DNA of 64,000 nt. Source: Octopus sinensis (taxonomy: Eukaryota). A program made the position numbers and the translations under genes. Each line of letters begins with the position of its first letter. Positions within the stretch are counted from its first letter, which is position 1. The stretch is from NCBI RefSeq assembly GCF_006345805.1, contig NC_043017.1, positions 3,472,001-3,536,000 of the forward strand, in the 5' to 3' direction. Under the pieces are notes generated by a model. The model was given only the letters and a program-made list of their open reading frames with translations. It had not been told where the DNA came from and did not search any database. Shown here one piece after another: positions 1 through 64,000 of the stretch.

Positions 1-558
1 AGACTCCAGGAGTTCCAGTGAACTCCTAATATAGGTATAAGGATCGCGATTTTGAAGGGAGTTAGGGTTAGTCGATATCCGTGACCCTGGTACTTGATCC
101 AATTATTTTATTGACCCAGGAGGTTATGTCAAACTCAGAGGGATTTGAATTCAGAATTTAAAGGGCCAGAAGAAATACCACAGACATTCTTTTCATGGCT
201 CTAATGATTCTGCCAGGGTATTTCATTTAGGAACAAAGCTAACAATTTTAGGGGTGAAGTGGGGTGGTGGGTGGGGGTTAGTTGACAGCATTTAGTTGCA
301 GTACTTGACTGGTACTTCATTTTATCAATCCTGGAAAAGTAAAGGTAACCTTGATAGGGCTTGAACTCAGAACATACAGACCAGGAACAGATACTTCAAA
401 ACATTTGCCATGTAATATGATTCTGCCAAAAAAATAAATAAAATAAAACAAAATAAAATTTAAAAAGTGGAATAAAACAAATTGAATGAAATTAGTTAAT
501 AAATAATGTAAGCAGTGAGTGGTTCAGTTTGAAATGCTGCACTGTGGCTTTCATCCAT

Positions 559-718
559 TCACCAGATACGTGTGTGGGAATAACCCCGTTTTATGAGTGA
601 ATGATATTTTGCCACATTGTTGAATAACGACCAAGGTACATTGTTATTAATTTCTCTGTTCGGGAATGAAGACTTGCGTTGGAAGCACTGTGATGAATCT
701 TGGTCTATTTGGGGCAAT
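559..718 (-). CDS. ATAT1: ATAT1 terminal coding exon (R-LPQIDQDSSQCFQRKSSFPNREINNNVPWSLFNNVAKYHSLIKRGYSHTRIW*)
   Basis: Acceptor ttttccttttgcag at 720-719. Phase 2 matches the donor at 7333. Stop TGA at 561-559. The HTRIW end resembles the human ATAT1 STRPW terminus (from memory). Confidence 0.8.
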
Positions 719-773
719 CTGCAAAAGGAAAACGAAACAACTTCGTCAGTCGAACAATTCACAGGTTTGGGTG

Positions 774-774
<1 letters not shown>

Positions 775-830
<56 letters not shown>
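775..830 (+). repeat. (ATT)n microsatellite
   Basis: Direct reading; source of the poly-I/poly-L ORFs in the track. Confidence 0.97.
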
Positions 831-833
<3 letters not shown>

Positions 834-929
834 GACAGAATTGAGATCTGAAAACCAAAGTGTCATGTAAAATGTACTGGTGGTGGTGGTGCAGTGTAAA
901 AAAAATCACTCAGTGCACTTCGAGGAGTT

Positions 930-1541
930 CCTTCTCCTTTTCAAGCCATGCCTGGCTCATAAGGGCCGGGTTTCCCGGTTTCCTTGGCGTATAGGTTCCC
1001 CACCTGGACGGGACGTCGATCCGTCGCAGGTGAGCTGCAAGATGCAGGAGGAAAGAGTGAGAGAAAGTTGTGGCGAAAGAGTCAGTAGAAGTTCGCCATT
1101 ACCTCCTGCCGGAGCCGCGTGGAGCTTAGGTGTTTCGCTCATAAACACACACATCGCCCGGTCTGAGATTTGAACCCGCAATCCCTCAACTGCGAGTCTG
1201 TTGCTCTAACCACTAGCCCATGTGCCTCCACTAAAAATGTCCCTTCTCGAGCCATGCCAGGCTCATAAGGGCCAGTTTCCCAGTTTCCGTGATATATAGG
1301 CCCCCCCCCCCCACTGGATGGGACGCTGGTCCGTGTCAGGTGAGCTGCAAGATGCAGGAGGAAAGAGTGAGAGAAACCTGTGACAAAAGAGTCAGCAGAA
1401 GTTCGCCATTACCTTCTGCCGGAGCTGCGTGGAGCTTAGGTGTTTCGCTCATAAAACACACACATCACCCAGTCTGAGATTTGAACCCGCAATCCCTCGA
1501 CCGTGAGGCCACTGCTCTAACCACTAGGCCATGTGCCTCCA
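930..1541 (-). mobile_element. Two head-to-tail tRNA-derived SINEs (family C, V-domain-like centre): 930-1231 and 1232-1541
   Basis: Pol III A/B-box-like head (TGGCTAGTGG...GGTTCAAATC on the minus strand). Same family as 43328-43630. Central CCTGCGACGGA..CGTCCCGTCCAGGT resembles the V-SINE domain (recalled). Confidence 0.8.
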
Positions 1542-1543
1542 AC

Positions 1544-1697
1544 TTTGAGGAGTGGTTGACATTAGGAAGAGCATCCAACTGTAGAAACCAAGCCAAAAAA
1601 GGCTATGGAACCTGGTGCGGCTCCTGACCTTGCCAGTTCATGTCAAGCTGTCCAACCCATGCCAACATGGAGAATGGACATTAAAGGTTGATGATGT
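1544..1697 (+). mobile_element. RTE-LINE-related 3' tail fragment (family D)
   Basis: GAGTGGTTG..AGGAAG.GCATCCA.CTGTAGAAAC...CCAACCCATGCCA.CATGGA ending in (GAT)n; recurs many times in the window. Confidence 0.7.
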
Positions 1698-2523
1698 TAA
1701 TTATTCAATTCTTTTTTTATTTTCTGATTAAGCACAAGGGTATTTTTTGTGGTTAAACAAATTCCAACAATAACTGCCCCACTGTTTCTTTTTCTCTTTC
1801 CCAAACATTAATAGTTGTAGTTCTTGTTGCTTGGTCCCCAGATCAGCCATAATTTCAGAAAACTTATTATCAAAGATGTTCCAGCTGTAACCACCCTTAC
1901 TTTTTCACACAAGGTGTGTCTTGGATTAGTAAGAATAATGGTAGAAGCTGTTTAGTTGGAGGGCAGTTCTGACCCAGCAGACCTATGATTAAAGACATCC
2001 AAATTCAGACTGTCCTATCTTTTTATCAAATAATATATTCTAACCAATGTTTCTTTCCTTTTTTAAGACACAAGCTGAGTTTTAAGGGATAATTAGCTGC
2101 ATCTTCTAACATGTCGAGTAGCAGCAGAAGTTTTTGTTAAACCAGATGTCAATTCTGATCAAAAAGTACACCACCGTGACCACCCTATATTTTATACAGA
2201 CACAGTCTATCTTGAACGACATTACCTGACGGGTGCATTCTTTTTGAAGAGGTTAGGGTGTGGACTGAGGGAGATCTAGCCGCTACTTCTAGCAGAGTGT
2301 GTGTGACTATGTAGAAGCTTTCTTGTTGGTTGGAATACTATTTGGATTATAAATAGTTAAAACAGAAAAGAAACAATCAGTTGAAGAACCAGTATATTAC
2401 TGGTATTTAATCTAATTCATCCCTGTGATTTAGATGAAGAACTGAAATTAAAGTAAAGAAAATTGATCCTCTCTTGGTTCCAATGCCAAGGGTAACAACC
2501 ATTTGATCATCAGAACTAGATAT

Positions 2524-2691
2524 AGGCACAGGAGTGGCAGTGTGGTAAGAAACTTGCTTTCCAACTACATGGTTCCAGGTTCAGTCCCACTGCATGGCAC
2601 CTTGGGCAAGTGTCTTCTACTATGGCTTCGGGCCAACCAAAGCCTTGTGAGTGCATTTGGCTGACAGAAACTAAAAGAAGCCTGTCATGTA

Positions 2692-2748
<57 letters not shown>

Positions 2749-2953
2749 GTGTCTGTGTTTCTCCCCGACCATTGCTTGACAATTGATGTTGGTATGTTTA
2801 TGTCCCTGTAGCTTAGTGGTTCGGCAAAAGAAACTGATAGGATAAGTACTAGGCTTACAAAGAATAAGTCCTGGGGTTGATTTGTTCGACTAAAGGCGGT
2901 GCTCCAGCATGGCCACAGCCATATGATTGAAACAAATAAAAGAATAAAAGAAT
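2524..2953 (+). mobile_element. tRNA-derived SINE family A, full length, internal (TA)n
   Basis: Head GGAGTGGC.GTGTGG, B-box GGTTCAGTCCC, tail GACTGAAACAAGTAAAAGA shared by more than 20 copies or fragments in the window. Confidence 0.85.
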
Positions 2954-3072
2954 AGCGGTATTAGTCCATGCAAAAGTCTGAAAAAGAAGTACAAACAAGC
3001 TGAGATGGTATATGAGAACGAAGATTTGAAATCCCTGTGCAAAATTGATTGCTGTGTGTTTCTGTCAAATAC

Positions 3073-3165
3073 CTTGAGGAATCATTTGTAAAATGCCAAT
3101 CCATGAAAAGTGGTGCAGAGAAACAAAAGGCAGAGAATAACTGCTTGACATGGTTACTTGATCTG
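3073..3165 (-). CDS. ATAT1: Candidate ATAT1 93-nt cassette exon (S-RSSNHVKQLFSAFCFSAPLFMDWHFTNDSS-R)
   Basis: Acceptor gtttttgtttttag (NAGNAG alternative at 3162), donor AAG|GTATTT. Phase 2/2, open in frame between exons 7333 and 718. No homology support. Confidence 0.4.
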
Positions 3166-3826
3166 CTAAAAACAAAAACCAAATCGCTCTTAAATAACTT
3201 TCTAGTTTATTTTATTTCAATTTTTTTTTTTAATAAGGTAGTCCTGGATACATTATACCTGTGTGAGGAAGAAAAATATTATCATGCAAGGAAATTGTGA
3301 AAGAGGGAGACTCAGGAAGAAATGGGACGAAATATTGAAGGCTGATCTCAGAACACTGAACCTTACAAAGGAGATGATTAGGGGCCATTTCATGTTGCTC
3401 CAGTTCACTCAGCTGTAGAAATGAGTTGCGACGTCATAGGTACCAAGCTGTATTGGCCTTTGTGTAGGAACAAACATACACACCATGACACATACACACA
3501 CATATATGAAGGGTTTCTTTCAGTTTCCATCTATCAAATCTACTCACAAGGCTTTGGGCAACCTGGGAGTATATTAGAAGACACCTCGCCTGTGGTGCCG
3601 TGCTGTGGGACTGAACCCGGAAGCATGTGGTTGGGAAGCAAACTACTTGCAACACAGCAATGCCTAAGAGGATTTTACAACATTTCTTAACTAAGATTTA
3701 GAGGTGTACCTTATACCTACAGTACACAAATAAATAAGACAGAGATATTAATTTCAATTAATTTTTGAAAATAATCAAGATATTTGGAGGGATTTAGAAA
3801 AGCAATCAAACATTTTTTTTGTTGTT

Positions 3827-3994
3827 GGCTGTGTGGTAAGTAGCTTGCTTACCAACCACATGGTTCTGGGTTCAGTCCCACTGCGTGGCACCTTGGGCAA
3901 GTGTCTTCTTCAATAGCCTCGGGTTGACGAAAGCCTTGTGATTGGATTTGGTAGATGGAAACTGAAAGAAGCCCATCGTATATGTGTATATATG

Positions 3995-4027
<33 letters not shown>

Positions 4028-4223
4028 TTGTACCCCCAACATCGCTTGACAACCAATGCTGGTGTGTTTATGTCCCCGTAACTTAGCAGTTCGGCAAAAG
4101 AGACCGATAGAATAAGTACTAGGCTTACAAAAGAATAAGCCCCGGGAGTTGATTTGCTCGACTAAAGGCGGTGCTCCAGCATGGCCACAGTCAAATGACT
4201 GAAACAAGTAAAAGAGTAAAGAG
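3827..4223 (+). mobile_element. SINE family A, near full length
   Basis: Matches other family A copies. Confidence 0.85.
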
Positions 4224-4427
4224 TATTACTACTGCTATTACAGCTACTACTATTACGTACACCATCTTCATTTATTGTTAGAGTACAGCAATCAATAACA
4301 GCTGTTACAATCATGTTCCCAACAAGTAGAACACACAGTACATCAGTGGTGCTTGACCATTTTTTTTTGTTTTACATTATTTTAATAATCATTGCTAGCT
4401 TTAACGGGTATAATATAATTACTACAA

Positions 4428-4650
4428 TACTGTAAATCCTTGAGTATAATCCGCATTTTTTCCCCAAAAATTTAAAGGTCAAAATCCCTAGTGCTTACTA
4501 TATACGAGGTTAAAAATGAAAAATATTTTCTAAGCAATGTCCGAGTTTCTATTTGCTGACTGGCAATGTTTATTCAGACACATTTTGTGATGTCAGGCGT
4601 GAAAATACCTTAAGCTAAACCTGAAAGCAGTGAAGTCATAAAAGAATCAT
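4428..4650 (+). mobile_element. Tigger/pogo-like DNA transposon left-end remnant
   Basis: TA followed by CTGTAAATCCTTGAGTATAATCCGCA, resembling pogo/Tigger TIRs; no right TIR found. Confidence 0.4.
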
Positions 4651-5259
4651 CCATAACTTGCAGTAAGCAACATTTATTAAACGTTATTACTGTTATTATT
4701 ATTAAGAATCACTGAACTACATGGTCACTAAACATGCTAGAAATAGCATCAAAATCTTCCTCAAATTGCATTGTACCATTTTACAATGCATAGATGAGCA
4801 AATTTTCTCAAGTACTGTGTATCACTTATCATCTTGACCCTTCGTCATCTCTTCTGCCAATTTCAGTGTCCTGAGATCAGGCTTCATCACTTTGGTATAT
4901 ATGTGTGTATGTATGCATATATGTGAGTATATAAGCATATACATGGGTGCATGTAATAATGTGATTATTGTATATGTTGATCAAGGGTGCTGCAGCTTGT
5001 AAGAAAAGGGTTAAAAGAGAAGACGGAAAACAAATCAGGCAAGAAAAGAAAGACAGCAATGACAGCTAAAAGCGCATGCACAGCACACAGAATAAAACAC
5101 GAAAGGCAGAAAAAAATGAACAGCAAAAGAGCCATTAGGGGGAAATGGCACATCAAGAGTAGTGTTGGCAAAATTTCAGGAAGTATGGAAATTTTGAAGG
5201 AAGCAGTGGTCTGACAGTTGGAGCCTAGCTGCAGGTATTTAAAGGGAAAAATTTGACAA

Positions 5260-5760
5260 GTCAGTCAGTCACTGACTGACACTCACTGACGATACATCGA
5301 AGAGGCCAGGGAACAGAAGAAAGAAGACATGCACCCAACACCAGAGCTGAAAACACCTCCGAAAGGGGGAGCCCTGCCACGTCAAAATGGTAGAGGAGTA
5401 GGGGCCGAAACCAGACGTGGTTCCTCCTGATGATGTATTGAGCTAACTGGATCCTATAAAGGAGCTGTTGTGGTAGCAGACCACGAAACACAGTTGTAAT
5501 TCCTCCTGATGTAAGTAGTTTATTCCATGCATCAACACTTCTGAGCATAAAATAAAAATGGTTCTGGGTGTCCAGGGATGGTAAAGATATGGAATTTAAA
5601 AGCATAGCCTAAGTAGTTGGAAAGATGGTGGATAATCCTGTGGGCTTCAGTCAAGTCAGCTGTTATATGTCAAAGGTTTAGTGTCAATGGCCAGAGAAGC
5701 AAGATGTTCAGGATATGGGAAGTGGCTGACTGAGTGCATTCATCCAGTTACATATCTGTG
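5260..5760 (-). mobile_element. CR1/L2-type LINE 3' fragment (degenerate)
   Basis: Broken frames give PYPEHLASL..DLTEAHRIIHHL..HFYFMLRSVDAWNKL, like the CR1/L2 ORF2 C-terminus (SYEERL..DLIE.YKI..FF..RVV..WN.LP). A (GACT)n-like tail lies at about 5260-5290. Confidence 0.7.
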
Positions 5761-6335
5761 GATAGCTTCCAGTAGATCAATATCTCCGGTGACCCTGAAT
5801 AGGGATGGAAACTGCTAAGTATTGATGTACCATAGCCATATTTAACTTTAAATAACCGGGGAATAACTAATGAAGGTCTTACTGAGTGATGCTAAGAGAA
5901 GAAGTGTTTGGCCATTTTTGGACAATTTCTAGAAATCAGCAAATGCTCATGGTTCAAAGGTTTTCTCAGATACATCATTAGCAATTACATCACATGTGGC
6001 AAATTCAGTGGCTTTCTCAATGCAGGCAGGTTTCTAAGCAAAGCATTTTGATATGATCCCTCACTGTGTAGTTCCGTATGTGTGTGTGTGTGTGTATAAA
6101 TTTGATTAGAGGTTGTGTTAACCTCATGAAGGGATGGTTTCATCCGAGGAAATACTGGTTCAATACTTAGTATTTTGGGGGAATTAATTTCTTTAAAATA
6201 ATAAGGCACATATATATATAGTTTATATTCATTTAAAAGAAGAAAAAGAAAATGGAGTTTGGGAAGATCGTTAATCTAAAATAAAATAATGATTTTATCA
6301 AGTGGTCAGCATGGAAAAGATAACATTCAAAAGTA

Positions 6336-6479
6336 ATAATTATTAAAATTATAAATTAGGGTATCTACGAGATACCACCATGCTGAAAATAGCAGCCATG
6401 GTGGTTTTTAGAATCAGATCATGGCTGCTATTTTCAGCATGGTGGTATCTTGTAGATACCCTAATTTATAATTTTAATA

Positions 6480-6484
<5 letters not shown>
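6336..6484. repeat. 65-bp near-perfect inverted repeat with 19-nt loop
   Basis: 6336-6400 is the reverse complement of 6420-6484 except G6369:T6451. Confidence 0.95.
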
Positions 6485-6517
<33 letters not shown>

Positions 6518-6519
6518 TA

Positions 6520-6685
6520 CATAGTGAGAATTTATAAAAAAACAAAAGACAAAGACGGGTATGTAAACAACAAGAATGTGTATTAGTTTAATGCTTGGGA
6601 AGTGAGAAAGTCTTTTACATTTCGAGCCTACGCTCTTTGACAGAAAGAAACACAGAAATAAACAGGGAGAGAAAATAAAAAAAGT
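6520..6685 (-). mobile_element. Penelope-like pLTR remnant between (TA)n tracts, with a degenerate minimal HHR-like motif
   Basis: Minus strand reads TCAAAGA-GCGTAGGCTC-GAAATGTA; core is non-canonical. Confidence 0.4.
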
Positions 6686-7332
6686 ATATATATATATACT
6701 GTCTCATAATATAATTAGAATTGTAGATGATTGATAATTCTTCACTTAATATTATAGACACATTGTAAAGATATCATAGGTAATTGGAGGTATTTAAATG
6801 AGTTTGTAATTGAACATTTCAGTAGACTTTAAAACAACACTATATACTCAGGCATTAAACGAAATAATCTTTACTTTATGTTGTGATGTTGACTCTTCTA
6901 TTTCTCAGTATATTTAATGGTCTAACTATGTCCATTTCTATAAACATCACATGTGAGAAAGTATATATATATATATATATATACAGCTTTCTGATGTAAT
7001 TTGGTGAAACATCAGCAACAAAACCCAATAAACTGGTTCTCTGGAAACAAAACAACAACAACAACAAAAACAACTCCAAAACAAATGGTGATATTTGTCC
7101 TGCTTTAACCTGAAATATATACAGATTCTGCTTTGCCACTCAATGCAGCGAACTGGTTATTGATCTGTAGCAATCCTGTAATCAATGAAGCTGTTATTCA
7201 CAGAAACACAATTTATAAAATAGAAAGATGAAATTAGTAAGGATAGCAAAAACTACTAAAACAAACGGAAGGCAACAGGAAAGCGTACTATTGTCGAAAC
7301 GACAAGAAAGCAAGTCAAACCATGACAAATAC

Positions 7333-7477
7333 CTAATTTTTGTAGAGTCCATATAAGGAAGCAATTTCGCATGCTGTCTTGGGTAGGATAACCTATTGGT
7401 GTACAAGCTAAGTGGGTCGACTTTTGTTAGCATCTTTGGGTTGAAGTTGGGATGGTCAGTGTCTCCAGCTAGATTGG
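7333..7477 (-). CDS. ATAT1: ATAT1 coding exon (A-NLAGDTDHPNFNPKMLTKVDPLSLYTNRLSYPRQHAKLLPYMDSTKI-R)
   Basis: Acceptor atcattgcag, donor AG|GTATTT, 145 nt. Phases 1 and 2 fit both neighbouring exons. Confidence 0.75.
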
Positions 7478-7906
7478 CTGCAATGATAACATCAACATCT
7501 CAACATCGAATGCAATCACATGCCGACAACATTGACAACAACAACACTGACATCACCAAGAAAAAAATGCAAACATCATCATCATCATCATCATCGTCAT
7601 TATAACTATCACCATCACTAGCTCCTCTGTCAATGTCAGTAAGCTAACCAGGTGGGGAAGAACTAGGTGTTTGCTTGACCTGCTAGAAACAGCAGTCATA
7701 CCTCTTTCTCTCAAAATATACCCAATGATCTTATAAAAAGGAAGGATGCTAAATAATGTAGTCCTACATATACTATGTCCTCTAAAAAGAGATGGTCATA
7801 GATGGAGCATCCCTGATGACAGGTACCTCATGTGCATGTTTTCTCTCATTGTGTTGAATTAACCAATAACTTATGAGTGAAATATGGCAGAAAGAAACTT
7901 TGTGAA

Positions 7907-8145
7907 GGCGGCGAGCTGACAGAAACGTTAGCATGCCAGGTGAAATGCTTAACGGTATTTCATCTGCCGTTATGTTCTGAGTTTAAAAATTCCTCCGAGG
8001 TCGACTTTGCCTTTCATCCTTTCGGGGGTCCATAAATTAAGTACCAGTTGTGTACTGGGGTTGATGTAATCGACTTAATCCCTTTGTATGTGCTTGTTTG
8101 TCCCCTCTATGTTAGGCTCCTTGTGGGCAATAAAGAAATAAGAAA
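7907..8145 (+). mobile_element. tRNA-derived SINE family B
   Basis: GGCGGCGAGCTG.CAGAAACGTTAGCA...GAGGTCGACTTTGCCTTTCATCCTTTCGGGG...AAGTACCAG; centre resembles the MetaSINE domain (recalled, unverified). Confidence 0.8.
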
Positions 8146-8947
8146 GAAACTTTGTGTGTACGTGTGTGCATGCGTGCGTGTGTGTGTGTTCATATACATG
8201 CATATATACTTCAATCTACTTTGGCCAGGCTCCGTCCTGGTCCTCGAAGACAAAGTCATCTCACCAAACATGGCTTTATGTATAAATATATATATGTATG
8301 TATGTATGTATGAATCGACCCTAATACTTTTTCTTTAAGCCATGTATTAACTCGACCAGTCTCTTGCCAAGTTGCAGGGATATAAAAAACACCCCCCAAC
8401 ACTGGTTGTCAAGTTGAGGCAGGGGACAAACACAGACGCAAAGGCCCACACACATGATAAACTTCTTTCAGTTCTCGTCAACCAAATCCACTCACAAGGC
8501 TTTGGTCAGCCCAAGGCTGTAGAAGAAGACACTTGCCCAAGGTGCCACAGAGTAGGACTGAACCTGGAACCACATGGTTGGGAACCAAACTTCTCATCTA
8601 GTTCTTGTTTAGCAACAGACCAACCCCTGGGGTAGCAAACATGACCCATAACATTCCAACAATGATTTATCCTACTTTACCCGACATTATATTAATGACT
8701 ACATTGACTGGTGTGTCCTTCCGTTTTCCATGATAGTAAAATGGGATCTCGAGAAGACTTGACTGCTATTTTTAACAGGTTAAGAATTTTCAGTGTTATC
8801 CTGAAGAAATATAAAATTAAGACTGCTTTGCTGGAATATGATGATGACAATGGTGATGGTGGTGATAATGATGAAGATAGTAACCATGATGGGGTGATGA
8901 CAATAGCATGAAGATGATAATGATGAAGATGATGTTGATAATGATAC

Positions 8948-9126
8948 CTCTTTGTGGTCCATTTGTTCTGTTGATTTTATTGCCAGCCTCTTCAGGTGGT
9001 GTCTTATGAGCTGAGCTGAGATATCTGCTGTGGTCGTCACCTAATGGTAAAGGAGTGGTCCGGTGTGGCTTCACTGTAGTTTGTGGAGTCCTGGTTTTAG
9101 TCGTATCGGCAATAGGATTGTAATGG
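8948..9126 (-). CDS. ATAT1: ATAT1 coding exon (S-HYNPIADTTKTRTPQTTVKPHRTTPLPLGDDHSRYLSSAHKTPPEEAGNKINRTNGPQR)
   Basis: Acceptor ctttgcag (in-frame alternative tttcag at 9150), donor AG|GTATCA, 179 nt, phases 2 and 1. Confidence 0.75.
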
Positions 9127-9320
9127 CTGCAAAGATGCCAAAGAATAGCACTGAAAATGTATGAACACACACACACATGGTGTACAAACATTCATGGGTA
9201 AAGACTATGAAATATTTAATCTAAATAGCAGCTGTCTTTAAATATTAAGGACTTTATAAGCTGAAATGAAAAAGAACAGGAAAAATTTAAGTTAAATATT
9301 TTCTCTATTATATTTTTTAA

Positions 9321-9542
9321 CTCTTTTGTTACCATATTTCTATTGAGATGCTCTGTGTTTGTTTCAATTGATTTTAAATATAACAAAGAACTTAGTAAAA
9401 TCACTTAGTTACCATTAAGCTAGTGTTAGGAACATAAATTGTGACTAAGGTTTGGTGGAAGATTTTAATTCAAAACTTATGAAAACAAGACATTTGTACT
9501 ACAGAGCCAGAGCCGGATTCAGCTGGGTTGGTAACGAAAGGG
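9321..9542 (+). mobile_element. piggyBac-type MITE (family E)
   Basis: TTAA at 9317-9320 and 9543-9546. TIRs CTCTTTTGTTACC / GGTAACGAAAGGG. Same family at 13856 and 32458. Confidence 0.85.
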
Positions 9543-9637
9543 TTAAGAGACATGAGATCCCTCCTTAGTTCAAAATACTTTCTAGTTATTGTTGTGTAGT
9601 TCCAAGTCAGCCTTGACTGAGTAAAGCAAGCACAAAC

Positions 9638-9717
9638 CTTTCTTTCAGAGAGGTCTTTGCTTCAGGAGGAGCTGGTTTTAAATTGGTTACAGAAAGAAGG
9701 TCTTTATCCTTTGGATA
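9638..9717 (-). CDS. ATAT1: ATAT1 coding exon (YPKDKDLLSVTNLKPAPPEAKTSLKE)
   Basis: Acceptor tctcttttatgtag, donor AG|GTTTGT, 80 nt. Phases 0 and 2 exactly bridge the flanking exons. Confidence 0.75.
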
Positions 9718-9961
9718 CTACATAAAAGAGAATGAGAAAGAGAATGAATGATTGTGAGTGTGTGTGTGTGTGAGAGAGAGAGAGATTTTTCTTTGCTGCA
9801 GAAACAACAAAAATAGATTACTATACAAAAAAAAAAGACTAATGATACAAAATAATGATAAACTTTTATACATCATACACTATACAAATATAAAAATATA
9901 TTTACTCATGAATGAATATATATATGCACATATATATATATACATACATACATATGTGTGT

Positions 9962-10001
<40 letters not shown>

Positions 10002-10382
10002 TAGTATTTGGAGCATAAGCTTATAGAAAATTTTGCTGGAAAGTTTAAATTAAGGTCACCTTAAAACAGGAAGTCTGTATCAGTCACAGAGCCTAGATGT
10101 ATCTATCTATACACAAACCATCTGTTCTTACATGGATTTTTCCCAGGCTAATATTACTTGGCTGAACACATCTTACTGAAGCCATTTTACAGCTGGATGC
10201 CTTTCCTGTCATTAACTGCTACCCGTTTTTCAATCAAAGCACCCAGCCCCACCCACCTTCTTTCTCTGTTACTATCATCTGTTACTCGTCAACGTCCATC
10301 AAGGAACCCACTGCTCCATCTCCCGGTGCTAACGAATACACTCAGTCACTCACAAATCAAAATAACAACAAACAAGTCTTAC

Positions 10383-10537
10383 ATCTTGCTGCTTGGTTAA
10401 CACTTGGGTATTCTCTGCTGATGCTTTTGAAATTGGTTCCCATTTCGCAGGAACCGTTTCCTTTTCATGCAAGTTTAGTCTGTTGATGGAAATTTGTGGT
10501 TCGGCATTTTTATTTGGGAGAATTTGCTCATGGTTAT
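10383..10537 (-). CDS. ATAT1: ATAT1 coding exon (D-NHEQILPNKNAEPQISINRLNLHEKETVPAKWEPISKASAENTQVLTKQQD)
   Basis: Strong polypyrimidine acceptor tttgtttctgtctag, donor GAT|GTAAGA, 155 nt, phases 1 and 0. Confidence 0.78.
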
Positions 10538-10776
10538 CTAGACAGAAACAAAAAAAAACAGAAAGAAAAGATAAGAAAATACAGATTTTTACACTTTTAC
10601 ACATTTGTATGTATATGCGTGTGTGTGTTTGTACAAGAGCCCACTGGTCTATTCAAAGATATGATGACTCCCCTAGGGCTGTTGTCATGATAAACCACAC
10701 CCAATACAGCCTGTAAATCTATTAACTGACCTAAATATTAGGAGAGTGCTATTTATGCAAATTGGATTTTCCAGTT

Positions 10777-10824
<48 letters not shown>

Positions 10825-11067
10825 GTGGATGGTGGTTTTACACTGTGGTTAAAGCACATGAATAAAAACACATATACTAACAAGGACCATAATTGTCTGA
10901 AAAGTGCCAGCCGAGTCACATTTTTAGTGACATTTGTAATTCTCCTTTTCGGTGAAACACTGCAAACTGCTGTTTATATCAATTTTATATATACACATTA
11001 GTGAATTGCTTATTTGGATGACAAAATCCTAAATACTAATGGCAAAGTGGGTCTGGAAAGCGCCAAA

Positions 11068-11139
11068 GCCAAGCCTGGCTTAACTGATGAAGCAATGGAA
11101 ATTGCTGAAACTGATGCATCAGTATTAAGCATTCTCGGT
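11068..11139 (+). ncRNA. Type I hammerhead ribozyme, copy 1
   Basis: Stem I GCTTAA/TTAAGC; core CTGATGA 11084-11090; stem II AGCAAT-GGAA-ATTGCT; GAAA 11107-11110; palindromic stem III ACTGATGCATCAGT; GUA cleavage after 11124; outer stem GCCAAG/CTCGGT. Confidence 0.92.
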
Positions 11140-11395
11140 CAATTATGGTCCCTGTTAGTGTACGTATGTGTTTTCCTTCATGTGTGTTAACTACATCATT
11201 AGAGTGTTTTAGCTCTTATTTCTAGCACCTTAGTCACATTTAGTGACATTTGTAATTCTCCTTCTTGGGTAAATATTGCAAACTGCTGTTCATGTTAATT
11301 TTATATAGACACATTAATGAATCGCTGAATCATCCAATTATTTGGACGATGGAAACATAAATACTAACGGCAAAGTGAGTCTGGAAAGAGCCAGA

Positions 11396-11466
11396 GTTGA
11401 GCAGGTTTAGCTGACGAGGCGAAGGAAATTGCCGAAACTGATGCATCAGTATTAAACATTCTCAAT
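11396..11466 (+). ncRNA. Type I hammerhead ribozyme, copy 2
   Basis: Stem I GTTTAG/TTAAAC; core CTGACGA 11411-11417; stem II GGCGA/TTGCC; GAAA 11434-11437; same stem III; GUA cleavage after 11451; outer stem GTTGAG/CTCAAT. Confidence 0.92.
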
Positions 11467-12056
11467 CAGCACTTTTCAGCGATTAAAATTAAAACGGTTA
11501 AAATACAGTACTAAGAAGAGAATCTATTTGCAGATGAGTTGTTTTAAAACTTACAATGATTCATATAATGCAGCAGTCTCTTGTTCAATCTGATATCTGT
11601 TGGATGAAACAGTCACGATATTAGTTTAGTATAACTGTCACTTCAATAACGCTAGACAGCTTCATGGATGAAATAGTAACGATAACATGTAAGATCCATC
11701 TTAATGTTTATAGATACAATATATGCCACAGTTTTGCTTGATAACTGCATACATATAATAACCAGGCTATGAGGCATTTTGGTACTGCTTATTTGGTACC
11801 ACTGATTGGATACTGGCTTATTTCGCATATGTTGTTTTAATGTTTCTCTTGTTTTAAAGTTTTCTCTCTCTCTCTCTCTCTATGTCTCATCCTTTATTTG
11901 TCTGTTTATGTTATCGCTGTTGCCATCATAGTCATCATTTAGCACCTGTTTTCCATGCTGGCATGGGTTGGACAGTTTGGCTGGAGATGGCAAGCCAGAG
12001 AGCTGCACCACACTCCACTCTGCTTTGGCTTGGTTTCTATAGCTAGATGCCCGTCC

Positions 12057-12290
12057 TAATCTATTATATAAAATCCGCTCTGTCTGTCTGTGTGTGTGCG
12101 TTCTCGGATCTCAGGCATCCCCCATCCGACTGCACTCAAATTTGATATGTAGATACCGACAGTATCAGGGCGTGTATAAGTCTTGAAAAAATTACAAAAA
12201 TCGATTCCAGGTGAGAATGCGATCGATAAAGCCGTGGGAATGTGCATTTGTAAAATCGTTTTTCTTGGAATAGAACAAAAGTCTATCTTT
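12057..12290 (+). mobile_element. Helentron/DINE-like non-autonomous element end (tentative)
   Basis: CTAATCTATTATATAAAATCCGCTCTGTCTGTCTGTGTGTG start typical of HINE/DINE-like elements; other end not resolved. Confidence 0.35.
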
Positions 12291-12799
12291 ATTTCTTCTT
12301 ATGCTGGTGTTTCAAATTTAGGTTACATCAGTGTTTCTCAAAGGGGAGGCCTGTGGGACGGTCGGACAAGTTATTTTGAGAAAATTTGGTTTAAATGTTT
12401 GATAACTCAGCTTGTGTTTTGCTTGTGTTTACTACTCCACGGAATGTACCATATGCCTTTTACATGATACTGGTACGGGTGCTCTTCATATATCAGTGGC
12501 ACAGGTGCCTTTTACATTCCACAGGCATGGGTGCTTTCTATGTGTCAACGGCAATGGCCACAACCACGATTTCACTTAGCTTGATAGGTCTCATATTTTT
12601 TATTTCTGTGTATGAGAAGAGGGGAAGTGTTTATGTTGACAGTGTTCAGTTAATAAGGATAAGCTGCTATGGCTCACACTACCCCAAAGTGTCTGAATTT
12701 GTATTCCCCACCCATGCCAGCATGGAGGGTGGATGTTAAACGGTGATGGTGATGAATGAATTGAAGCTCTGAACATGATCTTTACACTTCACAAGCAAA

Positions 12800-13025
12800 T
12801 GATGACTACGGCTACGGTGTCTGTGCGATTCCACGTGCTTGCTCTCCCAGTGGAGCATTTGTTAAATTTGCAATCTGGGCTGCAGGCAAAAGTGTTACTT
12901 TGCCGACTGGAACTTTAGAGGCAACCACCAGACATGGTCAGCCTTCATGAGGGATGCGGTGAACTCTTTGGTTGGAATTAGCTCAACCTATCCCAGGTGA
13001 ATGTTACCGCAAGTATAAGTAAGTA
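12800..13025 (+). mobile_element. RTE-clade LINE 3' end
   Basis: Translates ..NHQTWSAFMRDAVNSLVGISSTYPR*MLPQV*, followed by CAAGTATAAGTAAGTA tail, typical of RTE termini. Confidence 0.65.
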
Positions 13026-13385
13026 GTTGATAAATTGTAATGTCTGTCTGTGTCTTTCTCACTCATTCTTTCTCTCTGAATGTCTATATATTTCTGTGTA
13101 TATGTGTGTTTACCTCCAGTGCCAAAACAGGCTGCTCAATGTCCAGTCATCCATGCCGAATCATCAGTGCCTAAACAGCTGCACCCAATTGTCTCATTTC
13201 ACAAGAACCATAGAGTACTGATTTCAAATTTTTGACACAAGACCAGCAATTTTGGGGTGAGGGCTTAAGTCTATTACACTGACCCCCCCAATACTCAGCT
13301 GGTATTCATTTTATCGACACCGAAAGGATAAAAGGCATAGTTGACCTTTTTGGAATTTGAACTCAGAACGTAAAGACAGACAAAA

Positions 13386-13678
13386 TGCTAAATCTGCTAG
13401 AAATAGCAACCAGCTCTCTCACAATCAAGCCATATCTTAACTAATGAAAGAACATGTTAGATGGTGTATTTCTAGATATGCTCGGAAAGACAATATAGTC
13501 TCACAAATGATCCTAAGTCTGCTGGATAAGGGCTGAACAGGACCCAATATTTCCATCATACTTTGATACTGTGTACTGGAATAATAGTGCTGTGTAGTAT
13601 ATCCATCAACAACATCATCATTTAATGTCTGCTTTCCATGCTGGCATGGGTTAGACGGTTTGTCTGGAACTAGCAAGC
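13386..13678. repeat. Arm A of a 293-bp inverted duplication (partner 17350-17642)
   Basis: Reverse complement of 17350-17642 with 2 mismatches found by hand; includes non-repeat sequence plus a family D tail. Confidence 0.93.
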
Positions 13679-13855
13679 ATGCTGACAATTGTCAGCTCGC
13701 TGCCTTATAACCATAGATTACCTGATAACTATACATATAATAGTCACTTCCATGTTGCTTGATAGTCATAAATATAAGATATGTCTCAATATTTGTTGGT
13801 ATCTTGATAAATATAATATATAGCTAAAGTTGCTTGATAGCCATGTAGTATTAAT

Positions 13856-14060
13856 TAACCCTTTCATTACTGTATTTATTTTGAGATGTTCTGCGATTCT
13901 TTCAATTAATTTAAAATATAACAAAGAATTTAGTAAAATAACTTAGTTATCATTCAGCTAGTGTTAGGAACATAATTTGTGACTAAGGTTTGGTGGAAGA
14001 TTTTAATTCAGAACTTATGAGAACAAGACATTTGTACTCAGAACCAGAACCAGTTTCGAA
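13856..14060 (+). mobile_element. piggyBac-type MITE family E, right end truncated
   Basis: TTAACCCTTTCATTACTGT start; internal sequence matches 32458-32678. Confidence 0.75.
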
Positions 14061-14543
14061 ATTTGGGGAAGGTACTAATTAGTTAAATCGACCCCAGTGT
14101 TTCACTGGTACTTAATTTATTGACCTCCAAAAGGGTGAAAGGCAAAGTCGATCTTGGCAAAATTTGAACTCAGAATACCGCTCAGCATTTCATCCAGTGT
14201 GCTAATGATTTTGTCAGCTCACCGCCTAATTAATAAGTGTGTATGACAGCCACTTCAATATTGTTTGATGTCTGACAAAAATTATATCCATCTCAATAAT
14301 GCTTTGTTATATTTATAAAATATATCTCAATTTTTCTTGACAAACATGAAATTAGTTGATGATTGTGTACATATATTGTATGTGGTTGCAGACATGGTGA
14401 AGGAGTTCATAAGAATGCAATTTGCTGTTTAGATTGTAAGGATTACACTGTTCTTTCTATGCAGGTTCCTAGAGGGTTTGTCAGAGGAAAATTTCAAATT
14501 TGAAAGCAGGAGAAACTTCACTTATGGGTCAGGGGTTACTTAC

Positions 14544-14591
14544 TTATGTGTTGAGGGATGAAAGACGAAGTTGACAAACACGAGATTGGAA
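14544..14591 (-). CDS. ATAT1: Candidate ATAT1 48-nt cassette exon (V-PISCLSTSSFIPQHI)
   Basis: Acceptor ccctttattttccaag, consensus donor AA|GTAAGT. Phase 1/1, no stop introduced. Confidence 0.45.
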   Translation of the reverse strand, partial: FQSRVCQLRLSSLNT

Positions 14592-15360
14592 CTTGGAAAA
14601 TAAAGGGACTTAACTGAGAATCTCAGAGCATTTAATCCAGCACTGTGATTTTCTGCTAATTCATCACTTCTCATAGAGCTATAAATATTAATTTTATACA
14701 CTACATGGACAGAAGGCGTTAAATTTTGGGGAAGGATGTGGTCAAAGAAGTCAAGCCCCAATATCTGGTGAGTACTTTATTTTATCAACCTAAAGAATGA
14801 AAGGTAGGGTCAATCAAAGAGAAATTTGAACTAAGAATATCAAAGGAATATAATTAAATATTGGTTTCAAATTTTGGCACAAGACCAGTAATTTCAGGGG
14901 AGTAGGTAGTTTGTAGAAAAGCAGTAGAAGGCAAAAGTGGGTCAAAATTAGGCAGTAGAGAAAGAGTGGTCAGGTTGTATAGCAAGTGTGATGAAGCACA
15001 GAGAGAGCAGTAGGGTCTAGTAGAATGATAGATAGATAAGCAGAGAGAGAATTAGTAAGGCGATAGAGAAAGAATATTGATGAAGCATAGAGGGAGCGGT
15101 AAGGCAGTCAGTGGATGAGAAGGAGTAATAAGGCAGTAGAGAGAGAGAAGAGTAGTAGGGAAGGCGAGAGAGGGAGAAAGAAAGATGGAGTGGAAGAGCA
15201 GGAGAGAAACAGTTATAAGGCAATAGAGAAACCTTAGAAGACAGATATATATATATATATATTGATAGAAATGGTAAAACAACTAGAGAATGAAAGAGAC
15301 CTCAATATTATGTAAATAGAGGAATTTATCTATAAATATAATACGTGACAATTATTCGGT

Positions 15361-15432
15361 AGCCATGATAAAACTCCGAGTTTCAGACGTCGGGGCGGAA
15401 ACCCACACCGCCATCTCTTCAGTTATCCGGCC
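15361..15432 (-). ncRNA. Penelope-type type I hammerhead-like motif (variant), sense to ATAT1
   Basis: Minus strand: GATAA-CTGAAGA-GATG..CGTC-T-GAAA-CTCGGAG-T-T-TTATC. Stem I GATAA/TTATC with outer GGCC/GGCT, near-palindromic stem III, GUU triplet. One extra U before G12. Confidence 0.6.
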
Positions 15433-15835
15433 ATCAAAAAAATACTATATATATATATATACTTTATTTTATTTGTTAAGGAATAAAAATTCCGGCATCA
15501 CAGGGGTTCAAATTATTCTCAATGAGGAAATATAAGTTTTTTTCTTTTAGAGATAATAGGCCTTCATCCCAACCATATAAAGAATTTTAATTTAATTTAA
15601 TACTTACTACTTATATTTATATATATATAGCGTGGGCATGGCTGTGTGGTTAGGGAGCTTGCTTCCCAACTACATGGTTTCGGGTTCAGTCCCACTGCGT
15701 GACACTTTGGGTAGGTGTCTTCCGCTATAACCCCGAGACAACCGAAGCTTTGTGATTGAATTCGGTAGGTGGAAGTTACTGCCGTGTGTGTATGTGTGCG
15801 TATAGCTGCTCAGTGCCTCTCCGAAAGAGAGAGAG

Positions 15836-15880
<45 letters not shown>

Positions 15881-15988
15881 AGTGTGTGTGTGTGTGGAGC
15901 AAGGCAATAGAGAGGGACAGCATAAAACAGAAGAGAAACATATACAAGTATACATTAATTACTGGTTAATTGATTGAATATAGATTAC

Positions 15989-16139
15989 CTTTCTTTTTCT
16001 CAGAGAAGAATCCACGGTATATCACAAAGTTGTTTGTCTGAGGTATGGAATGAACGAGGTTGTAGTGTTTTTTGAGAAATGAACTAAATTTGAATGAAGG
16101 TTTGTCAATGGCTAACTGGCAAGGCAGCAGTCTTGTGTC
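15989..16139 (-). CDS. ATAT1: ATAT1 coding exon 5 (DTRLLPCQLAIDKPSFKFSSFLKKHYNLVHSIPQTNNFVIYRGFFSEKKK)
   Basis: Aligns to the ATAT1 motif QLAIDRPS..FL.KHYNL...PQVNNFVIFEGFF carrying catalytic Asp157. Canonical AG/GT, 151 nt. Confidence 0.96.
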
Positions 16140-17109
16140 CTGGCAAAATATGACATTGCTGTTATTATAATAATTACCAACTGATTAATATGTAAATTAA
16201 AAGATTAAAAAAAAAACTTAATTATCAGTTTCTAACATTGGGAACAAGGCTACACATTTTGTGGGAGGGTTTAATCGCTTGACCTTTTGCCTGTCCAAAT
16301 TTGGTCCTAAATGTCCGTGCCTGTTATCAGACTTTTAGCTAGATCTTGTTTCATATGTTTTGAGTAATAGAAAACTTGCCCTTCACAAGTCCCAAGTTAC
16401 TCTTGAGGCTGAAAAAATTGGGAATGTGTATCGTGTATGATGCATGGATGCCAGGGACAGGCAAAAGGCTAAACAGACCACAGTATATAACAGGTACATT
16501 ATTTTATTAACTAGTGCAGGATGATAAAGCAAAGATGACCTTGGCAGCACTTGAACTCAGAATATAAAGGTCTATAACTAAAAGCTGCAAAGCATTTTTC
16601 TCTGATGTTCTGACGATAATTATTAAAAAGTAACAGAAATCCTTATTAAATTCTGTCCTTGTGCCTATGTTGGCGGCAGCAGCAACAACAACAATCACCA
16701 GCACCACTACCATCACCACCATTCTCCCCACCCACTTTGTTAGTATGATTACACAGTTTAGGAGTCCACTTTGCAATTGTGTGGTCCTGATTTCAATCTC
16801 AGTGCATGGTACCTTTAGCAAGTTTCTTGAGTCAATCCTTTGCGGATGAAATTTGATAGACATAAACTGTGAGAAGCCTGTAAATTGCTCATGTTCTTGC
16901 ATGGTAGAGACTTAAACCACCACCTAGACTTCTTGTTCTTCCAATTCCAACTCAATGCCAGGCGGAAGAACTAAATTATTATAAATGGAATAAATGATTT
17001 GATTTGAAAACATGGAAAAAAAAAAAAAATTGTAAATCCCGAAACTTAAATGAATTTCCTGCTTAATGTGTAGAAAATATTGGAGTCATTTTAAGGAAGA
17101 GAATATTTC

Positions 17110-17420
17110 TTAATATTGTCAGGCCTCACGGAGGCAATGACCAGTGACCAAGACCGTTTGCGTTACGCTGTGCACGAGAGGACTCGTCAAGCCAAATGAA
17201 ATCATAGTCGCGGCTGTTGCTGGTGTTATGTAAATGGCATCCATGCCAGTGACATGTAAAAAGCACCCATTACACACTTGGAGTGGTTGTTGTTAAGAAG
17301 GGCTGTAGAAACCATGCCAAATCAGACTGGAACCCGGCGCAGCCCTCTGGCTTGCTAGTTCCAGACAAACCGTCCAACCCATGCCAGCATGGAAAGCAGA
17401 CATTAAATGATGATGTTGTT
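17110..17420 (+). mobile_element. RTE LINE 3' end with (GAT)n tail (family D)
   Basis: GLTEAMTSDQDRLRYAV-like ORF end followed by the family D 3' region. Confidence 0.75.
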
Positions 17421-17642
17421 GATGGATATACTACACAGCACTATTATTCCAGTACACAGTATCAAAGTATGATGGAAATATTGGGTCCTGTTCAGCCCTT
17501 ATCCAGCAGACTTAGGATCATTTGTGAGACTATATTGTCTTTCCGAGCATATCTAGAAATACACCATCTAACGTGTTCTTTCATTAGTTAAGATATGGCT
17601 TGATTGTGAGAGAGCTGGTTGCTATTTCTAGCAGATTTAGCA
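17350..17642. repeat. Arm B of the 293-bp inverted duplication (partner 13386-13678)
   Basis: ORF track gives the same peptide on opposite strands at 13437-13688 and 17283-17591. Confidence 0.93.
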
Positions 17643-17925
17643 ATCACATAATAGGTTCCTCATTGGCTCAGACAGAGGCTTCTTTGTTGGTTCAAATAAA
17701 GACCATTTCATTGGTTCAAATAAAAGATTGCTCACAGACTCAAACAAAGAACCCTTCGTTAGTCCAAAGAACATCATCATTAAGTCAGTGAGATTAGGCT
17801 AGGAGAAATACTAAAATGATTAAGGTGATTAAACATTTAATACATTGGATAATTGATTAAGTTGGGAATTTAAAATGATAATTAAATTTAAAAGAAAAGG
17901 AAAAACGAAATAAGTCAATGAATTA

Positions 17926-18153
<228 letters not shown>

Positions 18154-18221
18154 TCACAAAGTAACAAAACTATGCTTGGCTAAGCTAATGGGGTACTTGC
18201 TCCTTTTTCCTATAGTAGGTG

Positions 18222-18695
18222 GCTGTGTGGTAAGTAGTTTGCTTACGAACCACATGGTTCCGGGTTCAGTCCCATTGCGTGGCACCTTAGGCAAGTGTCT
18301 TCTACTATAGCCTCGGGCCAACCAAAGCCTTGTGACTGGATTTGGTAGATGGAAACTGAAAGAAGCCCATCGTATATATGTATATATATATGTTTATATA
18401 TATATATGTATATATATATATGTTTATATATATATATGTATATATATATATGTTTATATATATGTGTGTGTGTGTGTGTGTGTATGTGTGTGTATGTATG
18501 TATATGTGTGTATATGTTTGTGTGTATGTATGTATATGTGTGTATATGCTGGTGTTAGGAAGGGCATCCAGCTGTAGAAACTCTGCCAGATCAAGATTGG
18601 AGCCTGGTGCAGCCATCTGATTCACCAACCCTCAGTCAAATCGTCCAACCCATGCCAGCATGGAAAGCGGACGTTAAACGATGATGATGATGATG
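18222..18695 (+). mobile_element. Composite: SINE A 5' half, (TA)/(TG) tract, family D tail
   Basis: SINE A head at 18222-18380, microsatellite to about 18548, family D tail to 18695. Confidence 0.75.
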
Positions 18696-18871
18696 TTCTG
18701 ACACAATAAAAGCAGCAAACTATTTTGGTGTATTGTAGTATTTCTCTCACTATTAAGGTGGTGGTGAAGCATCATCACACAATATACAAAACTGCTGTTC
18801 AGTCCACTGTAAATTTTCTGGGGTTGCAAGCAACAATGTCAGAAACAAGGGGAAAAAAAAAAAAAACTTAC

Positions 18872-18960
18872 TGGTTTTGTTCATCTTTTAACAAATAAAT
18901 ACGATGGTCAGAATCTTTTAGCTTAGAAGTACTGGTCACCGGAATTCGTAACCCTTGAGC
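18872..18960 (-). CDS. ATAT1: ATAT1 coding exon 3 (AQGLRIPVTSTSKLKDSDHRIYLLKDEQN)
   Basis: Matches human AQNLSAPITSASRM..HVVYILKD including Gln58. Acceptor tttcttgcag, donor CA|GTAAGT. Confidence 0.96.
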
Positions 18961-19045
18961 CTGCAAGAAATGAAGATAAATGACAGCTTGAGATCTCTCT
19001 GCTGAATGGCAAACATAAAACGAAAGCAAAAACTCCTGAAGTTAC

Positions 19046-19800
19046 AGTGACAAAGGACATCTTGCTCAGAGTGAAAGGTAGATTGTATGGTGCATGTGTG
19101 CGAACCGCCATGCTTCTTGGCAGTGAAACACGGGCCATGACTGTTGAAGATATGTGTAGGTGCGAAAGAAATGAAGCTAGCATGATCCACTGGATGTGTA
19201 ACATCAGTGTGCATACACAACAGAATGTAAGTGCCCTGAGAGAAATGTTGGACATATGAAGCATCGGACGTGGCATGCAAGAGAGACATTTGTGTTGGTA
19301 TGGTCATGTACTACGGATGGATGAGGAGAGCTGTGTGAAGAAGTGCCACTCCCAAAACGTGGAAGGAATCCGGGGTAGAGGGAGACCCAGGAAGACATGA
19401 GATGAGGTGGTGAAGCATGACCTTCGAATGTTGGGCCTCACAGAGGCAATGACAAAAGACCAAGACCTCTGGAGATATGCTGTGACTGAGAAGATCCAAC
19501 AAATAAAGTGAGTTCAACAGCTGTAACCTACACCAGTGTCGCATAACCAGCCGACTCAAAAACTATATTGGATTGTAGGGCAACATTCCATGCTTGAGGA
19601 GACCTATTGAGTCAAGTACATCAAAATCAAAATTAAAATCAAATCAAATCACAATCAAATGGAAATTGTAGTTATGGTCCCCATACTAGTGGCACGTAAA
19701 AAGCCGATCATGGTTGATGCCAGCCCTCTCTGGCCCTTGTGCTGATGGTATGTAAAAAAAGCACCCACTGGTTACGATGATGAGGGTTCCAGTTAATCTG
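19046..19800 (+). mobile_element. RTE-clade LINE 3' fragment (ORF2 C-terminus and 3' UTR)
   Basis: KGRLYGACVRTAMLLGSET..WMCN..CWYGHVLRMDEESCVKK..EGIRGRGRPRKT..TEAMTKDQDLWRYAV with in-frame stops. Confidence 0.88.
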
Positions 19801-20087
19801 ATCAATGGAAGAGCCTACTACTCATGAAATTAATGTGCAAGTGGCTGAGCACTCAACAGTGTACATGTGTACCCTTAATGTACTTCTCAGGGTGATTCAG
19901 TGTGACACAGAATGTGATAAGGTTGGCCCTTTGAAATACAGGAACTACTCATTTTTGCCAGCTGAGTGGACTGGAGCAACGTGAAATAAAGTGTCTTGCT
20001 CAAGGACAAAACGCGTCGCCGGGAATTGAACTCGTGACCTTAAGATCACGAGCCGAATGCCCTAACCATTAAGCCATGCACCTCCAC
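19790..20087 (-). mobile_element. tRNA-derived SINE (family C-related head)
   Basis: Minus strand starts GTGGAGGTGCATGGCTTAATGGTTAGGG..GAGTTCAATTCCC. Confidence 0.7.
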
Positions 20088-20315
20088 ACACACATACACA
20101 TAAATAACGGGTCTCTTCAAAGATTCTGTTCAAATTTCAAGGCATTGGTCAAGCTGAGGCTACAGTGACATACACCTACCCAAGATTCCATACAAGACAG
20201 CTGAAACCAAGACAGCTCGGTTGAAACACAATTCTCTGAACAATACAATTACACCAGTTAATTTCACAACGATCAATTAAAATAAAAACGAGGAATGTTC
20301 AGGCGTTAAACTAAC

Positions 20316-20379
20316 CTTAGAAGACGCAATTCCAAGTTTGTCTATGACTATACATGCTGGGTCCTTCTGTTGTGTTGGT
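20316..20379 (-). CDS. ATAT1: ATAT1 coding exon 2 (E-PTQQKDPACIVIDKLGIASSK)
   Basis: Aligns to human QQQIMTIIDELGKASAK. Acceptor tttattttcag, donor AAG|GTTAGT, 64 nt. Confidence 0.93.
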
Positions 20380-20917
20380 CTGAAAATAAAGAACGAAACT
20401 GAGACATCAGAAATCATTAGAATTTAGAAATATATTACATCATAATAGGAACAAGCAACTAAAAAGATTAGAGTCCAGAAGGGCAGTATCACCATCATCA
20501 TTTAATGACCATTTTCCCAAGTTTGCTTGGTTGAGATGGAATTTGTTGAAACAGATTTTCAATGGTTGGATAGCTTTCCTGTTGACTCTCATCAGTTTCC
20601 AAGCAAGGCACACACATAAATACATACATGTATACATATATGATGAGCTTCTTTCAGTTTCCATCAACTAAATCCACTCACAAGGTTTTGGTAGTCTTGC
20701 AGGGCTAGAGTAAAAAAATACTTGCCCAAGGTGCTGTACAGTGGGACTGAACCCAAGACCAATTGGTTGGGAAGCTAGCTTCTTAACTCCCATAATCTGC
20801 ATCCTATCAGAAAACACTACTTCAAAAAGCCCTGTCCATCTCTTGACAGTAGGGCTGTGGAGTTGGTCCCCAAATCTTTGGCTCTCACTGCTCAGTAAAT
20901 GGTACCATAAACTCCAG

Positions 20918-21318
20918 CTGGAGCACCGCCTTTAGTCAAGCAAATCGACCCCGGAACTTATTCGTTGTAAACCTAGTACTTATTCTATCGGTCTCTTTTG
21001 CCGAACCGCTAATTTACAGGGATGTAACACACCAGCATCGGTTGTCAAGCGATGTTGGGGGGACAAACACAGACAGAAACTGAAAGAAGCCCGTCGTATA
21101 TATGTATATATATGTTTGTGTGTCTGTGTTTGTCACCCGAACATCGCTTGACAACCGATGCTGGTGTGTTTACGTCCCTGTAACTTAGCAGTTCGGCAAA
21201 AGAGACAGATAGAACAAGTACTAGGCTTACAAAGAATAAGTCCTCGGGGTCGATTTCTTCGACTAAAGGCGGTGCTCCAGCATGGCCGCAGTGAAAATGA
21301 CTGAAACAAGTAAAAGAC
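20918..21318. mobile_element. Inverted pair of SINE A 3' halves (minus 20918-21075, plus about 21076-21318)
   Basis: Arms 20918-21075 and 21121-21280 are largely reverse-complementary. Confidence 0.85.
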
Positions 21319-21336
21319 AAAACAACAAATACTCAC

Positions 21337-21428
21337 TCTCTCCGGTTCGTGTTGAACTGTTTTATTCGTTTGTCAAACTTGGTAATCCTGTTTGTGAAGA
21401 TCTGGTTGATATTGAAGTCAAATTCCAT
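21337..21428 (-). CDS. ATAT1: ATAT1 first coding segment (MEFDFNINQIFTNRITKFDKRIKQFNTNRR)
   Basis: MEF.F..N.IF start typical of ATAT1 (human MEFPFDVDALF). In-frame upstream TAG; donor GA|GTGAGT. Confidence 0.95.
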
Positions 21429-21679
21429 CGCTCTTAATGGTCTGCTGGCACCAACTAAGTGTCTGAGGCATGAATTAATGGAACTGTTGTGAAGCTATGA
21501 ACCAAGTGTTCATGATATGAGGAATCTTCCAATGGCATACTCAGTTTCTTCAAGCAATCTTTTACTCTTTCTATTTCTTTTCTTTTTCTTTCCCTGGCCT
21601 TAAACCCTTGTTATTCTTTCATTGTTTAAATCTTTTTTTGTTTTCAAAGTCTTTCATCCATTATATCTTGCATTTCCCC
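21429..21679 (-). other. ATAT1: Probable 5' UTR part of the first coding exon of ATAT1
   Basis: Strong acceptor ctttctgtatttttcag at 21681-21680; purine-rich leader. Nearer acceptors are also possible. Confidence 0.55.
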
Positions 21680-21779
21680 CTGAAAAATACAGAAAGTGGC
21701 AAAATGATGAAACGATAGTCAAATATTTCTCAGCTTCACAATGTATTGTCTCAAAAAGGCAGAGACAGACAGACAGACA

Positions 21780-21963
21780 AAATAGATTGATAGATAGATA
21801 GATGGATGGATGAATAGATCGACAGACAGATAGATGGATAGATAGATAGATGGATGGATGCATAGATAGACAGATAGACAAATAGATAGATAGATGGATG
21901 GATGCATAGATAGACAGATAGATAAATAGATAGATAGATGGATAGATAGATAGACAGAAAGAT

Positions 21964-22015
<52 letters not shown>
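21780..22015 (+). repeat. Compound (GATA/GATG)n-(TA)n-(GA)n microsatellite
   Basis: Direct reading. Confidence 0.95.
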
Positions 22016-22016
<1 letters not shown>

Positions 22017-23479
22017 TATATAGAGTGAGTGAGAATGGATATAGTCCTAGACATAGTAGCTATTAAGGGAGTCTCACTTTGGTAGAAATAGCAGTCAAAT
22101 ATTTCCCAAGATGTACAACTCAATAAACACATAAGAAGCACCTGTGCTGGTGCTAGGTTAAGAAAAGCACCCATGCTGGTGTCATGTAAAAAGCACCTGT
22201 ACTGGTACCACATCATCATTGTTTAACATCCGCTTTCCATGCTAAAAAAACCCCAAAAACTCCAGTACACTCTGTAAAGTGATTGGCATTAGGAAGGGCA
22301 ACCAGCTGTAGAAACCATGCCAAAACAGAAAATTGGAACCTGGTGCAGTCTTCCAGCTTCTGTCAAACCGTCCAACCCATGCCAGCATCGAAAATAGACG
22401 CATGATGATGACAATGACAACTTAGTTTTAGGTAGACTGTTCTAGGAGCTCAGATACGGTCAAGTTGTTAAGAAGTCCACTTTGGAGCCATGAAGGCATG
22501 TGCTTGATTTCACAGCATCTTTCAGTTTCTGTCTACCAAATCCACTCACAAGGCTTTGGTTGGCCGGAGGCTATAGTAGAAGACACTTGCCCAAGGTGCC
22601 ACGCAGTGGGACTGAACCCGGGACCATGTGGTTCATAAGCAAGCTACTTACCACACAGCCACTCCTATGCCTATGATGTAGGTATGGTAACAAAATATGG
22701 TACCAAAAGGGTTAAAGGTATGCATGTCTGTGGAGCATGTCATTCTGGGCCTATTACCACACACAGGCTTGGCTGGATCCCTAAATGGAATTAGGGGGAT
22801 GGAAACTGCATGAAGACTCCTCAAATGGACTACAGCCATAATTCAAAGGTCTAGCTTGATTTTGTGCCAATCTGATTCTGTTTGAGAGTTGCATTAAGAG
22901 TATTCTTGAGATAATCAACCACTTACATGCTATTTCAGTGAGTAGCTCAGTTCATTAAGCAGCTGGAATATTTGTCTTTGAAACTGGAGGAGTGACAGAG
23001 ATTTATTTAGATACACTCTATACAGACAACAGCTCGTGGTGGTTGTAATTGTAATATCTTTGATAATAACCAACTTAGAGCTGAACAACAACAACAACAA
23101 CACTACTAAATATGACAAGCTAATGAGGAAACCTACACACAGTAGTTAGCCATGCTAGGAATAGCAGACAAATCTCATTTACATTTCGTTTTTGGATTTG
23201 GTTTGCAAGATTCTTTATATGAGTTAATGTGTTGAAGCATATTCTGTTGTGTCTGGGGAGTCATTTTCTTTTTGTGCCTTATAATGTGACACACTCACCA
23301 CTAGAAATAGCAGACAAATCTTTTTTACATTGCCATGTCAGAAATAGAAGTCAAATCTCCTTTATACTACCATACTAGAAATAACACACAAGGCTTCTTT
23401 ACAAAGACTACTCCCCTCTCCAAAAATTTCAAGCCTTATGCCTTTAGTAGAAAGGATTATTATTATTGTTAGGGTAAAT

Positions 23480-23990
23480 GTGGTGTGCTGGCAGGATCGA
23501 GAGCATGCCAGGCGAAATGTCGTTTGTTGTTACGTTCTGAGTTCAAACTCCGCCAAGGTCGACTTTGCCTTTCATCCTTTCAGGGTCGATAAATTAAGTA
23601 CAATGCTACGCACTGGGGTCGATATAATCGACTTAATGTCCTTGTTTGTCCCCTCTATGTTTAGCCCCTTGTGGGCAATAAAGAAGTAAGCAAAATGCTT
23701 AGGGACATTTCATCCATCCTTATATTCTAAATTCAAATTCCAATGAGGTCAACTTTGCCCTTTATCCTTTTGGGGTCAATGAAATAAGTACCAGTTGAGC
23801 ACTAAAGGCACAAGGCTTGAAATTTTTGGAGAGGGGAGTAGTCGATGACATCCACCTCAGTGTTTCACTGGTACTTAATTTATCGGTCCTGAAAGGATGA
23901 AAAACAAAGTCAGCCTGAGTGGAATTTGAACCCAGAACATAAAGAGGGACAGAATGCCACTAAGCATTTTGCTTGGTGTGCTAATTCTAA
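23480..23990. mobile_element. Cluster of SINE family B copies (two plus, one minus)
   Basis: Repeated GAGTTCAAA..GGTC.ACTTTGCC.TT.ATCCTTT..GGGTC.AT.AA.TAAGTAC motif. Confidence 0.7.
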
Positions 23991-25528
23991 CACAAGCACA
24001 AAAACAGAATTATTTTATTTGGATGGGAGGCAGTCGACTACATTGACCTTAGAGTTTGACTGGCATTCTTATTTTATGGACCTACCAGAAGATTGAAAGG
24101 CAAAGTTGACCAAAGTGAGATTTGAAGAAGGAATGTAAAGCAAAGTAAAAAAATACCGCAATTGTTTTTAACACAGACACAAAGTCAGAAGTTTCGGAGG
24201 GAGTGCTTAAACGATATTATGTTGACCCCCACTATTTGACTGATCTTAATTTTTATCAACGCCAGAGGCAAATTTGACACTGGAGGGATTTGAACTCGCA
24301 ATGTATAAAAGAAAAAAAAACCCCAGATATAAATACCGCAAGGTATTTGCTCTAACGATTTTGCCATTTCACAACCATAATTTCTGACAAGGGACAAAGT
24401 GAAAAATTTGAGGGTGGAGTGGGGGCTAGTCGATCAATTCAACCATGGTATTTGAATGTTGCTTAATTTCACTGACCCCTTGGAAGGATTTTTTTTTAAT
24501 TGTTAGGGTAAAATCTGGCCCCACCGTAACTGGCGAAGTTCGCCGTTGACACATGTGATGATAAACAACATTGTTATACCGAAATTTCGAAATGAAACAA
24601 AATGAATGAAAAAAAGAACCAACAACCATATAAATAGGTGTGAATACGTGCACAATACGTCAATTATTCCTTCAAGTTTACACGGACTGTTCTCGAGTAT
24701 TGTATTCTTTCTGGTGGAGATTTTTTGGCAACGATACCTAGGTTGGCCTCACCAGAGTCTGCTTACTAGTCACAAGATTTCGCTTAGAATTGCTAATTTC
24801 CTGACCACGTATCACATAATCAATGAAAAGGCAACATTCCGGGGTTCTTCGAAATTCTTACTGCATTGTTATAGTCCATCATTTCCGAAATAATCCTCCG
24901 TAAATAATAATTTGAAACGAAGGTCCATATATAGTCATATGAAAAGGGCCGATGATAAAAAAGGGGGCATGCTATGCAAGGTAATAAACGAAGAAGCGCC
25001 AGAGAAGCTTTTTTTGGTTGTTTCTGCAAATTTCAGCCGCAATTGTTCGTGGAAATGCCGCTAGCATCATGGCTCGCTGCAGGAATTAATAATATCAGAG
25101 AGCCTTAAATAAAGGAATATAATTTATGAATATAAATAATGGTAAGTCGACTGAATCAACTTCTTGAGTTGATTCAAGTTGACTTACCAATGGAAGGTAC
25201 CAGGTGAAATACTCTTAGATTTATCAGGTATTTTATTAAAACGATTTTAGAAAGAAAAAAAATACAGAGTTGACTTTGGCAAGATTTGAACTCAGAACCT
25301 TAAAGGGACGTAAACGAGATGCTGTCAAGATTCTTGTAAAGGATTCTTGACAAGACATCACCCTTTCATTTCTGAATGGTGAAGAATCATCACCGGAAAC
25401 AGAAAAGACATTACAAAGGTAACCGCGACACACACACACGCATACCCACCTACCTACATATGTGTGTGTATACACACCTAGCTACATATGTGTGTGTATG
25501 TCTGTGTATATATATATATATATATATA

Positions 25529-25660
25529 CAGGGTGTCCCCAAAAAATGTATACACACCTTAAATAATTGTAAATTTGTTATTCTTTGTAAGCCTAGTACT
25601 TATTCTATCGTTCACTTTTTGCCGAACCACTATGTGTATACATTTTTTGGGGACACCCTG
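25529..25660. mobile_element. Tc1/mariner-type MITE, 132 bp, with captured SINE A fragment
   Basis: Perfect 28-bp TIRs CAGGGTGTCCCCAAAAAATGTATACACA flanked by TA; interior about 25578-25632 matches the minus strand of SINE A. Confidence 0.88.
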
Positions 25661-25731
25661 TATATATATACACACACACACACATATACACCTACCTACA
25701 TATGTGTGTGTGTATATATATACACACACAC

Positions 25732-25762
<31 letters not shown>

Positions 25763-25899
25763 CACACACACACCTACCTACATATATGTGTGTGTGTATA
25801 TATATATATATAGAGAGAGAGGTGTGTGTATATATATATATGTATGTATATACACACACTCATATTACAGAAGAAATGAAGAGATCTGGCGTCACTTAC

Positions 25900-26030
25900 C
25901 TCTTATACATATGACACATCGAAACAAGCAGCGGCGGGTGAATATGATACGATACGATGTCTGATTGTTTGTTTTAGACTCTAATGGCAAAAAGGTTTCT
26001 CTCTGTTTATTGCAGACATGCTTTACACAA
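25900..26030 (-). other. ATAT1: Probable non-coding first exon of ATAT1 (5' end approximate)
   Basis: Consensus donor AG|GTAAGTG at 25899-25898 just downstream of three CCAAT boxes. Confidence 0.5.
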
Positions 26031-26828
26031 GAAACAAACAAGAAAGTAAATATTGACAGCACAGTGAAGCTCCAACAATGATTTGATTGGTCGATCTCCG
26101 GAGCAGTGAAGACCCATTGGCAATTTCATTGGCTGTTACTCAACCTTCACTACAGTTCCTGCGCTCTTCCCCCCCCCAACCCGTCTCATTCATTCTGTTT
26201 CTCTCTCTCAAAAGAGAGAGAAAGGAAGAAAGAAGAAAGGCCAGCTCTGCTCTAATTTCTCTTTTCAAACCGATCTGTATATATGTCTGTATACATAAAT
26301 ATATATTATTTTGTATTCTCTCGTCAAACCTCCGTGTAAAAAAAAAAAAAAAAACCTTTCTCCCTTATTTACCTTTCTTTGTATCTATTATGTTGTCAGG
26401 TAAAAAGTAAAAGCAAAAAGAAAAAGAAAAACAGAGCAAAAACCAAAAAAAAAGCAAGCTATAAAATTTTATATTGAAATATACATTATTATAATTAAGA
26501 TTATAATTAAAAAAATAATTATATAGAAGACAGTTGTTTATTTAAAACATTCAAGCAACAATTAAAAATATTATTTAAATAAAAAATTTGTTTCTGAACT
26601 ACACACAACAGCTAATATAGTATAATATATATACATATATACACATATGTATATATGTGTGTGTATATATCCTTCTTCCGACTTAATTTCCCGTCTGCTC
26701 GTTGTTTCTGGCGGTGAATTTTTTTTTTTTTCTAATAGTATGTTATCAACTTGTTGAAGTGTGTAAATCCATTGACACCGATTTTTGGTCGAGCCAAAGA
26801 AGGAACCGAACCAGATCTGAGAGTAATT
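26030..26828. promoter_or_regulatory. Probable bidirectional promoter between ATAT1 and GNL1, with three CCAAT boxes
   Basis: ATTGG at 26086-26090, 26116-26120 and 26128-26132. Free of interspersed repeats; genes diverge from it. Confidence 0.6.
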
Positions 26829-26910
26829 ATGCCTCGTAAGAAACCGTTCAGCGTTAAACAGAAGAAGAAACAACTTCAAGATAAAAGAGAACGACAGAGA
26901 AGCCAGACAG
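26829..26910 (+). CDS. GNL1: GNL1 exon 1 (MPRKKPFSVKQKKKQLQDKRERQRSQT)
   Basis: First 22 residues match human GNL1 MPRKKPFSVKQKKKQLQDKRER as recalled. Donor CAG|GTAAAT, phase 1. Confidence 0.96.
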
Positions 26911-27229
26911 GTAAATAAAAAACACCTATAGAATAATAATTAAAAAAAAGAAAAACCCCCAGACTAGCATTAATGTCTAACCACATGATGATTTCTGCCA
27001 AAAGACACCAGGATTCCTATTTAAGGAATTAGGTTACAATCCGATCTATATAAACCCCGAATGTGTGACTGGTACCTTGTTTTAACGACGCCGGTAAGAT
27101 GAAAAGCAGAGTTGACCCCCGGTGGCATTTGAACTCAAAACATAAATTGACGTTATGAACAGTGCGAGGCATTTTGTCCATCGATGTAAAGAATAATTAA
27201 TCAGTCTCCCTAAGTAGTTTATTTGCTTG

Positions 27230-28000
27230 CAATCTGCTAGAAATACCAGCTAAATCTCCATCCCCCAAAGGAAGACCATAATATGCCTGCAAGTGTATCT
27301 CTCTACGTGTAGTCGCTCTGGACCTCTCTAGAAATAATAGCCAAGTCTCTCCCGAACCATAGACCGTATTTTCTTAAACACTAATTACATCTTGTATGAT
27401 GTATACAAGATGTAATTATATCTTGTATAATGTAATCGTAACTGTATTATTTCTGAATTAAAAAAAAATACACGATTGTCATGGCGGGAATATCTTTGGT
27501 TTTAGGTCGACTTAGGGTTAAACAAGGAAGACTTGTACATGTTTGCTTTCGACCTGCTAGAAGTCGTTGCTAAACCTTCCTCAAATCACACTCTACTGTC
27601 TTTAAAAAGGAACAACAGACGAAACTAGGCGGTGATGTGCTTAGTCGACCTGCTAAGAATAGCAGCCAATATCTCCCTCATATATCCTATTATTTTATAA
27701 GCCAAATGTTTTGAACAATGGATTCTTAGATTTACGGTGTCTTAGTAAAGAAGACAGGATAGACACACCTGGAACGGTTTTCCACCTTACATCTATTGTA
27801 TATCGAAGTTGACTTGGGGCTATGCAGCTACCAAGAGACAATTTCTCGCTTATGTACACAACACGAAAATCTATTTCTTACGGAGACGACCATTATAATG
27901 AAAGTAGTTGCCTTCTAAGAACCGACAAGTCGAAATTCTTTATCGCCATACAACCATAATAGCAGCCAAATCTACTTCAAATCACACCTAATTGTCAGGA
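27230..28000 (+). repeat. Degenerate tandem copies of a dispersed repeat (CTGCTAGAAATAGCAGCCAAATCTCCCTCAAATCACAC family)
   Basis: Motif recurs about five times here and at dispersed sites (7680, 17620, 23150, 43070). Confidence 0.6.
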
Positions 28001-28799
28001 TAGAAAGACATCGGAGGAAAGACAGGGAATAACCTGGCAGAAAGTGCACTTTGCCAAAGAAATAGAAAGTACAATCTCTTCTGATGTAGCCTTGATTATG
28101 AGTTTGATAAATCAAAACAGACCCAAGAATAAACAGACAAAAACATAACACGAGATACAGATTTTATCATCATTTTTTTTTTACATGTAACTTTTACTGT
28201 GCTGGCAAGAATTGGATATCTCACTGGGCAACTTGTTGGATTCCTTCAACATTTTTTTTTTGCAGTAAATGTATCTTAGATTACATAATCAAATGTGCTT
28301 TTTTTTTTGAAGACAATGATCCATGGTTTGTGAGTGGTTTGGCTGCTATTTCTGGTACATGGGGAGACTATATAGAGGCTCACTTCTTTTGAGTGGGAGG
28401 TAGATATTTCTAATGAAATATACTACCTTGTCCTGTGTTTTCAGTTAATTTTGAAAATAATCCAGCATTGGTTATTGACAAAATAATGGCTGTGTTGTGA
28501 TTGTTTGGCACTTTGGGTGAATGTCTTCTACTATAACCTCAGGCCGTCCAAATTCTTGCGAGTGGGTAGAGAAATGGTTTTCAGCCAGGGTCTAGATAAG
28601 ATTTTCTTGTTAAAAATCATGTGCAATAAATTGTGTATACGTCTACAAAACTCAAAATATTTTGATTTTTCAAAAAATTCAATAACCACTGAGCAATGTA
28701 TCCTCACTATTATGAGTAGTAATAATAATTTTTTTCCTGTTGATAGCTTGGGATTTCTCAAAAGCCTTGTACAGTCCCTCTGTTAATCAATGTTGTATT

Positions 28800-29150
28800 A
28801 TGCTTGATGTTATATGAAGGCCCTGCTGGTCGGGACATATCATATGGATACCTCAAATGCTCCTCAACCGTCAGCTTCTCTTGGCAGAGTTGTCCTCAAG
28901 CACCAGACCACGCGGAGACCCCAAATTCTGTTTCTGTGACCAGCTCAACTCCACTCTCCTCCACTGCTCCATTGACCCAAATATCTGGGAGATATTCACC
29001 AAGGACTGTCCAAAGTGGTGGTGTGTCATCATCGACGGAACGAACCTGATGGAATATAACAGACGTCAAGAGGCAAAGATCAGATGCCGAAAAGGCAAAG
29101 AGTGACTCACACTTGTACCCTGACAACCCACCCTTGCAATAAATGCCTCT
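28800..29150 (+). mobile_element. RTE/BovB-like LINE ORF2 C-terminal fragment
   Basis: QLLLAELSSSTRPRGDPK..DQLNSTL..CSIDPNIWE..TKDCPKW..IIDG..EYNRRQEAK matches the RTE terminus LLYGEL..G.R..G.PK.R.KD.LK..L..C.I....WE..A.DR..W. Confidence 0.8.
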
Positions 29151-30001
29151 GGCTCTTTTATGTTGCTCTTGGACTGAACAACCACCTCAGGCACCAGCAC
29201 CATTCACAGTCATGAAGATGGAATGGCTCAACCACTTGCTACAAATTAACGACTCAGATACTCGCTCACTGCAGATTAAAGACTCAAATATGGGCAAGTG
29301 TCTTCTACTATAGCCTCGGGCCAACCAGTGCCTTGTAAGTGGATTTGGTAGATGGAAACTGAAAGAAGCCCGTCCTATATATATATATGTGTGTGTGTGT
29401 TTTTGTCCACCCAGCATTGCTTGACAACCGATGCTGGTGTGTTTACGTCCCCGTCACTTAGCGGTTCGGCAAAAGAGGCTGATAGAATAAGTACGAGGCT
29501 TACAAAGATATATGAAGGTCTTCACATTCCTGCTTTTAAAATCGGTTTTGATGTTCCGTTTATCTTACATAAGCGGGATGCTACACTTTATCTCATGTAA
29601 GTGTTGGTGTGACTGTATGGTTAAGCAGGTCACTTCGCAACCATGTGGTTTTGGGTTCAGTCCCACTGTATGGTACCTTGGGGAAAATGTCTTTAATGAC
29701 CTTGGGTTGACTCATGAGTGAAATTTGTCATCAGAAACTGGACAGGATGTTTGTTAATGTGTTTTTGATGTCTACTTTTCCGTGTTTCGCGTGGGTCAGA
29801 TGGAATTTGTTGAGGTAGATTTTCTGTTGCCAATCTTCGTCTGTTTCCAAGTGAGGTAATTCTTCCCTGTGACTTAGGAAGATTTGAAATCAAGGGCTCT
29901 GATGTATGACATGGACACTTATTTACAACTATCATGTGATGTCAAGGCAAGGAGACATCAGCTCACACACACACACACACATATGATGAGCTTCTTTCAG
30001 C

Positions 30002-30190
30002 TTATCATCATCATCATCATCGTTTAACGTCCGCTTTCCATGCTAGCATGGGTTGGACGATTTGACTGAGGGCTGGCAAACCAGATGGCTGCACCAGGCT
30101 CCAATCTTGATCTGGCAGAGTTTCTACAGCTGAATGCCCTTCAAACGCCAACCACTCCGAGAGTGTAGTGGACGCTTTTTACGTGCCATC
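30002..30190 (-). mobile_element. Family D (RTE-related) tail
   Basis: (CAT)n CGTTTAACGTCCGCTTTCCATGCTAGCATGGG..; near-identical copies at 42824-42990 and 51960-52258. Confidence 0.8.
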
Positions 30191-30211
30191 TACAAAATTT
30201 CACAGACTCAG

Positions 30212-30590
30212 TGGTTACAGCTGGGCTGTCTTTAATCATAAATCTGTTTGACAAGGGTTGCTTCGGTTGCTGAATAGCTATAACAACAACAGACACATTG
30301 ATTAATGTTGTCCTAGATACACTATGACGAAGACTTACTGGTTACAGCTGGACTGTCTTTAACCATAAACCTGCTTGATCATGTAAGGATTGGAAGCTGA
30401 ACAGCTATAGTAACAACAGACACATTGATTAATATTGTCCTAGATACACTATGACGAAACTTTCTGGCTACAGCTGGACTCTCTCTAATCATAAATCTGC
30501 TTGACCAGGGTTGCTTTGGGATTTAAATAGCTACAGCAACAAAACACACATTGACTAGTGTTGTCCTAGATACACAATGACAGCCCAACT
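30212..30590 (+). repeat. Three diverged tandem units of about 127 bp
   Basis: TGGT/CTACAGCTGG starts at 30212, 30339 and 30465. Confidence 0.85.
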
Positions 30591-30611
30591 GTAACTATTA
30601 AATCTTTGTCA

Positions 30612-31010
30612 TAGGTGCAGGAGCGGCTGTGTGGTAAGTAGCTTGCTTACCAACCACATGGTTCCGGGTTCAGTCCCACTGCATGGCACCTTGGGCAAGT
30701 GTCTTCTACTATAGCCTCGGGCCAACCAAAGCCTTGTGAGTGGATTTGGTAGACGGAAACTGAAAGAAGCCCAACGTATATTTGTATTTGTATATATATA
30801 TGTGTGTGTGTATTTGTCCCACCAGCATCGCTTGACAACCGATGCTGGTGTGTTTATATCCCCGTCACTTAGCGGTTCGGCAAAAGAGACCAATAGAATA
30901 TGTACTGGGCTTACAAAAGAATAAGTCCTGGGGTCGATTTGTTTGACTAAAGGCGGTGCTCCAGCATCGCTGCAGTCAAAGGACTGAAACAAGTAAAAGA
31001 GTAAAAGAAT
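30612..31010 (+). mobile_element. SINE family A, full length
   Basis: Complete head to TAAAAGA tail. Confidence 0.88.
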
Positions 31011-31164
31011 AGGGTGTTCTTTGTTGTTATGGTGGTAGGTCTCTTAGTTACCCTAACATTTTTCGATACGTTATCAGCGTGAGGTTGATCTTAGCACTGA
31101 GGGTTGACGAAATATTCAAAAATGTTGGAGAAATACTCATTAGTGGACAATATTTCTGTCGTTT

Positions 31165-31580
31165 GATGGTAGCATGCTGGCAGAAACATCAGCACGCCGG
31201 GCAAAATGCTTAGCGGTGTTTCGTCTGCCGTTACGTTCTGAGTTCAAATTCCGCCGAGGTTGACTTTGCCTTTCATCCTTTCGGGGTCGATTAAATAAGT
31301 ACCAGTTACGTACTGGAGTCAATATAATCGACTTAATCCGTTTGTCCCCTCTATGTTTAGCCCCTTGTGGGTAGTAAAGAAATAAAGAAACGTTAGTACT
31401 CCGGGCAAAATTCTTAGCTGTATTTTGTCTGTCACTACGTTCTGAGTTCAAATTCCGCCGAGGTCAACGTTGCCTTTCATCCTTTTGGGGTCGATAAATT
31501 AAGTACCAGTTGCGTACTAGGGTCGATCTGATCGACTAGTCCCCTCCCCAAAAATTCGGGCTTTGTGCCTAGAGTAGAAA
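31165..31580 (+). mobile_element. Two tandem SINE family B copies
   Basis: Family B core twice, head-to-tail. Confidence 0.78.
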
Positions 31581-32457
31581 AGAATATTTCTGTAGTTTGG
31601 AAACTGGATTCTTTCAAATAGTTGTTATTGTTGTTGTTGATTAATCCCTGATTGGATCTGATTGAGCTGATCCATGACCAAAGCCATTCCTGCCATGACC
31701 ATCTTGTTTTCCACTCAGGTGCAGGCATGACTGAGTGTTCAGCAAGCTCACTTTGGGTGGTGGGGCACGTGACTTGGAGTTCAGTTCCACTGCATGGCAC
31801 CTGAGGCAAGTGCCTTGGGTCAGCCAATGCCTCGTGAGTGAAGTTGGTAAATGGAAACTGTGTGGAAGCCTGTTGTTTGTTTGTGTGTGTGTGTGTGTAT
31901 TTGTCCTCTTACTACTTGACATCTGGTGTTTGTTTGTTTACGTTCCAGCGACTTAGCGGTCCAGCAAATGAAGCCAATAGAATAAGTAGCAGAATTAGAG
32001 AGTATAAGTACTGGGATTGTCTTTCTTCCAAGTGGTGCTCCAGCATGGCTACAGTCCATTGACTGAAACAAATAAGTGATATAAGTAAAGCTATTAATTC
32101 ATTGAGGATGGTGTTTCTCCAATGTCATTTTAGATGCTAGGATGTAACGTAAGGGAGGTTTGGCCTCTATTTCTATTATGTTTGGTGACCGTCTAGAGAA
32201 ATTTGTTATTCATAGTGAGTAGAGAGGTCCATTGAAGAAGATTTTGTGTGTGTGTGTTATGTATATACACACATATATAAACATAAATATATGTTGTTGA
32301 ACTTCTCTCTTTTAACATCTCATATGCAAGATCTTTTCCCCGAGGAGGGAGGCTTGTCCCATCCTATGATGGAATCAGTCTACAAACATTACTATGGACT
32401 GCTGAGCCCCCTAGAAACAGCTGTTGGATTTGTAATTCTTTTCCTTCACCCCCTTAA

Positions 32458-32678
32458 CCCTTTCGTTACTGTATTTATTTTGAGATGCTCTGTGTTTCTT
32501 TCAATTAATTTTAAATATAACAAAGAATTTAGTAAAATAACTTAGTTATCATTAAGCTAGTGTTTGGAACATAAATTGTGACTAAGGTTTGGTGGAAGAT
32601 ATTAATACAAAACTTATGAAAACAAGACATTTGTACTCAGAGCCAGAGCTGGTTTCAGCCAGGTTGGTAACGAAAGGG
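32458..32678 (+). mobile_element. piggyBac-type MITE family E, complete (221 bp)
   Basis: TTAA TSD at 32454-32457 and 32679-32682; TIR CCCTTTCGTTAC / GTAACGAAAGGG. Confidence 0.92.
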
Positions 32679-33153
32679 TTAATTCACTGTATTATATTGA
32701 TCTGTCTAATTTACTTATCCCTACATTTACTTTTAAATATTCTGTTGTGTCTGGGGAGAGTCATTTTCTTTTTGTGCCTTATAATGTAACACACTCACTG
32801 GTAAAATATCCACTTATTCCTTATTTTCATTCTCCTAAAATTTTCGTTGCGTCTTTCAACCTTTTCAATAGTCTTGACTCTTGAAAAAGCTACACACCTT
32901 TCTTCCAAGCACTGCTGTAAACAGCAGAAGTGAGTTAGAATATCAAAACCTAGAGCAGCAGATGCAGAGCAGAGTTCAAGGTCAATCTGCGCCAGCTTCA
33001 TCTCTGTTACTATAGCAACAGTTCAGATACTTATTGATCAGACCACGTATTAATCAAAGTATCATATATCCATTGAGGTCGATTTTACTAATGGGTTTCC
33101 TACAAGAGGCTCAACGAAGTGTTAGGTAACAGCCCGATTATGTAACTCTTGAC

Positions 33154-33340
33154 CAGGGATCTCCAAGCGTTTTCGACCATTGACCCCCCTTTAGCCACTT
33201 TTCCTTCCGCATCGCCCCTTCCCCCTTAGCCACTCCTCCTTCTGCATTGACCATCCTCCTCATTTAAAATATCTTAATACCCTACCCTACCCTACCATAT
33301 CTTAAATGCATACTAAGTACTGATGCTGGCAATTAAAATG
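33154..33340 (+). mobile_element. hAT-like non-autonomous element left end (tentative)
   Basis: CAGGGATCTCCAAGCGTTTT..GACCCC resembles hAT/Charlie termini; no partner TIR found. Confidence 0.35.
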
Positions 33341-33360
33341 TTAGCTAAAATATATATTAT

Positions 33361-33737
33361 ACTAGCAATATGATCCGGCAACGTTGCCGGGTCATAGTGC
33401 TAGTGCATGCATATACAGCTGCGTGCGTGCGCACATAGACGCAAGTACTGTCCAAATCTCCGACCAATCCCATACAGCTAGCTGGCATTCTATTGGTGTA
33501 TCAAGTTTCGGGCATTTTGATTGGGTTTTGGATAGAAAATTCACAAAAACGTCACTTTTATTGATTTTTTAATGGCTTTGCGGGGTGACTGGGGAAATGT
33601 AAAGATGTGCACGACCACCCTTGGACGGATTTGAATGACCATAGAAAGTGCGAGCCCTCTAACTGAAAAACTGTGGATTTGTATAAAGGACACACACACA
33701 CACACACAGACATTTTGCCGTTTATATATATAGAGAT
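33361..33737. mobile_element. Helentron/DINE-1-like (HINE) element
   Basis: ACTAG end with palindrome TATGA.CCGGCAACGTTGCCGGGTCATA; internal (CA)n; TTTATATATATAGAGAT other end. Second copy at 38543-38877. Confidence 0.65.
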
Positions 33738-34823
33738 GACAAATTAAGAACTTCTGTTGAAGATGACACACTTTTTACATTTAAAACTACGTGTACGAGT
33801 TTAGAGTATTAAACTTTCAATTTTTATGAAATTGTTTTCATGGTTCGAAAATGTGCAAAACGCCTCATATTGCTGGAATATCTTTTATTGAGATTGACAA
33901 CATCAGTGTGAGGAGTGGGCATGGCGGGCGCTGACTAAGTATTCCAATCAGTTCATCTGGGTGAGCTGCTCTTTTCGCAAACCGACCCCCATTCAACCCT
34001 TGGCTGTCATCGTATCATTTGTAATAATGCTATAAGTGGAATTCCAAAATAAGTGTATCACGGTAAATAGTGAGAGGGAAGAAGTGCCGTCCAATGCACC
34101 CCTTAAGAGACGGGTGTCCCTCTCTCTCTCATTAAACTAAACAAATCATTAGAAGAAACGCTGTATTATCTCCGGCTCAACCTAAATTCTAATCCACCTT
34201 AATTTCACTGAACTGCGTGAAGACGATCAAATATAGTCAAAGGGAGATAATCATATTTTGAAATTACCTCCCTTGGACTGTGCTTCTGAAAAGAAACTCC
34301 AAAAGTTTCAAGGTTTTTTTAATTATTTTTTTAAACACCATTTGTTACCCGATTCCGTTTGAAATTCAATGCTTTTTGTTTCAGTTTCTTTTTTCGATGC
34401 TTCGGCGGATTCCCATGACTTTGTGTCGCCGTCCAATTCCATTATTATGAACCTGAATTGGGAGTTTGAGTCATAGAGATTCTTTCATTAACTGATTACA
34501 CAACCAGGGACTCCACCCCTATGAATGTGCGGCAAGACCCCCGCCCCCCCCCCCCAAAAAAAAACTACCCTTAAAAAAATACGAATCTGCAAACAAATTG
34601 GCAAAAATCGGCATTTCTAAGTTACAACTCCCCCACCCCAATTTCCTTCATTTTAAACTTTTTTTAACAATTTTTTTCCCAAAATATGCGAAAAATACGG
34701 AGATTATGATTCTGAAAATAAATTCCTAAAATATTTGTAAAATTCATTTTAAAGAATTTTTTTTTCTAAATATGCCGAAAAATATGGACAAAAATTTCAA
34801 AACATTTCTGTATTTACGGTTAT

Positions 34824-34895
34824 GGTTTTAGGGTTTTAGGGTTTTAGGGTTAGGATTTTAGTGTTTTACAGTTAGGGTTGCAGTTTTAGGGTTAG
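34824..34895 (+). repeat. Degenerate telomere-like (T)nAGGG tract
   Basis: TTTTAGGG x3, TTAGG, TTAGGG, TTTTAGGG, TTAG. Confidence 0.7.
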
Positions 34896-35629
34896 TGTTG
34901 AGGAAAAAAGTCAAAATTGAAGAAGTTGTGTGGGAGAGGGAAAGAGGGGGGAAAATTTCACAATGCTGATTTTTGGCAAATTTCCTGAACCTCTGTATCC
35001 AAAAATGGGGATTTTGGGCTAAAAAAAAATTACAGAAATAAACAAATTTTGGAGAAAATGGAGTGGGGAATGGGCGGCAGTCTTTCCGAATGTGCTGCAG
35101 TTCCTCTCTTGATAGAGCCTGGTAATCCTGACTGTTGACCTTTGTGGATTCCTCCGTTCAGTGTCAATCTAAGAAGTACCATTGGCTCAGGTGAGCTCTT
35201 CCGCTATCTCTTTAAAATCTGCCATGCTGTAGTCTCATAATTTCATAATTCCTCCATATCCCTGGCAGTGGGGCAGAACGACTGCTGTACCTTACCAAAG
35301 GGAAACCCATAACTATGCATGGAATGGTCGTCACGCTGTGAGGTTTTACCGAAATACCTGCATACCTGTTGTTTCAGTTAATTTCAAAAATTACTGGAAG
35401 GAATTTAGTAAAATAACTTAGTCATTATTAAGCTGGTGTTCAGAACAGAGTCTGTTGAGGAAGATTTGACTACACCTCCATTAAACTAAAAACAGTTTAA
35501 GCTATCTTTTCGTGGACGAAGGTTTATGTTCCTATAACCTGTGTCAATTCTGTGACCCTTTAAAATGGAAGATAAGAGAGTAAATGTTCGGTACTTGATG
35601 CTTTGGGAACGAGACAAAAATTGCTGCAG

Positions 35630-35950
35630 CTCGGCTAGGATGTGTTACCCCACCCTCCATATTCACCAGATATTGCTCCTTCGGATTTCCACTTATTCAG
35701 GTCTCTGCAGAATAGTCTTAATGGTAAAAATTTCGATTCCTGGGATGAGGTAAAAAGATACCTTGATGAATCCTTTGCTATGAAACCACCTCAATTCTGG
35801 GAAGAAGGTGTTTTCGAGTTAATGGAAAGATGGAGACGAATTGTGCAACAAAATGGTTCATATTTGGTTGATTAAAAATGTAATGGCAAGTATTTATTGA
35901 CCTTTTTCTTTCCTTTAAAAATCAGCAAGAACTTTCCAGACAACCCAATA
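35630..35950 (+). mobile_element. Mariner transposase 3' remnant with right TIR
   Basis: LPHPPYSPDIAPSDFHLFRSLQNSL..W..G...L.ERW..IV..NGSY motif; TIR AACTTTCCAGACAACCCAATA ends at 35950. Confidence 0.9.
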
Positions 35951-35978
35951 TTTATGGTGTCTTTTTTATTTCTTGCAG

Positions 35979-36093
35979 AGCGCAAGGGGAAATATTATAA
36001 TTCAACATCTTCCGACTCGGAGCCACAAGCTCCACCTCGTGTGGCCAAGCTCAATGAGCAGCCAATCAAATCATCTGATATTAGATCTAACAG
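35979..36093 (+). CDS. GNL1: GNL1 exon 2 (E-RKGKYYNSTSSDSEPQAPPRVAKLNEQPIKSSDIRSN-R)
   Basis: Acceptor ttttatttcttgcag, donor AG|GTAAGT. KLNEQP...NR aligns to human RLNQQP...NRYRL; phases 1 and 2. Confidence 0.9.
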
Positions 36094-36440
36094 GTAAGTA
36101 CATGTAACTCTTTGTCTTCCTGCTAATGACACATCTGTGCTGGCGACATATTAAAGGCACCTGGTACAATCTGTGGAGTGGTTGGCACTAGGAATGGCAT
36201 CCAGCTGGAAAAGCCAAGATCAGGCAAATGACAACCGAATCTGTGATGTCGAGCAGAACATTGGCTATAATGATATTCTTGCTTCGGCAACTTAGCGCCA
36301 AATCTGTGAAATGTAATGGCAAATAGGTCAGTTTCAAGCCATTGATGTCCCGGTCACAAAAGCAAAGTTTGAAAGGAATAGTAGTCGTTTCCTTGGATTT
36401 CTAGATAATAGCAAATAGGAAATGGAAATTACTGACCAAA

Positions 36441-36560
36441 AACAGGTTCTGGGTTCAATCCCACTGCGTGGCACCTTGGCCAAGTGTCTTCTATAGCCTC
36501 AGGCCAACCAAAGCCTTGTGAGTGGATTTGGTAGATGGAAACTGAAAGAAGCCCATTGTA

Positions 36561-36591
<31 letters not shown>

Positions 36592-36795
36592 GTTTGTGTG
36601 TGTGTCCCCCCAACATCGCTTGACAACCGATGCTGGTGTGTTTACGTCCCTGTAACTTAGCGGTACGGCAAAAGAGACCAATAGAATAAGTACTAGGCTT
36701 ACAAAGAATAAGTCCTGGGGTTGATTCACTCGACTAAAGGCGGTGCTCCAGCATGGCCACAGTCAAGTGACTGAAACAAGTAAAAGAGTAAAAGA
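36441..36795 (+). mobile_element. SINE family A, 5'-truncated
   Basis: Family A body and tail. Confidence 0.82.
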
Positions 36796-37382
36796 GAATG
36801 TAATAGTTTTTATGCAGGGTTTCATTTCATAGGACATGGAAGTGTGTGTTTACTCTGAATGATGTTTACAAGACTCAAAAATTAATTTATGTTTATTTTA
36901 TTGCCCCAAGATGGATAAAAGGCCAAGTTGATTTCAGCAGCACATCTACTGCTTTTTGTATAATTCACTTTCGATGTCTGACACTGACGAATAACGAGAA
37001 GGTCCGTATGGAAACCAACAGCTTCATAAAATATCTCACAGGACATGGCGCCGCATCATTTTGTGCCACAAAAACGATGGTGTTCAAACAGACCTTCTTG
37101 ATGTGTGGCAGTGTTAGTGTCAATAAAAATGAATATACTAAAACCAGTTACATGTGTTTGCATTATATTTCGCCCCCTATTCGTGTTACTTTTCGGTAGA
37201 AGGTGACTAGACTCCCGGACAACCCTATACTCCGTTCACTGCTTTATCTTTAGCTCTATGTTGTGTCCTGAGAATGGGGCTATCAGCATAAAGAATGTTT
37301 AAGCTCAACTTTTGAATGTATTATGTTATTACTCCAAGAACTATAATGAAAGTGGAAAGTAGAACCCCTGTTGGTATATTTA

Positions 37383-37785
37383 TGGCAGACATGTTAGCAC
37401 GCCGGGCGAAATGCTTAGCGGTATTTCGTCTGCCGTTACGTTCTGAGTTCAAATTCCGCCGAGGTCGACTTTGCCTTTCATCCTTTCAGGGTCGATAAAT
37501 TAAGTACCAGTTACGACTTAATGTAATCGACTTAATCCGTTTGTCTGTCCTTGTTTGTCCTCTGTGTTTAGCCCCTTGTGGGTAGTAAAAAAATAGATAT
37601 TTCGTCTGCCTTTATGTTCTGAGTTCAAATTCTGCCGAGGTCGACTTTGCCTTTCAATCTTTCGGGGTCGATTAAATAAGTACCAGTTACGCACTGGGGT
37701 CGATATAATCGACTTAATCCGTTTGTCTGTCCTTGTTTGTCCCCTCTGTGTTTAGCCCCTTGTGGGTAGTAAAGAAATAGGTATA
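37383..37785 (+). mobile_element. Two tandem SINE family B copies
   Basis: Family B core twice. Confidence 0.82.
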
Positions 37786-38542
37786 TTTATGGTCCTTAAA
37801 TTCCTGACTATATTGATTTTCGTTAGTTCCTACCTAACTAATTTTATGTAAGAACCTTTTTTTGAGTTCCTAACACAAAATTAGTATTAGTCGACACCAA
37901 AAGGATGAAAAGACGTGAATTCGCTTGTTGAAAAAAATTTCGTCGTGATGACTACAAATTATGAAATATAAGGAAGACAATCAATTTCTGAAAGTTACTT
38001 TGCAAAGAGTTACCTACCTTCTCCACAGTACTTATTATTTATATTCTAATATTTCACTTGAATTCCTTACCATTTATTAGACGTTGCCGTACGTTGGAAT
38101 TTGTCGCAATATACATAAGGCATTATATTTCAGCATTTACCTGGACAAATTTATTGCAAACACGCGCTGCCAAATGTTTCGATGAATTGTGAAAATATTC
38201 GAGAATTTGAAGAACTAAGTAAATGAATAAACTTTATTATTCAATATTTTGTGTTTAATTTCGGTGAACTGGCAGAATCGTTAGCGAGCTGGACAAAATG
38301 CCTTGCTGTATTTCGTCCGTCTTCATGTTCTGAGTTCAAATTCCACCGAGGTCGACTTTACCTTTCATTCTTTCTTGAGTTGATAAATAAGTACCAGTTG
38401 AATACTGGGTCAATCTAATCGACTGACCCTCTCACCTCAAACTCACTGGCTTTGTGCTGAAATTTGAAACCATTATTAGTTTTGTGTTTGGAACACAACA
38501 AAAGATTATTGCATAAAATTATGATTGAAGATTTAAATTTTA

Positions 38543-38877
38543 ACAAGCACTATGACCCGGCAACGCCAGGTCGCAGACACGCGAGTACTGTCCAAATCTC
38601 CTACCAATCACATACAGCTAGCTGGCATTCATTTGGCGTATCAAGTTTCGGGCATTTTGATTGGGTTTGGGATAGAAAATTCACAAAAATGTCACTTCTA
38701 TTGATATTTTAATGGCTTTGCGGGGTGAGTGGGGAAATGTAAAGATGTGCACGACCACCCTTGGATGGTTTTGAATGACCATAGAAAGTGCGTGCCCTCT
38801 AACTGAAAAATTGTGGATTTGTATAAAGGACACACACACACACACAGACAGACATTTTGCCGTTTATATATATAGAG
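38543..38877. mobile_element. HINE-like element, second copy (internal deletion near the palindrome end)
   Basis: Highly similar to 33361-33737. Confidence 0.65.
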
Positions 38878-41800
38878 GTATAAAAATTTCAAAACATGGA
38901 GTCTTTGTATCATAGAACTGGCTGAGGGCCCCAGGGGTATTGCTATCTGAAGGTTAAGTGATGAACCTCATTGTTTAATCTGGTCTTCTTATGGGAAGGC
39001 TGACATCCCCACCACTGCCACCTTTCGTTTTGCATGTCATAGGTTTGCCAAAGAAATGAAGCGTTTTCATGGATATGAGCAAACGATGTGGATGGATGAT
39101 TTGTGTTTGGTGGGAAAGCGATGGGTATTGTTGGAGGATTGGGTTGATTGAGATCTCAGGACACAGAATCTCCCAGATGACAGAGCAGAAGACTTAGAAA
39201 AGGGATTATATGACATGTGGTCAGTCCTGTCCTGTCCATCCTTTCTTTATATCTGTCCTGTGTTTTGCCACCCATTTCGGTTCGTCTGCAAACAATACCA
39301 GTAGCATATATATAGCCTGGCGTGCTAACGTTTCTGCCAGCTCGCCGCCTTCTTTCAGTTTCCATCTACCAAATCCACTCACAAGGCTTTCGCTTGGCCT
39401 GAGACTACAGTAGAAGACACTTGCCCAAGGTGCCACGCAGTGGGACTGAACCCAGAACCATGTGGTCAGAAAGCAAGTTTCGTACTATACATTAACATCC
39501 GTGTTTCCCCACATGACATGCAAACTTGACCAGATTTAATTTGTGAACTTTGTTGAGAAAGAAATAGATTAAGATTCATTCAATTCATTTATATTTTTTT
39601 ATGCCCTTGACGCAAAGGGATCAATTCATATTCCCACTTGTTCTGGAAAAATGACACCTCATTCATTGGTTTTTGTGTGAGAAAGATGTGTACTACTACC
39701 TCAGAGATCATCATCATCATCATCATCATTTAGCATCTGCTTTCCATGCTAGCATGGGTTGGACGGTTCAACTGGGGTCTGTGAAGCCAGAAGGCTGCAT
39801 CAGGCTCTGTCTGATCTGGCAGTCTTTCTACGGCTGGATGCCCTTGCTAACGCCAACCACTCCGTGAGTGTAGTGGGTGCTTTTTATGTGGCACCCGCAC
39901 AGGTGCCAGACAGAGCTGGCAGACGGCCACGAACGGATGGTGCTTTTTACGATATGTGTGCAAAGTATATACTTGGCCGGTTTATGAATGCCAAGCCAAA
40001 CGGCTGAACCACTTCCACATGTACTGTCTGAGAACCTGTTGAGAATCACCTGACAAGACAAGGTCACAGACGTGGAGGTCTGGTCCACCAAGGTGTTTGG
40101 TTTTGAAGCGAGCGATGGATTATGTCTGTCATCCGCGAACAGAGTAGACCATGCTAAGTTATTAACCCATCCTGCGCTTCATAGTTCGATAAAAATAGAA
40201 GAAAAGAAGACGAAATACTCAAGGACCAGGTGTTAATGTTAAACTGGGAGGGGTATAGCTATTTACTACTCAATAGGTTTTGTTGCACACAAGGCACAAA
40301 GTGCTGTATTGACTTCATATAAAAATCTATTTGTATTGATTGTCATGTCTACAACTTAATCAATAAAAACCAGCAAACTAGATTATATCACATCTCCATA
40401 CTTTCTTTTCTTCCACTTAAAATTGTTGTTTAGCCCCAGGTAGGTCAGTCCTGACCTGACTGAGTAGATTTACACTCTTTTTAGTGTAGATCTGCTCAAT
40501 TGAGTTGGGGTTGACCTGTCTGGTGTTAAACAAGGACTCTAGAATTTATTTCTACATCTGCTGTTCAATCTGTCGGTCTCTTTTTGCAGAGTTGTTAAGT
40601 AATAGGGCCATAAACAAACCAGCACTGGTTGTCAAGCAGCAGTGGGGGCCAAACACAAAGATACATATATACTTGCGTATATACATACATGCAAAATACA
40701 TACATGAATACGTACGTATGTATATACATACATATGTACTAAAACAAGACTTACAAATCTACACATATACATACATAAGTATGTGCATGCACACACTCAC
40801 ACACGCAAACAAAAGTACCCTGTTGTTGATGTTGAAACCCTAATGAAGGAACCTTAGATCTAGGGTAAAAGCCGGGTCTTTCTCTACTGGCAAGAAATCT
40901 TGAAATAAAACTGAACAATGGGAGAGAGAGAGAGAGAGAGGAAGGGAGGGAGAGAGAGACACACACACACACACAGCCCTCCTATTTATTGAAGGGGGCA
41001 CAAACACTTTCATGCACATATATATACACACACAGTGGAACTTCTGCCTACCAAATTCAGTCACAAGGCATTGGTCAGCTCAATATTGTAGTACAAGACA
41101 CATGGTCAAGGTGTCGCACACTGGGACTGAACCCAAAGCCACGTGGTTGTAAAGGGAGACTCTTATTGTCCCCTTTAAGTTTCTCTCTTAAAAGAAAGGC
41201 TTTATCTTATTATTTATCTTTATACTTGTTTCACTCATTTGATTGTGGCCATGCTGGAGCGCTGTATTGAAAAGTTTTAAATTGAATCAGTTGACCCTAG
41301 TACTTCTTTTTTTTTTTTTTCTGCCTGGTACATATTCTGTCGGTCTCTTTTGCCAAACTGCTAAGTTATGGGGATGTAAACACTCCAATGCTGGTTGCCA
41401 AGTTGTGGTGGGGGACAAATGCAGACACACACACACACACATACATGATGGTCTTCTTTCAGTTTCTGCCTACCACTCTGCTGGGTGGTTGGTGTTAGGA
41501 AGGGCATCCAGCCGTGAAAACCCTGCCAAAACAGACACAGAAGACTGGTGCTGGTCCCTGCCTGGTCAGCTCCTGTCAAACTGTCCAACCCAAGCCAGCA
41601 TGCAAGGCACACGTTAAACGACGAAGATGTTGATACACACACGCACGCACATAAATATCTCACCATCATTATCATTTAATGTCCACTTTTCAGTGCTTGC
41701 TTGGGTCGGCCTGAATTTGTTGAGGGAGGCTTTTTTTATGGCATCAAACCCTACCTCTTTCCTAACAAGGCAACATTTTCCCATAGTTAGACATGTTTTT

Positions 41801-41941
41801 CATGAAAGACCAGAAAACAAACAGCCCCTCTTGTATGACAGTGATGCTCATTTACAACCATCAGGTGATGTCGAGACAACAGTTATACATGTACACAATG
41901 TCCAATGTATGTTAACCTATGATACAGATTACATAATTTAA

Positions 41942-42246
41942 CCCTTTAGCACTCAAACTAGCCATATCCGGCCTGAATATTTTACCTGTTCCATGTTCCA
42001 TGAATATTTTACCTGTTCCATGTTCCATGAATATTTTACCTGTTCCATGTCATGTTCCATGAATATTTTACCTGTTCCATGTACAAACTGGCCAGATCAG
42101 TCCTCTCACATCCACCCAACAATGTCATTTTAAAAATAAATAATCTCATCATTGAAATCTCAAAGCTACAAGATAATACACAATTAATTCAGAATGATGT
42201 GAAGGAATAAGCTTTACGTTTGACAGAGCAACCCAAATGCTAAAGG
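41942..42246 (+). mobile_element. piggyBac-type MITE (second family) with internal 27-bp unit x4
   Basis: TTAA-CCCTTTAGCA left end, TGCTAAAGG right end; TGAATATTTTACCTGTTCCATGTTCCA repeats at 41974-42082. Related copy at 58643-58865. Confidence 0.75.
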
Positions 42247-42379
42247 ACTCAGCCCCAATTTCTTCTGGTCAACTATGTATAAAAACTTATCAACACTTAA
42301 CCACAAAACTGACTGCACGAAACTGTGGCATGGCTCTATCGACCTCTATTTATATATAGCTGTTGTTCATGTGCAACAT

Positions 42380-42416
<37 letters not shown>

Positions 42417-43327
42417 TGTATATATAAATTTTAATTGTTGTCAGCGTGTAACAGATGTCACCATTGAATTTCATGCATGAGTCTTATTTATTGATGGAAA
42501 CGAAGAAACACGTATATATTGGGAAACATTACTTTCCAAATGACAATTATAATGTAAATTTTGTTGCCTGGACCTACTGCAAACAGAACAGTTGTTGTGA
42601 GATGTCAATATTTTATTTAATTTAAGCACACACCATCTGTAACATATGGCTGGCTCTAATAGACTGTCTCTGACCTACAAGTTCTCTATTCTCTTCTGGT
42701 TCTAGTTATTCTACCATTGAAATTTTTTTTCCAGGTGGTGTTGTTACAGTTGATTTTGTTGTTGTTTAATCTCTGATCAGTCTAAATAAATTCCAGGATT
42801 GACCACTTCTTTACATTACATTCATCATCATCATCATCATCGTTTAACGTCCGCTTTCCATGCTAGCATGGGTTGGACGATTTTGACTGAGGGCTGGTGA
42901 ACCAGACGGCTGCACCAGGCTCCAATCTTGATCTGGCAGAGTTTCTACAGCTGGATGGCCTTCCTAACGCCAACCACTCCGAGAGTGTAAAATATTTGGG
43001 CTCGTCGGGTATATATAGGTATAATACACCGAAAACTTACCTTGTGCATTCTTCTTTATTGGAGATGGTTGGCTGCTATTTCTACCAAGTCAAGATCTCA
43101 TAGAGGTTCTTCAATGGCTTGTGTTATTTGTAGTGATTGTTGTTGTTGTTTTTATTGTTGTGTAGTCCTGGAGAGGTCTGATTGTATAAATCTAGTAGTT
43201 CATCATTGTTGACAGAGTCCTTGTTTAACCCCAGGTTAGACCCGATGTAGTTGGCCTATGATTTTTAATCATAGGCATTTCAACTGTGATCATCATTCTT
43301 TTTATTCAAACACTAGCACTATGACCT

Positions 43328-43630
43328 GGCAACATAGCCTAGTGGTTAGAGCAGCGGACTCGTGGTCGAGGAATTGTGGGTTCGAACCTCAGACCGGGCG
43401 ATGTATGTGTTTATGAGCAAAACACCTAAGCTCCACGCGGCTCTGGCAGAAGGTAATAGCAAAACTTCTGCTGACTCTTTCGCCACAACTTTCTCTCACT
43501 CTTTCCTCCTGCATCTTGCGGCTCACCTGCGACAGACCAGCGTCCCGTCCAGGTGGGGAACCTATACACCAAGGAAACCGGGAAACCGGCCCTTATGAGC
43601 CAGGCATGGCTGCAGAAGGAACAAACAACA
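43328..43630 (+). mobile_element. SINE family C, full length, followed by (ATT)n
   Basis: tRNA-like head TAGCCTAGTGG..GGTTCGAACC; matches 930-1541. Confidence 0.85.
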
Positions 43631-43665
<35 letters not shown>

Positions 43666-44116
43666 AAGTGATGAATTAGTAGAATCATCAGAGTGTCGGA
43701 GGAAATACCTTGTGGTATTTCTTCCAATTCTTTATGTTTTAAGCTCAAATCCCACCTAAATCAGCTTTGCTTTTCAATTCTCTAGGGTTAGTGAAATGAA
43801 GCACCAATCAATTACTGGAGGCGCTTTAATTGACTATGTCCCTCCTCTTCCAAACTTTTATTAAGGGGCAACGGCTTGACAGAGTCATCAGAGCATTGAA
43901 CAAAATGCCTTGTCATATTTAGTTGCGTCACTGTATGTTTTGAGTTCAAATCTTGCTGATGTCGACTTTGCCTTACATCCTTCTGGAGTTGATGATAAAA
44001 TAAAGGGCCATTCAAAGACCGGGGTTGATAGTTTATTAATAAAAAAAATTGGCTGTCGATAAGAAAGTACCAAACTAATTATTCCAGCATTTGTTAGTTG
44101 ATTAAGTATAACACTC

Positions 44117-44528
44117 TTTACTCTTTTACTGGTTTCAGTCATTTGACTGCAGCCATGCTGGAGCACCACCTTTAGTTGAGCAACTCGACCCCGGGACTTA
44201 TTCTTTGTAAGCCCAGTACTTATTCTATCGGTCTCTTTTGCCGAACCGCTAAGTGATGGGGACGTAAACACACCAACATCGGTTGTCAAGCAATGCTAGG
44301 GGGACAAACACAGACACACAAACATATACACACACATACATATATATATATATATACATATATACGACAGGCTTCTTTCAGTTTCCGTCTACCAAATCCA
44401 CTCACAAGGCATTGGTCAGCCCGAGGCTATAGTAGAAGACACTTGCCCAAGATGCCACGCAGTGGGATTGAATCCAGAACCATGTAGTTGGTAAGCAAGC
44501 TACTTACCACACAGCCACTCCTGCGCCT
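44117..44528 (-). mobile_element. SINE family A, full length
   Basis: Reverse complement of family A. Confidence 0.88.
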
Positions 44529-44926
44529 ATTTTTACCTATTTTTACAAGTTATTTTTACCTTCTTTTTTTTCTGTGGAAAAAAAAAGAGAAAAAAACCAT
44601 CAAAAGCAGGAAAAAAAAAATCAAAGCATAAAATGCACCACCCACATGTCTGAGGAAAGCCAAGATTAATTTTCCTGTGTGTGTGTGTGTAGGGTGATGT
44701 GGGGGTGGATGTTACCTGATTCATTTATGTAATTAAAAGGTTTTACTGAAGTTAAATTCTGATATTGTTTGTTCATTTCAGTGAGCGAATCTTGGTGTGT
44801 CACCGAGGCATTAAGACGATCAGGTTACAGTGACATCAAATCAATTGATTTAATCATTTATTCGTGTCTTTGTCATAGACGTTTCGCTCCAGGTCAGTTC
44901 CTGATCCAGTAGACCAATCAATAAAC

Positions 44927-45735
44927 GAGTTCCACCTGTGACCACCGCTCCTGTTTTTAGATACAGTGTTCTAACAATCATCTACACCCCAGTGAACGAT
45001 GGTCAATCATTTTCTATCTGTGGACCCTTTTGATTACTATTTTATTCTGGTGGACCCCTTAAGCCAGAGTTCCACCTGTGACCATAGTTCCTGTTTTTAG
45101 ATACAGTGTTCTAACAATCATCTACACCCCAGTGAACGATGGTCAATCATTTTCTATCTGTGGACCCTTTTGATTACTATTTTATTCTGGTGGACCCCTT
45201 AAGCCAGAGTTCCACCTGTGACCATAGTTCCTGTTTTTAGATACAGTGTTTTAACAATTATCTACACCCCAGTGAACGATGGTCAATCATTTTCTATCTG
45301 TGGACCCTTTTGATTACTATTTTATTCTGGTGGACCCCTTAAGCCAGAGTTCCACCTGTGACCATAGTTCCTGTTTTTAGATATAGTGTTTTAACAATCA
45401 TCTACACCCCAGTGAACGATGGTCAATCATTTTCTATCTGTGGACCCTTTTGATTACTATTTTATTCTGGTGGACCCCTTAAGCCAGAGTTCCACCTGTG
45501 ACCATAGTTCCTGTTTTTAGATATAGTGTTTTAACAATCATCTACACCCCAGTGAACGATGGTCAATCATTTTCTATCTGTGGACCCCTTTCATTACTAT
45601 TTTATTCTGGTGGACCCCTAAAGCCAGAGTTCCACCTGTGACCATAGTTCCTGTTTTTGGATACAGTGTTCTAACAATTACCTACACCCCAGTGAACGAT
45701 GGTCAATCATTTTCTATCTGTGGACCCTTAAAGCC
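44927..45735 (+). repeat. 140-bp tandem array, about 5.8 near-identical units
   Basis: TCCACCTGTG recurs at 44931, 45071, 45211, 45351, 45491 and 45631. Confidence 0.95.
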
Positions 45736-45844
45736 ATTTGATGTTTAAAAACTAGTGTTATAGGCTGCTTCTTTCAAAATCCCTATTTTGCTTTCCACAC
45801 ATTCACTTGTGTAGGTTGAACCTTGTAAAATGTTTGAGAAATTT

Positions 45845-46235
45845 AGGCGCAAGAGTGGCTGTGTGGTAAGTAGCTTGCTAACCAACCACATGGTTCCGGG
45901 TTCAGTCCCACTGCGTGGCATCTTGGGCAAGTGTCTTCTGCTATAGCCCCGGGCCGACCAATGCCTTGTGAGTGGATTTGGTAGATGGAAACTGAAAGAA
46001 GCCTGTCGTATATATGTATATATATTTGTGTGTGTGTCTGTGTTTGTCCCCCTAGCATTGCTTGACAACCAATGCTGGTGTGTTTACGTCGCCGTCACTT
46101 AGCGGTTCGGCAAAAGAGACCGATAGAATAAGTACTGGGCTTACAAAGAATAAGTCCCGGGGTTGATTTGCTCGACTAAAGGCGGTGCTCCAGCATGGCC
46201 GCAGTCAAATGACTGAAACAAGTAAAAAGTAAAAG
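45845..46235 (+). mobile_element. SINE family A, full length
   Basis: Young copy, near-identical to 55672 and 60765. Confidence 0.88.
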
Positions 46236-47494
46236 TAAGTAAGTTTCTTGCAGTAGATACAGCTGAAGCAAAATTTTCTCACGGACCCTTTTTTCTGTGT
46301 CTGTTTGAGATTCAGCTTTTTAAAAGTAATTTTGATTTGTTTTCCCAGCCATGGTTAAACTTGATGTTATGTTTTTGTTCAAATTACGTCTTTATCGTTA
46401 ATGAAATACCACACGCTTCTCCCTTAAATAAAGCTTAGCAATGCATCTACTCTGCAGATAAACGAAAAAAAAAAAATGCTAAAATAAGCATGACAATGAA
46501 TTTACGAATAATGTATATTGGCTTACGATGTAATTACCTTGCCACAAAATTACCAGGTGATGAAATTACAGGTGATGTATTTATTACAGTGTAATTACTC
46601 ACAACGGATTTACAGCGATGAGTTTAGCAGACACTACAAAAAGATCCTGGGCGCTGTCCTTCTTCTGACTAAGCCATGTAATAATTCAGAAAATGACTAT
46701 TCACTACAAACCTAAATCTACCAAATCTGTGTAACGAAACAAACAGAAGGGAAGTTGTTAATTGTTGGAGACAGTGAAGTGGCAGTTGTTGTTAGGGCAC
46801 AGGACGAGATGCTCTGGGGTGTTTATTCTGAGTTCAGATCTCATAGAGGTCACTGTCGCCTTTCATCCTCCTGGACTGGACAAATAAAATGTCGTTCTAG
46901 AGTGGTGGTGGTGGTGGTGGGCTGGCTGAATTGGTAGAGCATTGTATCGGATGCTTTACAGCATTTGTTTCTGCTTTTTAGGTTTTGGGTTCAAATCCTG
47001 CTGTGGCCTACATGGGTGGTAGGGTTCTTTGTTTCTGACCATGACAAAATCACAGACTACAGCAGATACACGTGATTGCAAAACCATAAATTTCACAACT
47101 TGCAAAGTAAACACAGTTGTGTCGCTTGGTACACTCAACCTCATGAAGGCAAAGTCAAGCTCAGCAGAATTTGAACTTACACTGTAAATACGAACGAAAT
47201 GCTGCCAAGCATTTTGCCCAGCATGCTAACAATTCTGCCAGCTTGCAGTCTTGTAATATTTTATTGAATGTAAAAGTATTTTTATGTAAAAAATATGTGT
47301 TGCTCCCTCATGGGCAGTTATTGCAAGGGAGGTAATCATTTCTTCATAATATTTGGTAGGATTAGAAATTTGAACTTGAAATTCAAGAGTAAGGAAAGAG
47401 CTGCTTAGAATCATAGAATCCACTTTTTTTAATTTTATTTAATTTATTGCTTTTTGTTGTTTACTCGTTATGAAGTTCTTAAAACTTCTAATCA

Positions 47495-47712
47495 TGGCAG
47501 AACCGTTAGCATGCCGGACGAAATGCTTAGCGGTATTTCGTCTGCCGTTACGTTCTGAGTTCAAATTCTGCCGAGGTCGACTTTGCCTTTCATCCTTTCG
47601 GGGCCGATAAATTAAGTACCAGTTACGCACTGGGGGGGGGTCTATGTAATCAACTTAATCCGTGTGTCTGTCCTCTCTGTGTTTAGCCCCTTGTGGGTAG
47701 TAAAGAAATAGG
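47495..47712 (+). mobile_element. SINE family B
   Basis: Family B consensus. Confidence 0.8.
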
Positions 47713-48224
47713 TAATCATGTAGAGCACTATTTCATTCTCTTTAGAAATCATAAGGATGACATAACCTGAAATATATTAAACATATTTTATCAATCAAGA
47801 CATTGCATATAGATGGATGAAGTTCATGGAATCTGTATTTTTCTTCTTCTTTTTTTACCTTCATAGAATGAGAATAATATTTATAAAAGAGTTGAAAATT
47901 AAACTGAAGCAGTAAAACAAATCATTCGTATCTTTTGCTTTAATTTTAATAAATAATATTTATTGAACAAATTAAGTTTATGAATATAGATTTAAAAGAA
48001 CCATTCCATTAGATAATTTAATCCTGCATACCATACCTGTAAAAAGATGAGATGGTTAGCTGCACTTTCCTTTGATTATAAATCTATCTACATAAGTTTT
48101 ATAACGAAGACAATTGATTGGTTTATCTCTGTCAATTAACACACTCTTTATTTTGTCAAAATAAATCCTTTTCTTTCCAATGTTACCATAGTTTTTGAAA
48201 TTCTCGATTGCTCTCTGTCTCCAG

Positions 48225-48312
48225 GTACCGGTTGCAGTTTTTTCAAGAGTCTAAAGAAGAGATTGAGAAAAACAAAAAACTAGCCAGGCAGCCATACACT
48301 CCAGTGTCAGAG
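48225..48312 (+). CDS. GNL1: GNL1 exon 3 (R-YRLQFFQESKEEIEKNKKLARQPYTPVSE)
   Basis: Aligns to human YRLHFERDSREEVERRKRAAREQVLQPVS. Acceptor ctgtctccag, donor GAG|GTGAGA. Confidence 0.94.
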
Positions 48313-48419
48313 GTGAGAGTTCTTCAATGTTTTTTGTGGTTCCTTTTCTCCTAAAAGAAGGTAAATCGTGGATTTGATAATAAAAAAAAATCTGTTACAG
48401 TTCATTCCCCACCAACGCC

Positions 48420-48870
48420 ACTAACACCACCACTATCTTCATGTACTACTAATACTACATTATCTCACCGTCTATCACTAATACCCTCCCCATGTACTAA
48501 TACTCTACTACCCCCCCATGTATTACTACTACTACTACCCTACTACTCCATGTACTAATACTTTACTGCCCCTCACATACTAAGGCTCTACTACCCCCAT
48601 GTACTACTATTACTACTACTACTCCCCTTATGTACTAATGCTCCACTACCCCCTTGTACTACTACTACTACTCCCCTTATGTACTAATGCTCCACTACCC
48701 CCTTGTACTACTACTACTACTCCCCTTATGTACTAATGCTCCACTACCCCCTTGTACTACTACTACTTCCACTCTATTATCCCCCCATGTACTAATCCTC
48801 TACTACCCCTCCTATCACTACTCCCCTACCCCCTTGTACTACTCCCTCTGTCACCTTCATTATAACCCCT
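48420..48870 (+). repeat. (TAC)-rich low-complexity tract with a 49-bp unit x3.5 (about 48600-48770)
   Basis: CCTTGTACTAC recurs with period 49 (G at 48656, 48705, 48754); fills most of GNL1 intron 3. Confidence 0.85.
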
Positions 48871-48915
48871 TATATTTTATTACTAATTTTTATGTGTTTT
48901 CATTTTGTTATACAG

Positions 48916-49044
48916 AAAGATTTGGAAGTGGACCTTGAGACAATTTATTTACCCGGATCTGTGCTGGACATCCCCAAACGGCCACCGTGGGACTACAACC
49001 TATCAAAAGAACAACTGGATGCAAAAGAAGAAGAATATTTTAAG
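48916..49044 (+). CDS. GNL1: GNL1 exon 4 (KDLEVDLETIYLPGSVLDIPKRPPWDYNLSKEQLDAKEEEYFK)
   Basis: Matches the GNL1 motif PGSVLDFPRRPPWSY.MSKEQL. Acceptor ttgttatacag, donor AAG|GTTCTA, 129 nt. Confidence 0.96.
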
Positions 49045-49675
49045 GTTCTATTTGTTTATTTGTTTGTTTATTTATTGCTCTTTTGCTGAGCCCCCACCTC
49101 TCTGCACTTCTCTGCACCTTTTTCTTTCTTTCTGTTTCGTATCAGCTGGGGTTGTATTGATAGGCTGGCTGCAGTGGCTTTAAGCCTGTTCATCTCTTGA
49201 TTTGAAACACTACAAATAAGAGAGAAACGGAAAATCTGGTTCTAGCAACGTCTGCAAGGCATTACCGTTCAAAATGATCAAATGATCTTGACCACTGAGA
49301 CAGGCAGTGCACAGAACTTCAGAAATTGGTTTTGTAACTTCACTGTTCGGGGCTGAATCTTGATATAATGAAGGCCTGTCACATATATGTATATTCTTTG
49401 TTTTTTCTATTCTTTTATTTGTTTCAGTCATTTGACTGCGGCCATGCTGGAGCGCCATCTTTAGTCGAGCAAATCAACCCCAGGACTTATTCTTTGTAAA
49501 CCTAGTACTTATTCTATCAGTCTCTTGCCGAACCGCTAAGAGACGGGGACGTAAACACATCAGCATCGTTTGTCAAGTCATGTTGGAGGGACAAACACAG
49601 ACAAACAAACATATACATACATCATCATCATCATCGTTTAATGTCCGTTTTCCATGTTAGCATGGGTTGGACAGC

Positions 49676-49706
<31 letters not shown>

Positions 49707-49867
49707 ATATATTATGTGAATAGAAAGATGAATAATCTTGTAGTAGATTAATCAAAAGTTTAACCGATACCTTAGTAGCAAAAATCACAGCAGTAAACAG
49801 CACGGTTGGAGGTACAACCATCTGGCGTTTGCAACCGTGCGTTGGTGCGGATAATTGAAATTAAAAC

Positions 49868-50206
49868 ATTATTGGTGAATTGAAGAAATGGAGCTGAACG
49901 CAGATTGAACAGAAATCGTTTTATTTCATTCTACACGTGTTTCGAAAGGCACAAATTACCAAAATCCGATTGAATAATGGGACCATATTGTGTCTTTCTC
50001 TTCAGGAAGAAAAAAGGAAATCCGTTGGAAACACAAAAACAGAACAGAGGCGGAGCAAAAAACAAATCGAACTGTGCTCCTAAGAGCCCATGGCGAAATC
50101 CCATTATTCAATCGGATTTTGGTAATTTGTACCTTTCGAAACACGTGTAGAATGAAATAAAACGATTTCTGTTCAATCTGCGTTCAGCTCCATTTCTTCA
50201 ATTCAC

Positions 50207-50213
<7 letters not shown>
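49868..50213. mobile_element. Penelope-like remnant with 115-bp inverted arms between (TA)n tracts
   Basis: 49868-49982 is the reverse complement of 50099-50213 with one mismatch (C49950/A50131); 116-nt spacer; contains an HHR. Confidence 0.75.
49925..50012 (-). ncRNA. Type I hammerhead ribozyme with elongated stem II (Penelope-type)
   Basis: Minus strand: TTC-CTGAAGA(50005-49999)-GAAAG.CACAA[33 nt]TTGTG.CTTTC-GAAA-CACGTG-T-A-GAA. Palindromic stem III ACACGTGT; GUA cleavage between 49932 and 49931. Confidence 0.75.
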
Positions 50214-50253
<40 letters not shown>

Positions 50254-50782
50254 TATATGTGTGTGTATATATACGACGAGCTTCTTTCAGTTTCCTTGAG
50301 GAGACCTGTTGAGTCAAGTACGTCACCATCGCTTGACAACCGATGTTGGTGTGTTTCCCTGTAACTTAGCGGTTTGGCAAAAGAGACCAATAGAATGAGT
50401 ACTAGGCTTACAAAGAATAAATCCTGGGGTCGATTTCTTCAACTGAAAGGCAGTGCTCCAGCATGGCCACAATCCAATGACTAAAACAAATAAAAGAATA
50501 TATATATAGCTCTGTCTTGACATCTTGGGATGGTTGAAAATGAGCATCACTATCATTCTAGCAGTGTTGGTCATTTCCAGTATTCTGCAAAAACATGTCT
50601 GGCCACGGGGAAATATTAACTTGCTTGGAAACAGGAAGAGCATCCAGCTGTGGAAAACCCTCCTCTGTCTGACCAGTGCAAGCATGGGGAAAATGGACGT
50701 TAGATGATGATAATGAGGACAATAACTACATGGATTTTGAAATTTGATAGTAAATTATTGTTCCTATGTAAAAAAAAAAAAA

Positions 50783-51275
50783 TAAATGCGCCCTTTTTAA
50801 AGCCTAGCCAGGCTCATGGGCCCAGTTTCCCAGTTTCTATGGTATATGTGTTCCCCAGCTGGACGGGATGCCAGTCCATTGCAGCGTTACTCATTTTTGC
50901 CAGCTGAGTGGACTGGAGCAACGTGAAATGAAGTGTTTTGCTCATAAACACGTGTCGCCCAGTCCAGGAATCGAAACCACAATCTTACAATCATGATGCT
51001 GACACCCTAACCACTAAGCCACGCGCCTCCACTAAATGCGCCCTTTTCAAGCCTAGCCAGGCTCATGGGCCCGGTTTCCCAGTTTCAATGGCATATGTGT
51101 TCCCCAGCTGGATGGGACGCTAGTCCATCGCAGTGTTACACATTTTTTCCAGCTGAGTGGATTGGAGCAATGTGAAATGAAGTGTCTTGCTCAAGAACAC
51201 AACACGTCGCCCGGTCCAGGAATTGAAACCACAATCTTATGATCATGGTGCTGACAACCTAACCACTAAGCCACG
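50783..51275 (-). mobile_element. Two head-to-tail SINEs (family C-related): 50783-51032 and 51033-51275
   Basis: Two near-identical units joined with no spacer. Confidence 0.82.
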
Positions 51276-53559
51276 ATATTACCCACTGTGACAAAAGGAT
51301 GTTCTCATCATATGACAGGTAACACTGTAATTAAATTCACTTTCGGTGTTGCCTGTTTTATTAAATTATTTCATCATCATCATCACCATTGGCCATAGTG
51401 TGGTGTATTCATGGTCAATGGTTCATAAACAGCATTAAAAGATCACATGTACAGAAGTTGTTCGCCTTTTGGGACCCTCTCCCACACACACGCACACTCA
51501 AACACATAAACACACACACACAGACATGCACACACACATGCATGCACACACACCAAGTGTCATTGACACTAGGAAAATCAAATTAATGATGGAAAATTTC
51601 CAAAGTACACACTTTGGAATTCCATTGCTCTGGCTGTACCTAAACTTGCCAAGAAATTGCAGTTCTGTTAGAACAATAACCTAAATGATGGTTCTTAGTT
51701 AAATTACGTTCTCATCGTGAAACTGCAATTAATGAGGAGAACCTTCGTTAAAAGAACAAAAACCACTTGAAATGCTAGCTGTTGTTGTGTGTTTTCTCTT
51801 GTCATTTTGTCATTGACCAAATTATAGTCAGGATTGTCGTGTAGCACCAAATCAACACTGACCGAGCAAACTGTTTATGTACTTTTACTATTTCCAGTCA
51901 TTTGGCTGTGGCCATGCTGGAGCAGTGCCCTAATTCGAACAAGTCACGTAAATGACACCATTCGAGCATGATCGTTACCTGCGTCGCCTTACTAGCACCT
52001 GTGCCGGTGGCATGTGTAAAAGATTCGAGCGAGGTTGTTGCCAGTACTGCCTGACTGGCCCCGTGCCGGTGGCATGTAAAAGCACCCACTACACTCTTGG
52101 AGTGGTTGGCATTAAGAAGGGCATCCAGCTGTAGAAACTCTGCCAGGTCAAGATTGGAGCCTGGTGCAGCCATCTGGTTCGCCAGCCCTCAGTCATTCGT
52201 CCAACCCATGCTAGCATGGAAAGCGGACGTTAAACGATGATGATGATGATGATGATGATATTTTCATAATCAAATATTATTAGGAATTGTAAAAAAAAAT
52301 AAAAATTATCAAAATATTTTGTGTATTATACTAGTATAAGCAATTTATTGCAGATAAATTTTAACAACCAAATCTTATTTGGACCCCTAAGGGCTACATA
52401 AGGATCTCAGTTGAGAACCATAGCTCTACAGAGACACCTTCGAGGCCTCCCTAACATACACACACACACACGTACATATACATTCTCTATTTTTCTGTCT
52501 GTCTCTCTCTTTCTCATACACATGCTAGACTAGACGGGGAACTGGAGATCCTAAAACCCCCCTATTTTCCATTGTTGACATTTTCGTATAAATGTCAGCT
52601 CCTTTCTCTTTCTTATATTGTCTTTCATAAACTCTACGGAGCAGAGTTGTCAACTTGAGTACTGTTAACATACACCCATATAATTACTACTGGCAATAAA
52701 TTTAACACATACACACACACACACTTGATTGACTAACACACACCCACACTTAATTGACTGTCACACACACACAGTAAGAAACAGATACATACACAGAAGC
52801 ACTCACGAAAAACTGACAACACATTCATACAGCTAGACACATGCACGACGGAGACACATACAGTTATTTGTTCACATACACACACACACACAGACTCATA
52901 GGTACTAAGGTCCTCATACATAATGTATATAGTCAGACATATGCACACACACACATACGTATACACTTAATATGTAACAGTCACGAGGGTAACTTAAAAG
53001 AAACACCACCATCATCATCATCATCATTATAGACATTTCTATGAAGAATAAGGTTATACAACACTTCCTTCTCAGCTGTAGCCCACCACTAATACTAACG
53101 AGTTGATAATATCGTTTGCTATTTATGCCTTAGATACCCCCCCACACACACTCCTGAACAGCAACACTACTCCCACTAGCAGGAACACAATCAACACTGA
53201 CACTCCTAACGACCACCACCACTGCCACAACTATCTCTAAACAGAATTACCACCAAAAAACACAATCACTAAAATATATGCAAAAAATGACAGGATGTTC
53301 ATGGTTGGATTGTTTTTGACCATTGTCTACTCGGTCGTCAGTGACCTTGGGCTAAATGTCAACAGCAACCATGAACAAACGGACTTACAAACACTACTTT
53401 ATAAAGTTCTGTGTCCACTCGCTGGCTTTTTCTACTGCTACTGCAGTGTTTCCTGCTCCTCTGGATTATCCGAATGATGTAGTGACCCCCACCTCCTTTC
53501 CATTGTCCTCTCGTCACACTCTTACCATTGTCACATACGAAAGCATCTTTCCCCAATCT

Positions 53560-54599
53560 ACCACCACCACCACCTCCACCACCACTGAACCCACCACCAT
53601 CACCACGGCCATCTTCACCTCCACCACCATCACCACGACAACTACTATGACAACCGTTAGGCGAGCTGGCTGAATCGTTAGGACCCCGGGCGAAATGCTT
53701 AGCGGTATTTCGTCAGTCTTTATGTTCTGAGTTCAAATTCCGCCGAGGTCAACTTTACCTTTCATCCTTTCGGGATCGATAAATTAAGTACCAGTTACGC
53801 ACTGGGTCCGTTTGTCTGCCCTTGTTTGTTCCCTCTGTGTTTAACCCCTTGTGGGTAGTAAAGAAATAGGTTTTTCTTCTGCTGTTATGTTCTGAGTTCA
53901 AATTCCGCCGAGATCAACTTTGCCTTTCATCCTTTTGGTGGTCGATAAATTAAGTACCAGTTACACACTGGGGTCGATGTAATCGACTTAATCCCCTTGT
54001 CTGTCCTTGTTTGTCCCCTCTGTGTTTAGCCCCTTGTGGGCAATAAAAAAAATTAAACACTATGACAGCCATTATCACCATCATCGTAACCACCACCTCT
54101 ACCATCACCACTACCAAAATAGCAACCACCAACACTACCACCATCACCGTCATCATCATCATCACCATAACTACTACCTTGTCCATGATGGCCACCACTA
54201 CTACTATGATCACTGCTTTCCTTCCACATAAGCCACCTACATCTCCAACATCATCAAACCACCACAATAACCAATACCATTGCCGACACCACCACCATCA
54301 CCACAACCTCAACAAGTACCATCACCACTACAGCTACCACCACCCAAACCACAACCACCATCACCACCACCACCACCACCATGTCACCTAATATTGACTG
54401 CCACAATTTTTCATGGACCAAATCTAGACATTAAAAAGACTCCAGCTGATTGCACAAAGTGGTGGTGGTGGTGGTGGTGGTTGTGGTGGTGGTTGTGGTG
54501 GTAGTGGTGGTGGTGGTGGTGGTGGTGGTGGTGGTGGTGGTGTGGTGGTGGTTGTGGTGGTAGTGGTGGTGGTGGTGGTGGTGGTGGTGGTGGTGGTGG

Positions 54600-54630
<31 letters not shown>

Positions 54631-55330
54631 GGTGCTGGCAGAAGGGGGAGGTGAGTATCCAATAAAGAAAACAAAAGAAAAAACAGAACAATGGTTCTAT
54701 TAACACCTGTCTAGGACATGATCACTACCACCACCACCACTACTAACACCACCACCACTGTTGCGACTACCACCTCCCTGACTACCACCTTCACCATCAC
54801 CACCATTACTACCACCACAACCACAGCTACCACCCCTACCATCACTGCTACTACTACCACTGCAACCGCTGTCACCATCACCACTGTTACCGACAATCAT
54901 CACCACCACCACCACATCACTCTCAGCATCATAACTTCCACTACTACCACCACCACCACCACATCACTTCCATTAACACTATCATTACAGTCATCATAAC
55001 TTCCACCACTACCACCACCACCACCGCCGCATCCACAGCTAGTACCTGGTGTTGGCAAGGTAAATGACCACTCAACAACATCAACATCATTATCAACACC
55101 TGTCCTTTGTCCACTACCTCCTCCTCCTCCACAGGCACTGACATCATTAACTCCTTCCACTACCATATCGCAATTATCTCCGAATGCCAATACATCATCA
55201 TCATCGTCATCATCGTCATCACCTTCATTTCTATTACAACCAATTCCACAAACCCTAGGAATATCACTTCTGCTGTTATTATTATCATTACCATTCTGCC
55301 GAGGTGGAGTTAGGCATTCATCCTTTTGGG
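53560..55330. repeat. (CAC/ACC/CAT)-rich low-complexity region with a (GGT)n block at 54459-54634; two SINE B copies at 53663-54050
   Basis: Direct reading; source of the poly-T/H/V/W/P ORFs. Confidence 0.9.
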
Positions 55331-55430
55331 GTCGACAAAATCAGTGCTTTGAGCACAGGGTTCTATATAATTGACTTAACCCCTTCCTTGAAATTGCTGG
55401 CCTTGTGCCAACATTTGAAATCAGTATTAC

Positions 55431-55475
<45 letters not shown>

Positions 55476-55671
55476 ATCCGCCTTCACTAAGGCGGAGGTA
55501 TTGTTTTCACTTGTGTTTGTTTGTTTGTCCGTGGACAAGATGATATCTCAAGAACTGGCAGATAGATTCAGATGAAACTTTCAGGGACGTTTGGCCTCGT
55601 GACTGACACAAACTGATTAGATTTTGGGATCGATCCGGTACTGGACAAGGATTTTTGGATTATTTTCCCTA

Positions 55672-56060
55672 GTAGCTTGCTAACCAACCACATGGTTCCG
55701 GGTTCAGTCCCACTGCGTGGCATCTTGGGCAAGTGTCTTCTGCTATAGCCCCAGGCCGACCAATGCCTTGTGAGTGGATTTGGTAGACGGAAACTGAAAG
55801 AAGCCTGTTGTATATATGTATATATATATATATATATGTGTATGTGTGTGGTGTGTGTGTGTTTGTCCCCCTAGCATTGCTTGACAACCGATGCTGGTGT
55901 GTTTTCGTCCCCGTCACTTAGCGGTTTGGCAAAAGAGACTGATAGAATAAGTACTGGGCTTACGAAGAATAAGTCCCGGGGTTGATTTGCTCGACTAAAG
56001 GCGGTGCTCCAGCATGGCCGCAGTCAAATGACTGAAACAAGTAAAAGAGTAAAAAAGAGT
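55672..56060 (+). mobile_element. SINE family A, 5'-truncated
   Basis: Family A consensus. Confidence 0.85.
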
Positions 56061-56335
56061 AATATGTATATGTAAAGTTTCACATAGTTCTCTTGTACAC
56101 ATGCACACACATATACACATATACACTTTCAGCGTTGGACATTACCATCCCATTTCCATTGTACACACACACACATGTAAACATACCTCTCTTTTACATA
56201 CACACCTATACACACACTTCAAATGCTGTTTATTGATTTTTTTCACTCCTTCCCTCATTATTCATCCATCACCCCTTCCTTTCTCATTCATACAACACTT
56301 TATCTTCTCTACCTTCACACCTCTCATACCGGCTC

Positions 56336-56409
<74 letters not shown>

Positions 56410-56725
56410 GTATATCTGTGCTAATATATAAAAAGACAATGCTCATTAATATATTAGGAGATTATACATACATCTTAACACTTTACAGTATACTTACATA
56501 TATACATAGTTCTATACATCGATCTAAAACAACAGGATTACTAAAGGAAGACCAGAATTTAAGAGAAGAGAAAACTAAAAGGTCTCATGATATTCATTGA
56601 AGGATTATATTTCAGATATTCTCAGTTTAAAAATCATCTCCAGTTAATCGTTAAGAGGACATTGGTGTTGTGTTGGCGGAGGTTTGCACTCACTGAATGC
56701 TCGTTATTATTATGTTATTATTATT

Positions 56726-57890
56726 AAGGTGGTGAGCTGGTAGAATCGTTAGCACACTGGACGAAACACTTAGCGGTATTTTGCCCGTCAGCGAGCTGGC
56801 AGAAACGTTAGCACGCCTGGGTGAAATGCTTAGCGGTCTTCATCTGTCTTTACGTTCTGAGTTCAAATTCCGCTGAGGTTGACTTTGTCTTTCATCCTTT
56901 CAGGGTCGATAAATTAAGTAGCAGTTACGCACTGGGGTCGATATAATCGACTTAATGCCTTTGTCTGTCCTTGTTTGTCCCCTCTATGTTTAGCCCCTTG
57001 TGGGCAATAAAGAAATAAGTATTTTGCCCATTGCTCTTTTCTGATTTCAAATTCTGCTGAGGTTGACTTTGCTTTTCATCCTTTCGGGAGTCAATAAATT
57101 AAGTACCAGTGAAACACTGGGGTCAATGTAATCAACAATTCTCTCCCCACCAAAATGGCTGCCCTTTTAGCAAAATTTGAAACCATTATTACCATTCCCT
57201 CCCCTGCCTCGACTGGCACTAGTCCCTCTTCCTCAAATGTCAGGCCTTGTGCCTATACTACAATGGATTGTTAAGGTAGTGAGACGACAGAATTGTTAGC
57301 ATGCTGGGCAAAATGTTTAGCAGCTTGCTAACCAACCACATGGTTCCGGGTTCAGTCCCACTGCGGGGCATATATATATATTTGTGTGTCTGTGTTTGTC
57401 CCCCTAGCATTGCTTGACAACCGATGTGGGTGTGTTTACGTCCCAGTCACTTAGCGGTTCGGCAAAAGAGACCGATAGAATAAGTACTGGGCTTACAAAG
57501 AATAAGTACCGGGGTCAATTTGCTCGACTAAAGGCGGTGCTCCAGCATGGCCGCAGTCAAATGACTGAAACAAGTAAAAGAGTATTTTGTCCATCTTTAT
57601 GTTCTGAGTTGAAATTCTGCCGAGGTGGACTTTACCTTTCATCCTTTTGGGGGTTGAGGAAACAAGTACCACTTGAGTACTGGGGTCAACGTAATTGGCT
57701 TGTGCTTTCCTCCGAAATGTTGCAGCATTTCGTTAGTCTTTACATTTCGAGTTCAAATCCTGCTTAGGTTGACTTTGTCTTTCATCCTTTCAGGGTTGAT
57801 GAAATTAAGTACCAGTTGAGTGCTGGGGGGGGGGGTCAATGCAATCAACTTACCCCTTCTCCCTCGAAATTGCCGGCCTTGTGCTAAAAT
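56726..57890 (+). mobile_element. Nested cluster of SINE B copies with an internally deleted SINE A (about 57320-57582)
   Basis: At least five family B cores in the same orientation. Confidence 0.75.
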
Positions 57891-58642
57891 CTGAAGTTAT
57901 TATTATTATTATTACCAACATTAACCACCACCACCAAAGCCATCACCACCGAAACTACCACCACCAACAACAACATCACCACCAACACCATCATCATCAG
58001 AACTACAAAACTTGCACAAATACCAGCACTACCACCACTATCTCAACCCAAATCATTATTGGTACTGCAACGAGCACTGCAACCACTTCTGCAATTAACA
58101 CTGCCACTATCATAACCTACACTACCATTGCTACCACAACCAATACTACCACCTCTAACACAATCTGTACTATTATCACTAAAGTGAACTACAGCCTGGA
58201 CCACCACTACCACCATCACCACCACCACCACCATCATTTCCATCACATGATTATTATATTTTATGCATTGATTCCTGTATCTAAAGTTTTGACCAGGAGC
58301 CAGCTTCCTGTATAGAAGCAGTTTATATACATGCATACATACACACACACACACACACATGGACATACCTATACATACATATATATATTTATATGCTCTC
58401 TCACACACACATGTCCATGTTTGTGTGTTCGAATGAAACAAAAGAGCACTTAATATATGAAAATCTGTGATTTTATTCCTTTGTTACTCTGAGTTTCACT
58501 CAGACATGCAAAGTGTATGCAAGAGATAAGTTAGCTGATATTCAAACCCTTTTGTTACTCTATTTCTGTCGGAATACACAACCTTCGTTGACATTAATTT
58601 TCAAAATAACAAATAATTTATGAAAATAACTATAAATATTAA

Positions 58643-58865
58643 CCTTTTAGTGTTCAGATTACTCTGTTAAATGTAATGCTTTTTTTTATTTAAATTGTTT
58701 TGAATTAATCATGCATTATCTTATAGCTTTGAGGTTTCAATGATGTGATTGTTTATTTTCAGAATGACATTGTAGGTTAGGAGTGAGAGGCTAGATATGG
58801 CCAGTTTGAATATAAAACATGTAGAATATATTGGGCCAGATTTGGCCAGTTTAAACACCAAAGGG
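58643..58865 (-). mobile_element. piggyBac-type MITE (second family), complete
   Basis: TTAA at 58639-58642 and 58866-58869; ends CCTTTTAG / CCAAAGGG; related to 41942-42246. Confidence 0.8.
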
Positions 58866-59937
58866 TTAAACAGGTGTTTGGAACATAAATTAATAAGGAA
58901 TTTTGATGGAAGGTTTTGATTTAGACTTCTAAGTTGATGTGGTAGGTGGAAACTGAAGGAAGCCCATCATGTGTATGTATGTGTGTGTGTGTGAGAGAGA
59001 GTATATGTCTGTGTACATGTGTGTGTGTGTGTGTATACTTGTGAGTGCATGTATGTGTATATGAGTGTATGTCTGTATGTGTGAATGTATGTACAGGTGA
59101 GTGCGCGTGTGAGTGAGTGGGTATGTGAGTATGCGTATGTGTGTGTGTGAGTGCGTGTGTGTGTGTGTGTGTGTATGAGTACACATGTGTATGTTTGCCC
59201 GTGCACTGCCAACCCACGAGGCTTGCAGATATGACTGTCATCATCATACAAACAATATTGTTCATGTGAAACATGTCTAGCTGAGGGGAAATATCTACCC
59301 AGCTCAGTAACAGCAAACGAGGGTTGGTGACAGGAAAGGCATCCTCCAGCCATAGAAAATCTGCCTCAACAACATTCCATCTGTCCTATGCAACCACAGA
59401 AAAACGAACATTAAACTGATGATGATGATGATGGTTATGATGATAATACTTGTTCTAGATTTGCAGGATTTTATTAAAAACCACATATTTAAACTGCTAC
59501 CCTACCCCCAACCTACTACCCCCTTCGCTGTTCCACTTACATATCTTTTCTTTAGAAAGTTTATATTTTTGTGTGTCTGTATATGTGTGCTAATTTTATT
59601 CACTAATTATGTGTGTGTGTGTGTGTGTTGTAGTATTAGTTGTTATTTAGTTTATGCAGGTCAGGCCTGATCCAGTAGATTTATCTTTGTAAAAAGCATT
59701 CCAGCTGTGACATTTCCATCTGCTATTCAGACTTTGTGTATGCAACACTACATTATTTAATGAATCCTTCTTTTTTTTTTTTTTTGTAACACATTAGGTA
59801 TGAGATCTGAGGGTGATTTGGCTGCTAGTTCTAGTTGAGTTAATGACTACACGACAGCTCTCCACATGATTTGAGACATTTTCTTTGGCCTTTGGGTTCT
59901 TGGTCAACTGGTCAACTCTTCCCTTTGTGTGTGTGTG

Positions 59938-59974
<37 letters not shown>

Positions 59975-60357
59975 GGCGAGCTTGCAGAAATGTTAGCACG
60001 CCCGGGTGAAATGCTTAGCGGTATTTTGTCTGTCTTTATGTTCTGAGTTCAAATTCCGCCAAGGTCGACTTTGCCTTTCATCCTTTCAGGGTTGATAGAT
60101 TAAGTACCAGTTGCCTACTGGGGTTGATCTAATCGACTGCCCCCCCCCCCCAAATTTCGAGCCTCATGCCTGAATATATATATATATTTCTGTGAGAGTT
60201 AGAAATTGGGAAACCAACCAACTAAGGGATAGTGCCTATCCAATATACTGCTGGTAGTGTACCCAAGTATTCATACCCAAGTGCTGGTTATTGCGTGGCA
60301 ATCTCGCAGTTGAGTGTCATATATGGGCAGGAGTAAGCAAGTGGCTTACCCTTAATT

Positions 60358-60481
60358 TATATGGGAAATAAGAAAATGCAGAGAATATAAGACGGCATAC
60401 ATCATCCAGTAGACATTCCAGTGTGTCTACCAGATGATGTATGTTGTTTTGTATCATCTTGATTTTCTTATTTGCCATATA
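60358..60481. repeat. 124-nt imperfect hairpin (58-bp arms, 8-nt loop)
   Basis: 47 of 58 positions complementary, plus 4 G:U pairs on the plus strand. Confidence 0.85.
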
Positions 60482-60493
60482 TAATATATATAT

Positions 60494-60527
<34 letters not shown>

Positions 60528-60764
60528 AATATATATATATATATGACCCTGCCAGTGCAGATACCACTTAAAAGGCACCCAGTCCACACTTCAAAGTGGT
60601 TGGCATTTGGAAGGGCATCCAGCTGTGAAAAACCATGCCAAAAACAGACAGAAGTATCATGCAGGCTTCTGGCTAGCCAGCTCCTGTCAGACTGTCCAAC
60701 CCATGCCAGCATGGAAGGAGGACCTTAACTGATGATAATGATGATGATATATACATATATATAT

Positions 60765-61150
60765 AGGCGCAGGAGTGGCTGTGTGGTAAGTAGCTTGCTA
60801 ACCAACCACATGGTTCCGGGTTCAGTCCCACTGCGTGGCATCTTGGGCAAGTGTCTTCTACTATAGCCCCAGGCCAACCAATGCCTTATGAGTGGATTTG
60901 GTAGACAGAAACTGAAAGAAGCCTGTCGTATATATGTATATATATATATGTGTGTGTCTGTGTTTGTCCCCCTAGCATTGCTTGACAACCGATGCTGGTG
61001 TGTTTACGTCCCCGTCACTTAGTGGTTCAGCAAAAGAGACCGATAGAATAAGTACTGGGCTTACAAAGAATAAGTCCCGGGGTCGATTTGCTTGACTAAA
61101 GGTGGTGCTCCAGTATGGCCGCAGTCAAATGACTGAAACAAGTAAAAGAG
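60765..61150 (+). mobile_element. SINE family A, full length
   Basis: Complete head GGCGCAGGAGTGGCTGTGTGG to tail. Confidence 0.88.
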
Positions 61151-61834
61151 TATATGTGTGTCTGTGTGTCACAATTAGTGACAGTTGAATTCTTCTTTTT
61201 TTTGTTTTATATTTTGTATAGCCACCTTCATTATTTTATAATTTCCACTTTACCATTTTACTGAATCATCCATTGATTCATATGGTAAATACTGTATACT
61301 GACAGTCCGGATGTGACCAAACCATTCAATGAAGGAGTAATCATCACTGATGAGCATTAATTTCAAGTGAAACTAGAATTCTCACTTGCTGTGGGGAGGT
61401 TAGCTCCCCTGTCAGTACATAGACATGTGCTTCTTTGCAGCTAAGAGGGCTTTTACCTCTTATTTCTAGCAGTGTAGGTGCTACCCTGCGCCCTCAGTCA
61501 TTATTAGTGACAATCAAATTCTTCCTTTTTGGTTTTATATTGCTTATAGCCATCTTCATTATTTTATATATATATTTATATATAATACATATTCTTTTAT
61601 TCATTTACTTGTTTCAGTCATGTGACTGTGGCCATGCTGGAGCACTGCATTTAGTCGCTCAAACTGACCCCAGGACTTACCTTTTGTAAGCCTAGTACTT
61701 ATTCTATTGGTCTCTTTTGCCAAACTGCTAAGTTATGGGGATGTAAACACACCGACGTCGGTGTCAAGTGATGGGAGTGGGGACAAACACAGACACACAA
61801 ATACATACATACAAATATATATGTATATATATAT

Positions 61835-61882
<48 letters not shown>

Positions 61883-62434
61883 GCTTCTTTCAGTTTCTGT
61901 TTACAAGGTTTTTGCAATATATATATATATGCATGCATATGTACATAAGAGAGAGAGAGAGCAAAAAAATTGCAGGCAGACAGTGATGGCTTATCTCAGG
62001 ATGCTGGGTCCCATAGAAGAAGATAACAAAATAATAAAAAAAAAAACCCCTCTATAAAAAGGGAGACAGTTTATTGAAATGGATCGATCCAGCTCCCATC
62101 AGTATAGAAAAGCCAATATCATGATAATGATTATGGTACACGTACATGCTTATATATACACACACACACACATACATACACACACACACATACATGCACC
62201 ATGCACCCACATACCCTCTCTCCCACGCAGACACTCACAGACAGACCTATCTATCTAATCAATACCGTGTTCAGGTGGTTTGGTTCAATTATTTATGTAA
62301 ACGGTCATCAGCATTGATATCTGTTGCCAATAGCAACTGTTTGTTTACTTATTTAATTACTTTTATTCCCATTCTCTTTATTATATTTCGCCTTCCTTAT
62401 ATTATTATTATTATTACTATTATTATTATTATTA

Positions 62435-62473
<39 letters not shown>

Positions 62474-62864
62474 CTGTTACTATTATCGTTGTGGTTGTTG
62501 TTGTTAGGATCAATATTCTGTTTTTGTTTGGTAGTTTCATGCGAGTTTCTCCTGCGCCACCTGGTGCACCTCTGTGTTCCTGGGGTGTGTGCAGTATTGT
62601 GTTCCCATTTTTGTGGGGATTGGGGGGGAGTGTGGGCTCCTCCTGTTGGTGTACTGCATAAGTTTGTTTTATGGGCTTTAGTTTTTTTTATTTCTTGTTG
62701 TATTAGCTTTTGTTCCGATGTGTGTGGCGTTTGTTATGTGGAATTGTTGTTGTTGTTATTATTATTTAAAAAAATTTTTTCTGAACCCTTCGTGTATCAT
62801 CTTGTGTTGTCCTTTAATGTTTTGATTTATATTAGCCCTTGTGGCCAATAAAAAGAATTAATTA

Positions 62865-62899
<35 letters not shown>

Positions 62900-62907
62900 C
62901 ATTATCG

Positions 62908-63098
62908 TGGGCGTAGGAGTGGCTGTGTGGTAGGTAATTTGCTTACAAACCACATGGTTCCAGGTTCACTCCCACTGTGTGGCACCGTGTCTTCTACTAT
63001 AGCCTCGGGCCGACCAAAGCCTTGTGAGTGGATTTGGTAGACAGAAACTGAAAGAAGCCCAGTATGTATAGATATATATATTATATATATATATAATT

Positions 63099-63151
<53 letters not shown>

Positions 63152-63365
63152 AAATGTTTGTGTGTCTGTGTTTGTCCCCCGCAACATTGCTTGACAACCG
63201 ATGCTGGTGTGTTTACGTCCCCATAACTTAGCAGTTCAGCAAAAGAGACCGATAGAATAAGTACTAGGCTTACAAAGAATAAGTCCTGGGGTCGATTTGC
63301 TCAACTAAAAAGGTGGTGCTCCAGCAGGGCGACAGTCAAATGACTGAATTAAAAGAGTGAAAGAG
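62908..63365 (+). mobile_element. SINE family A, full length
   Basis: Family A consensus with an internal (TA)/(TG) tract. Confidence 0.85.
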
Positions 63366-64000
63366 TGTTATTACTATTATTAGGAAAGTGAAAGTAGAGA
63401 GGGAGGTGCTGCCTTCTGGTGTGTTCACTGAAAGGTAGACGAGAGTGGCATGGCTGGTGAGACAGAATGGATCTACTCTGAGCATGCTTTGCTAAGTAGG
63501 AGGAAAGGGGCTGGAAGATGGCACTTTCCATGCCTTGAAGATGGCAGAGTAATCTGGGTCTTTTGCATGGGGGTTTACCCCCCCTCCCGAGTACTCTAAG
63601 TTGACTGCCCTGCTATTGGGGATTCTGTTTGTTTATTAATTACTGTCAGTGTATTTATCGTTTGTCATATCCTTTAATGTTGTAGTGACTCCTTTTGATG
63701 GATGTAAACTCCACCTGCTTTGTCTGTTGTGTCTTGGGCCCTTGTGACCAATCAATGAAATCATCGTCATCATCATCATCATTGTTATTATACTTGGTAC
63801 TTATCCCATTGCTCGCTTTGCTGAACTACTAATTTACGTGGATGTAAACAAACCAACACCAGCTGTCAAGTACTGGTGGGTGACAAACACAGACACAAAG
63901 CCACACACAAACACACATAGACAGACACACACACATACATACATATATATATATACACACACACACATATACATACATATATACATACATGCACACACAC

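What the first reader, a model, noticed from the sequence alone, without database searches (positions are those of the whole stretch)
10897..11479. Tandem pair of canonical type I hammerhead ribozymes with covariation: a retrozyme-like unit predicted to release a 327-nt RNA
Sequence shows two complete HHRs (11068-11139, 11396-11466), each with an intact CUGANGA/GAAA core, a GUA site and the identical palindromic stem III ACTGATGCATCAGT. The copies differ mostly by pair-preserving changes. Stem I GCTTAA/TTAAGC becomes GTTTAG/TTAAAC; the stem II closing A-U becomes G-C; the outer stem I GCCAAG/CTCGGT becomes GTTGAG/CTCAAT across an internal loop placed for loop-2 tertiary contact. Established: tandem type I HHR repeats define metazoan non-LTR retrozymes, which yield small circular RNAs, and Penelope pLTRs carry HHRs with palindromic stem III that can cleave as dimers. 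Inference: plus-strand transcription, antisense to ATAT1, would excise 11125-11451 (327 nt) as a monomer able to circularise. An 11-bp inverted repeat (CTGAAAAGTGC 10897-10907 / GCACTTTTCAG 11469-11479) brackets the dimer. I cannot tell whether this family is already described in cephalopods.
Basis: partly seen in the sequence, partly recalled or inferred. Interest (0 to 1): 0.92.

Follow-up and report, generated by a model that had tools for sequence, protein, structure and literature searches.

The report
Hammerhead-ribozyme tandem repeat (animal retrozyme)
Two neighbouring copies of a 327-base repeat each carry an intact self-cleaving hammerhead RNA motif kept in shape by compensating mutations, which marks this as a new mollusc (probably cephalopod) example of the known "retrozyme" class of small mobile elements, not a new kind of element.

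Summary
Two complete type I hammerhead motifs lie on the + strand at 11068-11139 and 11396-11466. Both cores are intact, and the GUA sites after 11124 and 11451 define a 327-nt unit. A loose hammerhead descriptor finds only these two in 64 kb, against 0.013 expected by chance. Of 14 substitutions between them, 12 fall in helices and 4 are double compensatory changes (P about 4e-4). The core differs only at the free position N7.

The motifs sit in a 1.75-unit head-to-tail repeat that is 83% identical, 37% GC and non-coding. No RT or GIY-YIG domain was found in 6000-16000. It is the inner end of an inverted partial unit (10844-10907) that starts 4 nt after the cleavage site. This unit abuts a (TA)n(GT)n microsatellite, as described for Penelope-like element insertions. 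A decayed relative lies at 61160-61570.

Best reading: an old insertion of an animal non-LTR retrozyme, probably mobilised by Penelope-like elements. Caveats:
- Rfam finds nothing at gathering score.
- HHR1 has A10.1-U11.1.
- The circular monomer is not unusually self-paired.
- No further copies could be retrieved.
- Cleavage, circles and the antisense-to-ATAT1 placement are untested.

It is a new member of a known kind, of moderate interest.

The parts
10777..10824 (.). (TA)n(GT)n microsatellite, about 20 nt upstream of the left end of the element
   Evidence: Read directly. (TA)n microsatellites are reported as preferred targets of some Penelope-like elements (PMC8557442).
10844..10907 (-). 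Inverted partial unit. Its reverse complement aligns to 11129-11195, which is unit positions 5-71 counted from the cleavage site.
   Evidence: the repeat finder I1/I2. blastn 78% over 64 nt, E=1e-8. Local alignment. nhmmer E=1.2e-4.
10909..11124 (+). First, 5'-truncated unit of the direct array (unit positions about 103-327). It ends at the HHR1 cleavage site.
   Evidence: Direct repeats D1-D3. blastn 79% over 235 nt, E=3e-54. Global alignment.
10915..10931 (+). Hairpin motif GTCAC-N7-GTGAC, 6 nt inside the 5' boundary of the direct array. Second copy at 11233-11247.
   Evidence: Pattern search: 5 matches (three sites, two of them palindromic and counted on both strands) against 0.26 expected, all within E1 and E2; the N7 copy at 10915-10931 was found by a separate search. 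It lies in the block of invariant columns in the 4-sequence alignment.
11068..11139 (+). HHR1, a type I hammerhead: core CUGAUGA...GAAA, A10.1-U11.1, 14-nt palindromic stem III
   Evidence: CM R1 scores 100.3 bits, by construction.
11124..11125 (+). Predicted self-cleavage site 1 (GUA|U)
   Evidence: Position of H17 in the descriptor match. Inference from the established hammerhead mechanism.
11125..11451 (+). Predicted 327-nt monomer RNA between the two cleavage sites
   Evidence: GC 37.3%. Circular MFE -69.5 kcal/mol, z=-0.08 against shuffles.
11396..11466 (+). HHR2, a type I hammerhead: core CUGACGA...GAAA, G10.1-C11.1, same stem III
11451..11452 (+). Predicted self-cleavage site 2 (GUA|U)
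11452..11468 (+). First 17 nt of a third unit (3' strand of HHR2 stem I), after which the direct array ends
   Evidence: Alignment to 11125-11141.
11469..11485 (+). 3' tail GCACTTTTCAGCGATTA. It forms an inverted repeat (11 bp exact, 17 bp with one gap and one mismatch) with 10891-10907, the inner end of the inverted partial unit.
   Evidence: the repeat finder I15. Alignment 'afterHHR2'.
61160..61570 (+). E2, a decayed relative of the same repeat family. It has 1.25 units of period about 325 and no functional hammerhead core or stems. It starts at the same GTCAC hairpin motif and lies between two SINE-like copies.
   Evidence: blastn. Sequence. Alignment. nhmmer E=1.3e-6 between E2 and E1. 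Not found by the descriptor or by CM R1.

Best explanation
E1 (10844-11485) is an old, rearranged genomic insertion of an animal non-LTR retrozyme. This is a short, AT-rich, non-coding tandem repeat whose unit carries a type I hammerhead ribozyme.

Proposed mechanism, marked as shown or inferred:
1. Shown: each unit encodes a complete hammerhead whose helices were kept by compensatory substitution while the units diverged by about 17%. The ribozyme fold was therefore under selection in the lineages that gave rise to the two units.
2. Inferred: a + strand transcript spanning both units would cleave after A11124 and A11451. [quoted passage not shown] A host RNA ligase could circularise it, as shown experimentally for coral, mussel and axolotl retrozymes.
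3. Inferred from energy models: the hairpin form of the 14-nt palindromic helix III is weak (-2.8 kcal/mol), but the palindrome pairs perfectly between units (-22 kcal/mol). Cleavage is therefore likely to be favoured in multimeric transcripts through a double hammerhead and disfavoured in the monomer.
4. Inferred from architecture: copies were inserted by the reverse transcriptase and GIY-YIG endonuclease of autonomous Penelope-like elements. The features are a partial tandem, an inverted partial copy directly upstream, a short tail, a microsatellite flank and no coding capacity of its own.

This particular locus may no longer be active.
For: - Motif and chance level.
- Covariation.
- Tandem structure with 327-bp period and 83% identity.
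- GC 37%.
- No Pfam domain in nearly all open stretches of at least 45 aa across 6000-16000. No long ORF in the window.
- No tRNA-like head.
- Inverted partial unit and tail.
- Second, decayed family member 50 kb away that starts at the same unit position.
- Helix III hairpin against duplex, and double-hammerhead cofold. The MFE of the dimeric transcript contains the 14-bp inter-unit helix.
- Class definition and experimental precedent in a mollusc: PMC7229834 and PMC7761336.
- Palindromic helix III and dimeric action: PMC4209133.
- Insertion architecture and microsatellite targets of Penelope-like elements: PMC8557442.
- Retrozymes as derivatives of the terminal repeats (pLTRs) of these elements: bioRxiv 10.64898/2026.07.22.740005.
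- Penelope-like elements abundant and recently active in octopus: PMC13282606.
Against: - Only two full motifs and one decayed relative could be examined. No other copy was found in any collection, so family-level covariation, copy number and consensus ends are unknown.
- The two units differ by 17%. A fresh rolling-circle insertion would have identical units.
- The circular monomer is no more self-paired than shuffles (z=-0.08, 56% paired against 62%), unlike described retrozyme circles.
- HHR1 has A10.1-U11.1, and its isolated MFE fold sequesters the core.
- Rfam models do not reach gathering score.
- The inverted copy does not share its 3' end with the direct array, unlike the textbook Penelope-like arrangement.
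- No target-site duplication was found.
- There are no expression data.
Confidence: 0.8

Rival explanations
1. E1 is a fragment of an autonomous Penelope-like element. It would be a tandemised pLTR whose RT/EN body has been deleted or lies elsewhere, not a separate non-autonomous family.
For: The insertion architecture is Penelope-like. pLTRs carry type I hammerheads with palindromic helix III. Xenopus retrozymes are sister to pLTRs.
Against: No RT or GIY-YIG signal in open stretches of 6000-16000. No long ORF anywhere in the window. The hammerheads of these elements are usually minimal, with helix III nearly absent; here helix III is 5 bp as a hairpin or 14 bp as a duplex, with a long helix I. 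E2 is also ORF-less.
Confidence: 0.1
2. E1 is a dead relic. The hammerhead shapes are inherited from once-active ancestors, and neither copy cleaves or is transcribed today. The locus is neutral repeat DNA.
For: 17% divergence between units. A decayed sister element E2. A monomer that is not self-paired. A10.1-U11.1 and a competing fold in HHR1. This is compatible with the main explanation, because it concerns present activity only.
Against: Both cores are intact at all fixed positions, and only 2 of 23 pairs are broken between the copies. HHR2 has a fully canonical core and helices.
Confidence: 0.35
3. The hammerheads act in cis on the neighbouring ATAT1 transcript, like the intronic or 3'-UTR hammerheads of amniotes.
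For: Proximity to ATAT1, whose exons lie at 21428-15990 on the minus strand.
Against: The motifs are on the opposite strand. No hammerhead is found on the minus strand. The repeat lies 4.5 kb past an in-frame stop that follows the last conserved exon. A related copy sits in unrelated repeat-rich DNA.
Confidence: 0.02
4. Chance resemblance to a hammerhead in AT-rich repeat DNA.
For: Rfam gives no hit at gathering score.
Against: Descriptor expectation is 0.013 per 64 kb even with loose thresholds. Compensatory changes have P about 4e-4. Slid-partner controls collapse to 24-43% paired.
Confidence: 0.01

Closest known systems
Non-LTR retrozymes of the mussel Mytilus galloprovincialis (Cervera & de la Pena 2020, PMC7229834)
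   Same: Mollusc host. Type I hammerhead in every unit of a short head-to-tail repeat (350-390 bp there, 327 bp here). Low GC and no ORF. Coexistence with Penelope-like elements in the phylum. The hammerhead lacks an obvious match to the archetypal loop1-loop2 nucleotides.
   Different: No detectable sequence similarity was tested or available. The mussel circles are shown experimentally and are highly self-paired, whereas this monomer is not. Here helix III is a 14-nt perfect palindrome and helix II is 5-6 bp.
Amphibian satellite-2 / axolotl retrozymes (HHR_Amex1/2) acting as double hammerheads
   Same: Unit size of about 330-350 nt, tandem arrays, a palindromic helix III element, and predicted preference for dimeric cleavage (PMC7229834).
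   Different: Amphibian helix III is 1-2 bp with a palindromic tetraloop and cannot cleave well as a monomer. Here a 5-bp hairpin is possible, so monomeric cleavage is not excluded. The amphibian copy number is enormous, and here it is unknown.
Minimal hammerheads in the pLTRs of Penelope-like elements (Cervera & de la Pena 2014, PMC4209133)
   Same: Type I topology and a palindromic helix III region that suggests dimers. The same insertion hallmarks apply: partial tandem, adjacent inverted copy, microsatellite flank (PMC8557442).
   Different: Those motifs lack helix III and tertiary loops and flank a 3-kb RT/EN ORF. Here the ribozyme is full-sized and no ORF is linked.
Plant LTR retrozymes (Cervera et al. 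2016, PMC4918200)
   Same: Non-autonomous retroelements whose RNA is cut to unit length by hammerheads and circularised.
   Different: Those have type III hammerheads in true LTRs, PBS/PPT, about 700-nt units, GC above 55% and Ty3/Gypsy mobilisation. None of these applies here.
Schistosoma Sm-alpha SINE-like repeats with type I hammerheads (own knowledge, not checked here)
   Same: Short dispersed and tandem repeats with a canonical type I hammerhead that has an internal loop in helix I.
   Different: Sm-alpha has a pol III SINE-like head. No tRNA-like sequence is present in E1.

Membership tests
Hammerhead ribozyme, type I | Conserved core C3 U4 G5 A6 N7 G8 A9 ... G12 A13 A14, A15.1-U16.1, H17 not G | tested here: met
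   Both copies have it. The only core difference is at the free position N7, U against C.
Hammerhead ribozyme, type I | Three helices around the core, with helices II and III closed by loops and helix I open | tested here: met
   Stem I is 6 bp, plus an internal loop and a further 6 bp. Stem II is 5-6 bp. Stem III is 5 bp with a UGCA loop.
Hammerhead ribozyme, type I | Helices supported by covariation | tested here: met
   4 double compensatory and 2 wobble changes in 23 pairs, from only two sequences. P=3.6e-4; 22/500 shuffles reach it.
Hammerhead ribozyme, type I | Score at or above the Rfam gathering threshold (clan CL00010) | tested here: not met
   No hit at gathering score. The best hits are Hammerhead_3 at 20.4 and 17.3 bits against 48.5, mis-threaded. 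This probably reflects the long helix III and helix I, but it remains a failed test of the curated model.
Hammerhead ribozyme, type I | G10.1-C11.1 pair at the base of helix II | tested here: inconclusive
   HHR2 has G-C and HHR1 has A-U. From established hammerhead biochemistry, A-U here is expected to lower activity, not abolish it.
Hammerhead ribozyme, type I | Loop 1 / loop 2 tertiary contacts | tested here: inconclusive
   The internal loop sits 6 bp from the core, as in canonical type I motifs (PMC4209133). Helix II is 5-6 bp, not 4 bp. Loop nucleotides could not be matched to a reference.
Hammerhead ribozyme, type I | Site-specific self-cleavage | not testable with these tools
   Needs in-vitro transcription.
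Animal non-LTR retrozyme | Head-to-tail repeats of about 150-450 bp, each with a type I hammerhead | tested here: met
   1.75 units of 327 bp carrying two hammerheads.
Animal non-LTR retrozyme | Low GC (below 45-50%) | tested here: met
   37%.
Animal non-LTR retrozyme | No coding capacity and no LTRs | tested here: met
   ORFs in E1 are at most 79 aa. No Pfam hit in 6000-16000. No homologue of any of the six-frame peptides. PBS/PPT were not searched for specifically.
Animal non-LTR retrozyme | Multi-copy family dispersed in the genome | tested here: inconclusive
   Two loci in 64 kb, E1 and the decayed E2. The source genome could not be searched. No copies in other collections.
Animal non-LTR retrozyme | Unit-length RNA predicted to be stable and highly self-paired | tested here: not met
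   Circular MFE z=-0.08 and paired fraction 0.56 against 0.62 in shuffles. Linear z=-0.53.
Animal non-LTR retrozyme | Expression as linear and circular unit-length RNA | not testable with these tools
   No transcriptome access.
Animal non-LTR retrozyme | Co-occurrence with autonomous Penelope-like elements in the genome | not tested
   None in this window. The literature reports abundant Penelope-like elements in octopus and other cephalopods (PMC13282606, PMC8967140), but the host species of the window is not established.
Penelope-like element (autonomous) | ORF with RT and GIY-YIG endonuclease between pLTRs | tested here: not met
Penelope-like element insertion architecture | Partial tandem, an inverted truncated copy directly upstream, a short tail, and microsatellite target preference | tested here: inconclusive
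   The partial tandem, adjacent inverted partial copy, 17-nt tail and (TA)n(GT)n flank are all present. The inverted copy does not share its 3' end with the direct array, and no target-site duplication was found.

The most novel reading that the evidence does not exclude
The locus may preserve a scar of the mobilisation mechanism.

- The inverted partial unit begins 4 nt from the predicted cleavage site. This would be expected if a Penelope-like reverse transcriptase ran to, or switched strands at, the 5'-OH end of a hammerhead-cleaved RNA. It would be genomic evidence that cleaved retrozyme RNA is the template.
- The 14-nt perfect palindrome in helix III may work as a switch: cleave as a double hammerhead in multimers, stay intact as a monomeric circle.
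- If the family is still active in a cephalopod, its transition-rich, pair-preserving divergence (29 transitions to 10 transversions) could also bear on RNA editing of retrozyme intermediates.
Probability: 0.2. Interest if true: 0.6.

Novelty: new member of a known kind. Interest (0 to 1): 0.35.

Why it matters
It adds a cephalopod-like mollusc genome to the hosts of hammerhead-bearing retrozymes. Neither the retrozyme papers nor the octopus repeat-annotation papers held in the library link the two.

It shows that Rfam's curated hammerhead models miss such copies, so such elements may sit unrecognised among unclassified repeats in genome annotations. One octopus annotation lists 893 unclassified SINE families.

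The locus gives a clean two-copy example of compensatory evolution in a ribozyme. Its insertion architecture also supports the recent proposal that animal retrozymes depend on Penelope-like elements. It does not reveal a new kind of element or mechanism.

Tried and rejected
- **Rfam.** At gathering score on the whole window, and at E up to 10 on the locus, there are no usable hammerhead hits. A sub-threshold glmS hit at 11376-11514 is only the core of HHR2.
- **Other copies by DNA pattern.**
  - Viral contigs: 0.
  - Metagenome contigs with the hammerhead pattern: 0.
  - Metagenome contigs with a conserved unit 22-mer: 1 hit. This is a chance match at a bacterial gene start.
  - Bacterial and archaeal genomes: 2 hits, both chance matches inside coding sequence.
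- **Other copies by protein.** I searched the 58-aa ORF across HHR1 and a concatenation of all six-frame open stretches of E1 against 5.8 billion predicted proteins. Neither gave a hit.
- **The same locus in other assemblies.** Exact-ORF look-up found nothing on record.
- **Host identification.** The best ATAT1 hit is the cuttlefish Acanthosepion pharaonis at 51% identity. This suggests a mollusc or cephalopod but does not name the species. The 32-kb cuttlefish ATAT1 locus has no related hammerhead.
- **CM built from the two copies.** With filters off it finds nothing else in the window. The hammerhead of E2 is too decayed.
- **Target-site duplication.** Only a 7-mer is shared, which is not significant.
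- **tRNA-like SINE head.** None.
- **Pfam gap.** The six-frame scan left out the last five open stretches of one minus-strand frame, at the low-coordinate end of 6000-16000. By eye they are low-complexity.
- **Rejected readings.** A terminal inverted repeat of a DNA transposon, because the repeat is explained by the inverted partial unit. Cis-regulation of ATAT1, because the motifs are on the wrong strand.
Full report
**1. What is in the sequence**

On the + strand there are two complete type I hammerhead motifs.

- HHR1 (11068-11139):
  - outer stem I GCCAAG/CTCGGT, with one A.C mismatch
  - internal loop CCUG/AUU
  - inner stem I GCUUAA/UUAAGC
  - core CUGAUGA
  - stem II AGCAAU-GGAA-AUUGCU
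  - GAAA
  - stem III ACUGAUGCAUCAGU
  - A17 at 11124
- HHR2 (11396-11466):
  - outer stem I GUUGAG/CUCAAU, fully paired
  - internal loop CAG/AUU
  - inner stem I GUUUAG/UUAAAC
  - core CUGACGA
  - stem II GGCGA-AGGAAA-UUGCC
  - GAAA
  - the same stem III
  - A17 at 11451

Cleavage after 11124 and 11451 would release 11125-11451, which is 327 nt. The 11-bp inverted repeat 10897-10907 / 11469-11479 is exact.

**2. Is it more than chance?**

I wrote a deliberately loose type I descriptor: helix I at least 4 bp, II at least 3, III at least 2, CUGANGA, GAAA, U16.1, H17. It finds only these two sites on both strands of the window. It finds none in a 32-kb cuttlefish control locus. In random 64-kb first-order Markov sequences it finds a mean of 0.013 hits.

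The two motifs differ at 14 positions. Twelve of these lie in the 46 paired columns. They make 4 double compensatory changes (C-G to U-A three times, A-U to G-C once), 2 wobble changes and 2 broken pairs. All fixed core positions are untouched, and the only core change is at the free position N7.

I then placed the same number of transitions and transversions at random.
- P(at least 4 compensatory) = 3.6e-4.
- The joint probability, with at most 2 broken pairs and an intact core, is 5.5e-5.

The pair-counting tool gives 95.7% paired cells. When the 3' partners are slid by 1-3 columns this falls to 24-43%.

The hammerhead segment is no more conserved overall than the rest of the unit (80% against 84% identity). 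What is constrained is where the changes fall. This is the signature of selection on the fold.

**3. What Rfam says**

Rfam gives nothing at gathering score on the whole window. At a permissive E-value the only clan member reported is Hammerhead_3. It scores 20.4 and 17.3 bits against a cut-off of 48.5, with a mis-threaded alignment that catches only the core. The curated models therefore miss this variant. The likely cause is the long palindromic helix III and the extended helix I, but I did not test that directly.

**4. Anatomy of the element**

The motifs belong to a head-to-tail repeat of period 327 bp.
- The first unit, 10909-11124, is 5'-truncated.
- It is followed by a full unit, 11125-11451.
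- Then come 17 nt of a third unit.
- The units are 83% identical, with 29 transitions and 10 transversions. GC is 37%.

Directly upstream lies 10844-10907, which is the reverse complement of 11129-11195 (blastn E=1e-8, nhmmer E=1e-4). This is an inverted partial unit whose inner end lies 4 nt from the predicted cleavage site.

It is not an independent terminal inverted repeat.

A (TA)n(GT)n microsatellite (10777-10824) ends about 20 nt upstream of the left end. I found no target-site duplication.

A second, decayed member of the family lies at 61160-61570.
- It has 1.25 units of period about 325, and nhmmer gives E=1.3e-6 against E1.
- Its hammerhead region no longer satisfies the descriptor or the covariance model.
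- Both E1's direct array and E2 begin 6-8 nt upstream of the same conserved hairpin motif, GTCAC-N5/7-GTGAC. The N5 pattern gives 5 matches (three sites, two of them palindromic and counted on both strands) against 0.26 expected, and the N7 copy at 10915-10931 was found separately. All four sites lie in E1 and E2, and nowhere else in the window.

**5. Surroundings**

- No ORF in E1 exceeds 79 aa.
- No ORF in the window looks like a real gene, apart from ATAT1 exons.
- Nearly all open stretches of at least 45 aa across 6000-16000 give no Pfam hit, so no RT or GIY-YIG domain is linked.
- ARAGORN finds no tRNA-like sequence.
- ATAT1 exons are on the minus strand at 21428-21360, 18963-18883, 18126-17962 and 16148-15990.
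- The last of these exons runs into an in-frame stop. E1 therefore lies about 4.5 kb beyond the last recognisable coding exon. Whether it is inside the transcription unit is unknown.
- The best ATAT1 relative in the protein collection is from the cuttlefish Acanthosepion pharaonis, at 51% identity.
- The window carries about 30 copies or fragments of a 370-bp SINE-like repeat. This fits what is reported for octopus genomes (PMC13282606, PMC8967140). The host is therefore probably a cephalopod, but that is not proven.

**6. How it most likely works**

*Shown.* There are two intact hammerheads whose helices were maintained by compensation.

*Inferred from the established hammerhead mechanism and from experiments on coral, mussel and axolotl retrozymes (PMC7229834).* A + strand transcript is cut at both GUA sites. 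[quoted passage not shown] It is circularised by a host ligase and serves as a template for reverse transcription.

*Energy models add a specific prediction.*
- The helix III hairpin is worth only -2.8 kcal/mol. The 14-bp duplex between two units is worth -22.3 kcal/mol.
- A homodimer cofold gives a textbook double hammerhead with swapped helix I strands.
- The MFE of the 416-nt dimeric transcript contains the inter-unit helix III. It is 15 kcal/mol below the structure with both monomeric hammerheads enforced.
- In isolation, the 3' arm of helix III can instead pair with the core ACUGAUG. The modelled hammerhead helices are then populated at only 0.2% in HHR1 and 9% in HHR2.

This fits the idea, set out in PMC4209133, that palindromic helix III motifs cleave in multimers and spare monomeric circles. 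These are thermodynamic models without tertiary contacts, so they are not evidence of activity.

*Mobilisation.* The element combines a partial tandem, an inverted truncated copy directly upstream, a short tail and a microsatellite flank. This is the combination described for Penelope-like element insertions (PMC8557442). A 2026 preprint argues that animal retrozymes derive from the terminal repeats (pLTRs) of such elements. I take mobilisation by Penelope-like elements as the most likely route. The match is imperfect, because the inverted copy does not share its 3' end with the direct array.

**7. Points against, or limits**

- Only two motifs could be compared.
- The units are 17% diverged. 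Either the insertion is old, or the two units came from different family variants.
- The circular monomer is not more self-paired than shuffled sequences (z=-0.08), unlike published retrozyme circles.
- HHR1 carries A10.1-U11.1.
- There are no expression or cleavage data.
- Every attempt to retrieve further copies failed.

**8. Comparison with what is known, and novelty**

The element meets the sequence-level definition of an animal non-LTR retrozyme: tandem units of 150-450 bp, each with a type I hammerhead, low GC, non-coding, no LTR. It fails one descriptive feature, the highly self-paired circle. Several features remain untestable here.

It differs from the usual metazoan type I motif (helix II of 4 bp, helix III of 1-2 bp; PMC4209133) in having a 5-6 bp helix II and a fully palindromic 14-nt helix III.

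Neither the retrozyme papers nor the cephalopod repeat papers in the held library describe hammerhead repeats in cephalopods. That is absence from a limited library, not proof of novelty.

**9. Verdict**

The finding is real and correctly interpreted. It is a new member of a known kind. Interest is 0.35.

Noticed in passing
window 61160-61570: Decayed relative (E2) of the hammerhead repeat. It has 1.25 units of period about 325. Its hammerhead region (61347-61373 keeps CUGAUGA...GAAA) has lost helices II and III, although it still has a palindrome (AGAATTCT) where helix III would be. It lies between two SINE-like copies.
   Followed up: partly
window 10915-10931, 11233-11247, 61168-61182, 61497-61511: Hairpin motif GTCAC-N5/7-GTGAC, in the block of invariant columns of the repeat-family alignment. 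It lies 6-8 nt inside the 5' boundary of both insertions. It could be a recognition or start signal. It occurs nowhere else in the window.
   Followed up: partly
window, about 30 places, e.g. 60766-61135, 45846-46215, 44136-44527, 30614-30986, 55671-56034: A SINE-like repeat of about 370 bp makes up a large share of the window (34 blastn hits at 69-96% identity). This fits reports that SINEs are very abundant in octopus genomes.
   Followed up: partly
window 21428-15990, minus strand: Four exons of an alpha-tubulin N-acetyltransferase (ATAT1/MEC-17) gene. The best database relative is from the cuttlefish Acanthosepion pharaonis at 51% identity. An in-frame stop follows the last conserved exon, near 15960.
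   Followed up: partly
window 44927-45729 and 30204-30581: Tandem arrays of a 140-bp unit (5.7 copies, 97% matches) and a 127-bp unit (3 copies, 80%). Neither contains a hammerhead by descriptor or covariance model.
   Followed up: no
window 11376-11514: Sub-threshold Rfam glmS ribozyme hit (23.3 bits against 37, E=0.004). It rests on the GACGAGG...GAAA core of HHR2 and is an artefact of the hammerhead.
   Followed up: yes
window 10844-10907 with 11129-11195: In any + strand transcript that starts upstream of 10844, these arms could form an imperfect duplex of about 64 bp (78% complementary). The duplex would sequester the 3' strand of HHR1 helix I. It would also be a plausible substrate for dsRNA-acting enzymes.
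   Followed up: no
window 53300-55200: Long (GTG)n/(CAC)n-type trinucleotide runs create spurious His-, Thr- and Val-rich ORFs on both strands.
   Followed up: no
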